From positions 5,877 to 69,876 of the forward strand of contig DUDU01000059.1 in NCBI GenBank assembly GCA_005110395.1: a DNA stretch of 64,000 nt, written 5' to 3'. Within the stretch, counting starts at the first letter, position 1; the number at the start of each line of letters is the position of its first letter. Below, one piece after another: positions 1 through 64,000 of the stretch. Both the position numbers and the translations under genes were made by a program. This DNA comes from Candidatus Melainabacteria bacterium. GTDB taxonomy: Bacteria; Cyanobacteriota; Vampirovibrionia; Caenarcaniphilales; Caenarcanaceae. The notes beneath the pieces were generated by a model, which did not search any database, was not told the origin of the DNA, and saw only the letters and a program-made list of their open reading frames with translations.

Positions 1-1352
1 TCCTGATTATTGTATTTGTGCATACCATTACGTCCTACCATATGAAGATTTGGATAATTAGACTCAATCTCTTGTTTGATAGCTTCGACATTTTCTTGAT
101 AATGGTCATCATAAACTGGATAGGCTTTGGCTTGACGAACAACACAGCCATCAATAACTTCATGAGAATCAATTAAACATATTTTCGACATTTCATTTTT
201 TGCTAATTCAATCAATTCACGATCCTGGCTGTTCCAGAGAGAATCTCCCTCAAAACAAAAATATTCCAACCCATAGCAACCAGTTTCTTTATTTGGAATT
301 AAATTAGGTGACCATGATTTGAAGTTTTGTATACGTCCCACTTTGACGCTTGGATCATGAATATAAATCCAATTATCATCAAATGTTTTTTTTGTATTCT
401 GTACGATGAGAACTACTGTGATAAAGTCTCGGTATTTAAGACCTTGCGCAGAATCAATAATTTGTTTTGGGAGAGTTGGCATAGTTATTTTCACCAATTC
501 TCTCATTGGAACAGAAGAAATAACATGTTCACACTCAATAATATTTTCTTCTCCATTTTGATCTTTATAGAAAACATTCCAAGATTTTTGTTCTTTATTG
601 AATACGAGTTAACACACATGAGTACCCATAAAAAGTTTGCCACCCATTTCTTTAATTCTCTCCGCAGTAACTTCCCACATCTGTCCAGGACCTTTGCGAG
701 GATATCTAAAAGAATTTATTAAACTCTTGGTTACTTTTGCTCTATCTTGATTTGCGTTTGGAGAAATAAGTGAATTTATAATGGCTTTGCTCAATGACAA
801 TCCTTTGATTCTTTGCGATGCCCAATCAGCCGAGATTTCATCACAACTCATTCCCCAGACTTTTTCAGTATACGTCTTAAAAAAAATACTATATAAACGT
901 TTCCCAAAATTCTTACAAACCCAATCTTCAAAACTTCGAATTTCTTTGGGTGGAAAAAGCTTACTTTCAATATAAGAAGCAACGCATAAAATTGATTCGA
1001 GAATACCTAAGTTCAAAAGAGCCTGCATGGCTTTTAAAGGATAGTCGAAAAATTTATTCTTATAAAAAATCCTAGATTTGCGAGGACGAGTAAGCATTTC
1101 ATCACCAAGAATCTCAGTCCAAAAATCTTCAACAGCTTGTGATTTAGAGAAGAAACGATGTCCACCAATATCAAATAAATAACCTTTGTAATTAACTGTT
1201 CTAGAAATACCTCCAACATATATCGGATTTGTTTCCAAAATTACTACTGGAATTTGATTTTGACATAATTTATATGAAGCTGTTAAGCCAGCGGGTCCAG
1301 CTCCGATACATACAACTTGTGTTTTGTGACGTATGAGGTTTCTACTATCCAT
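1..1352 (-). pseudogene. FAD/NAD(P)-binding oxidoreductase (amine-oxidase/Rossmann GxGxxG family) interrupted by an in-frame TAA at 609..611; gene runs off the window start
   Basis: N-terminus [17 protein letters not shown]...VGGISRT...[11 protein letters not shown] is a dinucleotide-binding motif. The minus-strand frame stays open for another 202 codons below the TAA (checked triplet by triplet), ending ...HMVGRNGMHKYNNQD at position 3. Confidence 0.6.
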
Positions 1353-1519
1353 CTACATTAATTTGCTAACTTATAAATATATTCCCAGTAAAATGAGGAA
1401 ACTTTACAGGTAATTGTTCCATCTAGTGAATAGTCTAACTAAATAATTTACAATGATTCCAATCCAAAATTCAGGGTAAAAACTATTGATAATCTGGAAT
1501 CAATATTGAATTTTATTTT

Positions 1520-3060
1520 ATGACGATATCAAAATTCTTTAATTCAATGAAAAGTTTTTTTGACTCCAAAAAACTGAATATATCTATAAATTGTTTTTTA
1601 TTCATAATAATTGCGTTAGTATCTGCGTGTAGTACATGTACAAAAGATTATATGTTTGTAGCACTTCTATCTACAGCCAACGCCACGTGTATCTACGCTT
1701 TATCAAGAAGATTAAAATTGTCCAATACAATCTCTTATATCGTTTGTCTAAGTTGGATTATTAGACTTTTATGCTTGCAGAATTTAAATGTTGAAGCTAT
1801 TTCGAATGATGGTAATCATCATCTAATATATTTAAATAAGATTCTTGAAAAAGGATATATATTGATTCCCAAAAGCTTTGAATGCTACTTGTGTTATCAC
1901 CCTCCACTCTATTATATTTTCTCGGCTCTAATTTCTAAATTGTTAACTTTTATTATTGGTATTCGCGGTCAATATCATTCAGTTTTTTCTCTTCTCTGCT
2001 CCTTGATTTCATCATATTATGCATATCTCTTATTTAGACTTATTTGGCTGGAGAAACGACTCAAGCTAAACTTGCTAACAAGAAAAATCTGTCTTCTTCT
2101 TTCTATCAGCTTATTCATATTCTGGCCTCTCTCCATAGCTAATTCAATCAAAATAGGCAATGATAATTTACTGAATCTTTTGTATATTATGGGCTTATTT
2201 TATTTACTTAAGTGGAGCAAGTATGATGACAATAAATCCCTTTTTCTATCGTCTATCATTGCTTCACTTGCTCTTTGGACGAAAACTACTGGCTTGGTGC
2301 TGATGCTCCTAATAGTATTAAGTGTTATTGTTTGTCAATTTTTTCACATGAAAAAGCTAAATAAAAAAAACGAGGCTTGCAACTAATACTTGTATTCTCG
2401 ATTTTCCTTTCAGCTACAATTCCTCTGATCTTAAGAACTAAAGCTGACTTTGGAGAATTTTTACTAGTTGGCAATATGAAAAACAATATTAAGCAACAAT
2501 ATCAACCGATAAAATTAGATAAGGCGATGAGGGTTGATACCAGTATTAAGTCGTATCTATATTTTGATTTTAAAAATTTTGTTCAGATTCCATATACGAA
2601 TTATTCAGATCCAAGCTTAGGGAAAGATTATTTTTGGAATTTTCTACTCAAGACAAGCCTATTCGGAGTGTTAATACTAGGCAATAATTCGTTGACCAAT
2701 TCTTTTGCTTGTTTTATTAGTTTTTTGTTAGTTCTTATAGTTTTGTACTCACTAATGGGTTGTTTAATTAAGAAATCTATTGAGAACAGTTATTCAGTAA
2801 TACTACTAGTCAATTTGTTAATATTAATATCAGCGATTATATTTAGTCGAAATACTTATATGCTAGCGACCTCTTCAGAGTTTCGATACATATACCCAGC
2901 ACTTATTTCATTTATATATTTCTTTGTCGATTCAATTAAGGAATTTAAAGTTAGGAATTGTCCGAGAATATATTATTTGGGTATTTTTCTTGGAATATCT
3001 TTTTGTGTATCAAGTCTTTTTTATTTCTTAACTGCTTTCGGACTATTTCGAGAGATTTAA
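1520..3060 (+). pseudogene. Polytopic GT-C-type glycosyltransferase (ArnT/PMT-like), split into 1520..2386 and 2377..3060 by a 1-nt frameshift in an A8 run (2363..2370)
   Basis: Multi-TM protein with DGNHHLIYLNKILEKGYILIP...YHPPLYYIF, which resembles the D..Y...G..P....PPL.yW loop of ArnT-like enzymes. Adding one A to the A8 run fuses the two ORFs into one of about 515 aa. Confidence 0.5.
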
Positions 3061-3156
3061 AAACTGGCTTTGAAACTTCGCTTGCTATTCTAAATAACTT
3101 TTTCTCTTCACGATAAGCAAATTGGAACGTGGTGATAATGAATCAATTGCAATCTA

Positions 3157-4269
3157 TCAACTGGCTAAAACAACTAAATCATCTCGGTGAATAGCACTAT
3201 TGCCATATGAATAGCCTAAAATCGATTCAATATCTTCTGAGGAATGTCCAACTATTTTAGTTAAATCAGCGCTGGAATATTTGGTAAGCCCTTTAGCAAT
3301 AACTCTTCTTTGCTTATCTTCTTCTTCATAAAAAATCTCTAGTGCATCTCCACGTCCAAACTTTCCGAGTACTTTCTTAATCCCAACAGGTAATAGGCTT
3401 TTTCCTCTATTAATAGCCGATGCTGCGCCGCTGTCCACTACTAATTTCCCTTTGGGAGACACTCCGCAAGCAATCCAGGCCTTAGTTCCATCTACTAATA
3501 CATTTTTCGGGGTGAAAGTTGTGCCATAAGTCTTGCCGTTTAAGATTTCAGCTATTCTTTGTGGATATTTACCTGACAAAACATGAACTGTTGTTCCAAA
3601 AGATGTAGCCATTTTTGCAGCTTCTATTTTGGAAGACATACCACCAGTCCCCCATTCAGAGCCCCTCATGCCTGCTCTTGCCTCGATTTCCGAATTAATT
3701 TCTTCCACGATTGAAATCAATTCAGCATTTGGATTGTTTCGAGGATCTTCGGTGAACAAACCTTCAGTATCAGTCAAAATAAATAAATGCTCAGCTGAAA
3801 CCAATTCTGAAACAACGGCTGATAGATAATCGTTATCGCTGAATTTAATCTCATCATCAGCAACTACATCGTTTTCATTAATAATGGGTACAACATTGAG
3901 CCTCAACAATTCACGCAAAGTCAAGCGAGCATTCAGGTAGCGCTCTTTATCTTGCATCCCAATTCTAGTCAAAAGAACTTGTCCAGTTGGTTGATTATAT
4001 TTTTGAAAATGATCTTCATAAGCTTTTGCCAAATAGACTTGGCCTACTGAGGCAGCTGCTTGTTTAAGAGTAATAGTTTTGGGCTTTTCCGTCCAGCCTA
4101 ATCTTCGACTACCAAGACCTACTGCACCTGAGCTAACTATTATACTTTGATGACCTTGCGATTTAAGTTCTTGAACTAATTCAACTAACTCTTCTATCAA
4201 AACAGTATTTATTCCATTACCATTTGCTTGAGTAATTGAGCTGGTTCCAATTTTTATAACGACTTTCAT
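3157..4269 (-). CDS. proB: Glutamate 5-kinase with C-terminal PUA domain
   Basis: 370 aa, MKVVIKIGTSSIT...VVSSGAVGLG...ILTDTEGLFT kinase core plus PUA tail. Confidence 0.9.
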   Translation of the reverse strand: MKVVIKIGTSSITQANGNGINTVLIEELVELVQELKSQGHQSIIVSSGAVGLGSRRLGWTEKPKTITLKQAAASVGQVYLAKAYEDHFQKYNQPTGQVLLTRIGMQDKERYLNARLTLRELLRLNVVPIINENDVVADDEIKFSDNDYLSAVVSELVSAEHLFILTDTEGLFTEDPRNNPNAELISIVEEINSEIEARAGMRGSEWGTGGMSSKIEAAKMATSFGTTVHVLSGKYPQRIAEILNGKTYGTTFTPKNVLVDGTKAWIACGVSPKGKLVVDSGAASAINRGKSLLPVGIKKVLGKFGRGDALEIFYEEEDKQRRVIAKGLTKYSSADLTKIVGHSSEDIESILGYSYGNSAIHRDDLVVLAS

Positions 4270-4571
4270 TAATTAGGCTAATTGAAGCTTTAAGAAGAGG
4301 ATTATTCTAAGCTTTCATTTGTGAATATGATTAAAGCTTAAGTAAGAATTTAGTTAGAAGATATTTTAAAGATTAAATGGTCTAATGTTCAAAAATAGAC
4401 CTAGAGTTAGGAAGAAATTAGTGAAATCAGCATTCTGATGCGGTTAAGAGGAGACAGCCCAGGGTGCACACTCACTGTCTTCTTCAGATGAGAGAAGTAA
4501 CCTTCACAGGAATTTATTTTGTGAGATTAACAAATTATATGTTTGGTTGTCATTGCAAAAAACAAAACATA

Positions 4572-5573
4572 TTATTCACTTCCAATTAGAGGTAAATCAG
4601 CAAGCTTTAAATTTGCATTTATATTTTCAAAACCTTCACATAAACTCATCGCTATCAAAGTTGCATAAGGCTCTAAATGAATTGAATTGAAATTGTCATG
4701 GTTATTAATTGCATTGGCTCTTCTCAAAGATTCCATGTAGCGATGACGGGATTTCTTGTTTCCTTTTAGAACTACACAGAAATCAATTCCAAAACATCTC
4801 ATTACCATTTGTAGTAAAAGCCGAGACATCCTGCCATTAAAATTTACAAATGGATGAATTCGAACAAATTCATAACTTATCTGAGCTGCAATCATAAAAA
4901 TATCAACTTGATTGTCTGTAAGGCCTTTATGAATCAACAAATTGGCTCTCTTACAAAAAACCTTCATCGCCGATTCAATTAATTCAGGAGAAGGGAAATT
5001 CAAATCTAAACCCGTAATGAAGATTCCTTCATCTCTGAACTGTCCTTCTAAATGTCTATCATTTTCTTCTAATAATCCTCTCGATAAGCTTTTATGCAAA
5101 GATTTTATAATTTCTCGATCAAAGAGAAAAACCTCTTGTTTTGCCTTTATTTGATTAAGAAAATTTTCAACATGCAAAATACTTTGAATATATGCTCCCC
5201 AATGCTGCATAACTTCGTTATATTCTTTAAAAGATTTGCCAGATTGAGCAAATTGTAATTCTGAGTCATGGCTACCAAAAAGAGAAAAAAGCTCCCCGTC
5301 TCGCAAAAGCACAAAGTCTTCTGTTTTTATTTTTTCTCCATACTTTTTTTGAATAGTCTCTAATATTCTTTCAGTTTCACCAAAAGTCTTTGTTCCTGCA
5401 CCTTCAATTGTATTGCTTTCAAAAACAAGCTTGATAATAGAGAATTTTCCATATGAAATAATTTCGGTTTTTTGTTCAGGAGACAAAGAATCATAATCAG
5501 CTGAAGCTATGAATTTCTTAGCAGTTGAATGCCAATAGTCGTAATTTTTATACCAAGGTGGATTTCTCTGCAT
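4572..5573 (-). CDS. Fic/DOC family protein, class II (N-terminal inhibitory motif SNTIEG), non-canonical active site HPFVNFNGRMSR
   Basis: S/TxxxEG motif at ESNTIEG. The Fic loop HPFVNFNGRxxR differs from HPFx(D/E)GNGRxxR at the acidic and Gly positions. Confidence 0.75.
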   Translation of the reverse strand: MQRNPPWYKNYDYWHSTAKKFIASADYDSLSPEQKTEIISYGKFSIIKLVFESNTIEGAGTKTFGETERILETIQKKYGEKIKTEDFVLLRDGELFSLFGSHDSELQFAQSGKSFKEYNEVMQHWGAYIQSILHVENFLNQIKAKQEVFLFDREIIKSLHKSLSRGLLEENDRHLEGQFRDEGIFITGLDLNFPSPELIESAMKVFCKRANLLIHKGLTDNQVDIFMIAAQISYEFVRIHPFVNFNGRMSRLLLQMVMRCFGIDFCVVLKGNKKSRHRYMESLRRANAINNHDNFNSIHLEPYATLIAMSLCEGFENINANLKLADLPLIGSE

Positions 5574-5828
5574 CGTTGAGTTAAAGAGAGTTCTTGTTTT
5601 TTTTGCCAGCTGGAAATCATATTGAATTTCCTAAAAGATAATTTTTGTGAAATTTTATTATGTAATGTTTTTGTTTTCAGATAAAGAAACAAGCCTAGCA
5701 ATTTATATAGCTTGCCTTATAATGTGATTCATTCGTACAAATTAATTATTTACTCAATTTAAATAGTCTTTCCCAGCATTCATTTCTTAGTATTTACTGG
5801 AAACAATCCACAGAAAGGTTCTCAATCA

Positions 5829-6746
5829 ATGCCTCCTCAATCGCAAAATTCAACCTTAGTTGACTACTTTATTCAATTTTTTATTCATGATTGGTTTGCT
5901 TCAATCCCAATTGCAATTTGTGGAATTATTACATTGGCAGTGGCTATTGATAGATCTATTTATTATTCGAGAAATCAAAGAGATTTAAGTTCTTTTATTC
6001 CTCAGATTCAGAGAGATTTAGAGCAAGGAAATTTAGAGAGTGCTGGTCGTCTATCCAAGCAATTAGGTGGATTGATTGGTCTAATGACAGAAGAAGGCCT
6101 TAGACTTATCAAGCATCATACAAGAAACTTCGCAAATGCTTTTGACATTTCTTGCAGTTTATACATTCGTGATTTAGAAAAAAGACTTTCTGTTTTATCT
6201 ACAATTGGTGCAACAGCTCCTTTCTTAGGATTATTTGGAACCGTGGTTGGGGTGGTTGTTACGCTCAAGCTTTTAGGAGAGCAAGGTGGACAAAGCCAAG
6301 CTGTTGTTATTGGTGTTGCCAAAGCTTTGATTGCAACTGGTTTTGGTCTAATTGTGGCAATTGTGGCGGTTATACTCAATAACTGGTTCAACAGTGTTGT
6401 TCGCAACTTTGAAAGCGATTTTCAAATTATCAAATTAACTTTGCTTGATTATATTAATAGTTCTAATTTGGGTTCTGATTCATTACCTCAAAGGGCTGGT
6501 CAGGCTTCTATTCAAGCTCCGCAAGGTCAATACAACAATGGACAGCAATACTATGATCCAAATGCTTTGCAAAATCAGCCAAATGCCCAGTACATTCAAC
6601 AACCTAATGTCCAAATGAGACCAGCTCCTAGAGCAGCTAACAATCAAGCAGCTCCTGCAATAGGTCAAGTTCCTCCAACTCAAAACATTATTCCTAATTT
6701 AGGTCAGCCACCTTATCAGGAGCCTCCTCAAAATACTAATTACTAA
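5829..6746 (+). CDS. exbB: MotA/TolQ/ExbB-family proton channel with an ~90-aa Q/N/P-rich C-terminal tail
   Basis: Three TM helices with the conserved TAPFLGLFGTVVG segment, then a low-complexity tail QGQYNNGQQYYDPNALQNQPNAQYIQQPN... Confidence 0.8.
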   Translation: MPPQSQNSTLVDYFIQFFIHDWFASIPIAICGIITLAVAIDRSIYYSRNQRDLSSFIPQIQRDLEQGNLESAGRLSKQLGGLIGLMTEEGLRLIKHHTRNFANAFDISCSLYIRDLEKRLSVLSTIGATAPFLGLFGTVVGVVVTLKLLGEQGGQSQAVVIGVAKALIATGFGLIVAIVAVILNNWFNSVVRNFESDFQIIKLTLLDYINSSNLGSDSLPQRAGQASIQAPQGQYNNGQQYYDPNALQNQPNAQYIQQPNVQMRPAPRAANNQAAPAIGQVPPTQNIIPNLGQPPYQEPPQNTNY

Positions 6747-6784
6747 ATTTTAAAATACGATTCAATTATAAGGAGATTCAATTA

Positions 6785-7294
6785 ATGGCTTTTTCAAGTG
6801 GCGGTGGCAGGCAAAGACAAAATTTCAGTGAAATTAATATAACCCCCTTAACTGATGTATTTTTGGTTTTGTTGGTAATTATGTTCTTGATTGCTCCTTT
6901 ATTAGACAATCAAGCTGCACTAAAAGTTGATCCGCCATCCGCTCAGAGTGCTAGTACAAAAGAAACACCTCCTCAAAAATCGATTTTAGTTGAAATTACA
7001 AAGGAGGGTGTAATTGCCGTCAATAGCCAAACTGTTGCAGATAAAGCCATTCCAACCGAGCAAATTCAAGAAAAGGTTTATACCGCTCTGATGAAAGAAG
7101 CTAAGCAACTAGAAGGTGGAGAAGCTCCTGCCGAGGCTGGCGCAGCCAAAGAAAAACCAGCTGTAAAACTCAAAGCTGATAATGCAGTTGATTACGGAAG
7201 AGTAGTGGCAGTTTTGGATGCAGTCAATAGAGCGCAGCTTGGGAAGTTGAGCTTGGTAACTATGGTGCCAGCTGGGCAACAACCTTCTCAATAA
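6785..7294 (+). CDS. exbD: ExbD/TolR biopolymer transport protein
   Basis: INITPLTDVFLVLLVIMFL anchor, and an AAGGAG Shine-Dalgarno 8 nt upstream. Confidence 0.8.
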   Translation: MAFSSGGGRQRQNFSEINITPLTDVFLVLLVIMFLIAPLLDNQAALKVDPPSAQSASTKETPPQKSILVEITKEGVIAVNSQTVADKAIPTEQIQEKVYTALMKEAKQLEGGEAPAEAGAAKEKPAVKLKADNAVDYGRVVAVLDAVNRAQLGKLSLVTMVPAGQQPSQ

Positions 7295-7387
7295 AATAAT
7301 TAGATACTTTCTGGAAGTCTTTTAAATTCTCAAGCAAACTAAAGCTTTATACTAAAATCACTTTTCAATAAATAGATTGGAGGCTTA

Positions 7388-8416
7388 ATGAAATTCGATC
7401 TTTATACTATCTCAAGAATACTTGGACTACTTTGCCTTTTTTCATGTCTAACTGCTTGTATCGATGTAAGCACCGTTGTAAACGTGAATAAAGATGGAAG
7501 TGGCACAATTGAAGAAACTTATTATATTCCGACAGTTTTAGATTCATTGAGTCATATGGGAAAAGCGGAGTCTCAAATCCCAGATCCAAATTCCGCAGCC
7601 GCATCTAAAAAAGATTCCAGAAAAGATAAGCTCAAAGAGAAAGTTGACAATTCATCATCAACCCCAACTGCTCCTATTGGTGATGGATTAATTGAGAACT
7701 ATATTAAAAAAGCTGAGTCTTACGGCAAGGGCGTTAAATTCGTAAAAGTTGAAACATTAGAAAATAAAGACACAAGAATTGGGCGCAAAGCGATTTTCAG
7801 TTTTGATGATATTTCAAAAGTCTCTATTGATATTAAGAATATAGAAAAGAATCTTGATGATAGTAAAGCGAAAGGTTCATCGAATCAATCGGAAAAAACT
7901 AGTGAAAATAATACTAATGTCCAATTTAATTTCACAAAAATAGCAGGAAATAAACATAAGCTCTCAATTACTGTTCCTAATCAAATAGATGATGATAAGA
8001 CTGAGAAAAGCCAATCTCAAAACAATGCAACCAGGCCAGAAACAAAAGACGCAAATGATTCTCCTGAGTCAATAGCTGCAAAAGCCCAAATGGATAGCAT
8101 GCAACAACAAATGCTTAAAACTCTTTTGGCTGGTATGCGTATTAGGCTAAATCTTAGAGTAGATGGACAAATCGAAAAAACAAATGCCACTTTTGTTGAA
8201 AATATTCAATCTGATAAAGCCAAATCTCCCGATAAACAAATTACTCTTTTAGATATTAATTTTGATGAGTTAATTAAAGATGAAAAACTCTTTTCTCAAT
8301 TGGTTTCGATGCCGCCCGAAAAAAGTAAAAAATTCAATCAATTAATCAAAGAGTTTCCGAGTTCACCGTTTATGAAAATTGAACAGAAAAATCCTGTTGA
8401 AGTTGAATTCCAATAA
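7388..8416 (+). CDS. Lipoprotein, K/D/S-rich, function unknown
   Basis: Signal peptide with LTAC lipobox; GGAGG Shine-Dalgarno. Sits where tonB would be expected but has no Pro-rich or TonB C-terminal domain. Confidence 0.6.
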   Translation: MKFDLYTISRILGLLCLFSCLTACIDVSTVVNVNKDGSGTIEETYYIPTVLDSLSHMGKAESQIPDPNSAAASKKDSRKDKLKEKVDNSSSTPTAPIGDGLIENYIKKAESYGKGVKFVKVETLENKDTRIGRKAIFSFDDISKVSIDIKNIEKNLDDSKAKGSSNQSEKTSENNTNVQFNFTKIAGNKHKLSITVPNQIDDDKTEKSQSQNNATRPETKDANDSPESIAAKAQMDSMQQQMLKTLLAGMRIRLNLRVDGQIEKTNATFVENIQSDKAKSPDKQITLLDINFDELIKDEKLFSQLVSMPPEKSKKFNQLIKEFPSSPFMKIEQKNPVEVEFQ

Positions 8417-8589
8417 ATTCTTTACTTTAATAGTTGGTGAATTAAAAAGTTTCCTGACAATTGCGAATTTGAGAGGAAATCCCGCAGCTGCTTTAATTTT
8501 CTTCAGTTAGAATTTATCTATATTTGAAATAAGTATTAATTAGCAAAATCAGACAACTCAAACCACTTAGCGAACCTAAAGCCTAGTAA

Positions 8590-9681
8590 TTGACCTTTAA
8601 TACCAAAACTTTTAATTCACAATTATCAAATACGCTTTTTTCTATTGGCGTCAGTCATAAGAGTAGTTCAATTGATATTAGGGAAAAGTTTTCTTTCAGT
8701 TCTTATGAGTTAAACAAAGCTTTAGATTATCTTTCAAAGCAAATTGGCCCATTGGTGATACTTAGTACTTGTAATCGAACTGAACTTTATTTTTCTTCAG
8801 AACAAAATTCTAGAGAAGCTTTGAAAGCCTTATCTGAATTTAAGAAGCTTGATTTGAGTTTTATTAGTGAGCACTCCTATTCTTTTGATTCTATTAATTG
8901 TGTTAGGCATTTATTCAAAGTGGCTGCAGGCTTAGAGAGCATGATTTTGGGGGAGGGTCAAATTTTAAATCAAGTCAAAACGGCTTATACCCAATCTCAA
9001 AACCACACAAATGGTACACTCAATCAGCTCTTTCAGCGTTCCTTGGCCGCAGGCAAAAAAGTACGCAGCAAAACTGAGATTTCTAGAGGTGCTATGTCAG
9101 TTCCTGCCGCATCTCTTCAGGTTATTCAAGAAAGTCTAAATCCTAAAGAGCTTAGTGAACAAAAAATTATGATTCTTGGCTCTGGAGAAGTAAGTCAGCT
9201 TTGTTTAGAGCATTTACACTCTCAGGGAGCTTCAGAGCACATCACATTAGTAAGCCGGTCGCCTGAAACTCATTCTCTGCAACTCACAAAATATCAATCA
9301 GTACAAAATATTAGCTATGCCAGTTTGCAGACTCACATTTGCGAGCAAGATGTAATTTTGGTTTGTACCAGTGCACCTCATTTTGTGATTGATATGGCTG
9401 AGCTTGAAGCGATCAAAAAACCAATGATAATTTGCGATATGTGTTTGCCTAGAAATGTAAACCCAGCAGTTGCTAATCTTCCACTAATAAAGTTAATCGA
9501 TTTAGATTATTTACAAAAAACTGTTTCGGCAAATGCATCTAAGCGCTCAGGTCAAATTAATCAGGCGGAAGAAATTATTGAAGAAGAAATCGAGAAATTT
9601 TTAGATTGGATGCAAAAGACTCAGACTTTTCAAAAACAAAAAAATCAAGAAAACGCACAAAGCATATTAACTAGAATCTAA
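8590..9681 (+). CDS. hemA: Glutamyl-tRNA reductase
   Basis: LFSIGVSHKSSSIDIREKFSF matches the HemA N-terminus; GSGEVS NADPH-binding region. The TTG start in the ORF track is uncertain. Confidence 0.85.
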   Translation: MTFNTKTFNSQLSNTLFSIGVSHKSSSIDIREKFSFSSYELNKALDYLSKQIGPLVILSTCNRTELYFSSEQNSREALKALSEFKKLDLSFISEHSYSFDSINCVRHLFKVAAGLESMILGEGQILNQVKTAYTQSQNHTNGTLNQLFQRSLAAGKKVRSKTEISRGAMSVPAASLQVIQESLNPKELSEQKIMILGSGEVSQLCLEHLHSQGASEHITLVSRSPETHSLQLTKYQSVQNISYASLQTHICEQDVILVCTSAPHFVIDMAELEAIKKPMIICDMCLPRNVNPAVANLPLIKLIDLDYLQKTVSANASKRSGQINQAEEIIEEEIEKFLDWMQKTQTFQKQKNQENAQSILTRI

Positions 9682-9689
9682 GCACTTAT

Positions 9690-10870
9690 TAATATGTTTG
9701 CACGCTCGACAAATCAGAGAGCGGAGCCTGTAGGCATAAAGTCCATTGGAGATAGTATTCACAAAATATTTTCGAATCAAAGAAAAACAATTAGAGAAAA
9801 TCTCTTTTTGGTTGTAACTTCTCTTATGCGATGTAAAAGCTGTCAAACTCCCCCTATCATTCAAGAGATGGGCAAAACTCAACGGCAACAACTTTAAAGC
9901 CAACGAAAATAGACTTGCTCGCTTCTTTGATTCCTCTGAATTCATGATTGAAGACAAAATTTGGAGAGAAAATATCCGAATGCTTTTTTCTTTGCTCTTC
10001 TGGATAGGCTATTTGAAAGCTGGCTCTAACCTATGTCTCAATGTTAATTTCACTAGCAAAACAGATAAATTTTTTAATTCTTTCTGCCTCTATTAAGTTT
10101 ATTGGACCCTCACTTCCTCTTTATTTTTCAATGAGACGTTACCCAGTAAAAAAGGGAATGATTGACCAGAAGAAAATGGAAAATGCTTTTTTGTTAGAAC
10201 TCAGTCGTCTTTTACCTCATGAAAAGTACAAGTACACAATTGTAGCTGATAGTGGTTTTGCGACCATCCACTTTATGGAGCAATGTCAGAAGCAAGGATT
10301 CAACTTTGTAATAAGGACTCCTGAAAAATGGAACATTGAAATTGATGACTGTAAAGGAAGTATGAAAGAACTAGAAAAAGAGAATAAAGATTGGAAAGTT
10401 AAGTTAAAGTCAGGAAAACTTGAGACTAGACTGGTAACATCATTTAATGAAGATGGACAAGGATGGTACATATTCACTGATTTGGAGGAAGCCTCATTTA
10501 ATAGGCTTATTGAAGAATACAAAGGAAGATTTCAGTGTGAAAAAATGTTTCAAGACGAAAAGAGTAGCGTCTTTGAGATAGAAAAGTCAAAGATAGAAAA
10601 ATATTCTCGTTTCAAGAGACTTTTGTTTTGTATGTATATAACGCAGGGCTTGATGATGTTTGTGGGGGACTGAATAGATGGAGAGGCAGAGGAAATCAGA
10701 AAAAAGTATCAACCTGCACATAAACATGATATCAGCATTTTTCAGATTGCAAAGCGGCTGCTGAACAGCTTTTTTAAAGAAGCAATAGTTTTTGTTGAGA
10801 AGCTATTAACTTTTTCCAGGAGTCAACCATATCGTTCTCCCTCAATCGTGTCGCAGCAAGGGGTTTGAAG
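9690..10870 (+). mobile_element. Degraded IS4-like insertion sequence: transposase broken into at least three frames, ends not identifiable
   Basis: Fragments ANENRLARFFDSS... (9899..10096), 10041..10673 with the DDE-region VADSGFATIHF...FVIRTP, and a C-terminal piece ...KKYQPAHKHDISIFQIAKRLL (10677..10868) in a third frame. Confidence 0.65.
10041..10673 (+). pseudogene. IS4-family DDE transposase, central fragment
   Basis: Lacks the N-terminal catalytic Asp region and the C-terminal YREK region in frame. Confidence 0.6.
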
Positions 10871-11282
10871 AGACTTACTACAAGTGCCCTAAATTAACAT
10901 AGCTAGACTTTTGAAATGCGTCCGTAAAAACAAATGAATGAGTTAATCCAAGCAATATAAATTCACAAATATTAAATTTAAGTTAAATCATTACTTAATG
11001 CACTGTTAATATTTGAGATTTTGTATTATTCTTATATTAAATAGAAGTTATATTAATAGCTTATAGTTTCTGGTATTTTAGCTGTATCTTATATAGGTTT
11101 CGCTTTTAAATATAAAAAATGCTTATTAGTTTCGAAATTTTCAATTTAGACAGTTTCAAGTCATTACAGTGCTTACTTAAGCTGATTTTAAAGAGTTTAA
11201 GGAATCCTTATGTTGATTTGTCCTGCATATTGCACAGTGAAGCTGTAAATAGTCAATTTGGAATAACGGCTTTTTGTGAGGT

Positions 11283-14200
11283 ATGCGCCTTATGAATTTA
11301 GCGTCTACTCAAACAATTCCTTCTTCTGGACAGTCAGCATCTTTAGCTGGACTGATCAATCAGATTAAGGATGGGGAAGCTAAGAAAAAACAGGCAGTAA
11401 AGAGTAAAGGCAAAAATAATATTGTTGTTCTGAATGGAAAAACAACTCAAAGAACAAGGAAGAAAAAAGATGATGAAGTTTCTCAAGGAGGATTAAGCCA
11501 GTCTAGTCAAAATGCGACTACTTCAATTCCCCCAACACAAAGTCCTAGCTCTAGCTTAGTTAATGCATTCGCAAATCCAGCCATTGCAACACCAACCACG
11601 ATTGCGATTTCTTCTTTATTGGCTTTAGCCCCAGTAGGCATTACAAAAATATCCAATCAATTTATAGATCGCAAATATAGTGAAGACTTTGCTCAAAAGC
11701 TACTTTCCAAGGAATTGTTCTCTGACAAAGAATTAGCTGAAATATATGACAAAGCAGTTTCTTTTCTATTAAATCCAGACAAAATCAAAATGTCTAAGAG
11801 ATTACGCTCCATGTATAACAACAAGAAACAGTTGGAAGATGGTGAAAAAGAATATAGAAAATTAGTTCTAGGTACTTGCCGTATTATCGTTTCTGGGAAA
11901 TTGCCAGTTCTGAATTGGGATGGGGATGGTTTCCAATTATTTAAGAATCAAAATTTTGTTAGCGCAACTGCTCCAACCGAAGCCAATGTAGACAGATCAA
12001 ATATTGCAACCACAGCTTTGTTTTTGCGGAGGTTTAAAAGCTTTATAAAACCATACAATCAAAGTACTGGTGCAAACGTTGACCCCAAAGATATTGCCCT
12101 TTATAAGTTCCTGACGATGCGAGCTGGGGCTTGGGATGGAAGAAGTTATAGACGTATACCACGTACTCCATTTTGGGAAAAAGCCGCTGATGGTTCATGG
12201 GCTGTTGGTATTCACAAAGAAGATGCTATTGATTCAACCATGGCAGAGTTAGGATTAGGTCCAGAATATGAACATCCTTTAGTTGAAGCAATTTCTTATC
12301 TTGGTTTGGGTGGAGTTGTGGATATTAAAAATGGAGGACAAATTCATTACAAAAAACCAGGTGATTCGAAAATCAATGGTGACAAAACTCAAGGAAGAAA
12401 ATTCATGAGAAGCGTTAATGAGACGTGGGAAAAATTGCAAAGTGTTTCTTCCGATCAATCAACGGTTAATCATCATTTAGAGAGACTTTCCAAATTATCT
12501 GGTGAAGAGTTTTTAAAGGAATATGAGAAATATGTCAAAGATGGTCAGTACAAAGATATTCATTTAGATGGCTTAATCGGTGAATTAGCTCTATTGACCA
12601 AAAAAGCTGGAATCAATGTTCTCGAAGTCAAAATGGTTCCCGAATACACTATTTCAGAAGAATGGGATCATTCGGGTGAAGAGCCGACGCTGAAAAATGA
12701 TTTTGGAATGCGTTACTACTTGAATGAAGCTCTTGATCTAAAGGCTGAAGGCAAAGAATGGAAAAGTTTTCTTCTGGATAAATTCAGGCCGCTTAGCAAT
12801 AATTCCTATGACAAAAGTCGAATTCCAGTAACTTCAAGATTATGGAATAAACTCACAAACTCAAATGATTTACATTCAATAGTCAAAGAATTTACATTAG
12901 GTGCAGTATTCAATTCGGTTTCTCACGCAATTGATGGGATTAATGCAATGGTTAATCCTGACTCACCAACCTATGATTATTACAAAGATTTACTGAGAAA
13001 TCTCTATAAAAAATATGCGAATGCACCTGAAGTTTTAGAGCATTTGAGTCAGCTTGGACAAGGATATGAAGCTCTGTTTGAGGAAATTAAAGATGGCAAG
13101 CAGGTGAAAAAGGGCATATTCAAAATGGCTGATAATGGAGTAAAAGCGCCATATATTGAATTTTCGGGATATTTTGCAAAAGATGCTTTTGAGAGAAGCC
13201 CTTGGGGAACAGTTGTTGCTGGTGGAGATAGTCAATCAACTGATTTAATAATGATTCTTGAAGCTATCGATCAAGCTTATGAAGAAAGAGAAAAAGCGAT
13301 AGAAAGCTTTCAAGCGTCCAAAGAGTTTTTGTCAGGAATAGGTAAATGGAAATATACGGCCGCAGAAGAAGCCAAAATGCTTCAAATAATTCAGGAAGAT
13401 GGCCTTGCTCTCGGTAAAAAAGCTCGAGGTCAAATAGATTTATTTAATGACAAGGCAAAAGAGCATATGCTCACTTGTGCTTTGAAAGATGGCGCATCTG
13501 CTGGATATGGATCTAGACCTTTTGCGGTTAAACAAAATGGCGATCAGTATGAATTAGTTGGACCTGAATATTCCGATCAATACAAAGGCAAAATAGTATC
13601 TAAAGAAGAGCTTTATAAGATATTTGAGAAAGTCGCTTCCCCTTGGTATGACGCTCGTATTAGTACTGCTCCAGATGTACATCAAAACAATCAGCAAATG
13701 GCAGAAGTCTGGCATTCACTTATGGGTGTGGATACAGATAAATTGAATACCAACATATTAGCTGAAGCAATTATTGGTAGAAACAATACAGATCGCAAAT
13801 GGGGCGCAAGCTTATTAATGCCTTATCACAAATGGCACGATCAATTAAGAGAAACCTTAGAAATCAAATCTCCAAAAGGGGTTTTTGATTTACCAACTAC
13901 TTTCATTCGTAGAGCCCCGGAAATCGGAGGAACTTTAGGACTAGCTGGAGCTGTCTTGGCCATGATTGGAGTTGCTGGTGAAGTTTATGACAATGTTGCG
14001 CATGATAATAAATTTGATCAGTCTTTCAGAGACATGGTTGCTAAAGCTTTCAGTTTATCCAATTTAGGATTAGCAATTACAACAGCTTTTGTAAAACCTA
14101 TTTTCTGGCCTTTCCAGGTTTTGGGTTCTCTTCTCGGTATTTCATCAGGCTTTTTACCTTCTGGCAGGCTTCAACAATACGTTGCTCTTGGTTCTATGGC

Positions 14201-15326
14201 TGCTTGGTTATTTGGCTCAGCCAGAGAAATGGGACATGATCAATGTACTTTTTTGGATACTCCCAAAGCACAGGATGAAGCTGAAAGAAAAGCTGAATTT
14301 ACAGTTGAGAATGATTTCTTACAATCAGGTTTTGAAGGTAAGAAAACAAATTATGATATTAAAGGGATTTTGACTCATCGTAATAGAGAGTCATCCAAAT
14401 TAATGGGCGACTTGGTTGAGAAAAAAGGTTGGTTGCCATTATTTGCTAAACCATTTGCTGATTTATCTTGGAATATAAATGCGTTTAAAGATGTTATTCG
14501 TGATCCCAAGTTGTTAAAGCTTGATAATTTGGTTTCGGTGGTTAATGGATTCAAATATGAACCAGCTCCTCACAGCATGCCACATCTGATAAATATGGGG
14601 GGCTGGATTTCAGTAGGCCTACTTGGTGCTACCGCTGCTATTCAGGCCATTAGCCATTTTACAAAGAAAGATCAAGAAGACGGAAAAACTTCAAGCACAG
14701 CTAATTCAGCAGAAGAAACACCTTCTGAATTACAAAAAATTTCTCAGAAAATGAAGGCAAGAGGAGTAAAGAATGGTAGAACTCCAGCTCCTAGTAGTCG
14801 TACATTATTAGATCCAAGAGTTACATCAAAACAAAAAATAGCAATTGAGAATTCTGGACTTGATAAAGCTGCTAGTGCGGTTGGTAGTTTGTCAGCTCTA
14901 ATACCTGCATTGGTATTTATTCTTCAAGGCTGGCTTCGCTCACAAAATGCAACTGGTAGTAGATTATTCTGGGCTACTGAAACTGGTGCGCAAAGATGGT
15001 ATAGGCCAGACGTTCTTGGAAAAGGTTTAATGATTTCAGCCGGATTACAAGCTGCTTCTGCTTTAGGTGTTACGGCTGGAGCCTTAGGTGCTTATGGGTC
15101 CAATACCAATGTAGTTGGGGTTGTTCAGAGTATGAATTATTTGGGTGCAGCTTTAGCATTGGCTTTTCAATCAATAGGTATCAAAGAAGGAGATGCAATT
15201 GGATTTATCAGAGACAGACTCTCTCTAATGCCCGATGGGAAAGGTGGATATAGACCAAATTCATATATGGGAGATCCACTAGAATGCCATGCGGTTTTGA
15301 GTGAAAGAAAAAGGGCAAATGCTTGA
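11283..15326 (+). CDS. Giant orphan protein (1347 aa): S/T/Q-rich N-terminus, ~900-aa soluble region, C-terminal ~450 aa with multiple glycine-zipper hydrophobic helices
   Basis: One long ORF. Hydrophobic segments GGTLGLAGAVLAMIGVAGEV, FWPFQVLGSLLGISSGF, GGWISVGLLGATAAIQAI and GLMISAGLQAASALGVTAGALGAYG. No motif I recognise. Confidence 0.7.
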   Translation: MRLMNLASTQTIPSSGQSASLAGLINQIKDGEAKKKQAVKSKGKNNIVVLNGKTTQRTRKKKDDEVSQGGLSQSSQNATTSIPPTQSPSSSLVNAFANPAIATPTTIAISSLLALAPVGITKISNQFIDRKYSEDFAQKLLSKELFSDKELAEIYDKAVSFLLNPDKIKMSKRLRSMYNNKKQLEDGEKEYRKLVLGTCRIIVSGKLPVLNWDGDGFQLFKNQNFVSATAPTEANVDRSNIATTALFLRRFKSFIKPYNQSTGANVDPKDIALYKFLTMRAGAWDGRSYRRIPRTPFWEKAADGSWAVGIHKEDAIDSTMAELGLGPEYEHPLVEAISYLGLGGVVDIKNGGQIHYKKPGDSKINGDKTQGRKFMRSVNETWEKLQSVSSDQSTVNHHLERLSKLSGEEFLKEYEKYVKDGQYKDIHLDGLIGELALLTKKAGINVLEVKMVPEYTISEEWDHSGEEPTLKNDFGMRYYLNEALDLKAEGKEWKSFLLDKFRPLSNNSYDKSRIPVTSRLWNKLTNSNDLHSIVKEFTLGAVFNSVSHAIDGINAMVNPDSPTYDYYKDLLRNLYKKYANAPEVLEHLSQLGQGYEALFEEIKDGKQVKKGIFKMADNGVKAPYIEFSGYFAKDAFERSPWGTVVAGGDSQSTDLIMILEAIDQAYEEREKAIESFQASKEFLSGIGKWKYTAAEEAKMLQIIQEDGLALGKKARGQIDLFNDKAKEHMLTCALKDGASAGYGSRPFAVKQNGDQYELVGPEYSDQYKGKIVSKEELYKIFEKVASPWYDARISTAPDVHQNNQQMAEVWHSLMGVDTDKLNTNILAEAIIGRNNTDRKWGASLLMPYHKWHDQLRETLEIKSPKGVFDLPTTFIRRAPEIGGTLGLAGAVLAMIGVAGEVYDNVAHDNKFDQSFRDMVAKAFSLSNLGLAITTAFVKPIFWPFQVLGSLLGISSGFLPSGRLQQYVALGSMAAWLFGSAREMGHDQCTFLDTPKAQDEAERKAEFTVENDFLQSGFEGKKTNYDIKGILTHRNRESSKLMGDLVEKKGWLPLFAKPFADLSWNINAFKDVIRDPKLLKLDNLVSVVNGFKYEPAPHSMPHLINMGGWISVGLLGATAAIQAISHFTKKDQEDGKTSSTANSAEETPSELQKISQKMKARGVKNGRTPAPSSRTLLDPRVTSKQKIAIENSGLDKAASAVGSLSALIPALVFILQGWLRSQNATGSRLFWATETGAQRWYRPDVLGKGLMISAGLQAASALGVTAGALGAYGSNTNVVGVVQSMNYLGAALALAFQSIGIKEGDAIGFIRDRLSLMPDGKGGYRPNSYMGDPLECHAVLSERKRANA

Positions 15327-15380
15327 TTAGATGAGAGGTGTAAAACTGATTTGTTTTTGATTTTTAATGCTTTAAATAAT

Positions 15381-15968
15381 CTATTTCAACAAAAAACTTT
15401 CAATTGTTTCCAGTACACCTGGCTTTAGCCAAAATAAGAGCAAATAGGCGAAGCAACCCAATGAGACTGGTAGTGCATAAGGCTGAATGCGACTTCTTTT
15501 AGTATCTTTTACATAAGTCCAATAATTTCCCAGCTTTTGAGAAGTCCTGCCGGCTGAGTTGAAATATATAAAGGCGGCTCTTAATTCGTTTAATAAAAAA
15601 GGAATTATTAAAAGGGCATTCAATAAGCTACCCAAAACAAAGACCCAGAGAAAATTTTTGATGCCTAGTATCAGCCCAAGTATTGCCAATAATTTCACGT
15701 CGCCAGCACCACCGAGTCTAAGCACAAATGGAATAAACAGAATCGCAAATCCAATTAGACATGCCAATAACCCATCCCAAAGATAATGCGGATTTGCAAA
15801 AACTAAAACAATTCGCAAAATCAAGGCTAAAACAAAAAATATCAAATTGTAAAGATTAGGAATCTTGCGATATTTCAAGTCAAATATAGCTGCACCTAGA
15901 GAAAATGCCACAGCAAGCCCAAGAAGAGAAAAATTAATAATAATCGTCTGGCTTTCATTGAAATTCAT
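15381..15968 (-). CDS. A24-family prepilin peptidase, short CpaA/TadV-like form with no N-terminal domain
   Basis: Catalytic Asp contexts FDLKYRKIPN and GGAGDVKLLAILG; polytopic membrane protein of 195 aa. Confidence 0.75.
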   Translation of the reverse strand: MNFNESQTIIINFSLLGLAVAFSLGAAIFDLKYRKIPNLYNLIFFVLALILRIVLVFANPHYLWDGLLACLIGFAILFIPFVLRLGGAGDVKLLAILGLILGIKNFLWVFVLGSLLNALLIIPFLLNELRAAFIYFNSAGRTSQKLGNYWTYVKDTKRSRIQPYALPVSLGCFAYLLLFWLKPGVLETIESFLLK

Positions 15969-15981
15969 GAACGGAAGTCTA

Positions 15982-16995
15982 TCAAACTAAAGCTTTTATT
16001 CCCAGACTTGATGTAATTATATTCTGCTTAAACTCACTGAGAGATAAAGTTTTGTCTGAATTATGATTAAGCAAAGCACAGCCTTGTGAAATCCCCCTTT
16101 CATTCATTTGCTTGCGTAAAGTATCCAAAAATAAATCTTTGTCATCGGCCCAAGCTGGCGCAATCAATTCATCTCTGGTTGCGGCTTCTGCCATCAAGCG
16201 GTGCACTGTAATTTCTGGTGGCAAAATACTCAAAATATCAATTACTAAATCAATATAAGCCTGCATCTCTAACGGTTGAATTAGGCCTTCAGCGTATTCA
16301 TAAGCAAGCTTAGTATCTTTCAAAACGCATAAATTGTGAATTTTGATTCCATCAATTGGTAGCTTTGATAAAGCCAATCCAGTTTGATAACTTAGACTTA
16401 AATCCTTGTCTTCCCCTGGTAAGCCTGCAATCATATGTGCGCAAATTTTTGTTCGTGGTGCTCTTGTTTTTATTCTCTCAATTGCATCAAAAAATTCTTC
16501 GGAGGTATGTCCTCTATTGATTGCCTCAAGTGTTTGATTGTGAATTGTTTGCAACCCTAAATCAATCCAGACTTCTACCTTATCGCAATAAGATTCAATG
16601 AGATCTATTACATCATTGGGTAAGCAGTCTGGCCTAGTACCAATCGACAACATGATTATGTCTGGATGATTTATGGCTTGATCGTAAACTGTTTTGAGCA
16701 GATGAGCGGGCGCATAAGTATTGGTAAATGACTGTAAATATGCAATAAATTTTTTGGCTTTATGACGCTTTTGATGCTTATCAATTCCTTTTTGAAGTTG
16801 AATTTCGATTGGGTCTTCAGGATTTTGCCCTTTAGATGAAGATCCATCAGCGGTGCAGAAAGTACAACCACCAAATGCTCTATTTCCATCACGGTTTGGA
16901 CAAGTAAAATTGCCTTCTAATGGAATTCTCCAGACAATAGTTTTGTATTGCTGACGTAAATATTGATTAAATGAATTATATGGAATCTGTGTCAA
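15982..16995 (-). CDS. Radical SAM protein, TIGR01212 family
   Basis: CPNRDGNRAFGGCTFCTADGSS cluster motif. Confidence 0.85.
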   Translation of the reverse strand: MTQIPYNSFNQYLRQQYKTIVWRIPLEGNFTCPNRDGNRAFGGCTFCTADGSSSKGQNPEDPIEIQLQKGIDKHQKRHKAKKFIAYLQSFTNTYAPAHLLKTVYDQAINHPDIIMLSIGTRPDCLPNDVIDLIESYCDKVEVWIDLGLQTIHNQTLEAINRGHTSEEFFDAIERIKTRAPRTKICAHMIAGLPGEDKDLSLSYQTGLALSKLPIDGIKIHNLCVLKDTKLAYEYAEGLIQPLEMQAYIDLVIDILSILPPEITVHRLMAEAATRDELIAPAWADDKDLFLDTLRKQMNERGISQGCALLNHNSDKTLSLSEFKQNIITSSLGIKALV

Positions 16996-17076
16996 GGTTT
17001 TTTAGTTTTAGAGCCTTTTTGCGTCTCATTTGCAAATGAATTAGTGAATGAGAAAAAAGATTTTGAATAAACATGA

Positions 17077-17595
17077 TTGAATAATCTTAAATTCTACATA
17101 GAAAAAATTAAGGGAAAACAATTTATGTGGCACTTATCACTTCCATGGTGGGGATTTATCGTAAGAGCTGTAATTGTTTATCTTTTTTTGATTTTGGCTT
17201 TGCGTATTTCAGGTAAACGTCAAATTGGACAATTAGCGCCTTTTGATTTGATTTTATTATTGGTATTAAGTAATGCTGTTCAGAATTCCATGAATGGAGG
17301 AGATAACTCACTTCTTGGTGGCTTAATATCAGCTATTACTTTGATTATTCTCAACTATGCAACAGGTTATATTGCTTATCGGAATAAGTCACTGGAAAAG
17401 CTAATTGACGGAACCCCATTAGTTTTGATTCACAATGGAATGCTTTTTACAGATGTTATGGAAAAAGAAAAAATTTCGCACAATGAATTAAACGCTGCAT
17501 TGAGAGAAGGTGGTTGTTCTTCGATAAATGAAGTTCATTTTGCCATTCTTGAAAACAATGGACGAATTAGCATTAAGCAGAAAAACGTTAATTAG
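17077..17595 (+). CDS. DUF421 (YetF-like) membrane protein
   Basis: N-terminal TM helices plus a C-terminal YetF-like domain. The true start may be the internal MWHLSL. Confidence 0.65.
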   Translation: MNNLKFYIEKIKGKQFMWHLSLPWWGFIVRAVIVYLFLILALRISGKRQIGQLAPFDLILLLVLSNAVQNSMNGGDNSLLGGLISAITLIILNYATGYIAYRNKSLEKLIDGTPLVLIHNGMLFTDVMEKEKISHNELNAALREGGCSSINEVHFAILENNGRISIKQKNVN

Positions 17596-17599
17596 TTTA

Positions 17600-17992
17600 T
17601 TAAATCTTTGCTCCAACTCTGGAAGCTAAGTCCGAACTTTTTTGTATAGCTTCAATCGCTAAATCAGCAACCTCAAATTCATTTAATCTAAGTAAATGCT
17701 TCCAAATGGTTCGGAGAGAATCTTCTAAAACTTTACGCTGATGAATTGGCATTTTCCTTAATACATTTGCCAAATCTTGATCTTGTCTAAAAAAATATAC
17801 GGCGCATAAAACATTGGCAACATGACTGACTTCTTTAGCAAGTTCACCATCTTGAGTAGACAAACTGCCTTCCATTGCTTTTGAGAGGAGTGATTCTGTC
17901 AGCTTCCCACAACTTTGCAAATAGTAATTCAACAAATCAAAGTTGTTTACTTTTTCAGCAAATTCACCAGAGAATTTATCGTTTTCGCCCAT
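17600..17992 (-). CDS. Hypothetical protein (130 aa)
   Basis: Clean ORF, convergent with DUF421; no recognisable motif. Confidence 0.45.
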   Translation of the reverse strand: MGENDKFSGEFAEKVNNFDLLNYYLQSCGKLTESLLSKAMEGSLSTQDGELAKEVSHVANVLCAVYFFRQDQDLANVLRKMPIHQRKVLEDSLRTIWKHLLRLNEFEVADLAIEAIQKSSDLASRVGAKI

Positions 17993-18274
17993 CTAGCATC
18001 TCCGTTTGGCTTACATCTTACTGTTTCAGTGTACAGACCGAAAGTAAAGAAATCCCTAAGAAAAACAGGGAAATATTCTTAAGTTAATTTAATATTTTGC
18101 AGAGTCCTGAATAAATGCCTATCATGAGATTTGTTCACCTATTCTGAATCATTATCGTATTTCACCAAGAAGTAATTCAAAAACTAATTAAATTCAAAAG
18201 CAATTTGTTTCAATCTATTGCTTTTGATGAACTAAGAGATCTTAAAAGCTTCAATAAATAAACAGGAAAACATT

Positions 18275-18562
18275 ATGCAGAAATTTTTACGAAGAACACA
18301 TGGCGCTTTAGGTTTATTATTTGGAGTTTTTATTTTGATTCAGGGTGTAACAGCTGTTTTGCTAGGCTTTGATGATCAAATCGAAAAATTGTACGGTGAA
18401 AACACAGTTAAAACAATTGAAAACATTCACAAGGGGAAAATATATGGCCCCTATAAATCCCCGTACAGAGTATTAGTTGGTTTATCGCTTGTTTACATGT
18501 CCATCTCAGGAATTTGGATTGGCTTTTCGACAATTAGCGCTAGCAAGAAGAAAACGAAGTGA
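18275..18562 (+). CDS. Small PepSY-TM-like membrane protein
   Basis: RRTHGALGLLFGVFILIQGVTAVLLGF resembles a PepSY-associated TM helix, followed by a second TM. Confidence 0.45.
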   Translation: MQKFLRRTHGALGLLFGVFILIQGVTAVLLGFDDQIEKLYGENTVKTIENIHKGKIYGPYKSPYRVLVGLSLVYMSISGIWIGFSTISASKKKTK

Positions 18563-18969
18563 TTTTGGAAAATATGAATTTTATCTTTCTCCATTGAAAC
18601 CAAATTTTCTCCATTACAAAACTTAAACCGTAAATTAAATAATTCAAGTTACGCAAAAATTATTTTCTGTTTGCTGGGATAGTTCCTGAGACAAGCTCAG
18701 GATGATAAGATTGAGTTTTCTCTGTCATTCCGTCCTGGATTTATTTCAGGATTGTTTCGGAAACTAAATAAAATTATGCGACTTGCGTGAGGTAAATTAA
18801 ATAAATCGGACTATTTCTATAATTGGTAAAATTAATTAACTCTTTTTCTTCTTCTGATCCAGAGTAGGAGCCAAAATTAATCAATGAAAAGTTGAAGTAA
18901 TTATTTCCAAAATAAGCCTGCTAAATAAGGCCAGAAAATCGTTTATATTAAGCAAAAATAAAATCAATA

Positions 18970-20964
18970 ATGTCAGAATCAGCTTCCAGCAATAAATCTT
19001 CTGTTGAATCTAAAGTCATCAATGTAATTCTCCCAGATGGCTCAACAAGACAATTATCAAGCCTTTCAACTGGAGAGGATTTAGCCAAAGAAATTAGTTC
19101 TCGCTTACTTAAAGATTCAATTGGTTTAGAAATCAATGGTGAATTGGCTGATTTGAAAACTATTTTGAAGGATCAAGATAAAGTCAAAATTATTACGATC
19201 AAAGATGCACAAAGTCTTGAATTTCTCAGACATAGCACAGCACACATTTTGGCTTGCGCCGTTCAGAAGGTCTATCCTCAAGCAAAAATCACAATTGGCC
19301 CAGTTATTCAGGATGGTTTTTATTATGACTTTTATATACCTGATACAAACCTGTCTACAGAAGATTTGCCCAAAATTGAAGCTGAAATGCAAAGAATTGT
19401 TGATGCAGGTTTAGAGTTTAGGAAAATTCAAATTACCAATCCTGATGAGCAGATTAAAGAATTTATTCAACAAGGTGAAAAATTTAAAGCGGAATTACTT
19501 GAAAAATTCAAGGCTGAAAATCCAACTCAATATGGACTTTTTCACCCCCCAAGCCCCGAAGGGGGAGCAAATCAAGATACTAGCTTATCCCAAGATCCAG
19601 TTTGGAGTGATTTGTGCAGAGGACCTCATATTGCAAATACTAAGCAAGTAAAAGCTTTCAAGCTCTTGTCTGTCTCTAGTGCATATTGGCATGGTGATGA
19701 AAAACAAGAATCCTTGCAGCGCATATATGGAACCGCTTGGTTTAGCAAAGCTGACCTAGAAGCCTATTTGCAAAGAATAGAAGAAGCAGAAAGACGCGAT
19801 CACCGCAAATTGTCTCGGCAACATGAATTATTCTCCACTCACGATGAAGCTGGTCCTGGTTTGATTTTCTGGCATCCAAAGCTGGCTTTCCTAAGAGCAA
19901 GAATTGAAGAATTTTGGAAAGACTTACACGAAGACAATGGCTATGAATTAGTTTTCACACCTCATATTGCTCGACGTGAGCTTTGGGAAACTTCTGGGCA
20001 TACTGAGTTCTATATGGACAATATGTTTCAGATGAAGCAAATTGATGAGCAAGAATATCTTCTCAAGCCTATGAATTGCCCATTTCATGTTTTGATTTTT
20101 GATTCAACCCGTCATAGTTATCGTGAATTGCCAATTAGACTGGCTGAAATGGGAACGGTTTACCGATTTGAGCGTTCAGGAGCCCTGCATGGTTTAGCTC
20201 GTGTGAGAGGCTTTACTCAAGATGATGCTCACGTTTTTTGCACACCAAACCAGTTGGTTGATGAGGTTTGTGCAATTATCAAATTAATCGATATTGTCTA
20301 TTCCAAGTTCGATTTAAAATACAGTGCCGAATTATCAACCAGGCCAGAAGAGCGCATTGGGGAAGACGGCATTTGGGATATGGCTGAAAATGCACTCAAA
20401 AAAGCTTTAGAGCAAAGTGGACTTGCATATCAACTCAATGAAGGCGATGGTGCTTTTTATGGACCTAAAATTGATTTCAAATTGCAAGATGCTTTAGGTC
20501 GTTCATGGCAAGGCGCAACAATTCAGGTTGATTTCAATTTGCCTAATCGATTTGAGCTCAAATATACTAGCTCTGACGGCAACCTCGAAAAGCCAGTTAT
20601 GCTTCACCGTGCAATTTTTGGTAGCTTGGAAAGATTCACGGCTTTATTGATTGAAAATTATGCTGGAGCATTTCCTTTCTGGCTCTCACAGAAGCAAGTA
20701 GCCATTTTGCCAATTTCAGATAGACATAATGAATATTGCAAGGAAATTAAAGAAGCTCTCAAGAAGCTGAAAGTCAGAGCAAATATTGATGAAAGAGCCG
20801 AAAAAATTGGTGCCAAAATCAGAGATGCGCAGATTGAACAAATTCCTTATATGTTGGTAATTGGCGACAAAGAGATAGATGAAAAGAAAATCTCTGTGCG
20901 TGACCGCCGCAAGGGTGATTTGGGTTCAATGAGCATAGATGATTTTATAGAAAGTCTAAAATAA
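18970..20964 (+). CDS. thrS: Threonine--tRNA ligase
   Basis: TGS domain, HSTAHILA editing motif, class II core FRHSTAH...RVRGFTQDDAHVFC. Confidence 0.95.
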   Translation: MSESASSNKSSVESKVINVILPDGSTRQLSSLSTGEDLAKEISSRLLKDSIGLEINGELADLKTILKDQDKVKIITIKDAQSLEFLRHSTAHILACAVQKVYPQAKITIGPVIQDGFYYDFYIPDTNLSTEDLPKIEAEMQRIVDAGLEFRKIQITNPDEQIKEFIQQGEKFKAELLEKFKAENPTQYGLFHPPSPEGGANQDTSLSQDPVWSDLCRGPHIANTKQVKAFKLLSVSSAYWHGDEKQESLQRIYGTAWFSKADLEAYLQRIEEAERRDHRKLSRQHELFSTHDEAGPGLIFWHPKLAFLRARIEEFWKDLHEDNGYELVFTPHIARRELWETSGHTEFYMDNMFQMKQIDEQEYLLKPMNCPFHVLIFDSTRHSYRELPIRLAEMGTVYRFERSGALHGLARVRGFTQDDAHVFCTPNQLVDEVCAIIKLIDIVYSKFDLKYSAELSTRPEERIGEDGIWDMAENALKKALEQSGLAYQLNEGDGAFYGPKIDFKLQDALGRSWQGATIQVDFNLPNRFELKYTSSDGNLEKPVMLHRAIFGSLERFTALLIENYAGAFPFWLSQKQVAILPISDRHNEYCKEIKEALKKLKVRANIDERAEKIGAKIRDAQIEQIPYMLVIGDKEIDEKKISVRDRRKGDLGSMSIDDFIESLK

Positions 20965-20992
20965 AAGTAGAGAGCTGAAACTTTATACTTTC

Positions 20993-21790
20993 TTAACTTC
21001 CCAGTTTCCCATACTGCTGATAGTCTGAAAAGTAAAGAATCATTTTCTTTCCATTCTTAATGTATGGATAAAATAACTCATAATTTCCACCACTTGCACT
21101 AAATCTTACGGTGTCAAGGTTTGTGTAAAATATGCTACTCAAATATTCTCTCTCGTCTTTTGTTGTTTTGTGAATAAAATCTTTTTTAATTGGTTGAATC
21201 GTGTCATTTAGATTTCCGTTGTAGTCTCTAAAGATAAGGAAAACTTGTGATTTATCTATGCTATCAGGAACTATCACAGAAATATATGGGAAATGCTTAT
21301 CTGTCTTTGAGTATAGGTCAAGGATATTATCAGTTTCAATTATCCAATTCTCATTAAATGAGTAATTAAGTAGTTTATCTAATTTCTCTATATTGTTTTC
21401 AATGATTGATTTAGCTGAAGAGATAAGCAATTTTTCTTTCTTTTTAGAAGTTACATAATCACCACCGTAGAGCAGTCCAAAAAGTAATGGAAAACTTAAT
21501 GCAAAGACAATCCCTAATGTTTGACTTGTCTTCTTAGCCGTGTTCAAATTATCTTGATTATGCTTTTCAGCAATTCTCGTTAAGTTAAACATAATATTAA
21601 TAATTAATGAACCCATCATCAATGCCAATATTCCAAATACACTTAAATAGAATGTTTGGGTTATATTTTCTTGGAATATTTTGAGTTTAAAAACAGTAAT
21701 CGAGATAAAGGCGAAAACCCAATAAACTAATAGAATTATTGAAATGATTCCGATTGTGTTGCTTAGTCTAACTAATGATTTATTATTCAT
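20993..21790 (-). CDS. Hypothetical membrane protein (4 N-terminal TM helices + C-terminal domain)
   Basis: ORF with hydrophobic N-terminal third; no motif recognised. Confidence 0.5.
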   Translation of the reverse strand: MNNKSLVRLSNTIGIISIILLVYWVFAFISITVFKLKIFQENITQTFYLSVFGILALMMGSLIINIMFNLTRIAEKHNQDNLNTAKKTSQTLGIVFALSFPLLFGLLYGGDYVTSKKKEKLLISSAKSIIENNIEKLDKLLNYSFNENWIIETDNILDLYSKTDKHFPYISVIVPDSIDKSQVFLIFRDYNGNLNDTIQPIKKDFIHKTTKDEREYLSSIFYTNLDTVRFSASGGNYELFYPYIKNGKKMILYFSDYQQYGKLGS

Positions 21791-22047
21791 CTATCTTTGT
21801 TGGCATATTGTTTTATATTGAAATATTTAGTATACAAAAATATAGAAGAATGGCTAAATCATTGATAAAACAAGATAGATGTTCCTCTTCTTCTTAACAA
21901 AACTCCAACTGTCTCATCACAATACTTTTAAGAACTTTCTTATCAATTTTTCAAAAAGATACAAATCATTTCGGTTGCAGCTAAAGATAAAATCTAATGT
22001 ATTCAAATTAGCAGCAAGCATAAAAGTCAAAGCAAATTAACTCTCAA

Positions 22048-24714
22048 ATGTCAGAGATCAATTCATCTGAGAAATTCCCATCAACCGAAGAGAGAAAGAA
22101 ATATACTCCTGTTCTCAGGCAATACCTTGATGAGCGAGCCAAAGTTGGTGATGATGCTATTTTACTTTTTCGACTTGGCGATTTTTATGAATCTTTTTTC
22201 TATGATGCTGAAGTACTTGCAAAAGAATTAGAAATTGTTTTGACTGCACGCTCTGATTCTGCGCACCCAAATGGAAAAGTACCAATGGCTGGTATTCCTT
22301 TTCGCACAGCTGATGGTTATATAGCCAAACTCCTCAAAGCAGGAATCAAAGTTGCCATTTGCGAACAAGTCGGTGAAGTAACTGGCAAAGGGCCTATGCA
22401 AAGAGCGTTGACCCGTATACTGACACCTGGAACTCTCACAGAGTCAGAATATTTATCAGGCGAAAAAGCAAATTATTTAGCAGCAATATTTCCAGACAGT
22501 GACGATTGTTGGGGTTTAGCTTTTATTGATATTTCTACCGCTCAAATTAGAATAGCAGAGCTGTCAGAGAAACAATTGAGAATTGAATTGAATCGAATTG
22601 CAGCTTCAGAAATATTGGTTTCATCAACCAGAGTAAGAGATCAAGCAGGTATTTATATTGAGCAATTATTATTACCAAAAGAAGTAAATAAGTCAGATTA
22701 CTCAATCACAGGCCGAGCTCATAATTCTTTTGATTTGGAAGTCGCTAAAAGTAAAATAAAGAAACAATTTGGTGAACATTCCTTGAGTGGATTTGGCATC
22801 GTAAATTTCAAACCTGGATTGAGAGCTTTGGGAGCTATTCTGGAATATTTGGAATTTACTTATCCTGAATCAATCAAGAGCCTGAGACAAATTCAAATTT
22901 ACGAAACTGGCAAATATCTCAAGCTGGATGAGCAGACCATAAAAAATTTGGAAATATTCGAAACACTCAAAAACCGCACAAAGAAAGGAAGCTTGTTTGG
23001 TTTGCTTGAAAGTGAAATCACTACCAAAATGGGCGCGCGTCTTTTGCGAGAATGGCTATCACTTCCGCTGCTCAGAGTGAATGAGATTAAGCAAAGACAA
23101 TTAGCCATAAAGCAATTACTAAGTTCAAATCAACTTAGAAGCAAAATAAAAGAAGCTCTCAATGGAGTTTCAGATCTAGAACGCTTAGCCGTTAAGCTAG
23201 ACTCGGGTAAGCTCAATCCACGAGAATTAGGCTGGATTAAAAATTCATTACTCAAATTACCATTTATTGGGTCGCTTTCTGCTGAATTGGTTTCACCCCC
23301 CAGCCTGACTGGAAAGTACCCCCCAACCCCCTTAACAGGGGGAGAAACAATCAGTAACACAATTGATGAATTAGTAAACGAAGCAGCTAAATTATTTGCT
23401 ATCAACTTAAATCCCGATTTAATCAGAAAAGCCGAAGAATTAAATAAAGCTTTGCTAGATGAATTGCCAGTTATCAGCTCAGAAGGAGGCATTATCCAAT
23501 CTGGCTATAGCTTTAAAATGGACGAAATCAAAGCTTTGGTTGAACACAATGAAGCCTGGTTGCAAAAATATGAAAATACCGAAAGAGAAAAAACAGGGAT
23601 CAGAGCGCTGAAAGTTGCCTTCAATAAAGCCGCGGGTTTTTATATTGAAATCAGCAAAGCCAACAAAGACCTAGTACCAGCAGACTATAAAATAAAGCAA
23701 AATCTGACAAATATTGACCGCTACTTAACGCCTGAATTGAAAGAATATGAAGCGAAGTTTTTGGCGGCGGAGTCACAATTGCAAGGAATTGAATATGAGA
23801 TTTTTTGCTTTCTGAGAGATACTCTTGCCGCACATGCTGAAGAAATTAGAGAGATAAGCAAAAGCATAGCGAGTATAGATTGCTTGATTGCGCTTGCTGA
23901 AATTGCACAAGCTAATAAATATATTTGTCCTGAAATCAATGATTCAAATGAATTGAGAATTGAAAATGGTCGCCATCCAGTTATAGAGCAAGCTATGCCG
24001 AATGGCAGATTTGTTGGTAATGATTTGGAGCTTATTAGTGTTAATCCTAATGAAGAAGTCAGTGAGACACCGCAAGTAATGATCTTGACTGGGCCGAATA
24101 TGTCAGGCAAGTCGACTTTCATGAAGCAAAATGCATTATTAGTTTTACTTGCGCAAATCGGCAGTTATATACCCGCAAATTCTGCCACAATTGGAATAGT
24201 CGATCGCATATTCACACGTATTAGCTCATCCGATGATTTGAGTCAAGGACAATCAACTTTTATGGTTGAAATGACAGAAACCGCTTATTTGCTAAACAAT
24301 ATGACCGATCGAAGTTTGATTTTATTAGATGAAATTGGTCGTGGAACAAGCACTTATGACGGGGTAGCAATTGCTTGGGCTGTGGTGGAATATTTAGCAA
24401 AGAAAGGGCCACGTACAATTTTTGCAACGCATTATCACGAACTGAATGGCCTAACTGATTTATTCAAGCAAATTGTGAATTATCAGGTTTCGGTTTATGA
24501 AAGTGATGAAGAATTGACTTTTCTCTACAAGGTAATTCCTGGAGGAGCCGATCGTAGCTATGGAATTCAGGTTGCAAAAATGGCTGGTCTTCCAACAACG
24601 GTTTTGAATAGAGCGCAAGGTATTATGGCTCAAATCAATGCTAGGGAAATTCCAGCCAAAAGGCGTTCACTCATTAATGAAAGTATTGAACAAACCCGCT
24701 TAAATTTGACTTAA
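22048..24714 (+). CDS. mutS: DNA mismatch repair protein MutS
   Basis: N-terminal TPVLRQYLD...FRLGDFYE mismatch-binding domain; Walker A GPNMSGKSTFM; STFMVEMTE. Confidence 0.95.
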   Translation: MSEINSSEKFPSTEERKKYTPVLRQYLDERAKVGDDAILLFRLGDFYESFFYDAEVLAKELEIVLTARSDSAHPNGKVPMAGIPFRTADGYIAKLLKAGIKVAICEQVGEVTGKGPMQRALTRILTPGTLTESEYLSGEKANYLAAIFPDSDDCWGLAFIDISTAQIRIAELSEKQLRIELNRIAASEILVSSTRVRDQAGIYIEQLLLPKEVNKSDYSITGRAHNSFDLEVAKSKIKKQFGEHSLSGFGIVNFKPGLRALGAILEYLEFTYPESIKSLRQIQIYETGKYLKLDEQTIKNLEIFETLKNRTKKGSLFGLLESEITTKMGARLLREWLSLPLLRVNEIKQRQLAIKQLLSSNQLRSKIKEALNGVSDLERLAVKLDSGKLNPRELGWIKNSLLKLPFIGSLSAELVSPPSLTGKYPPTPLTGGETISNTIDELVNEAAKLFAINLNPDLIRKAEELNKALLDELPVISSEGGIIQSGYSFKMDEIKALVEHNEAWLQKYENTEREKTGIRALKVAFNKAAGFYIEISKANKDLVPADYKIKQNLTNIDRYLTPELKEYEAKFLAAESQLQGIEYEIFCFLRDTLAAHAEEIREISKSIASIDCLIALAEIAQANKYICPEINDSNELRIENGRHPVIEQAMPNGRFVGNDLELISVNPNEEVSETPQVMILTGPNMSGKSTFMKQNALLVLLAQIGSYIPANSATIGIVDRIFTRISSSDDLSQGQSTFMVEMTETAYLLNNMTDRSLILLDEIGRGTSTYDGVAIAWAVVEYLAKKGPRTIFATHYHELNGLTDLFKQIVNYQVSVYESDEELTFLYKVIPGGADRSYGIQVAKMAGLPTTVLNRAQGIMAQINAREIPAKRRSLINESIEQTRLNLT

Positions 24715-24905
24715 GCCTATCAATCTTTTTTTTCTATATGCCGATTTATTATTAAGAAATATTTTGAAAGAAATCAGATACTCCATATAATCTAAGAGGA
24801 ATGATTTAGGCAACTTGCACCATAATTTCAAAACTCCCAAGGCTTTCGTAACAAATTAATCGATATTGGCCTTTTAACTTAATGATTTTCTAATGTCTAA
24901 AGAAG

Positions 24906-26753
24906 CTAATAATTTGCTGTTTGAAAAACATAATATTTACCGTCTTGAGCTATTAATCCATGAGCATATAAATGAGGATATTTCAGTCTTATTGAGTCCA
25001 AATGAGATTTGGTAACAACTATTAGACTATTAGAAGCTTTTACTATTTTCTCGGTAGATTCTGGCAAATGACATGAATGTGAAATCGATTTATGCGAGCA
25101 GGTTTTGAAGCATTGGCTGACCAAAGTTGATTGAGTGTAAAAATACCAAGAATAAGGAATATCATCTCCCCAAAAAGAAACATGTTTAGAAGCATAATCA
25201 GGAAGTTTTGTTTTTATGTCTTGGAGAACAGCTTTCATCGATTTATTCTCACCGATTGAGGTAGATAGTGGACCATACCAAAAAGCCATAATCGAAGGAA
25301 TTCCAATTGCTGCCACAAGAACCAATAGACAGAATATCCTCTGAGAGCGCTCTCTGACCACGAACCCAATTCCAAATGCAATGATAATCATAGTAATTGC
25401 GCAAGTCATAATAAGCAGCCTTGGCATTTGATAAGGAAAGCCAGCACTATAAGAAATAGCTCCCATTGCAATCACTAAAACTGAAAGAACTATATAAACC
25501 AAGCTCAGTGAGTGGTTAAATAAAATATTTAGAATAAAATGGCTTGAAACAATATCGTCATTTGAATATTTGCCAGTCTTGAAATTATGTATGGTTATGC
25601 TGAGAAAGCGCCCGCAAAGAATGGCCAGAGCTGGAAGAGTTCCCACCAAATAAGTCATTAGAATTGAGCGAGCCATAGTAAAGAATAATGGAGAAAAAAT
25701 AGCCCAACTCAAAATGAAAGAAACACGAAAAGGTAAATTATTAAGTCTTGTAAAAAGTGTTTTGATTATTTCAAAAGGCTTAAAAGAAGAATCTTGAGAA
25801 AGACTTGGTGCAAAATATTGCTTCCAAAGTGCAAATAGAAAAGGTAAAAGAAAAAAACTCCAAGGTATAAATGCACCTAATCCAAAAAGCCATGACATTC
25901 CATGAGGCTTAACATGTCCATTTCCATAACGATCTCCATAGTTTTTGATCAAATAACGTCCAAAATTTTCTTGCAGGAAAAAATATGACAGAAAATCAGG
26001 ATTAGCTTTTTGTACAGCTAGGTACCATGGAATTGCAAGAACTATGCCTATTACAAAAACAATAATCCAATTAACGGCGAAAGCATATTTTATAGTTTTG
26101 TTCCAACCTTGAGATATACCATGAATAAATAAAACCCCAAGAAACAAGACAATTGAGAGAGGTCCTTTATTCAGCATCCCCAGGCCAAAGAAAATACCTA
26201 AAGAAATTTCATAAAGAAACTTTTGCCAGGGTTGTTTTTGCTCTTTTGCTTTTAATATCGATAAATAAGCCCAAATACTTCCAGTCAAAGTAAGACAAAC
26301 CATCATATCCAAGCTAACCGTGCCTGCTTGTATAAAAAAGAAAATGCAGGAATTTAATACTAAGGTTGAAAGAATGGCAGTACGCTTGTCGTAAAGCTTT
26401 CTGCCGATGAGGAAAGTAAATAAAAGCGTTAATAAACTCTCTAGAAAATTAGGAAATCTAGCGGCAAATTCATTACTTCCAAAAAATTTATATGAAGTTG
26501 CAATGAGCCAGAAAGAAAGAGGCGGCTTGCCAAGAAAAGGTTCATCAAAAAAAGGAAGTCTAGGCGTTATCCAATCCTGGTGAAGAATTATTTCCTGAGC
26601 AATACTTGCATAACGAGTCTCTGTCGTATCGAATAGTGGCGAGAGGCTTAAAGAAATCAATCTGAGAAAAACCGTAAATGCCAAAACTAGAAAACACAAA
26701 ATGAAAAAATAGTTTTTTGACTTTTCTTTAGTCTTTTTGATTTCAGAACTCAT
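24906..26753 (-). CDS. GT-C glycosyltransferase, family 39/83 (ArnT/PMT_2-like)
   Basis: TTETRYASIAQEI...PFLGKPPLSFWLIA loop 1; polytopic, 615 aa. Confidence 0.8.
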   Translation of the reverse strand: MSSEIKKTKEKSKNYFFILCFLVLAFTVFLRLISLSLSPLFDTTETRYASIAQEIILHQDWITPRLPFFDEPFLGKPPLSFWLIATSYKFFGSNEFAARFPNFLESLLTLLFTFLIGRKLYDKRTAILSTLVLNSCIFFFIQAGTVSLDMMVCLTLTGSIWAYLSILKAKEQKQPWQKFLYEISLGIFFGLGMLNKGPLSIVLFLGVLFIHGISQGWNKTIKYAFAVNWIIVFVIGIVLAIPWYLAVQKANPDFLSYFFLQENFGRYLIKNYGDRYGNGHVKPHGMSWLFGLGAFIPWSFFLLPFLFALWKQYFAPSLSQDSSFKPFEIIKTLFTRLNNLPFRVSFILSWAIFSPLFFTMARSILMTYLVGTLPALAILCGRFLSITIHNFKTGKYSNDDIVSSHFILNILFNHSLSLVYIVLSVLVIAMGAISYSAGFPYQMPRLLIMTCAITMIIIAFGIGFVVRERSQRIFCLLVLVAAIGIPSIMAFWYGPLSTSIGENKSMKAVLQDIKTKLPDYASKHVSFWGDDIPYSWYFYTQSTLVSQCFKTCSHKSISHSCHLPESTEKIVKASNSLIVVTKSHLDSIRLKYPHLYAHGLIAQDGKYYVFQTANY

Positions 26754-26860
26754 TAATTATTACTTTGTAAAGATTTGTCTTTATCAGAGGTTGTGATTTT
26801 GAAGTAGACAATTCTAGGTTATATTTCTAGATTCGATAACGCAAATTATCAAACTTTCAG

Positions 26861-27781
26861 ATGTTGACAATCTATTCACCTCAAACCTTACCAAAAGTCA
26901 ATTTTTTTTCAAAAGAAAATAGTCATTGCTTGACTTTTCAAACACAAGGACTCCAATCTCAGGCTCAATCTGCTATCTCACAAAATTACCAGAACCTTAA
27001 TACGACCTATGATACTGGCATTGCCGATGAAGAAACTCTGGAGGAAGAAGCCCTAAAAGCTGAAGCAAAGCAAATCAGAAATTGTTTGGGCATTTTAGCT
27101 AGCTTTGCAGGATTAATTGGTGTTGGCTTATTATCTCGTTCTGGAATGCTTGGTGAATTAGAAGCCATTGAAGGACCTCTCGTAATTCTTTTGGACTTAA
27201 TCACTTCAATTTTTACGGCTTATGATTTAATTCCTTTCGCGGAGCAAATAGGACAAGTCTTTCATAAGCTCAATCAATCTATTAGTAGTTTAATATCTCA
27301 TCCATTCGAAGCTCTAAAGAATCTAGCATCTATTGCTTTACCAATTGTATTTGCTGTTAATTGGTTTAAGAATTTCAGACCTAAAATACTCAAAAAAGAA
27401 GTTCCGTCAGTTGCGGCATTTCACATTATCAGAGCTCATTTAACCAATGCCGTTATCGACTCACCCATTGCTTTTGGTAGCTGGTTTGCTCGCACTTCTT
27501 TGGTGAAAATATTCTCTTCTATTGCTGTTGCGGGAGGAGTTAGAAAATATTTGAATAAATTAAAGTCAATCAAATTAAGACATTTATCTTTTAAACAAGA
27601 AATTTTGAATGTTATTCCTTCTTTCGCTTTCTTGAAAACAAAAGTTTCTCAAAGCCTGCTTTACTTTGTCTTAGCAGCGCTTACCCCACTAAGAGGTTTA
27701 ATTGTTTGTGATGTTCATGAATTGTTTGATGCAATTGGCTCATTAGGTGGGCTTTTGAAGAAAAACCAAATAGATAATTAA
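26861..27781 (+). CDS. Hypothetical membrane-associated protein (306 aa)
   Basis: ORF with two hydrophobic stretches; no homolog recognised. Confidence 0.45.
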   Translation: MLTIYSPQTLPKVNFFSKENSHCLTFQTQGLQSQAQSAISQNYQNLNTTYDTGIADEETLEEEALKAEAKQIRNCLGILASFAGLIGVGLLSRSGMLGELEAIEGPLVILLDLITSIFTAYDLIPFAEQIGQVFHKLNQSISSLISHPFEALKNLASIALPIVFAVNWFKNFRPKILKKEVPSVAAFHIIRAHLTNAVIDSPIAFGSWFARTSLVKIFSSIAVAGGVRKYLNKLKSIKLRHLSFKQEILNVIPSFAFLKTKVSQSLLYFVLAALTPLRGLIVCDVHELFDAIGSLGGLLKKNQIDN

Positions 27782-27833
27782 CCATTACCAAAAAGCTTTC
27801 AAAACATAGCTGTGAAATTTCAAGATAGTTTTT

Positions 27834-28691
27834 ATGCAAAAGAAATCATTTATCTCTTTAATTAGTGTTCTTACATTATGCTTGACATTGCCTATATGCT
27901 CAGATGAAGCTTCAGAATGGGGATATGCAAAGTCGACAGGTTCAGACAATTGGTCCAAAATCAAAACTGAATATGAGCAATGCAAACAAGGTCATCATCA
28001 ATCCCCAGTAAATATTAAAAGCTTTGTATATAAGAAAGATAATAATTTCAATATTCAATTTAATTACAAGTCTTCCCATGAAGTCATTCTCAATAATGGA
28101 CATACAGTAGAGCTTTTATATGATGAAGGTAGCTATATAACTTTTCAAGGAAGCCAATACCGATTGATTCAATTTCATTTTCATACTCCTTCTGAGCATT
28201 TAGTCAAAGGAAAGCATTATCCTCTCGAAATGCATTTAGTTCATAAAAATATAGACAATTCATCTTATTTGGTTATAGCGGTTTTCTTTGAAAGAGGTAA
28301 AGAAGATAAATTCTTGAATGAATTTATTCATGATGTACCAAAAAAGTTAGACAAAAAAGAATTTGCAAAAAACATTAGCGTAGTAGATCTTTTAACTGAT
28401 ATTGAGACTGAATCAAGCCTGCAAAAGGATTTACTAAAGCCAAAACAAAATCAATCACTTACAAAAATTAATATCAGTAGAATAATTCAAGCAAAAGCTA
28501 AATTCTGGACATATGAAGGTTCACTTACAACCCCACCATGTACCGAATCCGTGAGATGGGTTATTCTAGAACATCCCTTAACCGCTTCTGCTGAACAAAT
28601 AGAAAAGCTTAGAAAAGCAGAAGGTATAAATGCTAGACATACACAAAAGCTTTATGAGAGAAAAGTTGAAGAATTCATTAATGCCGTTTGA
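27834..28691 (+). CDS. Alpha-class carbonic anhydrase, secreted
   Basis: Signal peptide; WGY...QSPVNI; zinc-ligand His in HFHTPSEH and EMHLVH. Confidence 0.85.
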   Translation: MQKKSFISLISVLTLCLTLPICSDEASEWGYAKSTGSDNWSKIKTEYEQCKQGHHQSPVNIKSFVYKKDNNFNIQFNYKSSHEVILNNGHTVELLYDEGSYITFQGSQYRLIQFHFHTPSEHLVKGKHYPLEMHLVHKNIDNSSYLVIAVFFERGKEDKFLNEFIHDVPKKLDKKEFAKNISVVDLLTDIETESSLQKDLLKPKQNQSLTKINISRIIQAKAKFWTYEGSLTTPPCTESVRWVILEHPLTASAEQIEKLRKAEGINARHTQKLYERKVEEFINAV

Positions 28692-28827
28692 TCTAAGTTA
28701 AAGGCAGTATTTTTTATTGAAGATAAATGTATGAACTCACTAGATCATGAAAACATTTAAATGAACTGATAAAATCAACTCATTCAGTTAAATCATTAAT
28801 TCCTTTAAGTCAAATTTTTGAAAAGTT

Positions 28828-29205
28828 ATGAGCAAGAAATTCTTTTGGGGTAAAAAATATGTTCTCAGTAGCGGTAGAGAAATAGATATAAGCAGCGAAG
28901 AAGAAACCCAAGGTGTAGTTTCAAGTTTAGCCATATTAAATCATCTTGATTCTGTGCACGAGATTACAAAACCAATTTCGATTAGAATGCAATGGGATAG
29001 TCCAAACAGCGATCCAGTATTATCCATTGAATGTCGCGGAGGAGCCCCTGGTGACACAAGACCAGTTAGTGAGTCAGAAATGCCAGTTGAAGGGTTAAAT
29101 GGGCACAAAGATAAATTGAAAGCTAGCGAATTGATTGAATTATTTGATGTGATGAATAAAGTACATCAGAAGATCAGAAAAGAATTGAATCAAACTGCAG
29201 TTTAA
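28828..29205 (+). CDS. Hypothetical protein (125 aa)
   Basis: ORF only; lies just upstream of the putative restriction-like gene. Confidence 0.4.
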   Translation: MSKKFFWGKKYVLSSGREIDISSEEETQGVVSSLAILNHLDSVHEITKPISIRMQWDSPNSDPVLSIECRGGAPGDTRPVSESEMPVEGLNGHKDKLKASELIELFDVMNKVHQKIRKELNQTAV

Positions 29206-29296
29206 GACTGTTTAAATTGAGAGCTTTAAGCAATTCGGTTTTGCTGAAATTGTAAAAACGGGATTTAATTGATTTATTTGTTAATGAAATGAATTT

Positions 29297-30883
29297 ATGC
29301 CTTTCAATCATTTCGCCTGGAATAATTACAAACAGACAAATAGATATACAGAAATTTGTAATTTATTTTCTTCTGGTTCTATTAATACTTTCAATCTAGA
29401 GAGGGAAATCTTTGATGCCTATTTCAATAATTTCAAGGAAATACTAAGTGATGGACCTGCTATTTCCAGCATTGATGATGCTTTTGGCTTTTATTTGAAT
29501 TCTGTAATGGAATTTGAAGACATTACTCTTTCTGATGAATATGAAGAAAAATTTGGTGCTGAAATAGGATCAGAAGAAGGCATTGAATGGACTCAACAAA
29601 AATGGTTAGAAGAACGTAAAAAAGAAAATAAAAATGAAAGACTTTATATCAGGATCAATGGGAATATTGCCGAAATCAGTTCTGCTTTGTTTAAATCAGA
29701 ACCTGAATACTTTCTTCCATATTTCTACAATCCATTTATCAAGTTAGACTTTTTGCAAAAAGAGAAATTCGATTTAAGTTTTGATTTATTTCAGAAGATT
29801 TGTAATGAGTTTGACATCAATCTCTTGGAGACACCAGCGAAAACTGAATTAATTGATAGGGCTTCTTATTACATGGAAATTTGCTGCGATTTATATGATT
29901 TTCGAATTGAGCATAAATTAACACCAATTGAAATGTGTGCTTTTTTGTATGATTTTGCTCCTAAATTTTGTGAAGAAACTAGGGATAAAGATTTACCATC
30001 ACCTTTGCGAGTATGGCTTATTAAAGGAGCTCACGGTGGGGAACAGGATTTTAATTGGCTTGAACAAAATACAGGAAGCAATACTCGTACTTATTGGAAT
30101 GGAAATATAAGAACAAAAAGAGGAGATATACTCCTTATGTATTGTGTTTCTCCATATTCTTATATTCATTCGATTTGGAGAGCAAACTGCGATGGCTTCG
30201 TCAATCCATTCTTTTATTTTCATAATCAAATTGAAATAACTAATGGAATTAAAGTACCAACAATTTCCTTTCTAGAATTACAAAAAACTGAGTTGATTTC
30301 TGTTAAGCCTGAAATGAAGGCAAAGCTCCAAACTAATACTGGAGGAATTGAATTCAGCAATTCAGAATATTGTGAATTACAAAATCTTCTTCAAAAAAAA
30401 GGATTTGATACTTCTTGTTTGGAACAACTTCCATTCTCTGATATAGCTCTTGAAATGAATATCAATGATGAATTGGATGTGGAAGACAAGCTATTAGAAC
30501 CATTATTAAAAGAGTTGGGGTTTACAGAAAGAGACTGGATTAGGCAGCACTCAATAAGAATAGGAACAAGAGAAAGAATTATTCCTGATTATATTTTTGG
30601 TTTAAAAGTAAATAAAGAAAATGAAATAGCAAAAATGATTATAGAGGCAAAGTTTAGATACCAAAAAGCCACATTGAAAGAACAGGAAATGCATTTCAAA
30701 CAAGCTCGTTCATATGCCTTAAACCTTCAATCATCAAAATTATTAATTGCAGATAAAGATGGGTTAGTTTGGTTTTACAAAGTGAACAATGATTTCGATA
30801 AAAATAATGTTGAGGTCTTTTCTTGGCCTGCCTTAAAATCTCCAGAAACTTTTCAAAAATTAAAAATATTGGTGAATGAATAA
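29297..30883 (+). CDS. Three-domain protein: unknown N-terminal domain, PUA-like (EVE-like) domain, C-terminal HsdR-N-type PD-(D/E)xK nuclease domain; putative modification-dependent (type IV-like) restriction endonuclease
   Basis: C-terminus LLEPLLKELGFTERDWIRQHSI...IIPDYIFGL...KMIIEAKF...QARSYA fits the HSDR_N/HSDR_N_2 PD..ExK pattern. Middle VWLIKGAHGG..W...TYWNGNIRTKRGDILLMYCVSP..IHSIW resembles EVE/PUA-like domains. Confidence 0.6.
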   Translation: MPFNHFAWNNYKQTNRYTEICNLFSSGSINTFNLEREIFDAYFNNFKEILSDGPAISSIDDAFGFYLNSVMEFEDITLSDEYEEKFGAEIGSEEGIEWTQQKWLEERKKENKNERLYIRINGNIAEISSALFKSEPEYFLPYFYNPFIKLDFLQKEKFDLSFDLFQKICNEFDINLLETPAKTELIDRASYYMEICCDLYDFRIEHKLTPIEMCAFLYDFAPKFCEETRDKDLPSPLRVWLIKGAHGGEQDFNWLEQNTGSNTRTYWNGNIRTKRGDILLMYCVSPYSYIHSIWRANCDGFVNPFFYFHNQIEITNGIKVPTISFLELQKTELISVKPEMKAKLQTNTGGIEFSNSEYCELQNLLQKKGFDTSCLEQLPFSDIALEMNINDELDVEDKLLEPLLKELGFTERDWIRQHSIRIGTRERIIPDYIFGLKVNKENEIAKMIIEAKFRYQKATLKEQEMHFKQARSYALNLQSSKLLIADKDGLVWFYKVNNDFDKNNVEVFSWPALKSPETFQKLKILVNE

Positions 30884-30896
30884 CTAAGTCAATCTT

Positions 30897-31568
30897 TCAA
30901 TCACAGATTGCTCTAAGCTCTTTAATGGCTTGTAAAGGATTATCTGTATTGTAAACCGCATTTCCTGCCACCAAAATACTAGCTCCTACTTTGGTCACTA
31001 ATGGAGCTGTTTCTTTATTGATTCCACCATCAACCTCAATCTGAATATGACTTAGTTTAAGCTCATTCAAACGCACTTTGAGAGTAGCAATTTTATTAAC
31101 TGAAAAATTTATAAATTTCTGGGCTGGAAAGCCTGGATTGACGCTCATAATCGTAATAACATCGATCAATTCACCCAAATACTCAAGCGAACATAATTCA
31201 ATTGGGGTTGATGGATTAAGCGCTAGCCCAGTTTGTATTCCTTGATCTTTGAGTTTAGAAAGAGTTCTATGCAAATGTAGACAAGTTTCAGGGTGAACAA
31301 CAATGCGATCTGAGCCAGCCTTTACAAAATCATCAATCAATTCATCTGGATTGGTTACCATTAAATGACTTTCAAAAAAGAGCTTAGATGATTTGCGCAA
31401 AGATTTAACCACGCAAGGTCCAATTGTCAGATTCGGCACATAATGCCCATCCATGACATCAATGTGTAATAAATCTGCACCATTTAGCTGCTCAACTTTT
31501 TGAATATCTTCCCCCAGTTTGGAGAAATCAGCCGACAGAATAGATGGTGCAATTTGAATATTCATTTT
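30897..31568 (-). CDS. rpe: Ribulose-phosphate 3-epimerase
   Basis: MNIQIAPSILSADF...HIDVMDGHYVPNLT. Start moved to the internal Met; the longer ORF would overlap the upstream lipoprotein gene. Confidence 0.9.
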   Translation of the reverse strand, partial: KMNIQIAPSILSADFSKLGEDIQKVEQLNGADLLHIDVMDGHYVPNLTIGPCVVKSLRKSSKLFFESHLMVTNPDELIDDFVKAGSDRIVVHPETCLHLHRTLSKLKDQGIQTGLALNPSTPIELCSLEYLGELIDVITIMSVNPGFPAQKFINFSVNKIATLKVRLNELKLSHIQIEVDGGINKETAPLVTKVGASILVAGNAVYNTDNPLQAIKELRAICD

Positions 31569-31585
31569 TGTTTCAATTATTTTAA

Positions 31586-32059
31586 TTATTGCTTCACAGC
31601 ATCCCAAGTTCCGCCCCAGTCAGAGCCAATAGACCAATTACCATTAATTTGGGACTTCTGCATTTTTCCAGTATAGTCCACTGAATGACCACCTGGGAAT
31701 TTATAGGTTTTAATAAAGCTTATGCTCCTTTTGCTACAAGTTCCTTCAACGCTAGATTCAAATTCTTTCAAATCAGCTGGTCCCCAATTTGTGCGCGACT
31801 CAATTACTTGTCCTGAAAAGTGATTTCCTTGAATTGAATCTATGGATAAAGCAAAATCAGTGGAAATATTTCTTGATGATTCATCACTATAAAAATACTT
31901 GCCTTTCCATTTTCCTTGCAGATATTCAGGACAATTGGAATTAACTTTTAGAATACCGTCAGAAGAATTGATTGAAGAAGAAACCCAAGAACTCATACAG
32001 GCTGTTATTGCAAGAAGACCAGCTAATAAGAGAGATTTGCTCATTGAGTCTTTCTTCAT
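31586..32059 (-). CDS. Lipoprotein (157 aa)
   Basis: LLAGLLAITAC lipobox. Confidence 0.6.
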   Translation of the reverse strand: MKKDSMSKSLLLAGLLAITACMSSWVSSSINSSDGILKVNSNCPEYLQGKWKGKYFYSDESSRNISTDFALSIDSIQGNHFSGQVIESRTNWGPADLKEFESSVEGTCSKRSISFIKTYKFPGGHSVDYTGKMQKSQINGNWSIGSDWGGTWDAVKQ

Positions 32060-32089
32060 AATGTTTATTGAACTATCTAGTGTGAAAAA

Positions 32090-32977
32090 CTAGGCTGCAA
32101 CTGAAACTTTTAGTACTTTTTTGACTAAATCAATCATCTCAGATGGAAGCTTAGCAACTGGAACGCCAGCCTTTGCAAAAGCTTTTTCTTTAGACTCAGC
32201 AGTTCCTTTGTCGCCAGAAACAATAGCTCCAGCATGACCCATTCTTTTGCCTTCAGGAGCAGTTCTTCCAGCAATATATGCGATTACTGGTTTTTTAATA
32301 GCGCCAGATTCAATCAATTCAGCGGCGCTTTCTTCAGCAATTCCGCCAATTTCACCCATTAAACAAATAATGTCTGTGGCTGGATCTTTTTCAAATAATT
32401 GCAATACTTCAACAAATCCCAAGCCTGGAACTGGATCTCCACCGATTCCGACGCAAGTAGATTGTCCTAAACCAGCATTTGTAAGTCCAAGTGCGACTTC
32501 ATAAGTTAAAGTTCCTGAGCGGCTAACCATTCCAATACGGCCTGCTTTGTAAACTGAACCTGGGTGAATTCCAACTAAAGATTCGCCAGGAGTAATAACA
32601 CCGGGACAATTTGGTCCAACAACTAAAACGCCTGCTTGACGAGCTTTTTCTTGGATTTTCACTTCATCATTTGGTGGAATTCCTTCAGTAATAATAATTA
32701 GCAAACGTATATTGGATTCTATTGCTTCAAAAGCGGCATCTTTCGCAAGCAAAGCGGGCACAAAAATTACAGAAACGTCAGCTCCAGTCTTATCAACAGC
32801 TTCAGCTACAGTATTAAAAACTGGTACGCTATGAATATCAGTCCCAGCTTTTCCAGGGGTTACTCCAGCAACAACTTTTGTTCCATAGTCGAGCATAAGC
32901 TTTGTGTGGGTTGCACCCATTCCACCAGTTATACCTTGAACTACAACCTTGGAATTTTTATCTAAAAGAATTGACAT
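32090..32977 (-). CDS. sucD: Succinate--CoA ligase [ADP-forming] alpha subunit
   Basis: KVVVQGITGGMGATHT...MGHAGAI phospho-His region. No sucC adjacent. Confidence 0.9.
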   Translation of the reverse strand: MSILLDKNSKVVVQGITGGMGATHTKLMLDYGTKVVAGVTPGKAGTDIHSVPVFNTVAEAVDKTGADVSVIFVPALLAKDAAFEAIESNIRLLIIITEGIPPNDEVKIQEKARQAGVLVVGPNCPGVITPGESLVGIHPGSVYKAGRIGMVSRSGTLTYEVALGLTNAGLGQSTCVGIGGDPVPGLGFVEVLQLFEKDPATDIICLMGEIGGIAEESAAELIESGAIKKPVIAYIAGRTAPEGKRMGHAGAIVSGDKGTAESKEKAFAKAGVPVAKLPSEMIDLVKKVLKVSVAA

Positions 32978-33216
32978 TTGCTTTGCTAATTTATTTGGGA
33001 TTTACAGAAAATTATGAGTAATCAAGTATGCCATGAGCGAACGGCTATCACAAGTATGCACCTGAGGCAATGGTCTATCACAATTTAGACAGGAGCTCAA
33101 ATCTATTCGTAAATGCTAATGAATAGATTTCTAAAATTCATAATCAGAGTAAAAATAAGCAAATTTTCTTCTTGTTAACTTAATCAATCAAAAAATTTTA
33201 GGCTAATATATTTAAA

Positions 33217-33300
33217 CCGTTGAATGCGATGTGAATCAGCGAACCTGGTCAGGGGGGAAACTCAGCAGCCATAAGTTTGTGAAGCAGGTGCTTTCAACGG
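33217..33300 (+). ncRNA. ffs: Signal recognition particle RNA (small 4.5S type)
   Basis: CCUGGUCAGG-GGG-GAAA-CUC-AGCAGCCAUAAG matches the conserved helix-8 (domain IV) motif; closing stem ccgttgaa/ttcaacgg (8 bp). Confidence 0.65.
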
Positions 33301-33333
33301 CTCCATGATTAATTCATGTTTCAGTAAGATTAA

Positions 33334-33633
33334 TTGGAAATTCAGCTTCAAAGATACAAAAAGATTTTAAGAATTAAAGAAATGTCACAAGATTCAAATG
33401 CAAAAGATTCACCAAGCTTAATTGGTCAAATTTTAGTTGCTCTCGGAAAAATCAACAAACAACAATTAATGGAAGCTCTGGAATTGCATTCCAAACCTGG
33501 ACAAGACTCTGCTGGCGAGAAAAAACCCCTAGGACAAGTTCTCCTTGAATTAGGTTTTGTTGAACCAAATGATATTATTGAAGCTATTCGCATTCAGGTT
33601 CAAATGCGCTCAGAAAAACCTTCAGCTAATTAA
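33334..33633 (+). CDS. Stand-alone T2SS-E N-terminal (MshEN-like) domain protein, 99 aa
   Basis: Two ~24-aa repeats LIGQILVALGKINKQQLMEALELH and LGQVLLELGFVEPNDIIEAIRIQ fit the xLGxxLLxxGxIxxxxLxxALxxQ pattern, but the leading Arg is absent and the spacer is 13 aa. Confidence 0.55.
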   Translation: MEIQLQRYKKILRIKEMSQDSNAKDSPSLIGQILVALGKINKQQLMEALELHSKPGQDSAGEKKPLGQVLLELGFVEPNDIIEAIRIQVQMRSEKPSAN

Positions 33634-34035
33634 AATAAATTTTATTTCTCAATTCTTAAGAGATTCAATCTTAATAGCTTACGTAACTTCATCTTTAATT
33701 TAATTGCAGCATTTGAGACTCATAAGGTCTCTTTATTTGGTGATTACTTTTAGAGGAGGCTTCAAAAAATCCTAAACTTCCTCATAAGTGATTTGAAATC
33801 CTCCATCTTAGATCCTTTCGTGGGTTGGAAGGGTGAAAAATATGAATTTATTGAGGTTCCCTAGAGCTATTTTTATTGAGATTTTAGAAAATTTATGACC
33901 CAAAATTTTGACTGCGAATTCAGAGTAAAATCTCGGCTTTAATCTAAATACTGAAGATATAATAAAAATTCCTTATATTTCTTTTATTTATTAAATCTCT
34001 TTAAATTATCTGAATTTCATTTTTAGCAGAGTCAA

Positions 34036-35433
34036 ATGCATAATTCAATGCCAAGTAACACGCCCAGTCAAATAACTACCAATATTCAGAACCAAGATAT
34101 TTTTTCGCTTCAATCGAATAATGAAGGTTCATCTAGGTTTATTGATCGAGCGAAAAAAATATTTTCCCCAGCTGCATCACCTAACACCCAAATCATCATT
34201 GAAAGAGGGGAAGGTTCTCATTTATTTGATGTGAATGGAAAACGCTATATAGATTTTGCTTCAGGAATTGCAATTTCTCCAATTGGTCATTGTCACCCTC
34301 GAGTTGTTGAAGCAATTAAAGAGCAAGCAGATACTTTAATTAGTTCGGTTAATTTCCTCTGGCAAAAAAAGAAAATTGAATTAGCCGAGAAACTAATTTC
34401 TATATTTCCAAAATCGCTTGACTCAGTTTTTCTAACAAATTCTGGAACTGAGGCAATTGAAGGCGCTATGAAATTAGCTCGTAAAGCCAAACCAGGAAGG
34501 CCAAACTTTATAGCTTTTAATGGAGGGTTTCACGGACGTTCTTTTGGTGCTCTCTCAGTAACTGCTTCCAAAGCAAGCTATAGAGCTGATTTTTTTCCTT
34601 TATTATCTCAAGCTTTTTTTGTAGATTATCCATACAAAGTCTCTGTGGATGAAGTTTTCGAACAATTGGATAAGCTCTTTGAAACTAGTTGTCCTGCTTC
34701 ATCGGTCTCTGCAATTATTGTTGAATGTATTTTGGGTGAAGGTGGTTATGTAATTCCTCCTCAAGATTTCTTGCCAAGACTCAGAGCTCTTTGTGACAAG
34801 CATGAAATATTACTCATACTAGATGAAGTTCAGTCTGGCTTTGGCCGAACTGGCAAATGGTTTGCTTGTGAACATACTGAAACTAGACCGGATATATTGG
34901 CTTTTGCAAAGGGAATTGCATCGGGAATGCCGCTAGGTGGATTTGCTGCTTCTCAAGAATTGATGAGTAAATTAGGTGCTGGATCTCATGGTACTACTTT
35001 TGGAGGCAATCCGATTTCATGCGCTGCTTCCATAGCCACCATCAAAGTTATAGAACAAGAAGCATTGATGGAAAGAGCGACTTTGCTTGGTTCCAAAATC
35101 CAACAACGACTTAAGAGTAAATTTGGTGGATTTTTTGAAATACGTGGACAAGGTTTAATGATTGGAATAGAACCTAAACTCAAGGCTTTGAATGTAAAAA
35201 CTATTTTGGAAAGAGCACAAAGTAAAGGATTAATTGCTTTGTCATGCGGCCCAAATGGTAGTTCGATTCGACTAATGCCACCTCTCAATATTGCAGATGA
35301 GACTCTGAATGAAGGTTTAAACATATTAGAACAAATATTTGATTATGAAGTTTTAGTAGCTGGTGAGTGCCGCAAATATAGCCCTGATCAAAGCGTAGAG
35401 ATAAATGGAGTAAAACAACTTAAGTACAATTAA
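34036..35433 (+). CDS. argD: Class-III PLP-dependent aminotransferase (acetylornithine/ornithine aminotransferase family)
   Basis: GSHLFDVNGKRYIDF...TNSGTEA...LILDEVQSGFGRTGKWFA...AKG PLP-lysine region; N- and C-terminal extensions. Confidence 0.8.
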   Translation: MHNSMPSNTPSQITTNIQNQDIFSLQSNNEGSSRFIDRAKKIFSPAASPNTQIIIERGEGSHLFDVNGKRYIDFASGIAISPIGHCHPRVVEAIKEQADTLISSVNFLWQKKKIELAEKLISIFPKSLDSVFLTNSGTEAIEGAMKLARKAKPGRPNFIAFNGGFHGRSFGALSVTASKASYRADFFPLLSQAFFVDYPYKVSVDEVFEQLDKLFETSCPASSVSAIIVECILGEGGYVIPPQDFLPRLRALCDKHEILLILDEVQSGFGRTGKWFACEHTETRPDILAFAKGIASGMPLGGFAASQELMSKLGAGSHGTTFGGNPISCAASIATIKVIEQEALMERATLLGSKIQQRLKSKFGGFFEIRGQGLMIGIEPKLKALNVKTILERAQSKGLIALSCGPNGSSIRLMPPLNIADETLNEGLNILEQIFDYEVLVAGECRKYSPDQSVEINGVKQLKYN

Positions 35434-35434
35434 A

Positions 35435-35491
35435 CTTGCATAAAGCAATTTATTATTACTTGCTGCAAAAAAGTAAATTACTTTATGCAAG
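35435..35491 (+). terminator. Perfect 11-bp inverted repeat (cttgcataaag...ctttatgcaag) just after the argD stop; possible terminator or protein-binding palindrome
   Basis: Arms 35435..35445 and 35481..35491 are exact reverse complements; no T-run follows. Confidence 0.3.
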
Positions 35492-35532
35492 CTGTCTTTA
35501 ATGACATTCAGCCATTTAAAGAAAGGTGAAAT

Positions 35533-36366
35533 GTGAAAACCAAATATTCATTTATTTTCAATTTGTTTCTTTTCAGTGCATTGAGTTTGTCTTTTGCTTC
35601 TGCTATTCCAGTTCTCTCTAAGCAAGATCCGCTCATTGATCAAATTGTGCGAAGTATGTCTCAAAACAATACTGGGTGCCAGCCAAATTATTATTTTTCT
35701 GTTGACGAAATTCAGTCGAAAGATGGCAAATACGCTTATTATGAAGTTTTACAGCGCATGCTCAATCCGCAACAGGCTGCTAGCAAAGATTGGTTTTCTA
35801 GCCAAAAAGATTTAAATTTGATGCCAGTAAATGCTTGCATTGTGAGAGGGAATAAAGACTTTTCACGAAAGAAAAATGCTGAATTTCTACATTCATTAGC
35901 TGTTTCCAAAATTGTGAATCTTGATTATGTTTCAGACAGCCTCAATCGTGGAAAAACCTCTTTTCAATATACTTTTTTGCCTATCAATCCAAATGCTTAT
36001 CCAAAAGATGACAATATCAGGTCAATAAAACTAGCGCTAGAACAAATGCAATCAGCAACTCCTGAATCAAGACTTTATATAAGCGATTTGACAGGGAAAT
36101 ATCAAGTAGGCTTAGTAGTAGCACTTTATCAATTTTTGGGAGATTATTCTCTGGATGCAGTTGATACTTGTGATTCAATTGGTAAAGATCGAGACAAGCC
36201 TTATCAGCAAATGAATGCAATCGGAAATAAAGGTTTATTAAATTACGATTTTCCAGATAATTTCAGGAAATTTTATTTAGACTTTGCACATTCAGTTTGT
36301 AATCACGAAACTGATAAGCTTTTGGCAATTCCTATGGGCACAAAATGCAAACCTAAATTGAAATAA
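35533..36366 (+). CDS. Secreted hypothetical protein (277 aa)
   Basis: Signal peptide LFSALSLSFASA; several Cys. Confidence 0.5.
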   Translation: MKTKYSFIFNLFLFSALSLSFASAIPVLSKQDPLIDQIVRSMSQNNTGCQPNYYFSVDEIQSKDGKYAYYEVLQRMLNPQQAASKDWFSSQKDLNLMPVNACIVRGNKDFSRKKNAEFLHSLAVSKIVNLDYVSDSLNRGKTSFQYTFLPINPNAYPKDDNIRSIKLALEQMQSATPESRLYISDLTGKYQVGLVVALYQFLGDYSLDAVDTCDSIGKDRDKPYQQMNAIGNKGLLNYDFPDNFRKFYLDFAHSVCNHETDKLLAIPMGTKCKPKLK

Positions 36367-36404
36367 GTATGCAGATGAAACTTGTAGTTAATACATTCAA
36401 CCGC

Positions 36405-36872
36405 TCATAAATCAATATCTATTACATTCTTCCTAAGTTGTTCCATGAATTCAATCAAGTCTTGCTTTTGTCCATCATCAATATCCTTTAGTAATTGAGC
36501 AATATTTTCTTCGTAAAGTGGTTCAAGCCGTGTCACGAACTGGGTTCCAGTGAGAGTTATTTGAATTGTATTTAAACGTCGATCCTGGAGATTGGTTGCC
36601 CTATCAACATAACCAAGCTTTTGAAGATTATCTATCATTCCAACTAAGTTGGGTTTTGCAACAATAAGCATTTTTCCAAGTTCGGTTTGACTCAGGCCTG
36701 CTTGGTTACTCTTTAAGGCAAGCAAAATATTAAATTGACTGTCATTAATTTCATGTTGTGCAAAAAAACGATGGGCTAACTTCATCAGCATGGAAGAAGT
36801 TCTCACAATGCTAATTATTGTTTGTCTATTTATTGGACTCTCTGTATGTGATTTATTCAAAGTTCTTGTCAT
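36405..36872 (-). CDS. MarR-family transcriptional regulator
   Basis: wHTH LSQTELGKMLIVAKPNLVGMIDNLQKLGYVDR...DRR. Start placed at the internal MTRTL; the longer ORF adds an implausible hydrophobic leader. Confidence 0.75.
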   Translation of the reverse strand: MTRTLNKSHTESPINRQTIISIVRTSSMLMKLAHRFFAQHEINDSQFNILLALKSNQAGLSQTELGKMLIVAKPNLVGMIDNLQKLGYVDRATNLQDRRLNTIQITLTGTQFVTRLEPLYEENIAQLLKDIDDGQKQDLIEFMEQLRKNVIDIDL

Positions 36873-36989
36873 GCTTTTGTGATTCAGTAGATTAATTATA
36901 ACTAATATCTTGATAATTATAACAATTATGAGCATAATAGTTATAAGAATAACCAATTGGGTTATTTTGTCCAGATGAAAGGAAATACA

Positions 36990-37349
36990 ATGAAAATAAA
37001 CAAAATTGCTCTTCTACTTTTGCTTGTGTGTTTCTTGCCTCAAAAATCATTTGCAGGTGGATCAACTGATGATAGTGGTGAAGCAAGTGGCGCAATAGGT
37101 ACTGCTGGTTTGTCGGCAATTTCTGCGCCTGTTTTGGCTTCGGAAGGACTTGTTGCTTTAGTTGGTGCAACAGGTCTAGGTGCCATTGAATTATCGGGTG
37201 GAGCAGTAGAATTGTCTGGTGCGGTAATTGATTCGCTTTTTTCTGAACCTTTTTCGGGAAATGGCTTGACGGTGGATACTGGTAGAGGAAAAAAATCAAT
37301 TCCTTTTGTAGTTCGTAAGGATTATGTTCTACTAAATGAAAGGATTTAA
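36990..37349 (+). CDS. Small secreted Gly/Ala/Ser-rich protein (~120 aa)
   Basis: Signal peptide MKINKIALLLLLVCFLPQKSFA; GxxxG-rich low complexity; overlaps the next gene by 14 nt. Confidence 0.45.
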   Translation: MKINKIALLLLLVCFLPQKSFAGGSTDDSGEASGAIGTAGLSAISAPVLASEGLVALVGATGLGAIELSGGAVELSGAVIDSLFSEPFSGNGLTVDTGRGKKSIPFVVRKDYVLLNERI

Positions 37350-38163
37350 TATGAAAAAATTATCGAAGAATTTAATTATATGTTTACTGCTTTTACTCGG
37401 CTTGAATTTTTCTGGCAGTGTAATGGCAGATACTAATCAACAGTTGCCAGATGAAACTGCTGAACAAGTAAGTCAACTGGATACTCAAAAACTGGACAAT
37501 TCCAAGAAACTTACCAGTTGGGTTCAGGATACTTTGGGTAAAGATAAAACTCTCATTGCAGTAATTACTCGAAAGGGCGGACCTGATGTTTTGAAGCATG
37601 ATCGAACTGGAATGGCTCATTCAGGAATTGCGGTTTATGATCCACGCATACAAACTTGGATTGTATACAACTTGGTAAATAGTGTTAAAGGAGCCAGCCC
37701 AAAATCGGTTTTGTATAGAACTGCATTAATTGACTTTTTCTATGGACAAACTGGCTATGAAACTGAGGCTCTTTTGTTGATTCCAGATAAACCAACTCAA
37801 GACAGAATGTATAAAGCTTTTCTTGAAGGTAAGCATAGAGAGCTGTTTTTTACGGATAACTATAATTTGCTTTCTCCTTACAATAATGCGACCAGCCTAA
37901 ATTGCAATAAGTGGATTTTGATGAATATAGTGGCTGCCAGAATTGATAATTACAACCCTGATGCTATTCTTGATGCTATTGAAGATGGTTTTGAGCCAGG
38001 TTATATCAATCTTTCAGCAATAGAGTTTATGTTTGCCAAAAAGAAAAACAATGTTAGAGGTTATGAATTGAGATCTAAAAATATTCCAACGGTAACTGTA
38101 GAAAGCTTTTATGATTCAGACTTGTTTCACCAAAAGCTCTTCTATTCTGGTAAGTCTCATTAG
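37336..38163 (+). CDS. Secreted hypothetical protein (~270 aa), possibly DUF2145-like
   Basis: Signal peptide; VITRKGGPDVLKHDRTGMAHSGIAVYD. The DUF2145 assignment is from memory only. Confidence 0.5.
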   Translation: MKGFNMKKLSKNLIICLLLLLGLNFSGSVMADTNQQLPDETAEQVSQLDTQKLDNSKKLTSWVQDTLGKDKTLIAVITRKGGPDVLKHDRTGMAHSGIAVYDPRIQTWIVYNLVNSVKGASPKSVLYRTALIDFFYGQTGYETEALLLIPDKPTQDRMYKAFLEGKHRELFFTDNYNLLSPYNNATSLNCNKWILMNIVAARIDNYNPDAILDAIEDGFEPGYINLSAIEFMFAKKKNNVRGYELRSKNIPTVTVESFYDSDLFHQKLFYSGKSH

Positions 38164-38271
38164 AACATTGAAGGAGACAATTGTGAAAAATTATATTACA
38201 AAGCACTTAATGGTGTATCCTTACAAAAAATTTTTAATTCAAATTGTTTGCATTCTCGTAAAAGCCATTAA

Positions 38272-39933
38272 TTGATTATGAGCCAAGTTAGAGTTTCACA
38301 AGCTTCATATAATTCAGACATAAATAACAAGAATATTATTCAATCAGATACTCCAGAAGTTGGCTTGAAAAGGGTATTGTCTGCCTTTGATTTAATAATG
38401 ATGGGCGTTGGATGTATTATAGGTGTTGGCATTTATATTCTCAGTGGTGTCGCTGCCGCCAATTATGCTGGACCTGCGGTTGTACTTTCTTTTATTTTAG
38501 CTGGAACTTTATGCGGTTTTGTAGCTTTAGCTTATGGCGAGCTCGCTTCGATGTTTCCGCTTGCAGGTAGCGCTTACAGCTATTCGTATTACGCTTTTGG
38601 CAAAAGAGTGGCTTGGTTTCTTGGCTGGACTTTGCTCTTGGAATACACGGTAGCTGCTAGTGCGGTGTCTTCAGGTTGGTCAGCTTATTTCCAAAGACTA
38701 TTAGCAAAATTACATATTATCTGGCCCGCATCGTTGGGAGCTACCCCAGGGAGTTTGCCTGATGGACAATGGAGTATTAATTTACCTGCTGTCATTATTC
38801 TCACTATTATCACGACTATTAGTGTAAGAGGTATTCAAGAATCAGCCAAATTTAACAATGTTATGGCAATAGTCAAAATTCTTGTACTTCTTCTCTTTAT
38901 CGGCTTCGGGGCTTGCTATATAAACCCTGCCAATTGGCATCCATTTATACCTGAAAGAATTGCAACTGTGGTAGCTCACAGTGGTTCCAGTAATGGTTTC
39001 TGGGAATTACCTCTCTTCGATATATTTGGGTCTTTCTTTCGACCTGGTGGACTCAATGCTTTAATCAATAACCAATCGCAATTTTGGCATTTTGGTTTTC
39101 AAGGTATTTTGACTGGATCAGCCATTGTATTCTTTACTTATGTGGGTTTTGATATGGTCTCAGCAACCTCTGAAGAAACCAAAAACCCAATTCGTGATAT
39201 TCCAATCGGCATTATTGGAAGTCTTTTGATTTCAACGGTGCTTTATATTGCAGTTAGCTTAGTTCTGACGGGTATTATGTCACCAGTGATCAACGGCTTG
39301 CCCAATGAAAAACTGATTGGTTCACAAGCCGCTGCCCCGCTAGATGTTGCCCTGTCGTCTTTGGCTGAGAGACTTCCCGGATTGCATGGGATGATTAATT
39401 TTGTTTCTGGTAGTCTTTCAATTGGTGCTTTAGCTGGGATTACAACTACTTTACTTGCTTTAGCATTGGGACTTTCCAGAATTTTATTGGCAATATCGCG
39501 CGACGGTTTTTTACCTCCATTTTTCGCCAAAATTCACGATAAATTTCAAACTCCTTATATTGCAACCCTTTTTTCTAATGCTCTTATTGCGCTTATTGCA
39601 GCCAGCCTTCCAATTGGTAAATTAGCGGAATTATGTAATCTGGGCACTTTGGCCGCATTTGTTTTTGTTTGTTTATCAGTAATTATTTTGCGAAAAAAGC
39701 ATCCTGAATTCAAAAGAGCTTTTATATGCCCAGCAGTTCCATGGGTACCACTAATAGGAATATTCTTTTGCTTAGTACTTATGCTCAGTCTTCCACTTAT
39801 TACCTGGATTTGGTTTGGAGCTTGGCTTTTAATCGGAGTTGCAATTTATTGGGGATATGGAAGAAAAAGAGCGGCCGATTTTCCAAATGCAGAAACTCTC
39901 AAAAAAGCGGTTGAAGGCTACAGTGGATTTTGA
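38272..39933 (+). CDS. APC-superfamily amino acid permease
   Basis: 12-TM topology; GVGCIIGVGIYILSG start and GTLAAF motif. Confidence 0.85.
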   Translation: MIMSQVRVSQASYNSDINNKNIIQSDTPEVGLKRVLSAFDLIMMGVGCIIGVGIYILSGVAAANYAGPAVVLSFILAGTLCGFVALAYGELASMFPLAGSAYSYSYYAFGKRVAWFLGWTLLLEYTVAASAVSSGWSAYFQRLLAKLHIIWPASLGATPGSLPDGQWSINLPAVIILTIITTISVRGIQESAKFNNVMAIVKILVLLLFIGFGACYINPANWHPFIPERIATVVAHSGSSNGFWELPLFDIFGSFFRPGGLNALINNQSQFWHFGFQGILTGSAIVFFTYVGFDMVSATSEETKNPIRDIPIGIIGSLLISTVLYIAVSLVLTGIMSPVINGLPNEKLIGSQAAAPLDVALSSLAERLPGLHGMINFVSGSLSIGALAGITTTLLALALGLSRILLAISRDGFLPPFFAKIHDKFQTPYIATLFSNALIALIAASLPIGKLAELCNLGTLAAFVFVCLSVIILRKKHPEFKRAFICPAVPWVPLIGIFFCLVLMLSLPLITWIWFGAWLLIGVAIYWGYGRKRAADFPNAETLKKAVEGYSGF

Positions 39934-40084
39934 AATACATGATAAAAGCCAGAAATTGAAGTTATTACGAATCTAAGGACTCAGCTAATGGTCAACATAA
40001 GGGAATGTACAACAAATTAAAAGAAGGATACTTTCAAAAAGTAATTAATCGGAAACACAGAAAACACCAATAAACCATTCAAAA

Positions 40085-40200
40085 TATAAAGTTTAAAAGC
40101 CGCTCTCCTAAAGCGAGAGGGAGTAAGAATTCGCATTTCCCTTTTCTCTGTTAAGAGAGATGTGCCCGAAGGGCGGAGAGAGTTAATCCCAGGATGCTGG
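40085..40200. other. GC-rich multi-hairpin element in an AT-rich intergenic region
   Basis: Local hairpins ctctc-ctaaagc-gagag, ctct-gttaag-agag and gccc-gaa-gggc. Lies between the permease stop and the pseudo 3' end. Confidence 0.4.
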
Positions 40201-40252
40201 AAATATTTTTTGCGTAAGGTACTCATCAAAAGATATTTTCAGTAAGCTCTCT

Positions 40253-40312
40253 ACTATATCCACTGTTAGCATACTCACATTGATAATGCTCAGAAGTAAA
40301 TCTAAAATGTAT
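40253..40312. repeat. Direct repeat copy A: 60 nt, 56/60 identical to the 3' coding end of the Type ISP gene; encodes a pseudo C-terminus ...RYILDLLLSIINVSMLTVDIVESLLKISFDE
   Basis: Aligned by eye with 41006..41065. Protein-level similarity continues past the repeat (DIVNNLPKVKFDD vs DIVESLLKISFDE). A stop sits 5 codons upstream. Confidence 0.7.
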
Positions 40313-40433
40313 CTTGACCAGCCTGATCCTTAGCCCAAATACAAAGGTTTTTCAATTCAGTAATAAAATAAAAGACAACTATTTTATTAATAATTCTGTT
40401 ATTCAGTTTAAATTATTTTCAATTTTACTAATT

Positions 40434-40619
40434 TTATTTACTATTGCTTATTTTACGCACAATATCTTGTAATTCTTTGATTGATTCATTAACTCGTTTT
40501 ATATCGCTAATTACTGATGGAATTCTATCTAATTCTTCTTCAACTCCTTTAGCAATTGAACTCAGATTATTTACTTGAGCTTCTAATTCTCCAACAAGTT
40601 CAGGTTCTACTTTCAACAT
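40434..40619 (-). CDS. Small coiled-coil protein (61 aa)
   Basis: Heptad-rich ELVGELEAQVNNLSSIAKGVEEELD...; second gene of the cassette between the repeats. Confidence 0.4.
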   Translation of the reverse strand: MLKVEPELVGELEAQVNNLSSIAKGVEEELDRIPSVISDIKRVNESIKELQDIVRKISNSK

Positions 40620-40651
40620 TATTTATTTTCACAAATTACTAGGATAGTTTT

Positions 40652-40966
40652 TTAGTTATTCCCAGTTTTATTGGAATTTTCAAGATAATTTTCAAGATAT
40701 TGCTTTAATTCTTCAAGTAATTTTCTTGATTTCTCTACTTCATCTTCCAAATCTCGAACTTTTAAACTCTTCTTCTTTAAGTTATCAATCTCCTCTCGCA
40801 GTCCCTTAATAGAAAGATTGAATTTAGCTATTTCTTTTCTAGTATTATTTTCGAATTGTTTCTTAGTAACAAAATAAACTGATACTGCTCCTATTAATCC
40901 TGTTACTGAAGAAGTAATTAAGGTTGTAATAGCTGGTGTTAATATTTTGTCAATTTCAATAACCAT
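40652..40966 (-). CDS. Small membrane-anchored coiled-coil protein (104 aa)
   Basis: N-terminal TM LITSSVTGLIGAVSVYFV, then coiled coil LSIKGLREEIDNLKKKSLKVRDLEDEVEKSRKLLEELKQYLE. Confidence 0.5.
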   Translation of the reverse strand: MVIEIDKILTPAITTLITSSVTGLIGAVSVYFVTKKQFENNTRKEIAKFNLSIKGLREEIDNLKKKSLKVRDLEDEVEKSRKLLEELKQYLENYLENSNKTGNN

Positions 40967-40971
40967 TTTGC

Positions 40972-43900
40972 TTAATCATCAAACTTAACCTTAGGTAAAT
41001 TATTCACTATATCCACTGTTTGCATACTCACATTGATAATACTCAAAAGTAAATCTAAAATATATCGTGGTTTTCCCGTTTCCGTTGCCCAATCGTTCGG
41101 ATCGTTTTTAATACCGCTCTCTTTGTGTACTGTTACTTGATAGCGTTCCATTATCCATTCAATCGCACTTTTTCCATTTACTACATATTGATATGCTTTT
41201 TCTGGAATATGTTCTATCGTGATTTGAGAATTATAAATAATCTTCTCTTTCTGTCCTTTGGCTGGGAACCGCATCTTTTCTACTCGATAATTTAAGTATT
41301 CTAATTCGTCTTTGTTTACCTGCTCTAAAGTATCTTTCATTGATAATGGACTAAGTAGTGTTATCACATCTGGCGAAGGTGGAACTGTTTCATAATTCAA
41401 ATGTAATTCTGCTAATTGTCTTCCTGCTTTGCTAAATGCCCAAAAGTCTTTCACATCCTCTAATAATGGCAATCTTGGCAACATTTTCTTTAAATCATTA
41501 GAAAATTTTTCTCTGTATTCCTTGCTGTGCAGAAAACCATAAACATAATAAAAAATATCTTCTTTGCTTACATTTTTACCGTATTGTTTTTTTGCTCTCT
41601 CTAAAATGAAATCACTGATTGCATCTCTGCGGATATATTTTTGTTCGCCAGTGGCATCAAATAAATTTAGTTTTTCCTGTTTTGTGTTGTTTTCTTCATA
41701 GTAATAAAGTGGGAAACATTGGCAAGCTGACAGCAAGCCCAGATCTGGAATGTTATTTACAATTAATGATGAATGAAATTTTGAATCTCCTGTGCCTGGG
41801 ATACAAATCAAAATATTTTCAATATTATTTTCAGGAAATAAAATAGGGAGCTTGGCAAGATCATTAACAATTTGTCTATCATAGAATATGTTCATCTTTG
41901 AAAATGGTCTATAATGCCCCATTCGCATCTTCCTGTTACTAAAAATATACTTTTTGCCTTTTACTAAATCATCTCTTAAGGCTCTTGACCAACTAATTTT
42001 AGTCTCGTTAGAATCAATAAAATCTTCAACTTTTGGTTTTGAAATCAAAGATGAATAATCATCAACTTGCTGATTGTAAAAATCCATTGTTCTTCTGGAA
42101 TTTAAAAGAACAGCATCTTTTGAGTAATTATAAACCCAAGCATCTCTGTTTGTTTTGACTCCATTAGAGTACAAAGGGACAAAGAAAGTACTTTTATTCT
42201 GCTTATCATCTTTATCACCTAAAGGAATATAATTTTCAAAAGCATCATTCCTAACACTGATCCAATCATTATGTTCATTAGGTTCTAATACTTTCAACGG
42301 TAAATCTGGATTTCCAAAGGATTTAAAATTACTGATGGTTTTGAGCTTATCTTCACGATTTAAATAATCACCAATGTCATAGTAATGAATACTTGCTTTT
42401 TCTGTTTTTATATCTGGATTTTTAACTAACAACGTTATTGAAATTGTATCTCTACACCCTGAACCAAAAACGTTACCTTTTTCTTTTTGTCTTAATTCAC
42501 CACTTGTCCTAGCATTGCCCCTCAAGTTGAACACATAAATTGAGGTAAATTCTTCCTCTATTGATTTGCGGAAACCATCAGCACTATTACTATCAATCCA
42601 GTTACCATTAGAAACAAAACATATAATACCTCCTGTTTTATCTAATCTATCTGCACTCCATCTAAAAGCTTTTATATAGCTGTTATAAAGAGAGTTTTTA
42701 TTTGTAGCACTAGTAAGCTTTGCATAAGTATCAGCGATGCGGTTATTTAGCTTTGGATATGCCTGATTTTGTGCATTGTCATTAGCAGAGGTCTGTCCGG
42801 CAGAATAAGGCGGATTACCCATAATAATACGCAAGGGGGCTTTTTGTTGTTTTTGTACTCTCTCTGAGTTTTGAGGAAACATTTCAGAGAATAATTTTTG
42901 ACCTTCTTCTGTTTCCCCAAGCTGAAAAGTATCAGTTAAGCATATACCTTCAAAAGGGAAATATTTTTCTTTTCCAATTCCATCATCAGGATCAGGTGTA
43001 GCGTCATGATAAGCATTTTCAATATTGATAGTTGCGATATAGTAAGCCAATAGAACAATTTCATTAGCATGAAGCTCTTGGTTGTATTTTCTATCTAAAT
43101 CTTTTTCTTCAATCAATCCACTCTGAAACAATCGAACCATAAAAGTACCAGTACCAGTGAATGGATCGAGTATATGAACATTTTCATCGGAGATAGAACG
43201 ATTAAATTCCTTTTTCAAAATATCATTGACTGAATGTATGATGAAATCAACTACTTCAACAGGGGTATAAACAATACCTAGTTTTTCCACCATTTTTGGA
43301 AAAGCTGTTTTAAAGAACTTATCGTACAACTCAATAATAATGCGTTGTTTCCCTTCAGCATTATCAATGTCAGAGGCACGAATTCTAACTGATTCATAAA
43401 ACTTTTGAAGTTCTTCTGTGTCTTTTTCTATGATCTTTTCTTCCAATAAATCCAACATTTTCTGCATAGACCTACTAATTGGATTGTTTTTCACGAAAGA
43501 ATATCCTTCAAACAAAGCATCGAATACTGGTTTTGTGATTATATGTTGAGATAGCATTTCAATAGCTTCATTCTGAGAAATGCTGGGATTTATGTTTTGA
43601 TGCAGCCCTTCTAAAAAAATATTAAATTCTTTCTGATGTTTTGGATTTTCATTAATAATTTTAGTAATGCGTTCTGTTTGTCTTGTAGCAATATCAGCTA
43701 CTGATTTAGCCCATTGTTCCCAATATCTTTTGTCACCGACTTTCTGAACCATTCGGGCAAATACCACTGATTGTAATTGTTGAAATTGCAGTGATAGCTG
43801 TTCAGAGATATTTTTAGATGATGGAATATTCCCCGTATCTGGATAGACTGGATTCCCCTCTCTATCAAATGAAATCTCAGGACGACCAACTAAAATTTGT

Positions 43901-45903
43901 TCGGGTTTATTTTTATTGAGTTCAATTTTATTTACAGTTGCATTGAAACGATCATCATGAGCCCTAAGTGCATTCAATACAGTCCAAACAACTTTATATC
44001 TTTCATTATCATTCAGCGCCTGATCAGGCTCAACATTTGAAGGAACAACAATTGGAATAATGATATAGCCATATTTTTTATTGGGGGCTTTTCGCATAAC
44101 CCGACCAACAGACTGGACTACGTCAACTTGTGAATTTCGAGCGGATAAGAATAAAACCGCATCCAAAGAAGGTACATCAACTCCTTCACTAAGACAGCGT
44201 ACATTTGTTAAAATTCGACATTCTCTTTCTTCTGGTTCATCTTTCAGCCAAGATAATAATTCATTTCTTTGAGTAGCATTCATTGAGCCGTCTATGTGCT
44301 TTGATGATACTAACTGCATTGAGCTTTGTTTTTCTGTAGGTAACTCAGAAATATAACTATCAGTTGCAATATTTAAAGTATTTGTTATTTTTTTTGATAC
44401 TGCGATACTTTGACAAAAAGCAACTGCTCTTCTCATTGGCTCTGGATCGGTTTCTTTTATAATCCCTTCATCCCCTAGAATTTGTTTTGAAAGTGCATTA
44501 ATACAGCCTATTAATTTCGAAGCATCATCAGTATTAATTTCATTTTCTTTGTCCATTATCATTTTTTGGACGGCTGGCGGTACATCATTCTCGTTGAGAG
44601 TCAGTATGAGAACCTTATAATCAGCTAATAAATCTTTCTCTACTGCTTCACCAAAACCGATTCTATATATTTCTTCACCATACAAACTGACATCATCCAT
44701 TGAACACAAAGTAGCTTCTGCTTGTGCGGCTTTACTCTTTGTTTCACCATCATATAATCGAGGAGTAGCAGTCATATAAAGGCGTTTTTTTGCTTTTATA
44801 AAATCATTGTTATGAACTTTAGTAAATGCACTTTCATCTTCATCAGCCAATGAAACTCCAGTAGTACGATGTGCTTCATCACAAATAATCAAATCAAACT
44901 CTGAAAATTCTGGATTGTATTTAGCTATTTCTTTTTGGGCTTTTGAAATAACTTCAATAGACTGATAAGTAGAAAAAACAACAGTTAAGCCATTATTTGA
45001 TTTTATTTTCAGGCATTTAAACTGGTGCAAAATACTTTTCACATCAGTAGAAGCTGGATATGCTAAATCTAAAACTGAGGATGTATCAATATCTTCTAAT
45101 TTTTTTCTTTTTTTTGTTATTTCAGGATCCGAACAAATACATATTGCATTGATTGGTTCTTTAGCATCTGCATACCATTCATTGAGAGTTTGCCCTAATA
45201 ATGCAATAGAAGGGACTAAGAACAATATTAAGCCTTTACCTTTAGTTTCATTTTCTGCAATACGAAGAGAAGTAAAAGTTTTCCCAGTACCACAAGCCAT
45301 AATGAGTTTACCTCTATCATTAGCTTGTAAATGTTCATTAGTTTTATTCAGAGCTTCTATTTGATGATGTCGTAATTCTTTTTTTTGTATTCTAGCTTCT
45401 TGTCCACAAATCCCATTCTCTAACTTACCCCAATCAATAGGAGAATTTATGAGATCATACAATCCCAATTTCATTACAGGTATTTGTTGATTCTCAAAAC
45501 TTTTTTCAGCATTAATTGAAAATGATTTACCTGTGGTATCAATCCAAAGTCTATACGCAAAAGATGTTGTTTTACAATCTTCTCCCTTGAATGAACGTCC
45601 AGAGGTAGTAATGAAAGTATCAACTTCTTTTTTGTCGATTATAGTACCTTCTTTGTAGCATTTACACTGTATAGCCCAATAATCACCTGTATGGGTTAAT
45701 GCAACTAAATCAATGCCAGTATCCTGTCCACCAAATTCTTGTTTACTAGGAAATTCTTCCCATAACCAAACTTTTTTTAGATTATCTGCATATTTAGGAT
45801 CTGTAAGCAAATAGGCTTTCATTAAGCGTTCAAATTTTGCACCCTTATCTCTTTCAGAAAAGGCAAATTTACGGTACTTTTCTAAGATTTGTTGAAAGCT
45901 CAT
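40972..45903 (-). CDS. Type ISP single-polypeptide restriction-modification enzyme (Mrr-like nuclease + SF2 helicase-like ATPase + gamma-class N6-adenine methyltransferase + target-recognition domain; LlaGI/LlaBIII-like)
   Basis: N-terminal PD-(D/E)xK GIDLVALTH..DYWAIQCKCY; Walker A MACGTGKTFT; DEAH LIICDEAHRTTG; methyltransferase motif I ILDPFTGTGTF; motif IV MGNPPYSAG; 1643 aa. Confidence 0.85.
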   Translation of the reverse strand: MSFQQILEKYRKFAFSERDKGAKFERLMKAYLLTDPKYADNLKKVWLWEEFPSKQEFGGQDTGIDLVALTHTGDYWAIQCKCYKEGTIIDKKEVDTFITTSGRSFKGEDCKTTSFAYRLWIDTTGKSFSINAEKSFENQQIPVMKLGLYDLINSPIDWGKLENGICGQEARIQKKELRHHQIEALNKTNEHLQANDRGKLIMACGTGKTFTSLRIAENETKGKGLILFLVPSIALLGQTLNEWYADAKEPINAICICSDPEITKKRKKLEDIDTSSVLDLAYPASTDVKSILHQFKCLKIKSNNGLTVVFSTYQSIEVISKAQKEIAKYNPEFSEFDLIICDEAHRTTGVSLADEDESAFTKVHNNDFIKAKKRLYMTATPRLYDGETKSKAAQAEATLCSMDDVSLYGEEIYRIGFGEAVEKDLLADYKVLILTLNENDVPPAVQKMIMDKENEINTDDASKLIGCINALSKQILGDEGIIKETDPEPMRRAVAFCQSIAVSKKITNTLNIATDSYISELPTEKQSSMQLVSSKHIDGSMNATQRNELLSWLKDEPEERECRILTNVRCLSEGVDVPSLDAVLFLSARNSQVDVVQSVGRVMRKAPNKKYGYIIIPIVVPSNVEPDQALNDNERYKVVWTVLNALRAHDDRFNATVNKIELNKNKPEQILVGRPEISFDREGNPVYPDTGNIPSSKNISEQLSLQFQQLQSVVFARMVQKVGDKRYWEQWAKSVADIATRQTERITKIINENPKHQKEFNIFLEGLHQNINPSISQNEAIEMLSQHIITKPVFDALFEGYSFVKNNPISRSMQKMLDLLEEKIIEKDTEELQKFYESVRIRASDIDNAEGKQRIIIELYDKFFKTAFPKMVEKLGIVYTPVEVVDFIIHSVNDILKKEFNRSISDENVHILDPFTGTGTFMVRLFQSGLIEEKDLDRKYNQELHANEIVLLAYYIATINIENAYHDATPDPDDGIGKEKYFPFEGICLTDTFQLGETEEGQKLFSEMFPQNSERVQKQQKAPLRIIMGNPPYSAGQTSANDNAQNQAYPKLNNRIADTYAKLTSATNKNSLYNSYIKAFRWSADRLDKTGGIICFVSNGNWIDSNSADGFRKSIEEEFTSIYVFNLRGNARTSGELRQKEKGNVFGSGCRDTISITLLVKNPDIKTEKASIHYYDIGDYLNREDKLKTISNFKSFGNPDLPLKVLEPNEHNDWISVRNDAFENYIPLGDKDDKQNKSTFFVPLYSNGVKTNRDAWVYNYSKDAVLLNSRRTMDFYNQQVDDYSSLISKPKVEDFIDSNETKISWSRALRDDLVKGKKYIFSNRKMRMGHYRPFSKMNIFYDRQIVNDLAKLPILFPENNIENILICIPGTGDSKFHSSLIVNNIPDLGLLSACQCFPLYYYEENNTKQEKLNLFDATGEQKYIRRDAISDFILERAKKQYGKNVSKEDIFYYVYGFLHSKEYREKFSNDLKKMLPRLPLLEDVKDFWAFSKAGRQLAELHLNYETVPPSPDVITLLSPLSMKDTLEQVNKDELEYLNYRVEKMRFPAKGQKEKIIYNSQITIEHIPEKAYQYVVNGKSAIEWIMERYQVTVHKESGIKNDPNDWATETGKPRYILDLLLSIINVSMQTVDIVNNLPKVKFDD
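41006..41065. repeat. Direct repeat copy B: the genuine 3' coding end of the Type ISP gene
   Basis: See copy A; the two copies are 753 bp apart. Confidence 0.7.
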
Positions 45904-46020
45904 TTGGGTAATTAAAAAAGTGAAAAAGCCAAATTAGAACAAAATTATATCAAACACTTCAATACTTTCATGGTGAGAAGCTTGATTAAATGGCCTACTT
46001 GAAAACATTCACCTTTCCTA

Positions 46021-46213
46021 AAAAGTTTTATTTGATATTGAAAGATACAAAAAGATAAAGCTAGAAAATACTTGGAACGTTTAATAAAAAATTCAAATCC
46101 TTTAGGGCTTTTTTCTGAAGATATTGAGCCGCAATCTAAAAGATTATTAGGAAATTTCCCACAAGCTTATACTCATGTTGCCGTCATCAACTCAGCTTTG
46201 TTATTGAATTGAA
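46021..46213 (+). pseudogene. Remnant C-terminus (~64 codons) of a glycoside hydrolase family 15 (glucoamylase/trehalase-type) gene
   Basis: ...GLFSEDIEPQSKRLLGNFPQAYTHVAVINSALLLN* matches the conserved GH15 C-terminal LGNFPQAFSHLALINAA signature. No GH15 body lies upstream. Confidence 0.55.
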
Positions 46214-46225
46214 GAATATTCTTGT

Positions 46226-47173
46226 CTATGCAGAACGTGAAGGAATTTCTCTACAATTTGTAAAAACCAAGATACCAATACTCACTATAATCATAAACAC
46301 GCAAATAATTTGAGCGGCAGGAAAAGATCCAATCAACAAACTATCCAATCGAATAAATTCAAGAAAAAACCTCCCAATCGAATACAAAATCAAATAAATT
46401 GGAAATAGACTTCCAGTACTAATTTTGAAAGGCAAATTTAACTGCAATCCCAAGACATTAAGCTTTTGTTTATCCTGATAAGTAATTGACTGATGCAAAG
46501 ATAATAAAAAGAAAAATACCAACAGCATATAAATCGATTCATAAAGAAAAGTAGGATGAAAACTTGTATAACCCAAATATTTTTCTGGTCTAAATTCTGG
46601 TGGTATAAATTGCGCCCAAGGTAATTGAGTTGGTTTGCCAAAGGCTTCATTATTGAAAAAATTACCCCAACGTCCAATTGCCTGCCCAATAGGCAAACCT
46701 AATGCAATTAAATCGGCTAAGTTTTTGAAAGGAGGTAAGTCAGATAATTTATTTTGTGATTTCTTGAATTGATAAACTAGCAGAGCTGACACAAAGCCCC
46801 CAAATATTCCTCCCTGAATTGATTGTCCTCCCTGCCATATTTGCAGAATTTCATTTGTATTGTGAGCAAAATAATTCCAACTCAAAATCACATACCAAAG
46901 CCTGGCACCAATTATTCCGCCAATAAAACAAATAAAAAGTAAGTCAAAAAGATTTTGCTTTTGTATTTCTGTTATTTGCCAGCTTTCTTTTTTCTCAGAG
47001 ATGATTTGTTCAGAGTCTTTTTTGAAAGGGCGAGATGCTCTGGAATTAATAACAAGAAAAGCAGCCAAAAACCCCAAACCTGTTAGCAAGCCGTACCAAC
47101 GTAAAGGCAAACTTCTATTCAGATTAAATAGCTCACCAAAATCAATAATGATTGAACCAGGCGAATGGAGCAT
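46226..47173 (-). CDS. lgt: Prolipoprotein diacylglyceryl transferase
   Basis: RWYGLLTGLGFL...GGIIGARLWYV...GNFFNNEAFG (Lgt signature region). Confidence 0.85.
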   Translation of the reverse strand: MLHSPGSIIIDFGELFNLNRSLPLRWYGLLTGLGFLAAFLVINSRASRPFKKDSEQIISEKKESWQITEIQKQNLFDLLFICFIGGIIGARLWYVILSWNYFAHNTNEILQIWQGGQSIQGGIFGGFVSALLVYQFKKSQNKLSDLPPFKNLADLIALGLPIGQAIGRWGNFFNNEAFGKPTQLPWAQFIPPEFRPEKYLGYTSFHPTFLYESIYMLLVFFFLLSLHQSITYQDKQKLNVLGLQLNLPFKISTGSLFPIYLILYSIGRFFLEFIRLDSLLIGSFPAAQIICVFMIIVSIGILVFTNCREIPSRSA

Positions 47174-47203
47174 ATTGTTAGCCTATTTTTATAAAATCAA
47201 AAC

Positions 47204-48475
47204 TTAATTGCGTACCATTATCTCTCTTAATAAATTAATTGATTGCACTACACTTTGATAAGACTGCATATCTCCTTTTTGCTGATAAAGATTTTTGGCT
47301 TTTTCATGATCGTCCATTGAGCCTTTATAATTGCGCATTTGGTATTTGATATAACCACGTTTTCGATAGGCATCGGAACTTTCTTCATCTAATTCAATTG
47401 CTTTATTTAAATCTTGGAGAGCGGCCCCTAAATTTCCCGTTTGTGCTTTGGCATATCCACGATTGATATAAGCTTCAACAAAATCTTTTTTATATTCAAG
47501 TGCTTTTGAGTATTCACTAACTGCACCAGTAAAGTCTTTTCCTTTTTCTCTTGAAATACCACTTTGTAAATAGAAATTGGCACTATCTGGATTTAACTGC
47601 AATGATTGTTTCAAATCAGCAACTGCGCCCTGAGAGTCTTTCAATGCTTTTTTGCATCTTCCGCGATACAGATAAGCTTCTCCAACAAATTCAGAATTTT
47701 TATCAATTACTTGGTTAAGGTCTTCAATTGACCCTGTAAAATCCTTCAATCTATATTTAGCAACTCCTCTTTTAAAAAACTCCTCAGCATTTTGTGGACT
47801 GGTTTTCACAGCTTCCATCAATAGAGGCATATCATTTGCTTCAGCTCTTTTTATTTCAGATTGATTGATTCCTTGAATAGGTTGTATTTGAATGGCTTGT
47901 TGCTGAATAGCTTGTGAAGGTGAGCTCTGAAGCGAAGAATTGTTAATAGATTGAAAATTTTGTTTTGCAAATCCTTGCGACTGCTGATTCACAGCGGAGC
48001 TTGTATTTACATTTGAACTGTCAGGGGCAGGCTTCCAATATTCATTTGGATTGAATTGACTAGTGGAGTTTGAAAAATTATTGATTGAATTGTTATTTTG
48101 ACTAAATTGATCAGCGCTTGCATTACTAAGATCATTGCTAACAAATCGCTGAGTGTTTTGATGAGGCTGATTTATTTGTTTATTTATGCTTAGCGAAGTG
48201 CTTGCTGGAGATATGCTGTTTTGCGCTGATAAAGCAGATTGGCTTAAATTTGGCAAGGGAAAGCTAACGCTGGTTTTTTCTTTTTTATTTATCATTTCCG
48301 AATTCACATCAAAAATCGGGAAGAAATCATCATCAGCCTGAACACTTGCAACTATTCCATTAAAACAAATCATTCCTAATAAGCAAAAGCTGAATAAAAC
48401 TTTGTCTGAATTTTGATAAATATTTTTGCTGGAATTTTTCTCTATTTTATTCATCACGTTCCTTGGCAGGGTCAA
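47204..48475 (-). CDS. TPR-repeat protein with N-terminal signal/anchor and an S/N/Q-rich linker
   Basis: C-terminal TPR units (AEEFFKRGVAKYRLKDFTGSIEDLNQVI...). Confidence 0.7.
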   Translation of the reverse strand: MTLPRNVMNKIEKNSSKNIYQNSDKVLFSFCLLGMICFNGIVASVQADDDFFPIFDVNSEMINKKEKTSVSFPLPNLSQSALSAQNSISPASTSLSINKQINQPHQNTQRFVSNDLSNASADQFSQNNNSINNFSNSTSQFNPNEYWKPAPDSSNVNTSSAVNQQSQGFAKQNFQSINNSSLQSSPSQAIQQQAIQIQPIQGINQSEIKRAEANDMPLLMEAVKTSPQNAEEFFKRGVAKYRLKDFTGSIEDLNQVIDKNSEFVGEAYLYRGRCKKALKDSQGAVADLKQSLQLNPDSANFYLQSGISREKGKDFTGAVSEYSKALEYKKDFVEAYINRGYAKAQTGNLGAALQDLNKAIELDEESSDAYRKRGYIKYQMRNYKGSMDDHEKAKNLYQQKGDMQSYQSVVQSINLLREIMVRN

Positions 48476-48750
48476 TATGTGGTTTATTGCTTGATTCTAT
48501 TTAGCGATTTGGTAATCATAGTATTATTTCCGATCAGACGTTAGACGTTAATCGCAAATCTTTGTGCCTACAAATTGATGTCCAAAATTCGCCACTCAAA
48601 GTTTAGTATGAAGAAGCTAGGTATTTTGAGTATCTGGGTTTTAATGATTGAGATTGACTTTGCTCTTCCAGCTAAGAAATCTATTCTTTTAGAAAATTGC
48701 CTTAAGTAATCTATGCTTCTGTTTATTTTCTATCTTTACTTTTTGTTGTA

Positions 48751-50148
48751 TTACTTTGCTTGAGCCGCTTTGGTCTGAGATAAGTTGGCTTGAGAAAGAG
48801 AAACTCTGGAAAGAAAAGATTTATCGAGCGGATCATACAGAGCTAAATTGTAATCACGCAAAGAAAATTGTTTAGAAGAAACTGGAAACATCAGAGTAAT
48901 TGTACTGCTCTGGCCCGAGGCGATTTTTTGAAGCAAATTAGTGCCAGAAGTTCTCAAATCAGCAATCATTGGATCTCCACCATCAAGAGGCACCAAAAGC
49001 AAATCACAAGGATAAATTGAAGAATTAGTTTGATTATTTACTTTGACTTTCACTGATAAAAGATTTTCATATTCTTCAGATTCTGATACTTTAGCTTCCA
49101 TCAATTCAAGGTTTAAACCAATTAATTGATTATCTAAATTTGCTTGCTTGTTTGCCAATTCAGCCTCTAAAAGGGCATCATCATCAATATTAAAATTGTC
49201 ACCAAAGGTAATTGCACTTTTTTCACCTGGAAAGAAAGTTTTGGTGTCTCCTTGTCTACGAACAGCCCCGATTAACCCTAGAGATACACCAACCCCTGCT
49301 CCAACTGCAACACTGAGACCATTGGTATAAACGGCTGCTAATGGAGACCAACGAAGAGAATTGTATGTCCCCCACAAAGCGCCAAGTGTTGCCAACTTTG
49401 CATCATAAACAACCAATTTGGCAGCCTCTTTTCCTTTAAAGCTTTCCGTAGTTAATTCGGCTTTAATTGGGAATTCTTTGCCAGATTTTAGAACTAAAGT
49501 ATCAAAAGCAACTTTTACAAAACCAGCTCTTCCCGCTTTGCGGCTTTGTTTGACATCAACTACATGTCCTTTTATGCGGCTCCCTCTGAGTGATTCTAAA
49601 CTTGGACTGCCTGAGCCTGGCTTGACTAAGACTTTGGCTTGAACACCATCACCAATTGAGCTTAATTCAGAGGATAAAAGGGTCATTAAAGAAATTGAAA
49701 TTTTTTCTTTTTTATCAATGACTTTTGTGCTTGAGCCTTTGAGAATCATATTAGACTCAGATTGTTCTCCATTTACTTGAACATTTTCACCTTTAATAAT
49801 TTCTTCTAATGGAGAAGTTGCATTGATTTCGCTACTGATTTCATTTTGCCCAGAACTCGCTGCAGTTTTGCTTGCTGCGGAATTATTTCCTAAAGCAGTT
49901 GAAAGATCTGCTTGGAGTTCAGAACTTTTTGATTCAACTGATTGTTTCGTTTCAACTTGCCCTTTTGAAGAAGAATCTATTTCATCTGCCAATAGGCCTA
50001 CACTTGGAAGAATAGAGGAAAGAAATATTGAAGGAAAGAAATATATGAATAGAAATCCAAAAGAAACAAGTGAATTAACTCGAATTCGTTTAGTCTCTGA
50101 ATCTAAGTTGAAATTGGTTAGAAATTTCTTTTTTGACATCTTTGACAA
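48751..50148 (-). CDS. Hypothetical secreted/anchored protein (465 aa), S-rich
   Basis: N-terminal hydrophobic segment; no motif recognised. Confidence 0.5.
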   Translation of the reverse strand: MSKMSKKKFLTNFNLDSETKRIRVNSLVSFGFLFIYFFPSIFLSSILPSVGLLADEIDSSSKGQVETKQSVESKSSELQADLSTALGNNSAASKTAASSGQNEISSEINATSPLEEIIKGENVQVNGEQSESNMILKGSSTKVIDKKEKISISLMTLLSSELSSIGDGVQAKVLVKPGSGSPSLESLRGSRIKGHVVDVKQSRKAGRAGFVKVAFDTLVLKSGKEFPIKAELTTESFKGKEAAKLVVYDAKLATLGALWGTYNSLRWSPLAAVYTNGLSVAVGAGVGVSLGLIGAVRRQGDTKTFFPGEKSAITFGDNFNIDDDALLEAELANKQANLDNQLIGLNLELMEAKVSESEEYENLLSVKVKVNNQTNSSIYPCDLLLVPLDGGDPMIADLRTSGTNLLQKIASGQSSTITLMFPVSSKQFSLRDYNLALYDPLDKSFLSRVSLSQANLSQTKAAQAK

Positions 50149-50414
50149 ATAAATTATTGAAGAATTATAAATTTGGGAAACTTAATGATTTGAAAGCTTT
50201 ATATGTATCTATTAATAAGGTTGATCTTGGTTATCATCTCATTATTAGAGAAAGATATAAAAATGTTAAAGGATTATTGACAAGAAAACAATTTTGTCAT
50301 GAGTAAAAGCAAGACATACAATTTTCTCTTGACTCTTACATTTTCTTTACCCAATCATTTACCAAGAATCTCTTTCTTAGTTTGCTCTTTCTTGTTTTTA
50401 CTTTGAATATAATC

Positions 50415-51266
50415 CTAAATCACAGAACATTTTTCTGTAAATTTCTCAAAAGTTTTATCTTGAGGATTAAGAGATGGAATGGCCGAGATCAAACGCTTAG
50501 TGTATGCCTGCTTTGGAGAACTCAAAATCAGATTTGTTTCACCAGATTCGATAATTTCTCCATTGTACATAACGAATATTCGATCGGCCAAATACTTCAA
50601 TGATGGCAAATCATGAGTGATAACAATTATGGTTAATTCTTGAGTTTCTCTGAGCTTTTTGAATAATTCCAAAACTTGAAGCCGAATAGATACATCCAGA
50701 GCGCTAGTTGGTTCATCTGCAATCAAAATAGTGGGTTTGCAAGCAATGGCTCTCGCAATAGCCGCCCTTTGTATTTGTCCGCCAGAAACTTGATGAGGGA
50801 ATCGATTAGCTAATTCTATTTCTAAACCCACTGAATCCAATAAGCGATTAATTTCGTTCTGAATGTTTTTAGTATCTTGATTTAATAGATTTTGACTTAA
50901 TAAAATATTGTGTTCGATTATGGGTTGAGCGATGCTATCTCCAATTGTCATCCTCGGATTAAAGCTGGCCAGCGTATTTTGGAAAATCATTTGAATTTCT
51001 TTTCTTTCCTGCTTACTTCTTGGCTCTGAAAAAGAAATTTGATTTTCTCTTAAAACTAAATCGCCATCATTTTGTATCTCAAGCCCTGCAATAATTCTGG
51101 CTAAAGTTGTTTTCCCACACCCAGACTCGCCAACAATGCCAATAATTTCTTTTTCCTGAATTTCGAGACTTACTCCATTCAATACTTTAGGAATTTGTTG
51201 TTTTACTGAGCCTCTATTAATAAAGCTTTTGCTAATATCCTTTACACTTAAAATTGTTTGTTTCAC
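50415..51266 (-). CDS. ABC transporter ATP-binding protein (Opp/Dpp-F type), orphan
   Basis: Walker A GESGCGKTT; signature LSGGQIQRAAIARA; Walker B ILIADEPTSALD. No permease or substrate-binding protein adjacent. Confidence 0.85.
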   Translation of the reverse strand: MKQTILSVKDISKSFINRGSVKQQIPKVLNGVSLEIQEKEIIGIVGESGCGKTTLARIIAGLEIQNDGDLVLRENQISFSEPRSKQERKEIQMIFQNTLASFNPRMTIGDSIAQPIIEHNILLSQNLLNQDTKNIQNEINRLLDSVGLEIELANRFPHQVSGGQIQRAAIARAIACKPTILIADEPTSALDVSIRLQVLELFKKLRETQELTIIVITHDLPSLKYLADRIFVMYNGEIIESGETNLILSSPKQAYTKRLISAIPSLNPQDKTFEKFTEKCSVI

Positions 51267-51399
51267 TTTGACTTAGTTTCGCTTTGACTTATTTCACTTT
51301 GGCTTGTTTTACTTTCAATGGGCGAATTGATTTGGGGTTAAATTAATATTGAAAAATTAAAGCTAATGCATAAGATAGTTTGAAGAATAAATAAAATTC

Positions 51400-52143
51400 A
51401 TGCAAGAAAAAAAAGATGCTCTAAATAATAAGACTGCCAATTCATTAGAAGTGGACTCAAAAAATTTAGACTTAAAGAAATTAGATTTAGGAGAATTGGT
51501 TTGTATTGGCCAAATTATAAAGCCACATGGAGTGAAAGGGCATTTCAAAGCATTATTTACTTTGCCTGGTGGGTTGAGATTAGAAGATCTTGCTTATGTA
51601 ATTCTTGAAAAAGCTCCATTTAAGCTTCAAATTAGAGAAGCCAGATTTATTGATGGAAATTTTGCCTTAATTGCTTTTAAATCAATCAATTCTCCAGAAG
51701 CAGGCAATGAGTATAGAGGAGAAAAAATTCATTTACCAAAATCTTTTATTGGTGAACTGCCAGAAAGTGAATTCTATATTGCGGATTTAATTGGTGCGGA
51801 AGTATTTGATGAAGAGAAAAAAGAAATAATTGGTCATGTAATGGATTTCGAAGATATTCCCGGTAATGCTTTGCTAAGAATAAAACTCAATGAAACTACA
51901 GCGACACAATTAGCTCTCAAAAAAGCATCATTGGATGAGGAAAAAAATGCTCAAATTATAAAAAAAGAAAAAAAGAATATTCGACTCGAAGATAAAAAAT
52001 CAAATGATAAAGATACGGTTTTTTTATTGCCTTTTGTTGATGAATATATCTTTAGTGTTCATGTCGATTCAGAGAAGATTCAAGGACAAATTAATAAAAT
52101 AATCACGGTTAAAAATTGGGAAATGTTTATGATGATCGATTAA
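51400..52143 (+). CDS. rimM: 16S rRNA processing protein RimM with N-terminal extension and a K/E-rich insertion
   Basis: IGQIIKPHGVKGHFK core motif plus C-terminal PRC-barrel-like region. Confidence 0.7.
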   Translation: MQEKKDALNNKTANSLEVDSKNLDLKKLDLGELVCIGQIIKPHGVKGHFKALFTLPGGLRLEDLAYVILEKAPFKLQIREARFIDGNFALIAFKSINSPEAGNEYRGEKIHLPKSFIGELPESEFYIADLIGAEVFDEEKKEIIGHVMDFEDIPGNALLRIKLNETTATQLALKKASLDEEKNAQIIKKEKKNIRLEDKKSNDKDTVFLLPFVDEYIFSVHVDSEKIQGQINKIITVKNWEMFMMID

Positions 52144-52339
52144 ACATGATTAACAGCTGCCTAAGGCTTGAATTAATGTGACAAATTTTAAGATACACAT
52201 TAGAACTCTTCAGATTTAAGTGAAGGAAAGAAAGTTGAACTTTGATCATAGAACTTACTTAGATTCAAAATGCAGAAATTATGAAAACCTGAATGTTGTA
52301 ATATAAGAAGAAATTTCTCAAATAGACAGATTCAAAAAA

Positions 52340-54652
52340 ATGGTTTTATCGAATAATCTTGGTTTTCCTCGTATCGGCGCAAATCGCGAATTCAAATTTG
52401 CCACCGAAAAGTTTTGGAAAAGTGATATCTCTGAACAAGAGCTTCTCAAGCAATTAGCTGATTTAAGAGCTCAGAATTGGAAATTGCAAAAAGACAAAGG
52501 AATTGATCTTATTCCATCAAATGATTTCACCTATTACGATCAAGTACTCGATGCCTGCTGTTTATTTGGAGCCATTCCAGAGCGCTACTCAAAGCTAAAT
52601 ACGCAAGATAAAGTTAGTCTTGAATTATATTATTCTATGGCTCGCGGCAATACCAAAGCCGATCTCACCGCTATGGAAATGACCAAATGGTTTGATACAA
52701 ATTATCATTATATTGTCCCTGAATTTACCAAAAGCCAAGAGTTCAAGATTCAGTCAGATAAAATATTTGCCGAATTTGAAGAAGCTAAAAAATTAGGAAT
52801 TATTACCAAACCTGTTTTGATTGGCCCAGTAACCTTTCTCAGCTTGGGTAAAGAAAAAACTGATGATTTTAGTCGTTTTGATTTACTTGAAAAGCTCATT
52901 CCTGTTTATGCTGAAGTACTGAGCAAGCTGAGCGATCTCGGTGCTGAATGGATACAAATTGATGAGCCTTGTTTGGTCATGGATTTAAGTCCTGAACAGA
53001 AAGATGCTTATAAGAAATCAAATGAATTATTGCCTAAAGCTTTGCCTGCTTCATTTAAATCCAAGCTTTTATTAGCAACTTATTTTGAAGGTATTGAAAA
53101 GAATATTGATTTGATTAATTCTTTTTGGAGTGGATTACATGTTGACTTAGTCAGAAATCCAGAACAGCTTGATTTAGTTATTAGCAAAATACCTCAAGGC
53201 AAATACACTTCAATTGGCTTAATTGATGGACGTAATATTTGGAAAAATGATTTGAGCAAATCAATTGAAACTGCTCAAAAAGTTCTCAGCAAAATTGATT
53301 CAAATTATTTGATCATTTCTCCTTCATGCTCCTTAATTCATTCACCAGTTGATTTAGCAGGTGAAACAAAATTAAATCCCGAAATCAAGAATTGGATGTC
53401 TTATGCCGTTCAAAAGCTCGATGAAGTGCAAGCAATTAAAGATAGTCTGAATGGAAAAGCTTCCCCAGCGACAGAACAATATATTGCTGAAAATAAAAAA
53501 GCAAATGAATCACGCACAAAGTCCGCATTAGTTCATATTCAACCAGTCAAAGAGCGTTCTAGCCAAGTAACGGAAAAAGATACTCAAAGAAATTCTCAAT
53601 TTGAACAAAGAAAAGTTCAGCAGCAGAAATTACTCAAGCTACCACTTTTCCCAACCACCACCATTGGTTCTTTCCCACAAACAGCCGAAGTTCGTTCTGC
53701 TAGAGCCAAATTCAAGAAAGGCGAAATCTCCCCCTCTGAATATGACACTTTTATTCGCAAAGGGATAACAGAAGCAATTAAACTCCAAGAAGAAATTGAA
53801 ATGGATGTGCTTGTGCATGGTGAATTTGAACGGAATGACATGGTTGAATATTTTGGTGAATATTTAACTGGCTTTACAACTTCTCAAAATGGCTGGGTTC
53901 AATCTTATGGTACTCGCTGCGTCAAACCGCCAGTTATTTACGGTGATGTTTCACGCATTTCTGCAATGACAGTTGAATATACTTCTTTTGCACAATCTCT
54001 TACTCCTAAGCCTGTCAAAGGAATGCTCACTGGACCCGTTACTATTCTACAGTGGTCATTTGTGCGTGACGATCAACCTCGCTCAGAGACAGCCAAACAA
54101 ATTGCGCTCGCCATACTTGATGAAGTAATTGATTTGGAAAAAGCTGGAATTAAAGTAATTCAAATTGATGAACCCGCTTTTCGTGAAGGATTGCCACTCA
54201 GAAATGAAGACAAACCTAAATATCTTAAATGGGCAACCGAAGTATTCAGGCTCTCTAGCTCGAATGTAAATGATGATACTCAAATACATACTCACATGTG
54301 CTATTCCGAGTTCAATGACATAATCAGCAATATTGCCGATATGGATGCTGATGTAATCACCATTGAAACTTCTCGCTCTCAGATGGAGCTGTTGGAAGCA
54401 TTTGAGAAATTTGATTATCCAAATCAGATTGGACCAGGAGTATATGATATTCACTCACCAAGAGTACCAACCAAACAGGAAATGGAAAATTTACTCGAAA
54501 AAGCAGGTCGTGTGCTGCCTAAAGACAATATTTGGGTTAACCCTGATTGTGGACTTAAAACACGTGCTTGGGAAGAAGTAAAGCCATCACTTGTAAATAT
54601 GATTCAAGCTGCAAAAGAGCTTAGAAAGCAAGTTATGAGTTCAGTTAGTTAG
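52340..54652 (+). CDS. metE: Cobalamin-independent methionine synthase
   Basis: 770 aa two-domain MetE; zinc-ligand HMCYSEF and IQIDEPA motifs. Confidence 0.95.
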   Translation: MVLSNNLGFPRIGANREFKFATEKFWKSDISEQELLKQLADLRAQNWKLQKDKGIDLIPSNDFTYYDQVLDACCLFGAIPERYSKLNTQDKVSLELYYSMARGNTKADLTAMEMTKWFDTNYHYIVPEFTKSQEFKIQSDKIFAEFEEAKKLGIITKPVLIGPVTFLSLGKEKTDDFSRFDLLEKLIPVYAEVLSKLSDLGAEWIQIDEPCLVMDLSPEQKDAYKKSNELLPKALPASFKSKLLLATYFEGIEKNIDLINSFWSGLHVDLVRNPEQLDLVISKIPQGKYTSIGLIDGRNIWKNDLSKSIETAQKVLSKIDSNYLIISPSCSLIHSPVDLAGETKLNPEIKNWMSYAVQKLDEVQAIKDSLNGKASPATEQYIAENKKANESRTKSALVHIQPVKERSSQVTEKDTQRNSQFEQRKVQQQKLLKLPLFPTTTIGSFPQTAEVRSARAKFKKGEISPSEYDTFIRKGITEAIKLQEEIEMDVLVHGEFERNDMVEYFGEYLTGFTTSQNGWVQSYGTRCVKPPVIYGDVSRISAMTVEYTSFAQSLTPKPVKGMLTGPVTILQWSFVRDDQPRSETAKQIALAILDEVIDLEKAGIKVIQIDEPAFREGLPLRNEDKPKYLKWATEVFRLSSSNVNDDTQIHTHMCYSEFNDIISNIADMDADVITIETSRSQMELLEAFEKFDYPNQIGPGVYDIHSPRVPTKQEMENLLEKAGRVLPKDNIWVNPDCGLKTRAWEEVKPSLVNMIQAAKELRKQVMSSVS

Positions 54653-54668
54653 GCTAGATAAAACAATC

Positions 54669-55274
54669 ATGGAAGAAAGACGCTTTATTAATGATGTGAT
54701 AAAGCCTTGGGAAGATTTGAATGATTTACTTTGCCAAAATTATGCAGTTCAATCTGATCTTTCTGAAATAACAAGATTAGCTTGTGCATTAGCAGTTTCA
54801 ATTAGGCATCAAGTTGATTTCTTTCTTCCTTTTCAGAATAAAAAAGTGAGTCCATTTTGTTTTGCACATCAATTAATAACTGATCTTGCAGATTTCTCTA
54901 AGCATGGTTCACTTCACAATACTGGTCGAAACTGTACAATTACCTCATCTTCGGCTTTTGAATTTTGCGAAGATAAAGGCTTTCGCTTTATTCGAAATAT
55001 TGTTAGGCTCAATCACAATACTTTTGGTGAGTATGACTTTATGAAAATATCAGCTCAAGCAATTGGATTTTGGATTAAACAGAAACAAATTTCTCATAAT
55101 TGGATTGGCATCTTAAAAGAAAGCCTTCATTCTTTTGAGCCTATAGCCAGACTCATCTTTAATCCTAATTTCTGTTACTCTATGAATTCAACTGCTTTTC
55201 ACTTCTTACAAAAAAACCCCAATGGTGAATATGTACCAGTTGAACCATCATGGGGAGGATTGGAGATCTATTAA
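54669..55274 (+). CDS. Hypothetical protein (201 aa), Cys/His-rich
   Basis: ORF 17 nt after the metE stop; no motif recognised. Confidence 0.45.
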   Translation: MEERRFINDVIKPWEDLNDLLCQNYAVQSDLSEITRLACALAVSIRHQVDFFLPFQNKKVSPFCFAHQLITDLADFSKHGSLHNTGRNCTITSSSAFEFCEDKGFRFIRNIVRLNHNTFGEYDFMKISAQAIGFWIKQKQISHNWIGILKESLHSFEPIARLIFNPNFCYSMNSTAFHFLQKNPNGEYVPVEPSWGGLEIY

Positions 55275-55407
55275 GCGTCTTATATTTCTCCTCTTCCAAT
55301 AAAATCCAAAATTTATGCTTGCCGCTTATTCTGCTTTCGGCAATTACCTAAAAGCAAAGTCTGCAAAAAATATCTAGAAACAAAAGTAAAAAAATTTAGG
55401 ACAATTT

Positions 55408-56586
55408 TTACGTTGTGTATTCAGCATTTATACGAACATATTCATAGCTGAGATCGCACCCCCAAGCTAGCCCTAGATTTTGTATTTTTTCTCCCACAAT
55501 CAACTCAACCTTTATTTCTTTGGATTCTTTCATCTGCGCCGATAAAGCTGGCTTGTCATATTCGCAAACTTTCCCAGCATCTAAAAGTACAGTATCAAAT
55601 ATTTTAAGCCTTGCCTTTTCCATATCGACTTGCCCATATTGTCCAGCCGCTGCCAGAAATCTTCCCCAATTAGGATCATTACCAAATATGGCTGTTTTTA
55701 CCAGAAGTGAATTAGCCACTCCTTTGGCCATAATGCGAGCTTCTTCCTCGGTTGAGCTTCCTTTTATTTGTATTTCAAAAATTTTGGTTGCACCCTCTCC
55801 ATCAATTACAACTTGCTTCGCCAAATCTACATTTATTTCAGTTAGCGCAGCATGAAAATCTTCGTGGCTGATTTCTTTACCAACTTTTTCACCACTCGCC
55901 CCATTAGCCAAAACTAATATCATGTCATTAGTACTAGTATCTCCATCTACCGTGATTTGATTAAAAGATTTGGCATTGGCTATATCAAGTGAATTTTGTA
56001 ATTCTTTTGAATCAATTTTTAAATCGGTAACTATAAAAGTCAAAGTAGTTGCCATTTGCGGATTAATCATTCCAGAGCCTTTAGTAACCCCGATTATTTT
56101 GCTTTTATTACCTATTTGTTTTTCACTAAATTTAATATCCAAATCTGTAGTGAGAATTGCTTCGGCGAAATCTTTGTAATTATTACTCAGTTGGTTATGG
56201 AGAGCTGTTAATGAGTTAATTACTGGCTCTTTGGGTAATGGAATACCAATAATACCTGTACTTGCTGTAAGTATTGAATTTATATCAATTGAAAACAATT
56301 CAGCCAAGCTCTTTTTGATTTCTCTCAGTGAATCGAGTCCGGCTTCTCCAGTACAGGCGTTTGCATTCCCTGAATTTACAATAACGGCTTTTATAGAATT
56401 ACCAGATTTAATAACTGACTGATTATCAATGACACAATGAGCTTTTACCGAATTAGTTGTGAAAACACCCGCAACGCTGCATGGTACTTCTGAGTATATA
56501 ATTCCAAGATCTTTTTTCTTGGATTGTTTAATACCGCAGAATAACCCAGCACTCAAAAAGCCATTCGGCAAACTAAATTTTTTCAT
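55408..56586 (-). CDS. argJ: Bifunctional glutamate N-acetyltransferase / amino-acid acetyltransferase
   Basis: ArgJ fold signature ...ATTLTFIVTD... (autoproteolytic Thr region); 392 aa. Confidence 0.9.
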   Translation of the reverse strand: MKKFSLPNGFLSAGLFCGIKQSKKKDLGIIYSEVPCSVAGVFTTNSVKAHCVIDNQSVIKSGNSIKAVIVNSGNANACTGEAGLDSLREIKKSLAELFSIDINSILTASTGIIGIPLPKEPVINSLTALHNQLSNNYKDFAEAILTTDLDIKFSEKQIGNKSKIIGVTKGSGMINPQMATTLTFIVTDLKIDSKELQNSLDIANAKSFNQITVDGDTSTNDMILVLANGASGEKVGKEISHEDFHAALTEINVDLAKQVVIDGEGATKIFEIQIKGSSTEEEARIMAKGVANSLLVKTAIFGNDPNWGRFLAAAGQYGQVDMEKARLKIFDTVLLDAGKVCEYDKPALSAQMKESKEIKVELIVGEKIQNLGLAWGCDLSYEYVRINAEYTT

Positions 56587-56653
56587 ATTAATAATTCAAG
56601 CCAATTGCAAAAAACTAAGCAGATAAACACGTTAAAGAAGGTAAAAATGATCT

Positions 56654-57595
56654 CTATTTTTTATCTAAAAATTGTTTTTCAATTTCGATTCTCTTTTTAG
56701 CAGCTTGAACTTTAATCTTTTTTAGAGCATCTTCTTTAAGGAAAAGCTTTGCACGATTTCTAAGCCAAGGTGATGTTCTGCTGACCATCATTGCGTACTC
56801 ATAGTTAGGAAATTCAGGATTACGTGTGTGGCTATTTGCAATTCTTTGAAAATCTTCTTCACCGAGTCTACTTGCTTTGAAATTATATTCACAGACAGGA
56901 ATTGGAACTAGAGCTTTTTTCTGTCCATCTTTAAATTCTCGGAATAAATAGGAAGTAACTTTTCCATACAGCGTGTCAGTACTAGGATCATATTCAACTT
57001 CTCTATAAAAGACTTGTGCTTTAAAATCTCGATTGTCCTTTGGTGAAGGTAGCCATGCGAAATTCCATACCAAACGATTACCTTTGGCCTTCATTGCATA
57101 ATATGCCATTTTGACATCACCATAACTCGTCAGGTCATAACCTTTGGTTGCACTTTCAAGAGTAATAAATCCAATATGTTCTATTTCATTCGGTGCAGGT
57201 TTGGTTTGATCAACTTTGAATACTCTTCCTTGAGCATTGTAATAATTTTTTTGCCAAGTGACTCCTTTTTGGAGAGTATATCCATCAGCAGGAGTAATAA
57301 TAAACATCCAATGCCCCTTCCAGGAATTCCCTTTAGGAGCTGGCTTTTGTACGATTCTCTTCATAATATCTTTGTGAGCAGGAGACAAAGTATTGTTGTT
57401 TCCTGGCTTCCAAGGAGGAAGAGAATTAATGTAGGCCTCATAATCTTTATTTGGATTTTTGCTTTCAGTCCCAGTTGATGAATTAGTTGAAGCTGAATTA
57501 TTGTCTTTAGTAATAGTTGATTTATTACAGCTTGATACAAAAAAGACCAAAATAATTATTGAAACAATTTGAAGCTGAATTATCTGTTTTTTCAT
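56654..57595 (-). CDS. Lipoprotein (313 aa)
   Basis: IILVFFVSSC lipobox; follows the Cys-rich gene pair on the same strand. Confidence 0.6.
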   Translation of the reverse strand: MKKQIIQLQIVSIIILVFFVSSCNKSTITKDNNSASTNSSTGTESKNPNKDYEAYINSLPPWKPGNNNTLSPAHKDIMKRIVQKPAPKGNSWKGHWMFIITPADGYTLQKGVTWQKNYYNAQGRVFKVDQTKPAPNEIEHIGFITLESATKGYDLTSYGDVKMAYYAMKAKGNRLVWNFAWLPSPKDNRDFKAQVFYREVEYDPSTDTLYGKVTSYLFREFKDGQKKALVPIPVCEYNFKASRLGEEDFQRIANSHTRNPEFPNYEYAMMVSRTSPWLRNRAKLFLKEDALKKIKVQAAKKRIEIEKQFLDKK

Positions 57596-57669
57596 TATTG
57601 TTAATTGTATGAATTTCGCGTAAATGCTTTATTGAAGGAAGCTTGTGAGTTTAGTTATTTGGATAAGTA

Positions 57670-59181
57670 CTAATTCATTGCAGCGAATACTGTCGTTTCA
57701 TCTCCATGCATACCATCAAACCATAAGTCGAAAGTATCTCCTCCATATATAACTTTGTTACCAACTTTTTGTTTAAAACCATTACGAAGATAAGGATAAG
57801 CTGCAGATTCACCAATCGCAATCGGGGATTGATTATTAGCAGTTGGAATTCCAATCTCAACTACTTGCAGATCACTCAGTTTTTCAATTTCGGATGGTTG
57901 TGAAATCGCATCTTCATTTAAATCAAACCAAATCACTAAGTCTTTTAATTCATCGCCTTCAATTAAGTTATTGTGATCCTTATCTCTTAGATTGGATAAA
58001 GCAGCATATCCATTTTTGTATTTTTTGCCATTTGTATATTCTCCGAATAACTCTTTTCCATTATCAATAGAGCCGTTGTGATTGAAGTCAGAGGCAAGCA
58101 AACCAATTTTTGTAGTGCCCGGAATCCATGAAGTCCAGAGAGAGTTTAAACCATTGTATTTGAATGAGACTTTGGAATTGCCTATTAGATCAAGATCTTG
58201 ATTAGAACCGAATTGGCCAAACCGAAGAACTAATGGGCATCCACAAGCAGCCGCAGGATCACCGTGATAATCATCGACAGGTACATCATGTATGAGGGTT
58301 CCATCAGGTGCAGTGACACAGGTATATCTCGATGTTATATTAGGCACATATCCAGTTGGAAGATCGCAGCCAGCGGTTTTGGCACAAGATAATACTTCTT
58401 CTGGAGCCGCACATTTGCATAATCCAGGATTTTGAACTGCTGGATTAAAAACACAAGAATTGACTATGCATGTCTTGCAATTAGTACTGGCATTTGCAAC
58501 AGTACACGAGATTGAACTATCATTGGAGCATTTGCCTGAAGTAGGACAAATTTCGCAAACACTACTTGCATTGGACGTTGTACAAGAGCATGTTCCAGAT
58601 GTGCAAGGGCAAGTTCCAGTAGGAGTTGGAGTTGGAGTTGGTGTTGTTGGTGTTGTGGGAGTTGGTGTTGGTGTAGATGGCGGAGGTGATGGAATTGTGC
58701 ATGTTGTGGCTGTACAAGAAGAGAGAGAACAACTATGGTCAGTACAGACTTTACAAACGGGGTTTGCATCTGTTGATGTGCAAGTACAGGCACTATTGTT
58801 GTCTGGACATAAACATGAACCATGACAAATGGCACTTCCATTTTGGCCGATGCAAGTTCCAGACGTAGGAGGCACCAAGGGAGGTATTTCACAACTGGCT
58901 GAAGCACAGTTATCATCTCTAAGGCAACATACCTCACATGATTTGGAAGAACCAGTTATACAATCTGCTGAAGGACCAACGGTGTGCCCTGGACCAACTC
59001 CGGCTCCAGGTGAACTTCCGGGTCCAGCTCCACCACCACAGGCCGCTGGCTTTGCACAAATTCCACCACCGATATCAACTTCTCCAGGAGGGCATGAATA
59101 TGCTTTTTGTATTGAAGCATTTTGCCAAAAACAAAATAAGCCAAAAAATAATACAAAAATAAAGACGTAAAGTTTTTTCAT
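57670..59181 (-). CDS. Secreted cysteine-rich protein (503 aa) with PT-repeat linker and C-terminal EF-hand/dockerin-like Ca-binding pair
   Basis: Signal peptide; >50 Cys in CxC/CxxC arrays; PTPTPTTPTTPTPTPTPT linker; DFNHNGSIDNGKE and DKDHNNLIEGDE loops. Confidence 0.65.
   Translation of the reverse strand: MKKLYVFIFVLFFGLFCFWQNASIQKAYSCPPGEVDIGGGICAKPAACGGGAGPGSSPGAGVGPGHTVGPSADCITGSSKSCEVCCLRDDNCASASCEIPPLVPPTSGTCIGQNGSAICHGSCLCPDNNSACTCTSTDANPVCKVCTDHSCSLSSCTATTCTIPSPPPSTPTPTPTTPTTPTPTPTPTGTCPCTSGTCSCTTSNASSVCEICPTSGKCSNDSSISCTVANASTNCKTCIVNSCVFNPAVQNPGLCKCAAPEEVLSCAKTAGCDLPTGYVPNITSRYTCVTAPDGTLIHDVPVDDYHGDPAAACGCPLVLRFGQFGSNQDLDLIGNSKVSFKYNGLNSLWTSWIPGTTKIGLLASDFNHNGSIDNGKELFGEYTNGKKYKNGYAALSNLRDKDHNNLIEGDELKDLVIWFDLNEDAISQPSEIEKLSDLQVVEIGIPTANNQSPIAIGESAAYPYLRNGFKQKVGNKVIYGGDTFDLWFDGMHGDETTVFAAMN
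58612..58676. repeat. Imperfect hexanucleotide (gttggw) tandem repeat encoding the Pro-Thr linker
   Basis: gttggagttggagttggtgttgttggtgttgtgggagttggtgttggtg; in-frame simple-sequence repeat. Confidence 0.6.
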
Positions 59182-59446
59182 TGATTTGGCTGGAGCTGAA
59201 GCTTAGTAATTTAAATTAGTTAACTAAATTCTAACTAGATGAGTAAATCAAAACAAGGTCTTTATGAACAACCAACAAAGGCTCATCTGTGCAATATCAC
59301 TAGTTCTTCATTTCTTGAGAAGGCAGAGTGCCTTATATTGCACAAAGACACGCTTATAGAAAATCTTTGAGCAGTTATAGTGACATCTCAGTAAATTTTC
59401 AACATTGGTTTTCAATAGAAAGATTTAGTGTAATTACCATTGATGA

Positions 59447-61696
59447 TTAGGGAGAACATGAAATCTTATCTCCATTCTTGTATACATAATCTTTTCCATA
59501 GCCACCTCTTGGCTCAGCTACACTGATTACTGGACAATATTTTCCAGTGCATGGAGTTCGTTGATTGCCGCAACATGGAGGTGGGGTTAATTCTACTGGA
59601 TAGTGTGCAGCTTCAGAGCAAAACTCATCACAAACACCGCAACATCCCATAATAGGTCCTCCCACTCCCGCAGCAACGCAATACCCTTTTCCTGAGATCT
59701 TTACATATCTTCCTCCCTCAGGACAGCATGAGCTTTTTGGTATACAAGCTGGATCGCTTGGATCAGTACAAACTTGGGGTGCGCAACATTCACCTTTTAG
59801 GTTTCCATTTGAACATTCAGGGAATCCTCCAGGAACGGGAATGTGAGAAGAGTCATGAAGAGTTGTTGCAAAAGTATATCCTGGCAAATCACCGCTAGGA
59901 ACTGCTTTGTAGGCCCAACTGTTTTCACAGTATCTCGTAACTCCACCTACAACACAACTGTGGCTGTGTGCAATAGTATTATTAGCGCCACCAAAATCAA
60001 CAGTTCTTTTGCCACAATAAGCTATTAATTCAGCTGGTTCAGCATCTTTACAGCAATGTCTTTCCTTGCAATCTCTTCTATATTTGCACTGAATTTGGAA
60101 CAACAATGGGTTCAATTTATAAAAAGAGGTGTTTGTCCACCATTGCCCCCGCATAGTTACGCTTGCTTCCTGAATAGTACTTTTGTCCTTGCAAGTACCG
60201 TATTGTCCACATTGCGAACTTCCTGGATCGCAAATACTGCATACCGAGTTGTAAGGAATAAGCTGATCCAAAGCACTAGATAAACTATTGACAGTTTTTG
60301 CACCATTTCCCGCAAGATTTGCTGCATCATCTTGTTCTTTTTGAACCAAGTCAGGTTTAATCACTTTGGTGGTGGCATCAAATGAACTGTCTTCGTATGG
60401 ACCTTTCCATTTCCTTACAGACTGAGATCCATTTCTGCATGATACTTGAACATCTTCATTACTTGCAGTTTTTCTTCTAATAATTACGCTACTACCGCTT
60501 CCATCCAAGTCAGTAATTTCACCACTCATATTAGATAACTCAATGCCACCACTTCTTGGATGCTCCTGAGTCTTGACAAAAAAGTAACGATCCGCATTAC
60601 CTAAATAATCAACATCATTCACAGTTTTTGCTGGCTTACTTGCAGTTAAGTTTCGTCCATATGCATCACGCCCCATAGACGAATATTTCAAGCCAATCAA
60701 AATTAGTGGATCTATATCACCGCAATTGTATATTTTTGCAATTCCAGGGAAATTAGTGTTATTTCCAGTGCAGTCGCTGGAATTTGTATTTGTAATATTT
60801 GTTGGACAAGAACAATTACTATCAGGACAGGCATCTGAAACTTCTCCCTTTCTAGAATTGGGTGTTTGATCAACTGCATATGAGTTAGTTCCCAAAATTG
60901 TGCTGCTTTCATCTGGCCTACTTGTTCCCGCCGTAAAAGGTAAACAGTTTTTACTACTATTTATAAGCGTGGTTTGGCTTGTTGCACCTGTGACTCCACA
61001 ATCATCAGTGCTGCAAAAAACGAATGGTCTAACACCTGAACTCAACAATGATTGATTGAGCTTTATTGCTTCTCTTTGACCAACCGACCCACCTACAGTT
61101 CCGATAGAAGCCCCTCTACCCTCAAGCCATCCACCAGAGCCAAAGTTACCACCATCTGCATTCATGTACATTCGCTTCAATATCACTGGCCAACATCCAG
61201 CGCAATGAACAACGGTATAGTAAGTTATTTGATTTGTTGCAGGATTTCTTAGAGCTACGCAACCACTGAATTGAGAACCGCTTGATGATCCAAAAAAACT
61301 TGCGGGAGTTTCTATTCCTAAACCAATGAGTCTTTGTCTAACCGTAACTCCACTTGCTGCTTCTGTTATTTCATTAAATTCAGCATATTTAGCCTGACCT
61401 GTGCTGACGGCACTTATATAATTATCTCTGACTTTTTTATTGTATCCTGGTGGCATAGCATTGACTTCCGCCGCTGCAAGCTTGCACCTTTCTTCAACTT
61501 CATCTGAACCCAATTTATTATTAGTAGAAGCTTTCACCGCAATTTGTTGAGCAGCGGTATTCAGCGATGACTGAAGCCAAAAAAGCATTATAAATTCGAA
61601 CACCATCAAAAAAACTATGGTGTACAAAAGTATAAGGACTGGTATGTGAACAGGTACCGCGCCTTTTTTTGTTCTTGAATTAAAAGAATGAATCAT
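59447..61696 (-). CDS. Large cysteine-rich protein (749 aa) with TadE/TadG-like N-terminal pseudopilin-type anchor
   Basis: KKGAVPVHIPVLILLYTIVFLMVFEFIMLFWLQSSLNTAAQQIA resembles the TadE-like domain (GAVAIEFAL...), with E to H at the usual Glu. The rest is a Cys-rich extracellular domain. Confidence 0.6.
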   Translation of the reverse strand: MIHSFNSRTKKGAVPVHIPVLILLYTIVFLMVFEFIMLFWLQSSLNTAAQQIAVKASTNNKLGSDEVEERCKLAAAEVNAMPPGYNKKVRDNYISAVSTGQAKYAEFNEITEAASGVTVRQRLIGLGIETPASFFGSSSGSQFSGCVALRNPATNQITYYTVVHCAGCWPVILKRMYMNADGGNFGSGGWLEGRGASIGTVGGSVGQREAIKLNQSLLSSGVRPFVFCSTDDCGVTGATSQTTLINSSKNCLPFTAGTSRPDESSTILGTNSYAVDQTPNSRKGEVSDACPDSNCSCPTNITNTNSSDCTGNNTNFPGIAKIYNCGDIDPLILIGLKYSSMGRDAYGRNLTASKPAKTVNDVDYLGNADRYFFVKTQEHPRSGGIELSNMSGEITDLDGSGSSVIIRRKTASNEDVQVSCRNGSQSVRKWKGPYEDSSFDATTKVIKPDLVQKEQDDAANLAGNGAKTVNSLSSALDQLIPYNSVCSICDPGSSQCGQYGTCKDKSTIQEASVTMRGQWWTNTSFYKLNPLLFQIQCKYRRDCKERHCCKDAEPAELIAYCGKRTVDFGGANNTIAHSHSCVVGGVTRYCENSWAYKAVPSGDLPGYTFATTLHDSSHIPVPGGFPECSNGNLKGECCAPQVCTDPSDPACIPKSSCCPEGGRYVKISGKGYCVAAGVGGPIMGCCGVCDEFCSEAAHYPVELTPPPCCGNQRTPCTGKYCPVISVAEPRGGYGKDYVYKNGDKISCSP

Positions 61697-61924
61697 CCAT
61701 TAAATTGAATAATCTTAATAACCTTCAGTATTTCTTCCCTTAATCAATAGAGGGATAACTGAGCTTATTTCAATTGTATAAATTACCAGAGAGGATTGTT
61801 AAAAACCAACGAATGGATTATCCACCCACTTCATTGACAACTCTTTTATCTCCCGGATTCAAACTAACAATATATTGTGAGCAACTCCTAATGAATTTTG
61901 TACTCGAGGTTTAGTCAGACAAGA

Positions 61925-61948
61925 AAAATCTAAATCTAAATCTGAATC
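61925..61948. repeat. Hexamer tandem repeat (aaatct x3 + gaatct) ~230 bp upstream of the start of the TadE-like Cys-rich gene
   Basis: Read directly from the sequence. Confidence 0.5.

Positions 61949-64000: not shown

What the first reader, a model, noticed from the sequence alone, without database searches (positions are those of the whole stretch)
9690..15326. Degraded IS4-like element adjacent to a 1347-aa orphan protein with a glycine-zipper-rich C-terminal membrane domain
The IS remnant is split into at least three frames and lacks ends. Immediately downstream is a single 4-kb ORF with no motifs I recognise. Its last ~450 aa contain at least five hydrophobic helices full of GxxxG/AxxxG zippers, the kind of segment seen in pore-forming toxins, T6SS/Cdi-type membrane-targeting effectors or host-membrane-inserted effectors. 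Association with a mobile-element scar suggests horizontal acquisition.
Basis: inference. Interest (0 to 1): 0.55.

Follow-up and report, generated by a model that had tools for sequence, protein, structure and literature searches.

The report
Membrane protein with hidden phosphatase core
The 4-kb gene is not an orphan toxin brought in by a transposon: it is a native, conserved gene of a small family found only in Caenarcaniphilales (non-photosynthetic relatives of cyanobacteria), and it probably joins a very divergent HAD-type phosphatase domain to a new eight-helix membrane domain.

Summary
Both features exist. Window 9694-10870 is a decayed IS4-family transposase gene with two frameshifts, one in-frame stop and no detectable ends. 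Window 11292-15326 (alternative start 11283) is one intact ORF of 1344/1347 aa.

The ORF is not an orphan. An exhaustive HMMER search found seven distant homologue clusters (22-44% identity, same architecture). All taxonomically labelled ones come from Caenarcaniphilales/Melainabacteria, each sits among different housekeeping genes, and none lies next to this IS.

The ORF looks native and constrained. Its codon usage is the closest to the window average of 21 genes, and dN/dS is 0.17 against a ~95% strain that carries the same, further decayed IS relic. So the IS is an incidental old neighbour, not evidence of transfer.

An AlphaFold model of aa 125-880 (pTM 0.80) matches nothing significantly. 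Its top PDB hits are nonetheless all capped HAD phosphatases. The family-invariant residues reproduce the four HAD motifs at the ends of predicted strands: D213xD215G, T278, K633, G648-D649-S650...D654.

The C-terminal ~470 aa form about eight Gly/Ala-rich helices with an invariant GxxxGxxxG and no known relative.

Best reading (about 0.5): a membrane-embedded HAD-like phosphohydrolase of unknown substrate. The toxin/effector reading is unsupported but not excluded.

The parts
9694..10870 (+). Decayed IS4-family insertion sequence. The transposase reading frame is nearly full length but is split over three frames and has an in-frame stop at 10674. No terminal inverted repeats were found.
   Evidence: Pfam PF01609 and NCBIfam NF033591. 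Three-frame translation. tblastn of intact 340-382 aa relatives maps aa 8-375 to 9736-10844. DNA is 74% identical to L022 over 9804-10850. No flanking inverted repeats.
10871..11291 (+). AT-rich spacer that presumably holds the promoter and ribosome-binding site (GAGG at 11278-11281) of the large gene.
   Evidence: Sequence read directly. The promoter scan was not above the shuffled expectation, so the promoter position is inferred, not shown.
11292..15326 (+). Large gene of 1344 aa, or 1347 aa from the alternative ATG at 11283. All residue numbers in this report use the 1347-aa frame.
   Evidence: ORF list. Identical protein MFN5539598.1 seen on 9 contigs. dN/dS 0.17. Native codon usage.
11283..11570 (+). 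aa 1-96: low-complexity, basic tail (14 K+R, 5 D+E) that varies between strains and has an NNIV...KKK-DD patch shared by homologues.
   Evidence: Alignments and composition. The disordered state is inferred.
11571..11648 (+). aa 97-122: conserved hydrophobic segment rich in small residues (NPxxATPxxxAIS...). It may be a ninth membrane helix.
   Evidence: Kyte-Doolittle mean 1.64. Conserved across the family. Not modelled.
11655..13787 (+). aa 125-835: soluble domain, read here as a HAD-type Rossmannoid core plus a giant cap.
   Evidence: AlphaFold2 model with pLDDT 78.9 and pTM 0.80. The top Foldseek hits in the PDB are all capped HAD phosphatases, but the best E-value is only 0.2.
11901..11933 (+). 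HAD motif I: predicted strand 207-213 ending in D213-x-D215-G216-[T/F/H/C].
   Evidence: D213, D215 and G216 are invariant in 8 family members. Strand E83-89 of the model has pLDDT about 90. This motif is the top hhalign local match to motif I of E. coli Cof-type enzymes (P=0.019).
12102..12122 (+). HAD motif II: predicted strand 274-278 ending in T278 (Ser in some members) followed by M-R. Compare S/T-G-R in Cof-type enzymes.
   Evidence: Alignment, model strand E150-154 and the E. coli alignment.
12150..13151 (+). aa 290-623: very large inserted 'cap' (about 330 aa, against about 100 aa in known C2 caps) with its own invariant motifs (GFGG..KNGG, E448xK450, H548, Y578, NG618-619).
   Evidence: Alignments. 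No significant Pfam or PDB sequence match.
13152..13181 (+). HAD motif III region: strand Y624-x-E626 followed by invariant K633. Compare 'lEi.p.g..K' in Cof/OtsB.
   Evidence: Model strand E500-505.
13206..13244 (+). HAD motif IV: strand 642-648 followed by G648-D649-S650-x-x-x-D654. Members P0018 and P0021 have the canonical GDSxSD spacing.
   Evidence: Model strand E518-524. Top hhalign local match to Cof motif IV (P=0.19).
13275..13532 (+). About aa 665-750: segment hypervariable between strains (dS about 1, against 0.02 in the membrane domain). It looks like a recombination import.
13890..15182 (+). aa 870-1300: membrane domain of about eight Gly/Ala/Ser-rich helices. A ~110-aa helical/hairpin insert follows helix 4 and a ~65-aa basic disordered loop follows helix 5.
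   Evidence: Hydropathy. AlphaFold2 model with pLDDT 67.9 and pTM 0.73. Foldseek against the PDB gave only noise. No internal repeat.
14124..14150 (+). Invariant glycine zipper G948-xxx-G952-xxx-G956 inside the best-conserved stretch of the whole protein (PFQxLGSxxGIxSGFLPxGxxQQ).
   Evidence: Alignment A3 invariants.
15381..15968 (-). Convergent neighbour: a short A24-family (prepilin/preflagellin-type) peptidase. It is not a conserved partner of the family.
   Evidence: Pfam PF01478 at 1.7e-13. Absent next to homologues.

Best explanation
The ORF encodes a native, selectively maintained integral membrane protein. It belongs to a small family known so far only from Caenarcaniphilales (Vampirovibrionia/Melainabacteria).

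Its order of parts is: a basic, probably disordered tail; one hydrophobic helix rich in small residues; a ~700-aa soluble domain; and a ~430-aa bundle of about eight Gly/Ala-rich helices.

The soluble domain is most likely a very divergent haloacid-dehalogenase (HAD) superfamily phosphoryl-transfer domain of the C2-capped kind. D213 would be the nucleophile, D215 the general acid/base, T278 and K633 would bind phosphate, and D649/D654 would bind Mg2+. An unusually large ~330-aa cap would supply substrate specificity.

The proposed mechanism (inferred) is Mg2+-dependent hydrolysis or transfer of a phosphate from a substrate that is membrane-bound, or that is passed to or received from the protein's own membrane domain. 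The invariant glycine zipper and the conserved polar residues in that domain (QQ964-965, N1104, N1222, R1227) suggest a channel, transporter or oligomerisation module rather than a passive anchor.

The adjacent IS4 element is an old, neutrally decaying pseudogene with no functional or evolutionary link to the gene.
For: SHOWN
- The gene is real and constrained. Identical or >=94% identical copies occur on contigs from many metagenomes. dN/dS is 0.17 overall, 0.09 for aa 121-660.
- It is native: it has the lowest synonymous-codon distance of 21 window genes.
- It has a family: 7 homologue clusters at 22-44% identity share one architecture. Labelled members are Candidatus Caenarcaniphilales/Caenarcanales.
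- The contexts all differ and consist of housekeeping genes.

SUPPORTING THE HAD READING
- The model has pTM 0.80.
- The top 19 Foldseek hits in the PDB are all capped HAD phosphatases (ISN1 from two species, then a PMM); further PMMs and a trehalose-6-P phosphatase follow lower in the list. The same model searched against viral structures gave heterogeneous noise.
- About 10 of the roughly 32 invariant residues in a 1300-aa alignment fall in the four HAD motifs. They lie in the canonical order and at the C-terminal ends of predicted strands.
- The best hhalign local matches to an E. coli Cof/YbiV/YbjI/OtsB profile are motif I to motif I and motif IV to motif IV.
- The composite pattern D.DG...K.{10,45}GD.{3,4}D hit only the four E. 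coli HAD-IIB enzymes and six family members among 258 ORFs.
- The layout, with the motif III lysine directly after the cap, matches PfISN1 (PMC7320144).

MEMBRANE DOMAIN.
Against: - No sequence method reaches significance for HAD. Pfam and NCBIfam are silent for all members. HMMER profiles against PDB sequences are negative. hhalign probabilities are only 1-2%.
- The best Foldseek E-value is 0.2, with TM-scores of 0.1-0.2.
- The model rests on only 9 sequences.
- The residue after DxDG is F, H or C in some members instead of T/V.
- The K633-to-G648 spacing is short in this protein.
- Topology is unresolved: positive-inside counts were A 85 against B 61 and inconsistent among members.
- Substrate and membrane-domain function are pure inference. 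No conserved gene neighbour gives a pathway clue.
Confidence: 0.5

Rival explanations
1. It is a lineage-specific integral membrane protein of unknown, non-HAD function. On this view the HAD-like motifs and the weak structural hits are coincidental or a modelling artefact.
For: All profile-based sequence tests for HAD are negative. Foldseek E-values are 0.2 or worse with poor TM-scores. The alignment used for modelling is shallow.
Against: All four motifs coincide with family-invariant residues, lie in canonical order and sit at predicted strand ends. The top structural hits all come from one superfamily. The composite motif gave no false positives among about 248 unrelated ORFs.
Confidence: 0.27
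2. It is a secreted, membrane-inserting effector or toxin. On this view the protein leaves the cell, its marginally hydrophobic Gly/Ala helices insert into a target membrane (prey, host or competitor), and the enzymatic domain acts there.
For: Most helices are only moderately hydrophobic (19-residue means 1.3-1.6). The N-terminus is long and low-complexity and carries no signal peptide. The family is restricted to one lineage. One segment differs strongly between strains. Relatives of this order include a known predator, Vampirovibrio (my own knowledge, not tested here).
Against: No toxin, trafficking or defence-system domain was found. No conserved small downstream gene could serve as an immunity protein, and no secretion system is adjacent in seven loci or in the 64-kb window. 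The C-terminal membrane part is the most conserved region (dS 0.02, near-invariant), which is the opposite of polymorphic toxins. The gene is single-copy among housekeeping genes and has native codon usage.
Confidence: 0.12
3. The gene is cargo recently brought in by the neighbouring IS4 element (horizontal acquisition).
For: Only physical proximity: the gene starts about 410 nt downstream of the IS relic.
Against: Composition and codon usage are native. Homologues in other genomes of the order lack this IS. A single IS4 copy without ends cannot mobilise a 4-kb gene. The relic predates the split of strains that differ by about 5%.
Confidence: 0.03

Closest known systems
C2-capped HAD-superfamily phosphatases (Cof/YbiV/YbjI/OtsB type, phosphomannomutase, IMP-specific nucleotidase ISN1)
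   Same: The order and chemistry of four motifs match: DxDG at the end of strand 1, S/T at the end of strand 2, Lys directly after the cap, and GDxxxD at the end of strand 4. Asp at position +2 is typical of phosphatases and mutases. The cap is inserted between motif II and motif III. These enzymes are the best structural hits.
   Different: There is no significant sequence or profile similarity. The cap is about 330 aa rather than about 100 aa and carries its own invariant motifs. Extra helices precede strand 1. The domain is fused to a ~430-aa polytopic membrane domain. The whole protein is about five times larger.
P-type ATPases
   Same: They combine a HAD-fold phosphorylation domain, with a large insert, and a multi-helix membrane domain in one polypeptide (established knowledge).
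   Different: P-type ATPases have DKTGT (Thr at +2), a nucleotide-binding insert and an actuator domain, and their HAD domain is embedded between membrane helices. Here the motif is DxDG (Asp at +2), no P-type signature was detected by Pfam, and nearly all membrane helices follow the soluble domain.
Membrane-anchored HAD lipid phosphatases such as E. coli PgpC (recalled from memory, not tested here)
   Same: A HAD phosphatase tethered to the membrane and acting on a membrane-bound phospho-substrate is a precedent for the proposed mechanism.
   Different: Those enzymes are small and have a single anchor helix. No homology to them was tested or shown.
Glycine-zipper channel and pore proteins (VacA, MscL/MscS-type helices; concept recalled from memory)
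   Same: The family has an invariant GxxxGxxxG in a membrane helix and many small-xxx-small repeats.
   Different: There is no sequence or fold match to any of them. The motif alone does not define a family.
IS4-family insertion sequences (for the upstream relic)
   Same: The relic encodes a DDE transposase of the IS4 family and is up to 75% identical to metagenomic copies found on ~1.2-1.6 kb contigs.
   Different: The frame is broken by two frameshifts and a stop, the likely first catalytic Asp position reads Asn (NVNFT), and no inverted repeats remain.

Membership tests
HAD superfamily (C2-capped phosphatases) | Motif I, DxDx(T/V), at the C-terminal end of the first core strand | tested here: met
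   D213-x-D215-G216 is invariant in 8 members. T follows in 4 of 8 and F, H or C in the others. Predicted strand 207-213 has pLDDT about 90.
HAD superfamily (C2-capped phosphatases) | Motif II, a conserved Ser/Thr at the end of the second strand | tested here: met
   T278 or S278 is present in all 8 members and ends predicted strand 274-278. M-R follows in 7 of 8.
HAD superfamily (C2-capped phosphatases) | Motif III Lys/Arg after the cap, then motif IV acidic signature (GDxxxD/DD) at the end of strand 4 | tested here: met
   K633 is invariant. G648-D649-S650 and D654 are invariant and follow strand 642-648. The composite pattern is specific in a 258-ORF control.
HAD superfamily (C2-capped phosphatases) | Rossmannoid fold recognisable by structure comparison | tested here: inconclusive
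HAD superfamily (C2-capped phosphatases) | Significant match to a HAD sequence profile (Pfam Hydrolase_3, S6PP, Trehalose_PPase, PMM, ISN1 and similar) | tested here: not met
   There is no Pfam or NCBIfam hit for any member or sub-region. HMMER against PDB sequences is negative. hhalign probability is 2.5% or less.
HAD superfamily (C2-capped phosphatases) | Mg2+-dependent phosphoryl transfer through an aspartyl-phosphate intermediate | not testable with these tools
   This requires an enzyme assay.
IS4-family insertion sequence | DDE transposase of the IS4 family | tested here: met
   PF01609 at 4e-10, NF033591 at 2e-22, and 82 homologues.
IS4-family insertion sequence | Intact transposase frame and terminal inverted repeats (a functional element) | tested here: not met
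   Two frameshifts and a stop. No terminal inverted repeats.
Polymorphic toxins / CDI / T6SS effectors | N-terminal trafficking domain (PAAR, Rhs, VgrG, TPS, LXG and similar) | tested here: not met
   No Pfam, NCBIfam or PADLOC hit.
Polymorphic toxins / CDI / T6SS effectors | Variable C-terminal toxin module followed by a cognate immunity gene | tested here: not met
   The C-terminus is the most conserved part. The downstream genes differ in all seven loci with sequence beyond the gene's stop: window A24 peptidase, L010 unknown, L011 BNR, L012 peptidase A8, L013 unknown, L014 NUDIX, L017 unknown.
P-type ATPases | DKTGT phosphorylation motif plus actuator and nucleotide-binding domains | tested here: not met
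   The motif is DxDG, and no E1-E2_ATPase, Cation_ATPase or related Pfam hit was found.

The most novel reading that the evidence does not exclude
The family may be a previously unrecognised kind of membrane machine. In it, a HAD-type aspartyl-phosphate domain with a giant substrate-selecting cap would be mechanically or chemically coupled to an oligomeric glycine-zipper channel or transporter. That would mean dephosphorylation-coupled export or import (a vectorial phosphatase), evolved independently of P-type ATPases and confined to one lineage of non-photosynthetic cyanobacterial relatives.
Probability: 0.1. Interest if true: 0.8.

Novelty: new variant of a known kind. Interest (0 to 1): 0.45.

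Why it matters
If the HAD assignment holds, this would be, as far as I know, the first C2-capped HAD phosphatase core built into a giant polytopic membrane protein. Its cap is about three times the usual size, and the domain is invisible to every standard domain library. The family would give a marker and an experimentally approachable enzyme for Caenarcaniphilales, an uncultured order whose lifestyle is essentially unknown. It also shows how motif and structure evidence can rescue 'orphan' giant proteins. For the scan itself, the practical lesson is that lying next to a dead IS was a red herring.

Tried and rejected
- **Word-indexed homologue search.** The search with the single protein, and again with the family alignment, returned only the self cluster. 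The exhaustive HMMER search was needed to find homologues.
- **Sequence searches against the PDB.** The full protein, the motif I/II region, the motif III/IV region and the cap gave nothing significant. A weak match of the cap to the N-terminus of oligoendopeptidase F (E=0.024 over 55 aa) was judged to be chance.
- **Domain libraries.** Pfam, NCBIfam and PADLOC gave nothing for the protein, its homologues or sub-regions. Sporadic sub-threshold hits (DSPc in P0015, RabGAP-TBC in P0016, UPF0231 in P0018) are not conserved across members and were rejected.
- **hhalign against an E. coli HAD-IIB profile.** Not significant.
- **Foldseek.** The membrane-domain model hit only generic helical bundles such as GPCRs, with TM-scores of 0.14-0.25. 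The soluble model against viral structures gave noise.
- **Collection scans.** The metagenome scan with a degenerate pattern found no confirmed relative. The GTDB scan found two loci.
- **Internal duplication of the membrane domain.** None found.
- **Positive-inside topology count.** Inconclusive.
- **Promoter and terminator scans around the gene.** No better than shuffled sequence.
- **Conserved synteny.** None.
- **T229 as motif II.** Rejected in favour of T278, because T229 lies in the low-confidence loop after strand 1 (a flap-like position) whereas T278 ends the next predicted strand.
Full report
**Source and setting**

The window matches a contig of a Candidatus Melainabacteria metagenome-assembled genome (GCA_046304515.1, contig JBKCEA010000171). 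The large protein is MFN5539598.1. The window has about 35% GC.

It is filled with housekeeping genes: proB, exbBD, hemA, thrS, mutS, lgt, metE, argJ, dxr, sucD and rpe. It also holds a Type ISP restriction enzyme and many ORFs with no domain hit. Apart from ExbB/ExbD and a short A24-family peptidase, nothing resembling a secretion apparatus lies in the 64 kb.

**The IS relic**

ORF 10041-10673 is a DDE transposase fragment of the IS4 family. Translating 9690-10900 in three frames and mapping intact 340-382 aa relatives shows that almost the whole transposase gene survives, covering aa 8-375. It is spread over three frames and has an additional in-frame stop at 10674. Intact relatives, up to 75% identical, sit on 1.2-1.6 kb contigs, as multicopy IS elements typically do.

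No terminal inverted repeats bracket the relic. Its first ATG lies 13 nt after the hemA stop.

The same relic sits at the same place on every contig of this population. In a ~95% strain (L018) it is further decayed, with only a 116-aa DDE fragment called. The relic plus spacer is 95.6% identical between the two strains. It is old and evolving neutrally.

**The large ORF is a real, native gene**

The ORF is uninterrupted from 11283 to 15326. The probable start is ATG 11292, which lies 10 nt downstream of a GAGG and agrees with the database annotation and the homologues.

- GC is 0.380 and GC3 is 0.26. The synonymous-codon distance to the other window genes is 0.072, the lowest of 21 genes.
- Against L018, dN/dS is 0.17 overall and 0.09 for aa 121-660.
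- Divergence is mosaic: dS is about 0.98 in codons 661-750 but 0.02 in the membrane domain. This points to recombination within the population.

Nothing indicates recent transfer.

**Not an orphan**

The word-indexed search found only the self cluster. Exhaustive HMMER over 1.84 billion representative proteins found seven further clusters at 22-44% identity and 1301-1673 aa (one is a partial sequence). They share the architecture end to end.

The labelled members are Candidatus Caenarcaniphilales (MDX1921447.1) and Candidatus Caenarcanales JTS-AC348. One 4-kb contig is binned as Synechococcales.

The eight loci with sequence share no neighbour with each other or with the window. Flanking genes are housekeeping genes such as groEL, murC-like, ribosomal proteins, NUDIX and folB. 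None has this IS beside the gene.

**Architecture**

- aa 1-96: a basic, low-complexity, strain-variable tail.
- aa 97-122: a conserved hydrophobic segment rich in small residues.
- aa 125-835: a soluble domain.
- aa 870-1300: about eight Gly/Ala/Ser-rich helices, with a ~110-aa insert after helix 4 and a ~65-aa basic loop after helix 5.
- A ~45-aa charged tail at the end.

The best-conserved stretch of the whole protein lies in the membrane domain: PFQxLGSxxGIxSGFLPxGxxQQ. It contains the invariant G948xxxG952xxxG956. The membrane-domain model (pTM 0.73) has no meaningful structural neighbour and no internal repeat.

**The soluble domain: a cryptic HAD core**

AlphaFold2 with nine sequences gave a surprisingly confident model, with pLDDT 78.9 and pTM 0.80. 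Foldseek against the PDB found nothing significant. Even so, the top 19 hits are all HAD-superfamily phosphatases with inserted caps: IMP-nucleotidase ISN1 from Plasmodium and yeast, then a phosphomannomutase. Further phosphomannomutases and a trehalose-6-phosphate phosphatase follow lower in the list. A control search of the same model against viral structures returned heterogeneous noise.

Only about 32 residues are invariant across the family. About ten of them reproduce the four HAD motifs, in canonical order and at the ends of predicted strands:

| Motif | Residues | Position in the model |
|---|---|---|
| I | D213-x-D215-G216 | ends strand 207-213 |
| II | T/S278 | ends strand 274-278 |
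| III | Y624-x-E626 ... K633 | after strand 624-629 |
| IV | G648-D649-S650 ... D654 | after strand 642-648 |

This mirrors the E. coli Cof/YbiV/YbjI/OtsB pattern DxDGT ... (S/T)G(R/N) ... lEi.p.g..K ... GDxxND. It also mirrors PfISN1, where the motif III lysine immediately follows the C2 cap (PMC7320144).

hhalign against the E. coli profile is not significant. Its best local matches are nevertheless motif I to motif I (P=0.019) and motif IV to motif IV (P=0.19). A composite regular expression hit only the four E. coli HAD-IIB enzymes and six family members among 258 ORFs.

**Mechanism**

Shown: a conserved, constrained membrane protein whose invariant residues fit a phosphatase-type HAD site (Asp at +2).

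Inferred: Mg2+-dependent phosphoryl transfer on a substrate selected by the giant cap, coupled in some way to the protein's own membrane domain. The conserved glycine zipper and intramembrane polar residues suggest a channel, transporter or oligomerisation role for that domain.

The side of the membrane on which the soluble domain lies is unresolved. The substrate is unknown, and no conserved neighbour gives a pathway hint.

**Rivals**

- A non-HAD protein of unknown function (0.27).
- A secreted membrane-inserting effector (0.12). There is no trafficking domain, immunity gene or secretion system, and the C-terminus is the most conserved part. The moderate hydrophobicity, the tail without a signal peptide and the lineage restriction keep this rival alive.
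- IS-mediated acquisition (0.03).

**Verdict**

The finding is a new, very divergent and architecturally unusual variant of a known superfamily, confined to an uncultured order. Interest is moderate (0.45). It would be much higher if the HAD domain proves to be functionally coupled to transport.

Noticed in passing
window 8590-9681 (hemA) and 9682-9694: The glutamyl-tRNA reductase gene gives only 363 aa. It matches TIGR01035 up to model position 338 of 416 and only 21 of 99 positions of the dimerisation domain. Its stop lies 13 nt before the IS relic's first ATG, so the IS insertion may have clipped the hemA 3' end. Yet dN is 0 between strains, so the short form appears functional.
   Followed up: partly
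window about 13275-13532 (codons ~661-750 of the large ORF): Divergence from the ~95% strain L018 is mosaic. dS is about 0.98 and dN 0.16 in this 90-codon block, against dS 0.02 in the membrane domain. Neighbouring genes also vary: hemA dS 0.06, the A24 peptidase 0.18, the radical-SAM gene 0.04. This suggests recombination imports. Why this particular block is affected is unexplained.
   Followed up: partly
L018 14729-16782, compared with window 22048-24714 (mutS): In the ~95% strain, mutS is called as two pieces: 384 aa with no Pfam hit and 311 aa with MutS_V only. The window copy is intact at 888 aa. This could be a mutator lineage or an assembly error.
   Followed up: no
window 40972-45903 (-): A complete single-polypeptide Type ISP restriction-modification enzyme of 1643 aa, with Mrr_cat_2, ResIII/helicase, ISP coupler, N6 methylase and Type_ISP_C domains.
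   Followed up: no
window 4572-5573 (-) and 27834-28691 (+): A Fic-domain protein and a eukaryotic-type (alpha) carbonic anhydrase sit among the housekeeping genes.
   Followed up: no
window 15381-15968 (-): A short (195 aa) A24-family peptidase lacks the methyltransferase domain and resembles the FlaK/TadV type. It converges on the large ORF with a 54-nt gap. It is not found next to any homologue, so it is probably unrelated.
   Followed up: partly
window 35533-36366 (+) and L011 8902-9711: A 277-aa ORF with no Pfam hit has a homologue (32% identity, 1e-45) that lies immediately upstream of family member P0021 in L011. In the window it is about 20 kb away from the large gene. This is probably coincidence.
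   Followed up: partly
L012 1-5746: Another giant gene (product of 2130 aa or more, running off the contig) lies about 4 kb upstream of family member P0019. It has no detectable similarity to the window protein.
   Followed up: no
window 29297-30883, 48751-50148, 56654-57595, 57670-59181, 59447-61696: Five further ORFs of 313-749 aa have no Pfam hit at E <= 1e-3 or 1e-4. The region 58000-60000 is also the most GC-rich part of the window (0.41-0.43).
   Followed up: no
window 10041-10673 and protein P0023: The IS4 transposase fragment gives a sub-threshold Pfam Hydrolase_3 (HAD) hit (E=7.6e-4, below cutoff), and its closest relative carries the same precomputed hit. This is unrelated to the HAD reading of the large ORF and should not be confused with it.
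   Followed up: no

Follow-up and report, generated by a model that had tools for sequence, protein, structure and literature searches.

A solitary gene joining an EVE-like reader to an HsdR-N-type nuclease in a Melainabacteria genome: a probable type IV restriction endonuclease

A 64,000-nucleotide stretch of Candidatus Melainabacteria DNA (the window) contains a gene whose product is probably a type IV (modification-dependent) restriction endonuclease, solitary and NTP-independent, that serves in phage defence. The 528-aa product consists of a family-specific N-terminal domain, an EVE-like reader and an HsdR-N-type nuclease, in that order (Table 1); folds were assigned computationally to the last two, and the catalytic motif is intact. 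Relatives of the gene are solitary and patchily distributed, and those on viral contigs lie mostly beside the repressor in prophage lysogeny modules.

Table 1. Positions of the nuclease gene, its domains and catalytic codons, and the upstream ORF within the window
Feature	Residues (aa)	Position	Strand	Basis or remark
Small upstream ORF	125 aa	28828..29205	+	Lineage-conserved Melainabacteria/Caenarcaniphilales hypothetical gene; homologues and synteny
Whole nuclease gene	528 aa plus stop	29297..30883	+	ORF, ATG start; phrog_37753
N-terminal all-helical domain, family-specific	1-235	29297..30001	+	DSSP and pLDDT
Variable segment of N-terminal domain	~30-110	29384-29626		Low-confidence in model
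Conserved core of N-terminal domain	111-235	29627-30001		Bears AFLYDFAP motif
EVE-like/PUA-superfamily beta-barrel domain, putative modified-base reader	236-372	30002..30412	+	Foldseek, BFVD, invariant residues
Inter-domain linker	373-390	30413..30466	+	No regular secondary structure in model; alignment columns length-variable
PD-(D/E)xK nuclease domain, HsdR-N/RecB type	391-528	30467..30880	+	Pfam, Foldseek, BFVD, hhalign
Catalytic codon	E401	30497-30499	+
Catalytic codon	D431	30587-30589	+
Catalytic codon	E450	30644-30646	+
Catalytic codon	K452	30650-30652	+
Catalytic codon	Q469	30701-30703	+
Catalytic codon	Y473	30713-30715	+

Anatomy of the protein

The ORF, found exactly as a preliminary description from the DNA letters had given it, was confirmed as a real gene. 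Judged by 165 homologues (E down to 1e-91) sharing an architecture of ~500 aa, it lies far beyond chance expectation, and its ATG start was validated by the N-terminus MxFNxYxWxLYK, which is conserved in the family alignment. In 10 same-species contigs from different samples the gene was intact with 0-1 nucleotide differences, and it is fixed in the host species across these contigs; the contigs, essentially clonal (2 differences in 1587 nt), gave no information on selection at the population level. An AF2 model of the full-length protein was compact and multidomain (pLDDT 84.4, pTM 0.80). The window protein had no matches in NCBIfam, none in PADLOC-DB v2 at E≤1 and none in a PDB sequence search (single sequence, full profile or nuclease consensus), and its sole Pfam match was a sub-threshold one to HSDR_N. 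The profile phrog_37753 (“unknown function”) matched it over the full length (E 8.8e-85; residues 1-527 against profile positions 1-494 of 495).

The nuclease domain has the topology alpha-beta-beta-beta-alpha-beta. Across 44 diverse family members (30-42% identity), E401, D431, E450, K452 and Q469 are invariant and Y473 is at least 90% conserved. HSDR_N was matched by 24 of these members at E<0.1 (best 7.9e-6) and HSDR_N_2 by 7, and a PF04313 match is precomputed for three database members. The window protein scored 14.6 bits against HSDR_N (E 0.031) and the family consensus 22.6 and 18 bits against HSDR_N and HSDR_N_2, all below the gathering thresholds (PF04313, 25.1 bits; PF13588, 25 bits); by sequence, HSDR_N membership appears borderline for the window protein and supported at the level of the family. 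A domain-only model (pLDDT 93.6) was matched by Foldseek to 9y1l (prob 0.99), BpuSI (0.98) and DrdV (0.97), as well as to BsaXI, Hjc and RecU, and in BFVD the domain matched an HsdR_N-domain protein (prob 0.99). In hhalign, all nuclease motifs aligned with those of a bona fide HSDR_N phage endonuclease (Pfam E 5.7e-12), with D431, E450-A-K452 and Q469-ARS-Y473 falling on VDY, ECK and QLHRY, respectively. The QxxxY motif is also present in EcoR124I HsdR, in keeping with the D...ExK...QxxxY definition (PMC2475608).

Foldseek comparison of the middle domain with the PDB returned four EVE proteins as the best matches (2gbs, E 3.4e-4, followed by 2hd9, 2p5d and 1zce; prob 1.00; E 3.4e-4 to 7.8e-3; TM 0.54-0.67 normalised to the ~145-aa target), with ASCH and YTH structures next, and BFVD returned an ASCH/DUF3850 match. 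Detection by sequence was weak: Pfam EVE was found in three of the 44 members at E<0.1 (best E 0.0039) and not in the window protein itself, and the family consensus scored 12.2 bits against PF01878 (E 0.19; profile positions 42-144 of 145), where the gathering threshold is 23 bits. The domain is thus predicted to fold like EVE, an assignment that rests on the modelled structure, yet by sequence it is not a Pfam EVE member. Ten of its residues are invariant in the 44 members (W267, G276, D277, P286, H291, S292, W294, R295, P304 and Y358).

These results largely bear out the preliminary description. All of the motifs it quoted were located in the protein, namely VWLIK (W240), TYWNGN (W267), KRGDILLMYCVSP (G276, D277, P286) and IHSIW (H291, S292, W294) in the reader and LLEPLLKELGF (E401), IPDYIF (D431), IIEAKF (E450, K452) and QARSYA (Q469, Y473) in the nuclease. 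Its EVE/PUA-like fold for the middle region agrees with the four EVE proteins that head the Foldseek matches; its HSDR_N-type PD-(D/E)xK nuclease at the C-terminus agrees with the family-level Pfam matches and the restriction-endonuclease folds, and the proposed catalytic D/E/K positions are not substituted in any of the 44 members. Both domain lengths had been underestimated: the reader spans ~137 aa rather than ~90, and the nuclease ~138 aa rather than ~110, including helix alpha-1 with E401.

The two folds also bear on the substrate. It is very unlikely that the enzyme is directed at RNA. In such an enzyme the EVE-like domain would read a modified base of tRNA, rRNA or phage RNA, and RNA cleavage by the PD-(D/E)xK domain would serve in defence, as a toxin or in turnover. 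EVE and PUA domains were initially viewed as RNA-binding (PMC6765204), EVE, PUA and YTH domains do also bind RNA, and the type IV-related CoCoNuTs are predicted to target RNA (PMC11090510); tRNA-splicing endonucleases, moreover, appear among the weaker Foldseek matches of the nuclease domain. However, those matches are low (prob 0.06-0.57), the best ones are the DNA restriction enzymes 9y1l, BpuSI, DrdV and BsaXI, and E...D...ExK...QxxxY is the motif of the HsdR/RecB nucleases, which act on DNA (PMC2475608).

In the N-terminal domain, aa 1-26 (the first helices) are conserved, as is the core that follows the variable segment, and P141, E212, F216, F220 and P234 are invariant in the 44 members. 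Pfam gave no match for this domain, even with the family consensus, and fold searches of PDB and BFVD gave no convincing one. An exhaustive search with a profile of the core found it in 366 clusters among 1.84e9 representatives, always at positions ~100-230 of ~500-aa proteins or of fragments, and the domain therefore appears, by this profile, to be confined to the phrog_37753 family.

Distribution and genomic context of the family

Pattern-based detection found 185 relatives in more than 10 phyla among 185,579 species genomes, and the family comprises about 366 clusters at 50% identity among the 1.84 billion representatives; it is rare, patchy and spread over many phyla. A search of 78 chromosomal loci for a conserved neighbour or an operon partner found no recurring cluster: in the 143 immediate neighbours scanned, the commonest Pfam family reached just 4 occurrences. 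Most chromosomal neighbours are ordinary genes, with scattered defence and toxin-antitoxin genes (Shedu SduA, PDC-S01, SoFic, HicB, MADS) and scattered weak repressor-like matches as the only trace of a cI-like context. There was no recurrent adjacent methyltransferase (N6_Mtase in 1 of the 143 immediate neighbours), and hsdM and hsdS were not among the conserved neighbours in these loci. [quoted passage not shown]

Such ordinary surroundings, both in the window (MutS, rpe, sucD) and at many chromosomal loci, together with fixation in the host species, are what might be expected of a housekeeping nuclease for repair or recombination, one that detects damaged or unusual bases in the cell's own DNA and has no role in defence. 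We consider this highly improbable, as the family is extremely sparse and scattered across the phylogeny, the 78 chromosomal loci showed no conserved synteny with repair genes, related Caenarcaniphilales genomes are without the gene at the equivalent locus, and the gene recurs in the lysogeny modules of prophages.

Family matches were absent from deposited phage genomes and numbered only two on plasmids, both from Deinococcus; in IMG/VR, 92 viral contigs carry the gene. In 62 of 78 viral contigs it is the next gene downstream of a cI-like repressor (HTH plus Peptidase_S24) and has the same orientation, mostly after a gap of 2-54 bp, with an integrase nearby and SSB, RecT, Sak4 and HNH among the surrounding phage genes. 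The lysogenically expressed slot beside the repressor houses prophage defence genes (e.g. PMC6426596, PMC12894663), and by this analogy the position downstream of the repressor would be typical of a prophage defence gene. Lambda RexAB-type and mycobacteriophage defence genes are likewise co-oriented with an adjacent cI-like repressor, although their proteins and mechanisms are unrelated to phrog_37753 and the likeness is positional and ecological only. Because its relatives are so often found beside a prophage repressor, the most likely role of the protein is to protect cells from phages whose DNA is chemically modified.

That the gene is so closely linked to the repressor in 62 of the 78 viral loci, and that in 16 loci it occupies a slot divergent from the early genes, where a repressor would be expected, could also be taken to indicate a nuclease of the prophage life cycle (in regulation of the immunity region, induction, or modification-independent exclusion of kin phages), of which the chromosomal copies are remnants. 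This is the least probable of the explanations weighed here: most chromosomal copies, that in the window included, are without prophage context yet keep every catalytic and reader residue, and regulation does not need a reader-plus-nuclease design.

An abortive-infection nuclease is somewhat easier to envisage, though still unlikely. Here the ligand of the EVE-like domain would be a free modified (deoxy)nucleotide or a short oligonucleotide set free in infection, not a base in the target DNA, and its binding would allosterically turn on a non-specific nuclease, so that the infected cell is killed or arrested. Abortive-infection systems such as RexAB, too, sit beside cI in prophages; assembly in response to a signal could be the task of the extra N-terminal domain, the solitary and patchy distribution fits equally well, and PUA-family sensors can bind free modified nucleotides as danger signals, PUA-Cal-HAD being reported to bind m6-dAMP (PMC12871103). 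Against this, the characterised PUA-family reader-nuclease fusions VcaM4I and TspA15I read modified bases in DNA (PMC6765204, PMC7897488), no conserved signal-generating partner was found in the 78 chromosomal loci, and the data hold no specific pointer to a diffusible ligand.

For the favoured type IV endonuclease, we infer a DNA substrate and dependence on its modification. The EVE-like domain would scan DNA, flip out a modified base and hold it in a conserved, partly aromatic pocket, for which W267, W294, Y358, D277, H291, S292 and R295 are candidate residues; the base would most likely be a modified pyrimidine, for instance 5mC, 5hmC or one that is hypermodified. Its binding would tether or release the C-terminal HsdR-N/RecB-like nuclease, which would then cut nearby DNA in a metal-dependent manner. 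If the linker helix of VcaM4I is a guide, the N-terminal helical domain probably mediates oligomerisation and/or auto-inhibition of the nuclease until the reader is engaged. Unmodified host or prophage DNA would be spared, and hence no cognate methyltransferase or immunity protein would be needed. More speculatively, and with a small probability, the N-terminal domain with its hypervariable aa 30-110 could be a second sensor or regulatory module, making the protein a dual-input defence nuclease or a reader of a DNA modification that is not so far known to be targeted, and a superinfection-exclusion weapon in the cI operon of temperate phages of gut and oral Bacteroidota; such a sensor might respond to a phage protein or to a distinct DNA hypermodification, or might act through signal-dependent oligomerisation.

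Comparison with known restriction systems

The three-domain order was not recognised in the preliminary description. It is in fact already represented by phrog_37753, reader-plus-nuclease logic is present in the literature, and among the type IV classes predicted there is EVE-PD(D/E)XK (Bell, Wolf & Koonin 2020, PMC7641849); YenY4I is EVE-DUF3427-PD-(D/E)XK (PMC6765204). Both that class and YenY4I, which are predictions only, share with the phrog_37753 family an EVE reader and a PD-(D/E)xK nuclease, whereas the family differs from them in its barely detectable EVE, its unique N-terminal domain, its lack of DUF3427 and its HSDR_N nuclease subfamily. It may overlap the census of the Bell et al. 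class.

The EVE-HNH MDREs (VcaM4I, TspA15I and the CmeDI group; PMC6765204, PMC7897488) are, as here, single polypeptides in which an EVE/PUA-like reader precedes the nuclease with a linker, and are solitary, without a methyltransferase. VcaM4I flips 5mC or 5hmC into a pocket (residues P24/W82/Y130), and its EVE domain and linker keep it auto-inhibited (PMC7897488); its aromatic-walled base-flipping pocket has been demonstrated, whereas that of the phrog_37753 family is proposed from conserved residues. The family further differs from these enzymes in having a PD-(D/E)xK nuclease of HsdR-N/RecB type rather than HNH, an extra helical domain of ~235 aa ahead of the reader, and an EVE-like domain that falls below Pfam EVE.

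The MspJI family and PvuRts1I/AbaSI also combine a PUA-superfamily reader, SRA-like rather than EVE-like, with a PD-(D/E)xK-type or related nuclease, and are ATP-independent, solitary and modification-dependent, as is predicted for the phrog_37753 family. In PvuRts1I/AbaSI an N-terminal Vsr-like nuclease is followed by a C-terminal SRA-like domain, the opposite of the order found here. Membership of the PvuRts1I/AbaSI family is ruled out by this order and by the EVE-like and HSDR_N-like folds, and the middle and nuclease domains gave no sequence or Foldseek match to MspJI or PvuRts1I/AbaSI. Type I HsdR (EcoR124I), BpuSI and DrdV share the nuclease subfamily (D...ExK...QxxxY; HSDR_N/HSDR_N_2), but the phrog_37753 family has the nuclease at its C-terminus and is without an SF2 motor, methyltransferase or specificity modules, or HsdM/HsdS partners, and so is not a Type I, IIG or IIL enzyme; the 528 aa hold no helicase domain. 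END nucleases (PLD plus inactive EndoIII; PMC12191111) have an unrelated architecture.

The characterised EVE-reader enzymes that we found in the literature are EVE-HNH, and a characterised EVE plus PD-(D/E)xK enzyme was not found among them. The EVE-like reader here is so divergent that its specificity may be unusual. If the type IV assignment is true, the MDREs would gain a combination of reader and nuclease and an accessory domain that are both new to them, and phrog_37753 would gain a function. Type IV enzymes serve as a layer of defence against DNA-modifying phages and as reagents for mapping DNA modifications. The family is compact (one gene of ~500 aa), its catalytic and reader residues are clear, and many uncultivated temperate phages carry it in their lysogeny module, which makes it a well-motivated candidate for a phage-challenge study.

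The locus in the host

The host belongs to freshwater Melainabacteria. Its copy of the nuclease gene lies among housekeeping genes, with rpe and sucD adjacent and MutS 4.6 kb upstream. The preliminary description had grouped the gene with the small ORF upstream of it and likened its setting to that of an inserted defence gene; insertion of the nuclease gene is plausible, and the pairing does not stand. The small ORF has 19 homologues in Melainabacteria (58-70% identity), is followed in relatives by rpsU and ahcY without the nuclease gene, and has no homologue beside any other member of the nuclease family; it was rejected as a partner, antitoxin or immunity gene, being a lineage gene that is independent of the nuclease in relatives. 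The nuclease gene is absent from the equivalent locus of Caenarcaniphilales relatives, where synteny differs from that of the host. Around the window copy no mobile-element hallmarks were found (no tRNA, no integrase and no convincing flanking direct repeats), and a scan for promoters and terminators gave sites no more numerous than in shuffled sequence. A perfect inverted repeat of 15 nt brackets the small ORF and the nuclease gene, at near chance level. The host has a Type ISP R-M enzyme as well, and its DNA therefore probably carries some m6A, which the nuclease would have to tolerate.

A three-domain protein family

The open reading frame picked out in the preliminary description is a real gene, as described in start, strand and length. 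In total, 165 homologues of ~500 aa were detectable (best E 1e-91) and aligned end to end with its product (30 to 42% identity); the conserved N-terminus of the family, MxFNxYxWxLYK, validates the start codon, and every sequence motif cited earlier was located in the protein. Across 10 conspecific contigs originating in different metagenomes the gene was intact, with 0 to 1 nucleotide differences, and its G+C content deviates only mildly from that of the window (30.9% vs 35.1%). The family corresponds to phrog_37753 (“unknown function”; full-length match, E 8.8e-85) and is absent from PADLOC; no characterised member was found in the databases and literature searched.

The AlphaFold2 model, built from an alignment of 44 diverse members, was confident (pLDDT 84.4, pTM 0.80) and divided into three parts, with a short linker between the middle and C-terminal domains. 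The N-terminal domain consists of a conserved start (residues 1 to 26), a variable low-confidence segment (~30 to 110) and a conserved core (111 to 235) carrying the motif AFLYDFAP; no similarity to it was found in Pfam, PDB or BFVD. When the core profile was run exhaustively with HMMER against 1.84 billion cluster representatives, it recovered 366 proteins (311 at E ≤ 1e-10), and among the 150 matches listed the core always lay at approximately residues 100 to 230 of proteins of ~500 aa or shorter, the shorter ones probably being fragments. From these searches the domain seems to be restricted to this family.

Features of the window and domains of the 528-aa protein
Feature	Position	Strand	Description	Basis
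Small ORF	28828-29205	+	125 aa, conserved hypothetical protein	Melainabacteria/Caenarcaniphilales homologues
Family gene	29297-30883	+	ATG start, 528 aa	
N-terminal domain	aa 1-235		All-helical	AlphaFold2 model
Middle domain	aa 236-372		Small beta-barrel, helices flanking	AlphaFold2 model
C-terminal domain	aa 391-528		Alpha-beta-beta-beta-alpha-beta, topology of PD-(D/E)xK nucleases	AlphaFold2 model
Small SRP RNA, bacterial	33214-33306	+		Rfam RF00169, 47 bits
Type ISP restriction-modification enzyme	40975-45903	-	Full-length, 1643 aa	LlaBIII, LlaGI, Pfam

Putative reader, nuclease and proposed function

The EVE/PUA-like reader proposed for the middle of the protein held at the level of fold. 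When the complete model was compared with PDB structures by Foldseek, the best four matches were the EVE-domain proteins 2gbs (E 3.4e-4), 2hd9, 2p5d and 1zce, each with a probability of 1.00 and TM-scores of 0.54 to 0.67 (normalised to targets of ~145 residues); ASCH and YTH domains ranked after them, and BFVD returned matches to ASCH and DUF3850. By sequence, Pfam EVE matches were weak: the profile reached only three of the 44 members, at best with E 0.0039, and the family consensus scored 12.2 bits (E 0.19), covering profile positions 42 to 144 of 145. Taken together, these scores point to a domain that is EVE-like in its modelled fold and, by threshold, outside Pfam EVE membership. Ten of its positions are invariant (W267, G276, D277, P286, H291, S292, W294, R295, P304 and Y358). 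In VcaM4I, W82 and Y130 sandwich the flipped 5mC/5hmC, with a contribution from P24 (PMC7897488), and by analogy the three invariant aromatics here may act like those base-sandwiching residues.

Of the 44 members, 24 matched Pfam HSDR_N (best E 7.9e-6) and seven matched HSDR_N_2; the family consensus reached 22.6 and 18 bits, respectively, and the window protein by itself fell below the HSDR_N threshold (14.6 bits). Residues 385 to 528, modelled separately, gave a very confident structure (pLDDT 93.6) whose best PDB matches were 9y1l (a putative restriction-endonuclease domain protein; probability 0.99), the type IIG enzyme BpuSI (0.98), DrdV (0.97) and BsaXI, with Holliday-junction resolvases coming after the restriction enzymes. 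BFVD matches included an “HsdR N-terminal domain” phage protein (0.99) and RecB-family nucleases. The residues E401, D431, E450, K452 and Q469 do not vary across the 44 members, and conservation of Y473 is 90% or higher. When the family profile was aligned with that of an authentic HSDR_N phage endonuclease, the motifs EPLL..LGY, D-Y, E-x-K and Q-x-x-x-Y coincided. QxxxY is a RecB-family motif that matters for cleavage in EcoR124I HsdR (PMC2475608). Family matches, fold and catalytic residues thus bear out the HsdR-N-type nuclease assigned earlier. A Type I, IIG or ISP identity was rejected because helicase, methyltransferase and specificity modules are all missing from the 528-aa protein.

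The matched folds, the conserved motifs, the distribution and the position in prophages support the original reading of a solitary type IV reader-plus-nuclease enzyme, for which we consider one four-step mechanism the most likely, with moderate probability. We infer a DNA substrate and modification dependence: the EVE-like domain, through its putative pocket residues, would recognise a modified base flipped out of incoming DNA; recognition would recruit or de-repress the nuclease, leading to a cut nearby; the N-terminal domain would supply oligomerisation and/or auto-inhibition; and self DNA lacking the modification would be spared, which would account for the missing methyltransferase and immunity partner. 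Among rival readings, a nucleotide-triggered abortive-infection nuclease is unlikely, an RNA-directed enzyme and a housekeeping repair nuclease are both very unlikely, and a prophage life-cycle function is the least likely.

The same logic is seen in VcaM4I and TspA15I, which are EVE-HNH enzymes (PMC7897488, PMC6765204), and in the EVE-PD(D/E)XK class predicted by computation (PMC7641849). Four features set the family apart: its nuclease belongs to the HSDR_N subfamily, its reader has diverged too far to pass as Pfam EVE, its N-terminal domain of 235 aa is unique, and it is strongly associated with the cI operon of temperate phages. END nucleases were rejected as the same kind, their architecture being different. 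To a specialist the reader-plus-nuclease logic is unsurprising, and the family, with its additional domain still to be explained, is a clean candidate open to testing.

The window locus

The window derives from a freshwater Melainabacteria MAG, in which the gene was preliminarily described as placed, together with a small ORF, in the way an inserted defence gene might be. Homologues of the small ORF form 19 clusters (58 to 70% identity) in Melainabacteria/Caenarcaniphilales, and it had no match in Pfam or PHROG. No homologue was found beside other family members, and in 3 of 3 relatives examined no nuclease gene lay near the small-ORF homologue, which in two was directly upstream of rpsU (S21) and ahcY; the small ORF was therefore rejected as a partner. 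The nuclease gene does look like a lineage-specific acquisition, but of insertion itself the locus bears no integrase, tRNA or convincing scar. A perfect 15-nt inverted repeat (AATTTTTGAAAAGTT at 28813-28827, AACTTTTCAAAAATT at 30847-30861) encloses both genes almost exactly; since the repeat is near-palindromic and rich in A+T, and roughly 0.1 such occurrences would be expected in 7 kb, which is near chance level, its placement may be coincidence. No tRNA genes were found across the whole 64-kb window, and the 1347-aa ORF at 11283-15323 (+) had no match in a PDB sequence search at E ≤ 0.001.

The Type ISP gene, ~10 kb downstream of the EVE-nuclease gene, adds a second defence gene to the window. 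Its product matched LlaBIII (4xqk; E = 0 across residues 17 to 1640) and LlaGI, and carries Pfam domains Type_ISP_C, ISP_coupler, Mrr_cat_2 and ResIII. Some N6-methyladenine is therefore probably present in the DNA of the host, and the EVE-nuclease would have to tolerate it. Besides Type ISP, PADLOC models for PbeA, PDC-S04, PDC-S24, SoFic and ATPase-Toprim each matched a single ORF (E 1e-9 to 1e-34) when all 49 large window ORFs were scanned, possibly as generic domain matches.

Distribution and prophage setting

Scanning a single genome from each of 185,579 species by pattern yielded 185 confirmed relatives, dispersed among Myxococcota, Acidobacteriota, Chloroflexota, Desulfobacterota, Planctomycetota, Bacteroidota, Synergistota, Deinococcota, Pseudomonadota and others, the closest sharing at most ~36 to 42% identity with the window protein. 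When the ORFs of 78 non-redundant loci were all clustered, no neighbour proved to be conserved. Of the 143 genes immediately flanking the family gene, one encoded a DNA methyltransferase, and four was the highest count for any Pfam family; a minority were defence or TA genes (Shedu SduA, PDC-S01, SoFic, HicB and MADS).

Deposited phage genomes gave no match, and two plasmids did, both from Deinococcus. In IMG/VR a relative was present on 92 viral contigs (~11 sequence groups), and the regions around it truly belong to temperate phages, as they contain repressor, integrase, SSB, RecT/Sak4 and HNH genes. At 62 of 78 viral loci the family gene lay directly 3' of an HTH+Peptidase_S24 cI-like repressor on the same strand, mostly after a gap of 2 to 54 bp. 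The other 16 (L106, L121, L145 and 13 more) had no preceding cI-like repressor; there the family gene is oriented divergently from a series of small ORFs that resemble early genes and occupies the place where the repressor would be expected. The position of the family gene beside the repressor is expressed in lysogens, and it is there that defence genes of prophages typically occur (PMC6426596, PMC12894663). In one prophage group (IMGVR_UViG_2529292815_000002) a second nuclease gene directly follows the family gene (L102:9211-10287, +), its 359-aa product (phrog_4225, “endonuclease”) combining an N-terminal HSDR_N domain (Pfam E 5.7e-12) with an unassigned C-terminal remainder of ~230 aa. This may be a further nuclease-plus-sensor defence protein, in which case the lysogeny module would hold a small defence cluster.

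What the first reader, a model, noticed from the sequence alone, without database searches (positions are those of the whole stretch)
40245..45903. Type ISP restriction-modification gene whose 3' end is duplicated ~750 bp downstream, flanking a cassette of two small coiled-coil ORFs
The last ~60 nt of the 1643-aa Type ISP gene (41006..41065) recur at 40253..40312 with 56/60 identity. The downstream copy still encodes a recognisable but diverged C-terminal peptide, closed off by a stop 5 codons upstream. Between the copies lie two co-oriented small genes: a TM + coiled-coil protein of 104 aa and a coiled-coil protein of 61 aa. This looks like a small module that entered by recombination at the gene's 3' end and carried a replacement 3' end, as integrative elements do. 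Alternatively a second Type ISP copy was deleted and only its last 40 codons remain. Either way the two small proteins may be undescribed accessory partners of a Type ISP enzyme.
Basis: seen in the sequence. Interest (0 to 1): 0.7.

Follow-up and report, generated by a model that had tools for sequence, protein, structure and literature searches.

The report
Displaced restriction-gene end beside mobile cargo
A small mobile two-gene module, also found on plasmids, recombined into the end of a large restriction-enzyme gene, gave it a substitute tail and left the old tail decaying downstream; this shows how defence genes pick up passengers, but the passengers' function is unknown.

Summary
The repeat is real: 40220-40316 matches 40973-41069 (97 nt, 80%; core 64 nt, 92%), and none is expected by chance. 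The gene is a bona fide, motif-intact Type ISP enzyme. It lies in a 6.3-kb island (39940-46256) of a freshwater Melainabacteria chromosome, and sister strains lack the island.

A sister strain that has the island but not the module settles the history. There, a single ISP 3' end runs straight into the sequence that follows the downstream copy in the window. So the downstream copy is the resident, displaced 3' end. It has since lost its stop codon to an 8-nt deletion.

The functional gene's last ~34 nt travel with a discrete 560-bp, AT-rich module (p104 plus p61). That module also sits 2-6 nt behind a Type III res gene on a Rep3 plasmid, a YhcG nuclease gene and another ISP allele.

Six of 80 other ISP loci show the same footprint with different defence or toxin-antitoxin cargo. 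No integrase or tandem paralogue was found.

The mechanism best fits homology-anchored C-terminal displacement. p104/p61 are an orphan family under purifying selection. They ride behind R-M genes generally and are not Type ISP-specific partners. Interest is moderate.

The parts
39940..46256 (.). Strain-variable 6.3-kb restriction-modification island between lgt and an amino-acid permease gene
   Evidence: Sister strains L108-L115 have lgt followed directly by the permease gene. Only 46 nt stand in place of window 39940-46256.
40972..45903 (-). Type ISP restriction-modification gene (1643 aa), apparently intact
   Evidence: Pfam finds Mrr_cat_2, ResIII, Helicase_C, ISP_coupler, N6_Mtase/Eco57I and Type_ISP_C. 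PADLOC REase_MTase_IIG matches full length. LlaBIII 4xqk scores 1246 bits. The motifs GTGKT, DEAH, DPFTGTGTF and NPPY are readable in the translation.
41006..41069 (-). Conserved 3' block of the functional gene (encodes RYILDLLLSIINVSMQTVDIV); upstream repeat copy and recombination crossover zone
   Evidence: It is 92% identical to 40253-40316. It is 85-91% identical at the nucleotide level even to Bacteroidota ISP genes. The right edge of the allele-exchange tract between strains falls here.
40972..41005 (-). Substitute tail of the functional gene (NNLPKVKFDD, stop)
   Evidence: It is only about 58% identical to the relic tail. It is shared with L085 and with L097, where it also precedes the module. 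It differs from the resident tail of L116.
40407..40966 (-). Mobile 560-bp two-gene module (GC 0.27)
   Evidence: The same segment is 94.5% identical behind a Type III res gene on Rep3 plasmid contigs L092-L096 and behind another ISP allele in L097. It is 74% identical behind a YhcG gene in L090 and L099. Homology starts at the p104 start codon and ends about 27 nt after the p61 stop.
40652..40966 (-). p104: small protein with a hydrophobic N-terminal segment and a long helix; starts 5 nt after the ISP stop codon
   Evidence: AlphaFold2 predicts a single helix over residues 5-102, pLDDT 87.6. dN/dS is 0.22-0.30, and indels are 7 or 14 codons. It is an orphan family, with one true hit among 1.84 billion representatives.
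40434..40619 (-). p61: small helical-hairpin protein, always paired with p104
   Evidence: AlphaFold2 predicts helices H6-31 and H33-59, pLDDT 95. dN/dS is 0.22-0.44. Only one homologous cluster was found.
40326..40406 (-). AT-rich spacer of unknown origin between the module and the relic; includes a weak AU hairpin
   Evidence: It has no homologue in any fetched locus outside this species. The fold is no better than shuffled sequence.
40183..40325 (-). Relic of the resident Type ISP 3' end (downstream repeat copy) with read-through tail
   Evidence: It aligns with the last 107 nt of the L116 ISP gene, and the alignment continues downstream (win 40325-37500 = L116 10117-12963, 95.7%). An 8-nt deletion at 40220/40219 removed the stop codon. 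An in-frame stop lies 5 codons upstream of RYILD.
39940..40182 (-). Original downstream flank of the resident ISP gene inside the island
   Evidence: In L116 it lies directly after the ISP stop codon. No Rfam match was found, and it has no unusual fold.
46072..46212 (+). 46-codon fragment of a glycoside hydrolase family 15 gene (C-terminal end); debris inside the island
   Evidence: Pfam Glyco_hydro_15 profile positions 388-426 of 427, E = 6.7e-4, below the gathering score.
46226..46300 (-). 3' end of lgt, which differs from the empty-site allele (315 vs 312 aa); left border of the island
   Evidence: The last ~75 nt are mosaic or diverged relative to L108, while the 130 nt before them are identical.

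Best explanation
The downstream copy is the original 3' end of the island's Type ISP gene, pushed aside by an incoming DNA segment.

The incoming segment came from an AT-rich donor, probably a plasmid. It carried the last codons of another ISP gene, followed directly by the two-gene module p104-p61. It recombined into the resident gene. On the left it paired homologously within the ISP gene, whose last helix is encoded by an unusually conserved 64-nt block. On the right it joined without homology just upstream of the resident copy of that block.

The gene therefore kept a complete reading frame with a substitute tail. The module landed 5 nt after the new stop codon. The old end was stranded 753 nt downstream, where it is decaying.

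Later exchanges of ISP alleles between strains again used the same conserved block as their right-hand crossover.

The module has no recognisable promoter or terminator of its own. It is probably expressed by read-through or coupling from the nuclease gene.

The module is a rare mobile passenger of restriction loci, not a dedicated ISP subunit. My best guess for its function, at low confidence, is a self-contained membrane-acting toxin-antitoxin-like or abortive-infection pair.

Shown: the repeat, the un-duplicated sister state, the identity of the relic, the module's other contexts, the allele-exchange boundary and the recurrence in other ISP loci.

Inferred: the direction and type of the recombination events, co-expression with the ISP gene, and any function of the module.
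For: 1. Sister strains L116/L117 carry the island with one ISP 3' end. That end is directly contiguous with the sequence that follows the relic in the window. The relic shares the resident tail 'KISFDE' and differs by an 8-nt deletion that removes the stop codon.
2. The functional gene's tail TAAGGTTAAGTTTGATGA is found with the module in L097. L097's right flank matches that of the Rep3 plasmid contigs.
3. The module is a discrete 560-bp unit seen in three other contexts:
   - behind a Type III res gene on a Rep3 plasmid;
   - behind a YhcG gene that follows an Eco57I/MmeI-type methyltransferase gene;
   - behind another ISP allele.
   Each time it begins 2-6 nt after the upstream stop codon.
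4. The module's GC content is 0.27, like the plasmid's 0.28. The island is 0.32 and the window 0.35.
5. Two ISP alleles in the same species differ only between about 44650 and 41000. There are zero differences upstream of that tract. There are also none from the ISP tail through the module and relic.
6. The 64-nt block is 85-91% identical at the nucleotide level across phyla.
7. Six of 80 other ISP loci have the same layout: ISP, cargo, then a same-strand relic of the ISP 3' end. Repeats are 75-215 nt at 83-99% identity. In the four loci measured (L013, L020, L052, L074) the cargo is AT-richer than the ISP gene. Cargo genes are a ClpP-like SDH protease, an HTH-containing trio, YhcG and a PemK toxin pair.
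8. The mechanism has precedent. C-terminal displacement by homology-facilitated illegitimate recombination is described for T6SS effector modules, and the same paper cites it for Rhs loci (PMC5361080).
Against: - No donor carrying the 81-nt spacer (40326-40406) was found, so the right-hand junction cannot be reconstructed.
- The block in the functional gene has since been overwritten by allele exchange. The original left crossover cannot be placed.
- The polarity rests on parsimony: L116 is taken as ancestral rather than as an excision product. The relic's decay and L116's intact stop codon support this.
- There are no expression data, so co-transcription is inferred from 5-nt spacing and the lack of predicted terminators.
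- The conserved block shows no excess synonymous conservation. Its use as an anchor is opportunistic, not evidence of a selected site.
- Orphan ISP 3' ends also exist where the whole ISP gene is gone. Some relics elsewhere are therefore plain deletion remnants.
Confidence: 0.72

Rival explanations
1. Plasmid cointegrate followed by deletion. A plasmid carrying an ISP gene plus the module integrated by a single crossover between the two ISP genes. This gave two full-length chimeric ISP copies flanking the plasmid backbone. A later deletion removed the backbone and all but the last ~35 codons of the second copy.
For: ISP-plus-module with a plasmid-type right flank exists in L097, and the module is linked to a Rep3 gene in L092, L093 and L095. 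The outcome would be identical: a donor tail on the functional gene and a resident tail on the relic.
Against: No contig shows tandem ISP genes or plasmid backbone at this locus in about 30 contigs covering it. The spacer after the module differs from the plasmid's right flank beyond about 27 nt. It needs two events where one suffices.
Confidence: 0.18
2. Site-specific integrative cassette. The module is a mobile element that targets an attachment site in the conserved 3' block of Type ISP genes through a recombinase encoded elsewhere. It carries a replacement 3' end, as tRNA-targeting islands do.
For: The direct repeats flank the cargo, and the footprint recurs at ISP 3' ends in several phyla.
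Against: The island has no integrase. Repeat lengths and boundaries differ among loci (75-215 nt), and the cargo genes are unrelated. The same module sits behind res and YhcG genes with no ISP fragment beside it. No conserved inverted repeats mark its ends. The block shows no nucleotide-level selection.
Confidence: 0.04
3. Silent 3' cassette for programmed variation. The downstream copy is kept as a recombination partner so that the enzyme's C-terminal end, or its specificity, can switch, as in phase-variable hsdS loci.
For: Partial 3' copies next to R-M specificity genes are a known design, and R-M loci are enriched near programmed inversions (PMC9881135). ISP alleles in this species do differ mainly in the TRD.
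Against: The copy is in direct orientation. It covers about 35 codons and no TRD. It has an upstream stop codon and an 8-nt deletion. It is 100% identical in all strains regardless of ISP allele. No recombinase gene is nearby.
Confidence: 0.03
4. p104 and p61 are functional partners of translocating restriction enzymes. For example, they could act as a membrane-bound backup effector or guard that fires when restriction is blocked.
For: All four independent contexts place the pair 2-6 nt behind an R-M-associated nuclease gene and on the same strand. Both genes are under purifying selection. R-M operons are known to embed second-line toxins such as PrrC and RhuM (PMC3710099).
Against: The upstream enzymes are of three unrelated kinds. 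The pair is absent from 80 other ISP loci and is an orphan family. The slot downstream of ISP genes holds many unrelated defence genes. The pair is also linked to a plasmid replication gene, so a role in plasmid maintenance is equally possible.
Confidence: 0.2

Closest known systems
C-terminal displacement with orphan 3' ends in Rhs, CdiA and T6SS effector-immunity loci (homology-facilitated illegitimate recombination model; PMC5361080, which cites Jackson et al. 2009)
   Same: A conserved upstream part of a long gene anchors incoming DNA. The incoming DNA supplies a new 3' end plus downstream gene(s). The old 3' end is shifted downstream in direct orientation and persists as an orphan. No dedicated recombinase is involved.
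   Different: Here the displaced piece is only about 35 codons and carries no functional domain or immunity gene. The host gene is a restriction enzyme, not a polymorphic toxin. The variable payload lies after the stop codon rather than forming the protein's C-terminal domain.
Accessory or toxin genes embedded in R-M operons (PrrC, RhuM, DUF1016/YhcG, Fic/Doc, HEPN-MNT; PMC3710099, PMC9881135)
   Same: Small or toxin-like genes are inserted in or next to R-M genes and are co-oriented with them. YhcG, RhuM, DUF559 and a PemK pair appear as cargo in the related loci examined here.
   Different: p104 and p61 have no similarity to any described cargo family. The repeated 3' end is not, as far as I know (no targeted literature search was run), a described feature of such insertions.
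Natural TRD exchange between Type ISP enzymes LlaGI and LlaBIII (PMC3553950)
   Same: Two enzymes are nearly identical in the nuclease, helicase and methyltransferase domains but differ in the specificity domain. The window allele and the L085 allele of this species show the same pattern.
   Different: That case was described between plasmid-borne lactococcal enzymes. Here the exchange tract is mapped within one chromosomal locus, and its right edge lies in the conserved 3' block next to the cargo.
Integrative elements that target the 3' end of a gene and restore it (tRNA/tmRNA-type islands)
   Same: A direct repeat of the target's 3' end flanks the inserted DNA, and the target gene stays intact.
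   Different: There is no integrase, no exact att core, a variable repeat length and a 0.7-kb payload. Membership was tested and not met.

Membership tests
Type ISP restriction-modification enzyme | A single polypeptide with an Mrr-family nuclease, SF2 helicase-like ATPase, coupler, gamma-class N6-adenine methyltransferase and C-terminal TRD | tested here: met
   All Pfam domains are present in that order. There are near-full-length matches to LlaBIII 4xqk and LlaGI 5ffj.
Type ISP restriction-modification enzyme | Catalytic motifs intact (Walker A, DEAH, methyltransferase motifs I and IV) | tested here: met
   GTGKT, DEAH, DPFTGTGTF and NPPY are readable in the translation.
Type ISP restriction-modification enzyme | ATP-dependent translocation and cleavage on collision; hemimethylation of an asymmetric site | not testable with these tools
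   Requires biochemistry.
Integrase-mediated integrative element with a replacement 3' end | An integrase or recombinase gene within the element | tested here: not met
   The island has no such ORF. The inserted segment holds only p104 and p61.
Integrase-mediated integrative element with a replacement 3' end | An exact att core repeated at both ends, with the same site used in independent insertions | tested here: not met
   The repeat is 92% identical over 64 nt, then about 58%. Other loci have repeats of 75-215 nt with different boundaries.
Phase-variable R-M specificity shufflon | Inverted partial copies containing alternative TRDs, plus a nearby recombinase | tested here: not met
   The copy is in direct orientation, covers about 35 codons, has no TRD, is decayed, and no recombinase is nearby.
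C-terminal displacement loci (Rhs/CdiA/T6SS type) | An orphan 3' end of the same gene family downstream, on the same strand, separated by newly acquired gene(s) | tested here: met
   Seen in the window and in six other ISP loci.
C-terminal displacement loci (Rhs/CdiA/T6SS type) | The orphan retains a variable functional domain with a cognate immunity gene | tested here: not met
   The relic encodes only the conserved last helix and tail. No associated gene is present.
Known toxin-antitoxin or anti-phage defence families (for p104/p61) | Sequence or profile similarity to a described family | tested here: not met
   Pfam hits are all below the gathering scores, and the PADLOC, NCBIfam and PHROGs hits are all weak. 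The PHROGs hits are to families of unknown function. The PDB search of p104 found nothing; p61 was not searched.
R-M-embedded cargo genes | Recurrent, co-oriented adjacency to R-M genes in independent genomic contexts | tested here: met
   The pair follows an ISP gene (window, L097), a Type III res gene (L092-L096) and a YhcG gene after an Eco57I/MmeI-type methyltransferase gene (L090, L099).

The most novel reading that the evidence does not exclude
p104-p61 is a previously undescribed, portable second-line defence or addiction module. It works only when translationally coupled to a translocating restriction nuclease (Type ISP, Type III Res). A membrane-anchored coiled-coil effector is held in check by a helical-hairpin partner and released when restriction is blocked. 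More broadly, the conserved last helix of Type ISP genes would serve as an integrase-free landing pad that lets such cargo spread between unrelated ISP loci by ordinary recombination.
Probability: 0.12. Interest if true: 0.7.

Novelty: new variant of a known kind. Interest (0 to 1): 0.45.

Why it matters
This locus is a clean natural record of how a defence gene picks up passengers. The empty site, the island without cargo, the island with cargo and the likely plasmid source all survive in related metagenome contigs. The order of events can therefore be read directly.

It extends the C-terminal displacement pattern, known from polymorphic toxin loci, to a restriction enzyme gene. It also shows that the pattern recurs at Type ISP genes in several phyla.

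It defines a 560-bp orphan module that consistently rides behind restriction nuclease genes on both plasmid and chromosome. That module is a small, testable candidate for a new defence or addiction function.

The related split ISP gene, with two cargo genes between its methyltransferase and specificity parts, raises a further question. Can a single-chain restriction enzyme still work as two polypeptides?

Nothing here overturns current understanding.

Tried and rejected
- **Nucleotide-level selection on the 64-nt block (a dedicated docking site).** Codon-pair identity at conserved degenerate columns was 0.37 in the block and 0.41 elsewhere, p = 0.35. Rejected.
- **Relic extending further upstream.** The alignment gains about 25 nt with one gap. 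The region upstream of 40317 scores no better than shuffled sequence. Not claimed.
- **Terminal inverted repeats or transposon-like ends on the module.** None is conserved across contexts.
- **Structured RNA.** The spacer and the flank downstream of the relic fold no better than shuffles. Rfam finds only SRP RNA elsewhere in the window. There are no tRNA genes.
- **Terminator and promoter scan.** No terminator-like site was found in 39800-46300, and promoter-like sites are at the chance level.
- **Homologues of p104/p61:**
  - The word-indexed searches gave 3 and 1 clusters.
  - The full HMM search of 1.84 billion representatives gave one true hit.
  - Viral contigs, the phage database and the plasmid database gave none.
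  - Metagenome contigs gave one extra locus.
- **Similarity of the spacer, the downstream flank or the region upstream of the ISP gene to any other fetched locus.** None.
- **A conserved downstream partner of ISP genes.** The slot holds unrelated defence genes.
- **Strains with the relic's tail attached to a full-length gene.** Not found.
- **L093, where res is not called as one ORF.** Probably scaffold gaps or frameshifts, so I did not interpret it.
Full report
**1. The observation**

The repeat is real. The repeat finder reports 40220-40316 and 40973-41069 as a 97-nt ungapped direct repeat, 80% identical and 753 nt apart. The core of 64 nt (41069-41006 vs 40316-40253) is 92% identical. A degenerate 54-nt pattern drawn from it hits only these two sites, and none is expected in shuffles.

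The same arrangement appears base for base in about 20 contigs from independent JGI, ENA and Logan assemblies. It is therefore not an assembly artefact.

The similar block is not the literal end of the gene. The last 33 nt, encoding NNLPKVKFDD and the stop codon, are only about 58% identical to the corresponding part of the downstream copy.

**2. The large gene**

The ORF 40972-45903 (minus strand, 1643 aa) has the full Type ISP domain order: Mrr nuclease, SF2 helicase, coupler, N6-adenine methyltransferase and Type_ISP_C. It matches the solved enzymes LlaBIII and LlaGI along most of its length. It retains the GTGKT, DEAH, DPFTGTGTF and NPPY motifs.

**3. The genomic setting**

- The organism is a freshwater 'Candidatus Melainabacteria' MAG, going by the names attached to identical proteins.
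- Sister strains (L108-L115) have lgt followed at once by the amino-acid permease gene. Window 39940-46256 (6317 bp) is replaced there by 46 nt. The ISP gene therefore lies in a strain-variable island.
- The island also holds a 46-codon fragment of a GH15 gene.
- Its left border includes a diverged lgt 3' end.
- These features point to a patchwork history.

**4. What the downstream copy is**

Strains L116/L117 carry the island without the two small genes and without any duplication. Their ISP gene ends ...RYILDLLLSIINVSVQTVDIVNNLPKISFDE*. It then runs straight into the sequence that follows the downstream copy in the window (win 40325-37500 = L116 10117-12963, 95.7%).

The downstream copy shares the resident tail (AAAATATCTTTTGATGA, 'KISFDE'). 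It lacks 8 nt that include the stop codon. This explains the odd read-through peptide YLTQKIFPASWD*.

So the downstream copy is the island's original ISP 3' end, now a decaying relic. The functional gene's tail (TAAGGTTAAGTTTGATGA) is different. It is shared with L097, where it also precedes the two small genes.

**5. The inserted module**

Comparison with other contigs delimits a 560-bp unit, window 40966-40407. It runs from the p104 start codon to about 27 nt past the p61 stop codon. It occurs in three other contexts:

- **Behind a Type III res gene.** The operon is mod, MNT, HEPN, res, followed by a Rep3 replication gene, so it is on a plasmid. Identity is 94.5%.
- **Behind another ISP allele with the plasmid-type right flank** (L097).
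- **Behind a YhcG/DUF1016 nuclease gene.** That gene follows an Eco57I/MmeI-type methyltransferase gene. Identity is 74% (L090, L099).

In each context p104 starts 2-6 nt after the upstream stop codon. The module's GC content (0.27) matches the plasmid (0.28) rather than the chromosome (0.35).

Both genes are under purifying selection, with dN/dS of 0.22-0.44. The length variants of p104 differ by 7 or 14 codons, as expected for a coiled coil.

AlphaFold2 predicts one long helix for p104, whose N-terminal segment is hydrophobic. It predicts a helical hairpin for p61.

The family is an orphan:

- Three and one related clusters were found among 5.8 billion proteins.
- One true hit was found among 1.84 billion representatives.
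- No meaningful match was found in Pfam, PADLOC, PHROGs or NCBIfam for either protein, or in the PDB for p104.

**6. Is it an ISP partner?**

No. None of 80 ISP loci from other bacteria has a homologue. The position just downstream of ISP genes is a variable slot. It is filled by unrelated defence genes, including Piwi, putAbiC, GmrSD, TIR, SIR2, OLD-TOPRIM and PIN.

The pair's consistent placement behind R-M nuclease genes of three kinds is notable. It is equally compatible with a defence-related function or with a plasmid or island addiction function.

**7. The conserved block as a recombination anchor**

Two ISP alleles coexist in the species. Window and L085 differ only between about 44650 and 41000, by up to 40% in the TRD. 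They are identical upstream. They are also identical from the tail through the module and relic. The exchange tract thus ends in the conserved block.

That block is 85-91% identical in nucleotides even to Pedobacter and other Bacteroidota genes. Consequently, 92-93% identity between the two window copies does not by itself prove a recent duplication.

The conservation is explained by the protein sequence. Synonymous sites in the block are no more conserved than elsewhere.

Exchange of the TRD between otherwise near-identical ISP enzymes has precedent in LlaGI and LlaBIII (PMC3553950).

**8. Recurrence**

tblastn of the window protein against the 80 loci finds a same-strand relic of the ISP 3' end downstream of the intact gene in six of them. 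The loci are L013, L020, L052, L074 and L036/L037. Repeats are 75-215 nt at 83-99% identity. Where measured (L013, L020, L052, L074), the cargo is AT-richer than the ISP gene.

| Locus | Cargo between the ISP gene and the relic |
|---|---|
| L013 | ClpP-like SDH protease plus a small ORF |
| L020 | Three ORFs, one with an HTH domain |
| L052 | YhcG |
| L074 | PemK-type toxin pair |
| L036/L037 | No identified gene between gene and relic; an IS21 element lies just beyond the relic in L036 |

No 5' relics and no opposite-strand relics were seen. Orphan ISP 3' ends also occur where no ISP gene remains. Relics can therefore outlive the gene.

**9. Mechanism**

The simplest account is homology-anchored displacement. 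Incoming DNA pairs with the resident ISP gene on one side and joins illegitimately on the other. It brings a substitute 3' end and the cargo and strands the old end.

This is the model proposed for orphan 3' ends in T6SS effector-immunity loci, and the same paper cites it for Rhs loci (PMC5361080).

A plasmid cointegrate trimmed by deletion would give the same product and cannot be excluded.

An integrase-driven element and a phase-variation cassette are both disfavoured, for these reasons:

- no recombinase is present;
- the boundaries vary between loci;
- the copies are in direct orientation;
- the relic is decayed and fixed in all strains.

**10. Related finding**

In L116/L117 the ISP gene is split exactly at the linker between the methyltransferase and the TRD. 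A DUF559 gene and a RhuM gene are inserted there. The four ORFs overlap by 4 nt. The cargo supplies a new stop codon and a new start codon. RhuM and DUF1016 are known R-M-embedded cargo (PMC3710099, PMC9881135).

**11. Verdict**

This is a new variant of a known kind of event. It is documented with unusual completeness and comes with a rare orphan module of unknown function.

Noticed in passing
L116 3720-10223 and L117 9689-15037 (same locus in sister strains): The Type ISP gene is split at the methyltransferase-TRD linker by two inserted genes, DUF559 (178 aa) and RhuM (333 aa). This gives four ORFs with 4-nt overlaps: 1172 aa (nuclease, helicase, coupler, methyltransferase), DUF559, RhuM and a 485-aa TRD-only ORF. 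Whether the two-part enzyme works is unknown.
   Followed up: partly
window 39940-46256: The whole ISP locus is a 6.3-kb presence/absence island. Sister strains L108-L115 have only 46 nt between lgt and the permease gene.
   Followed up: yes
window 46072-46212 (+): A 46-codon ORF matches the extreme C-terminus of glycoside hydrolase family 15 (E = 6.7e-4, below the gathering score). It is probably a gene fragment carried in with the island.
   Followed up: partly
window 46226-46300 (-): The last ~75 nt of lgt differ strongly from the empty-site allele (315 vs 312 aa), while the preceding 130 nt are identical. The island border therefore also replaced the 3' end of lgt.
   Followed up: partly
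window 41000-44650 (-): Two ISP alleles (1643 aa and 1624 aa) coexist in the species and differ only in this tract, most strongly in the TRD. Many metagenome contigs break inside the gene, as expected for a polymorphic region.
   Followed up: yes
L092 96-7621 (also L093-L095): A Rep3 plasmid-like contig (GC 0.28) carries a Type III R-M operon with an MNT-HEPN pair inserted between mod and res. The p104-p61 module follows res.
   Followed up: partly
L118/L119 7248-9300; L120/L121 9001-9258: Orphan Type_ISP_C fragments of 85-99 aa sit on long contigs with no ISP gene within 9 kb. In L118/L119 the fragment lies directly after a Peptidase_M78 plus DUF4411 pair.
   Followed up: no
window 39940-40182 (-): The flank downstream of the relic is GC-richer than its surroundings and contains short G+C-rich palindromic stretches. 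It has no Rfam match and folds no better than shuffled sequence. Its origin is unknown.
   Followed up: partly
window 33214-33306 (+): Bacterial small SRP RNA gene (Rfam RF00169, 47 bits).
   Followed up: no
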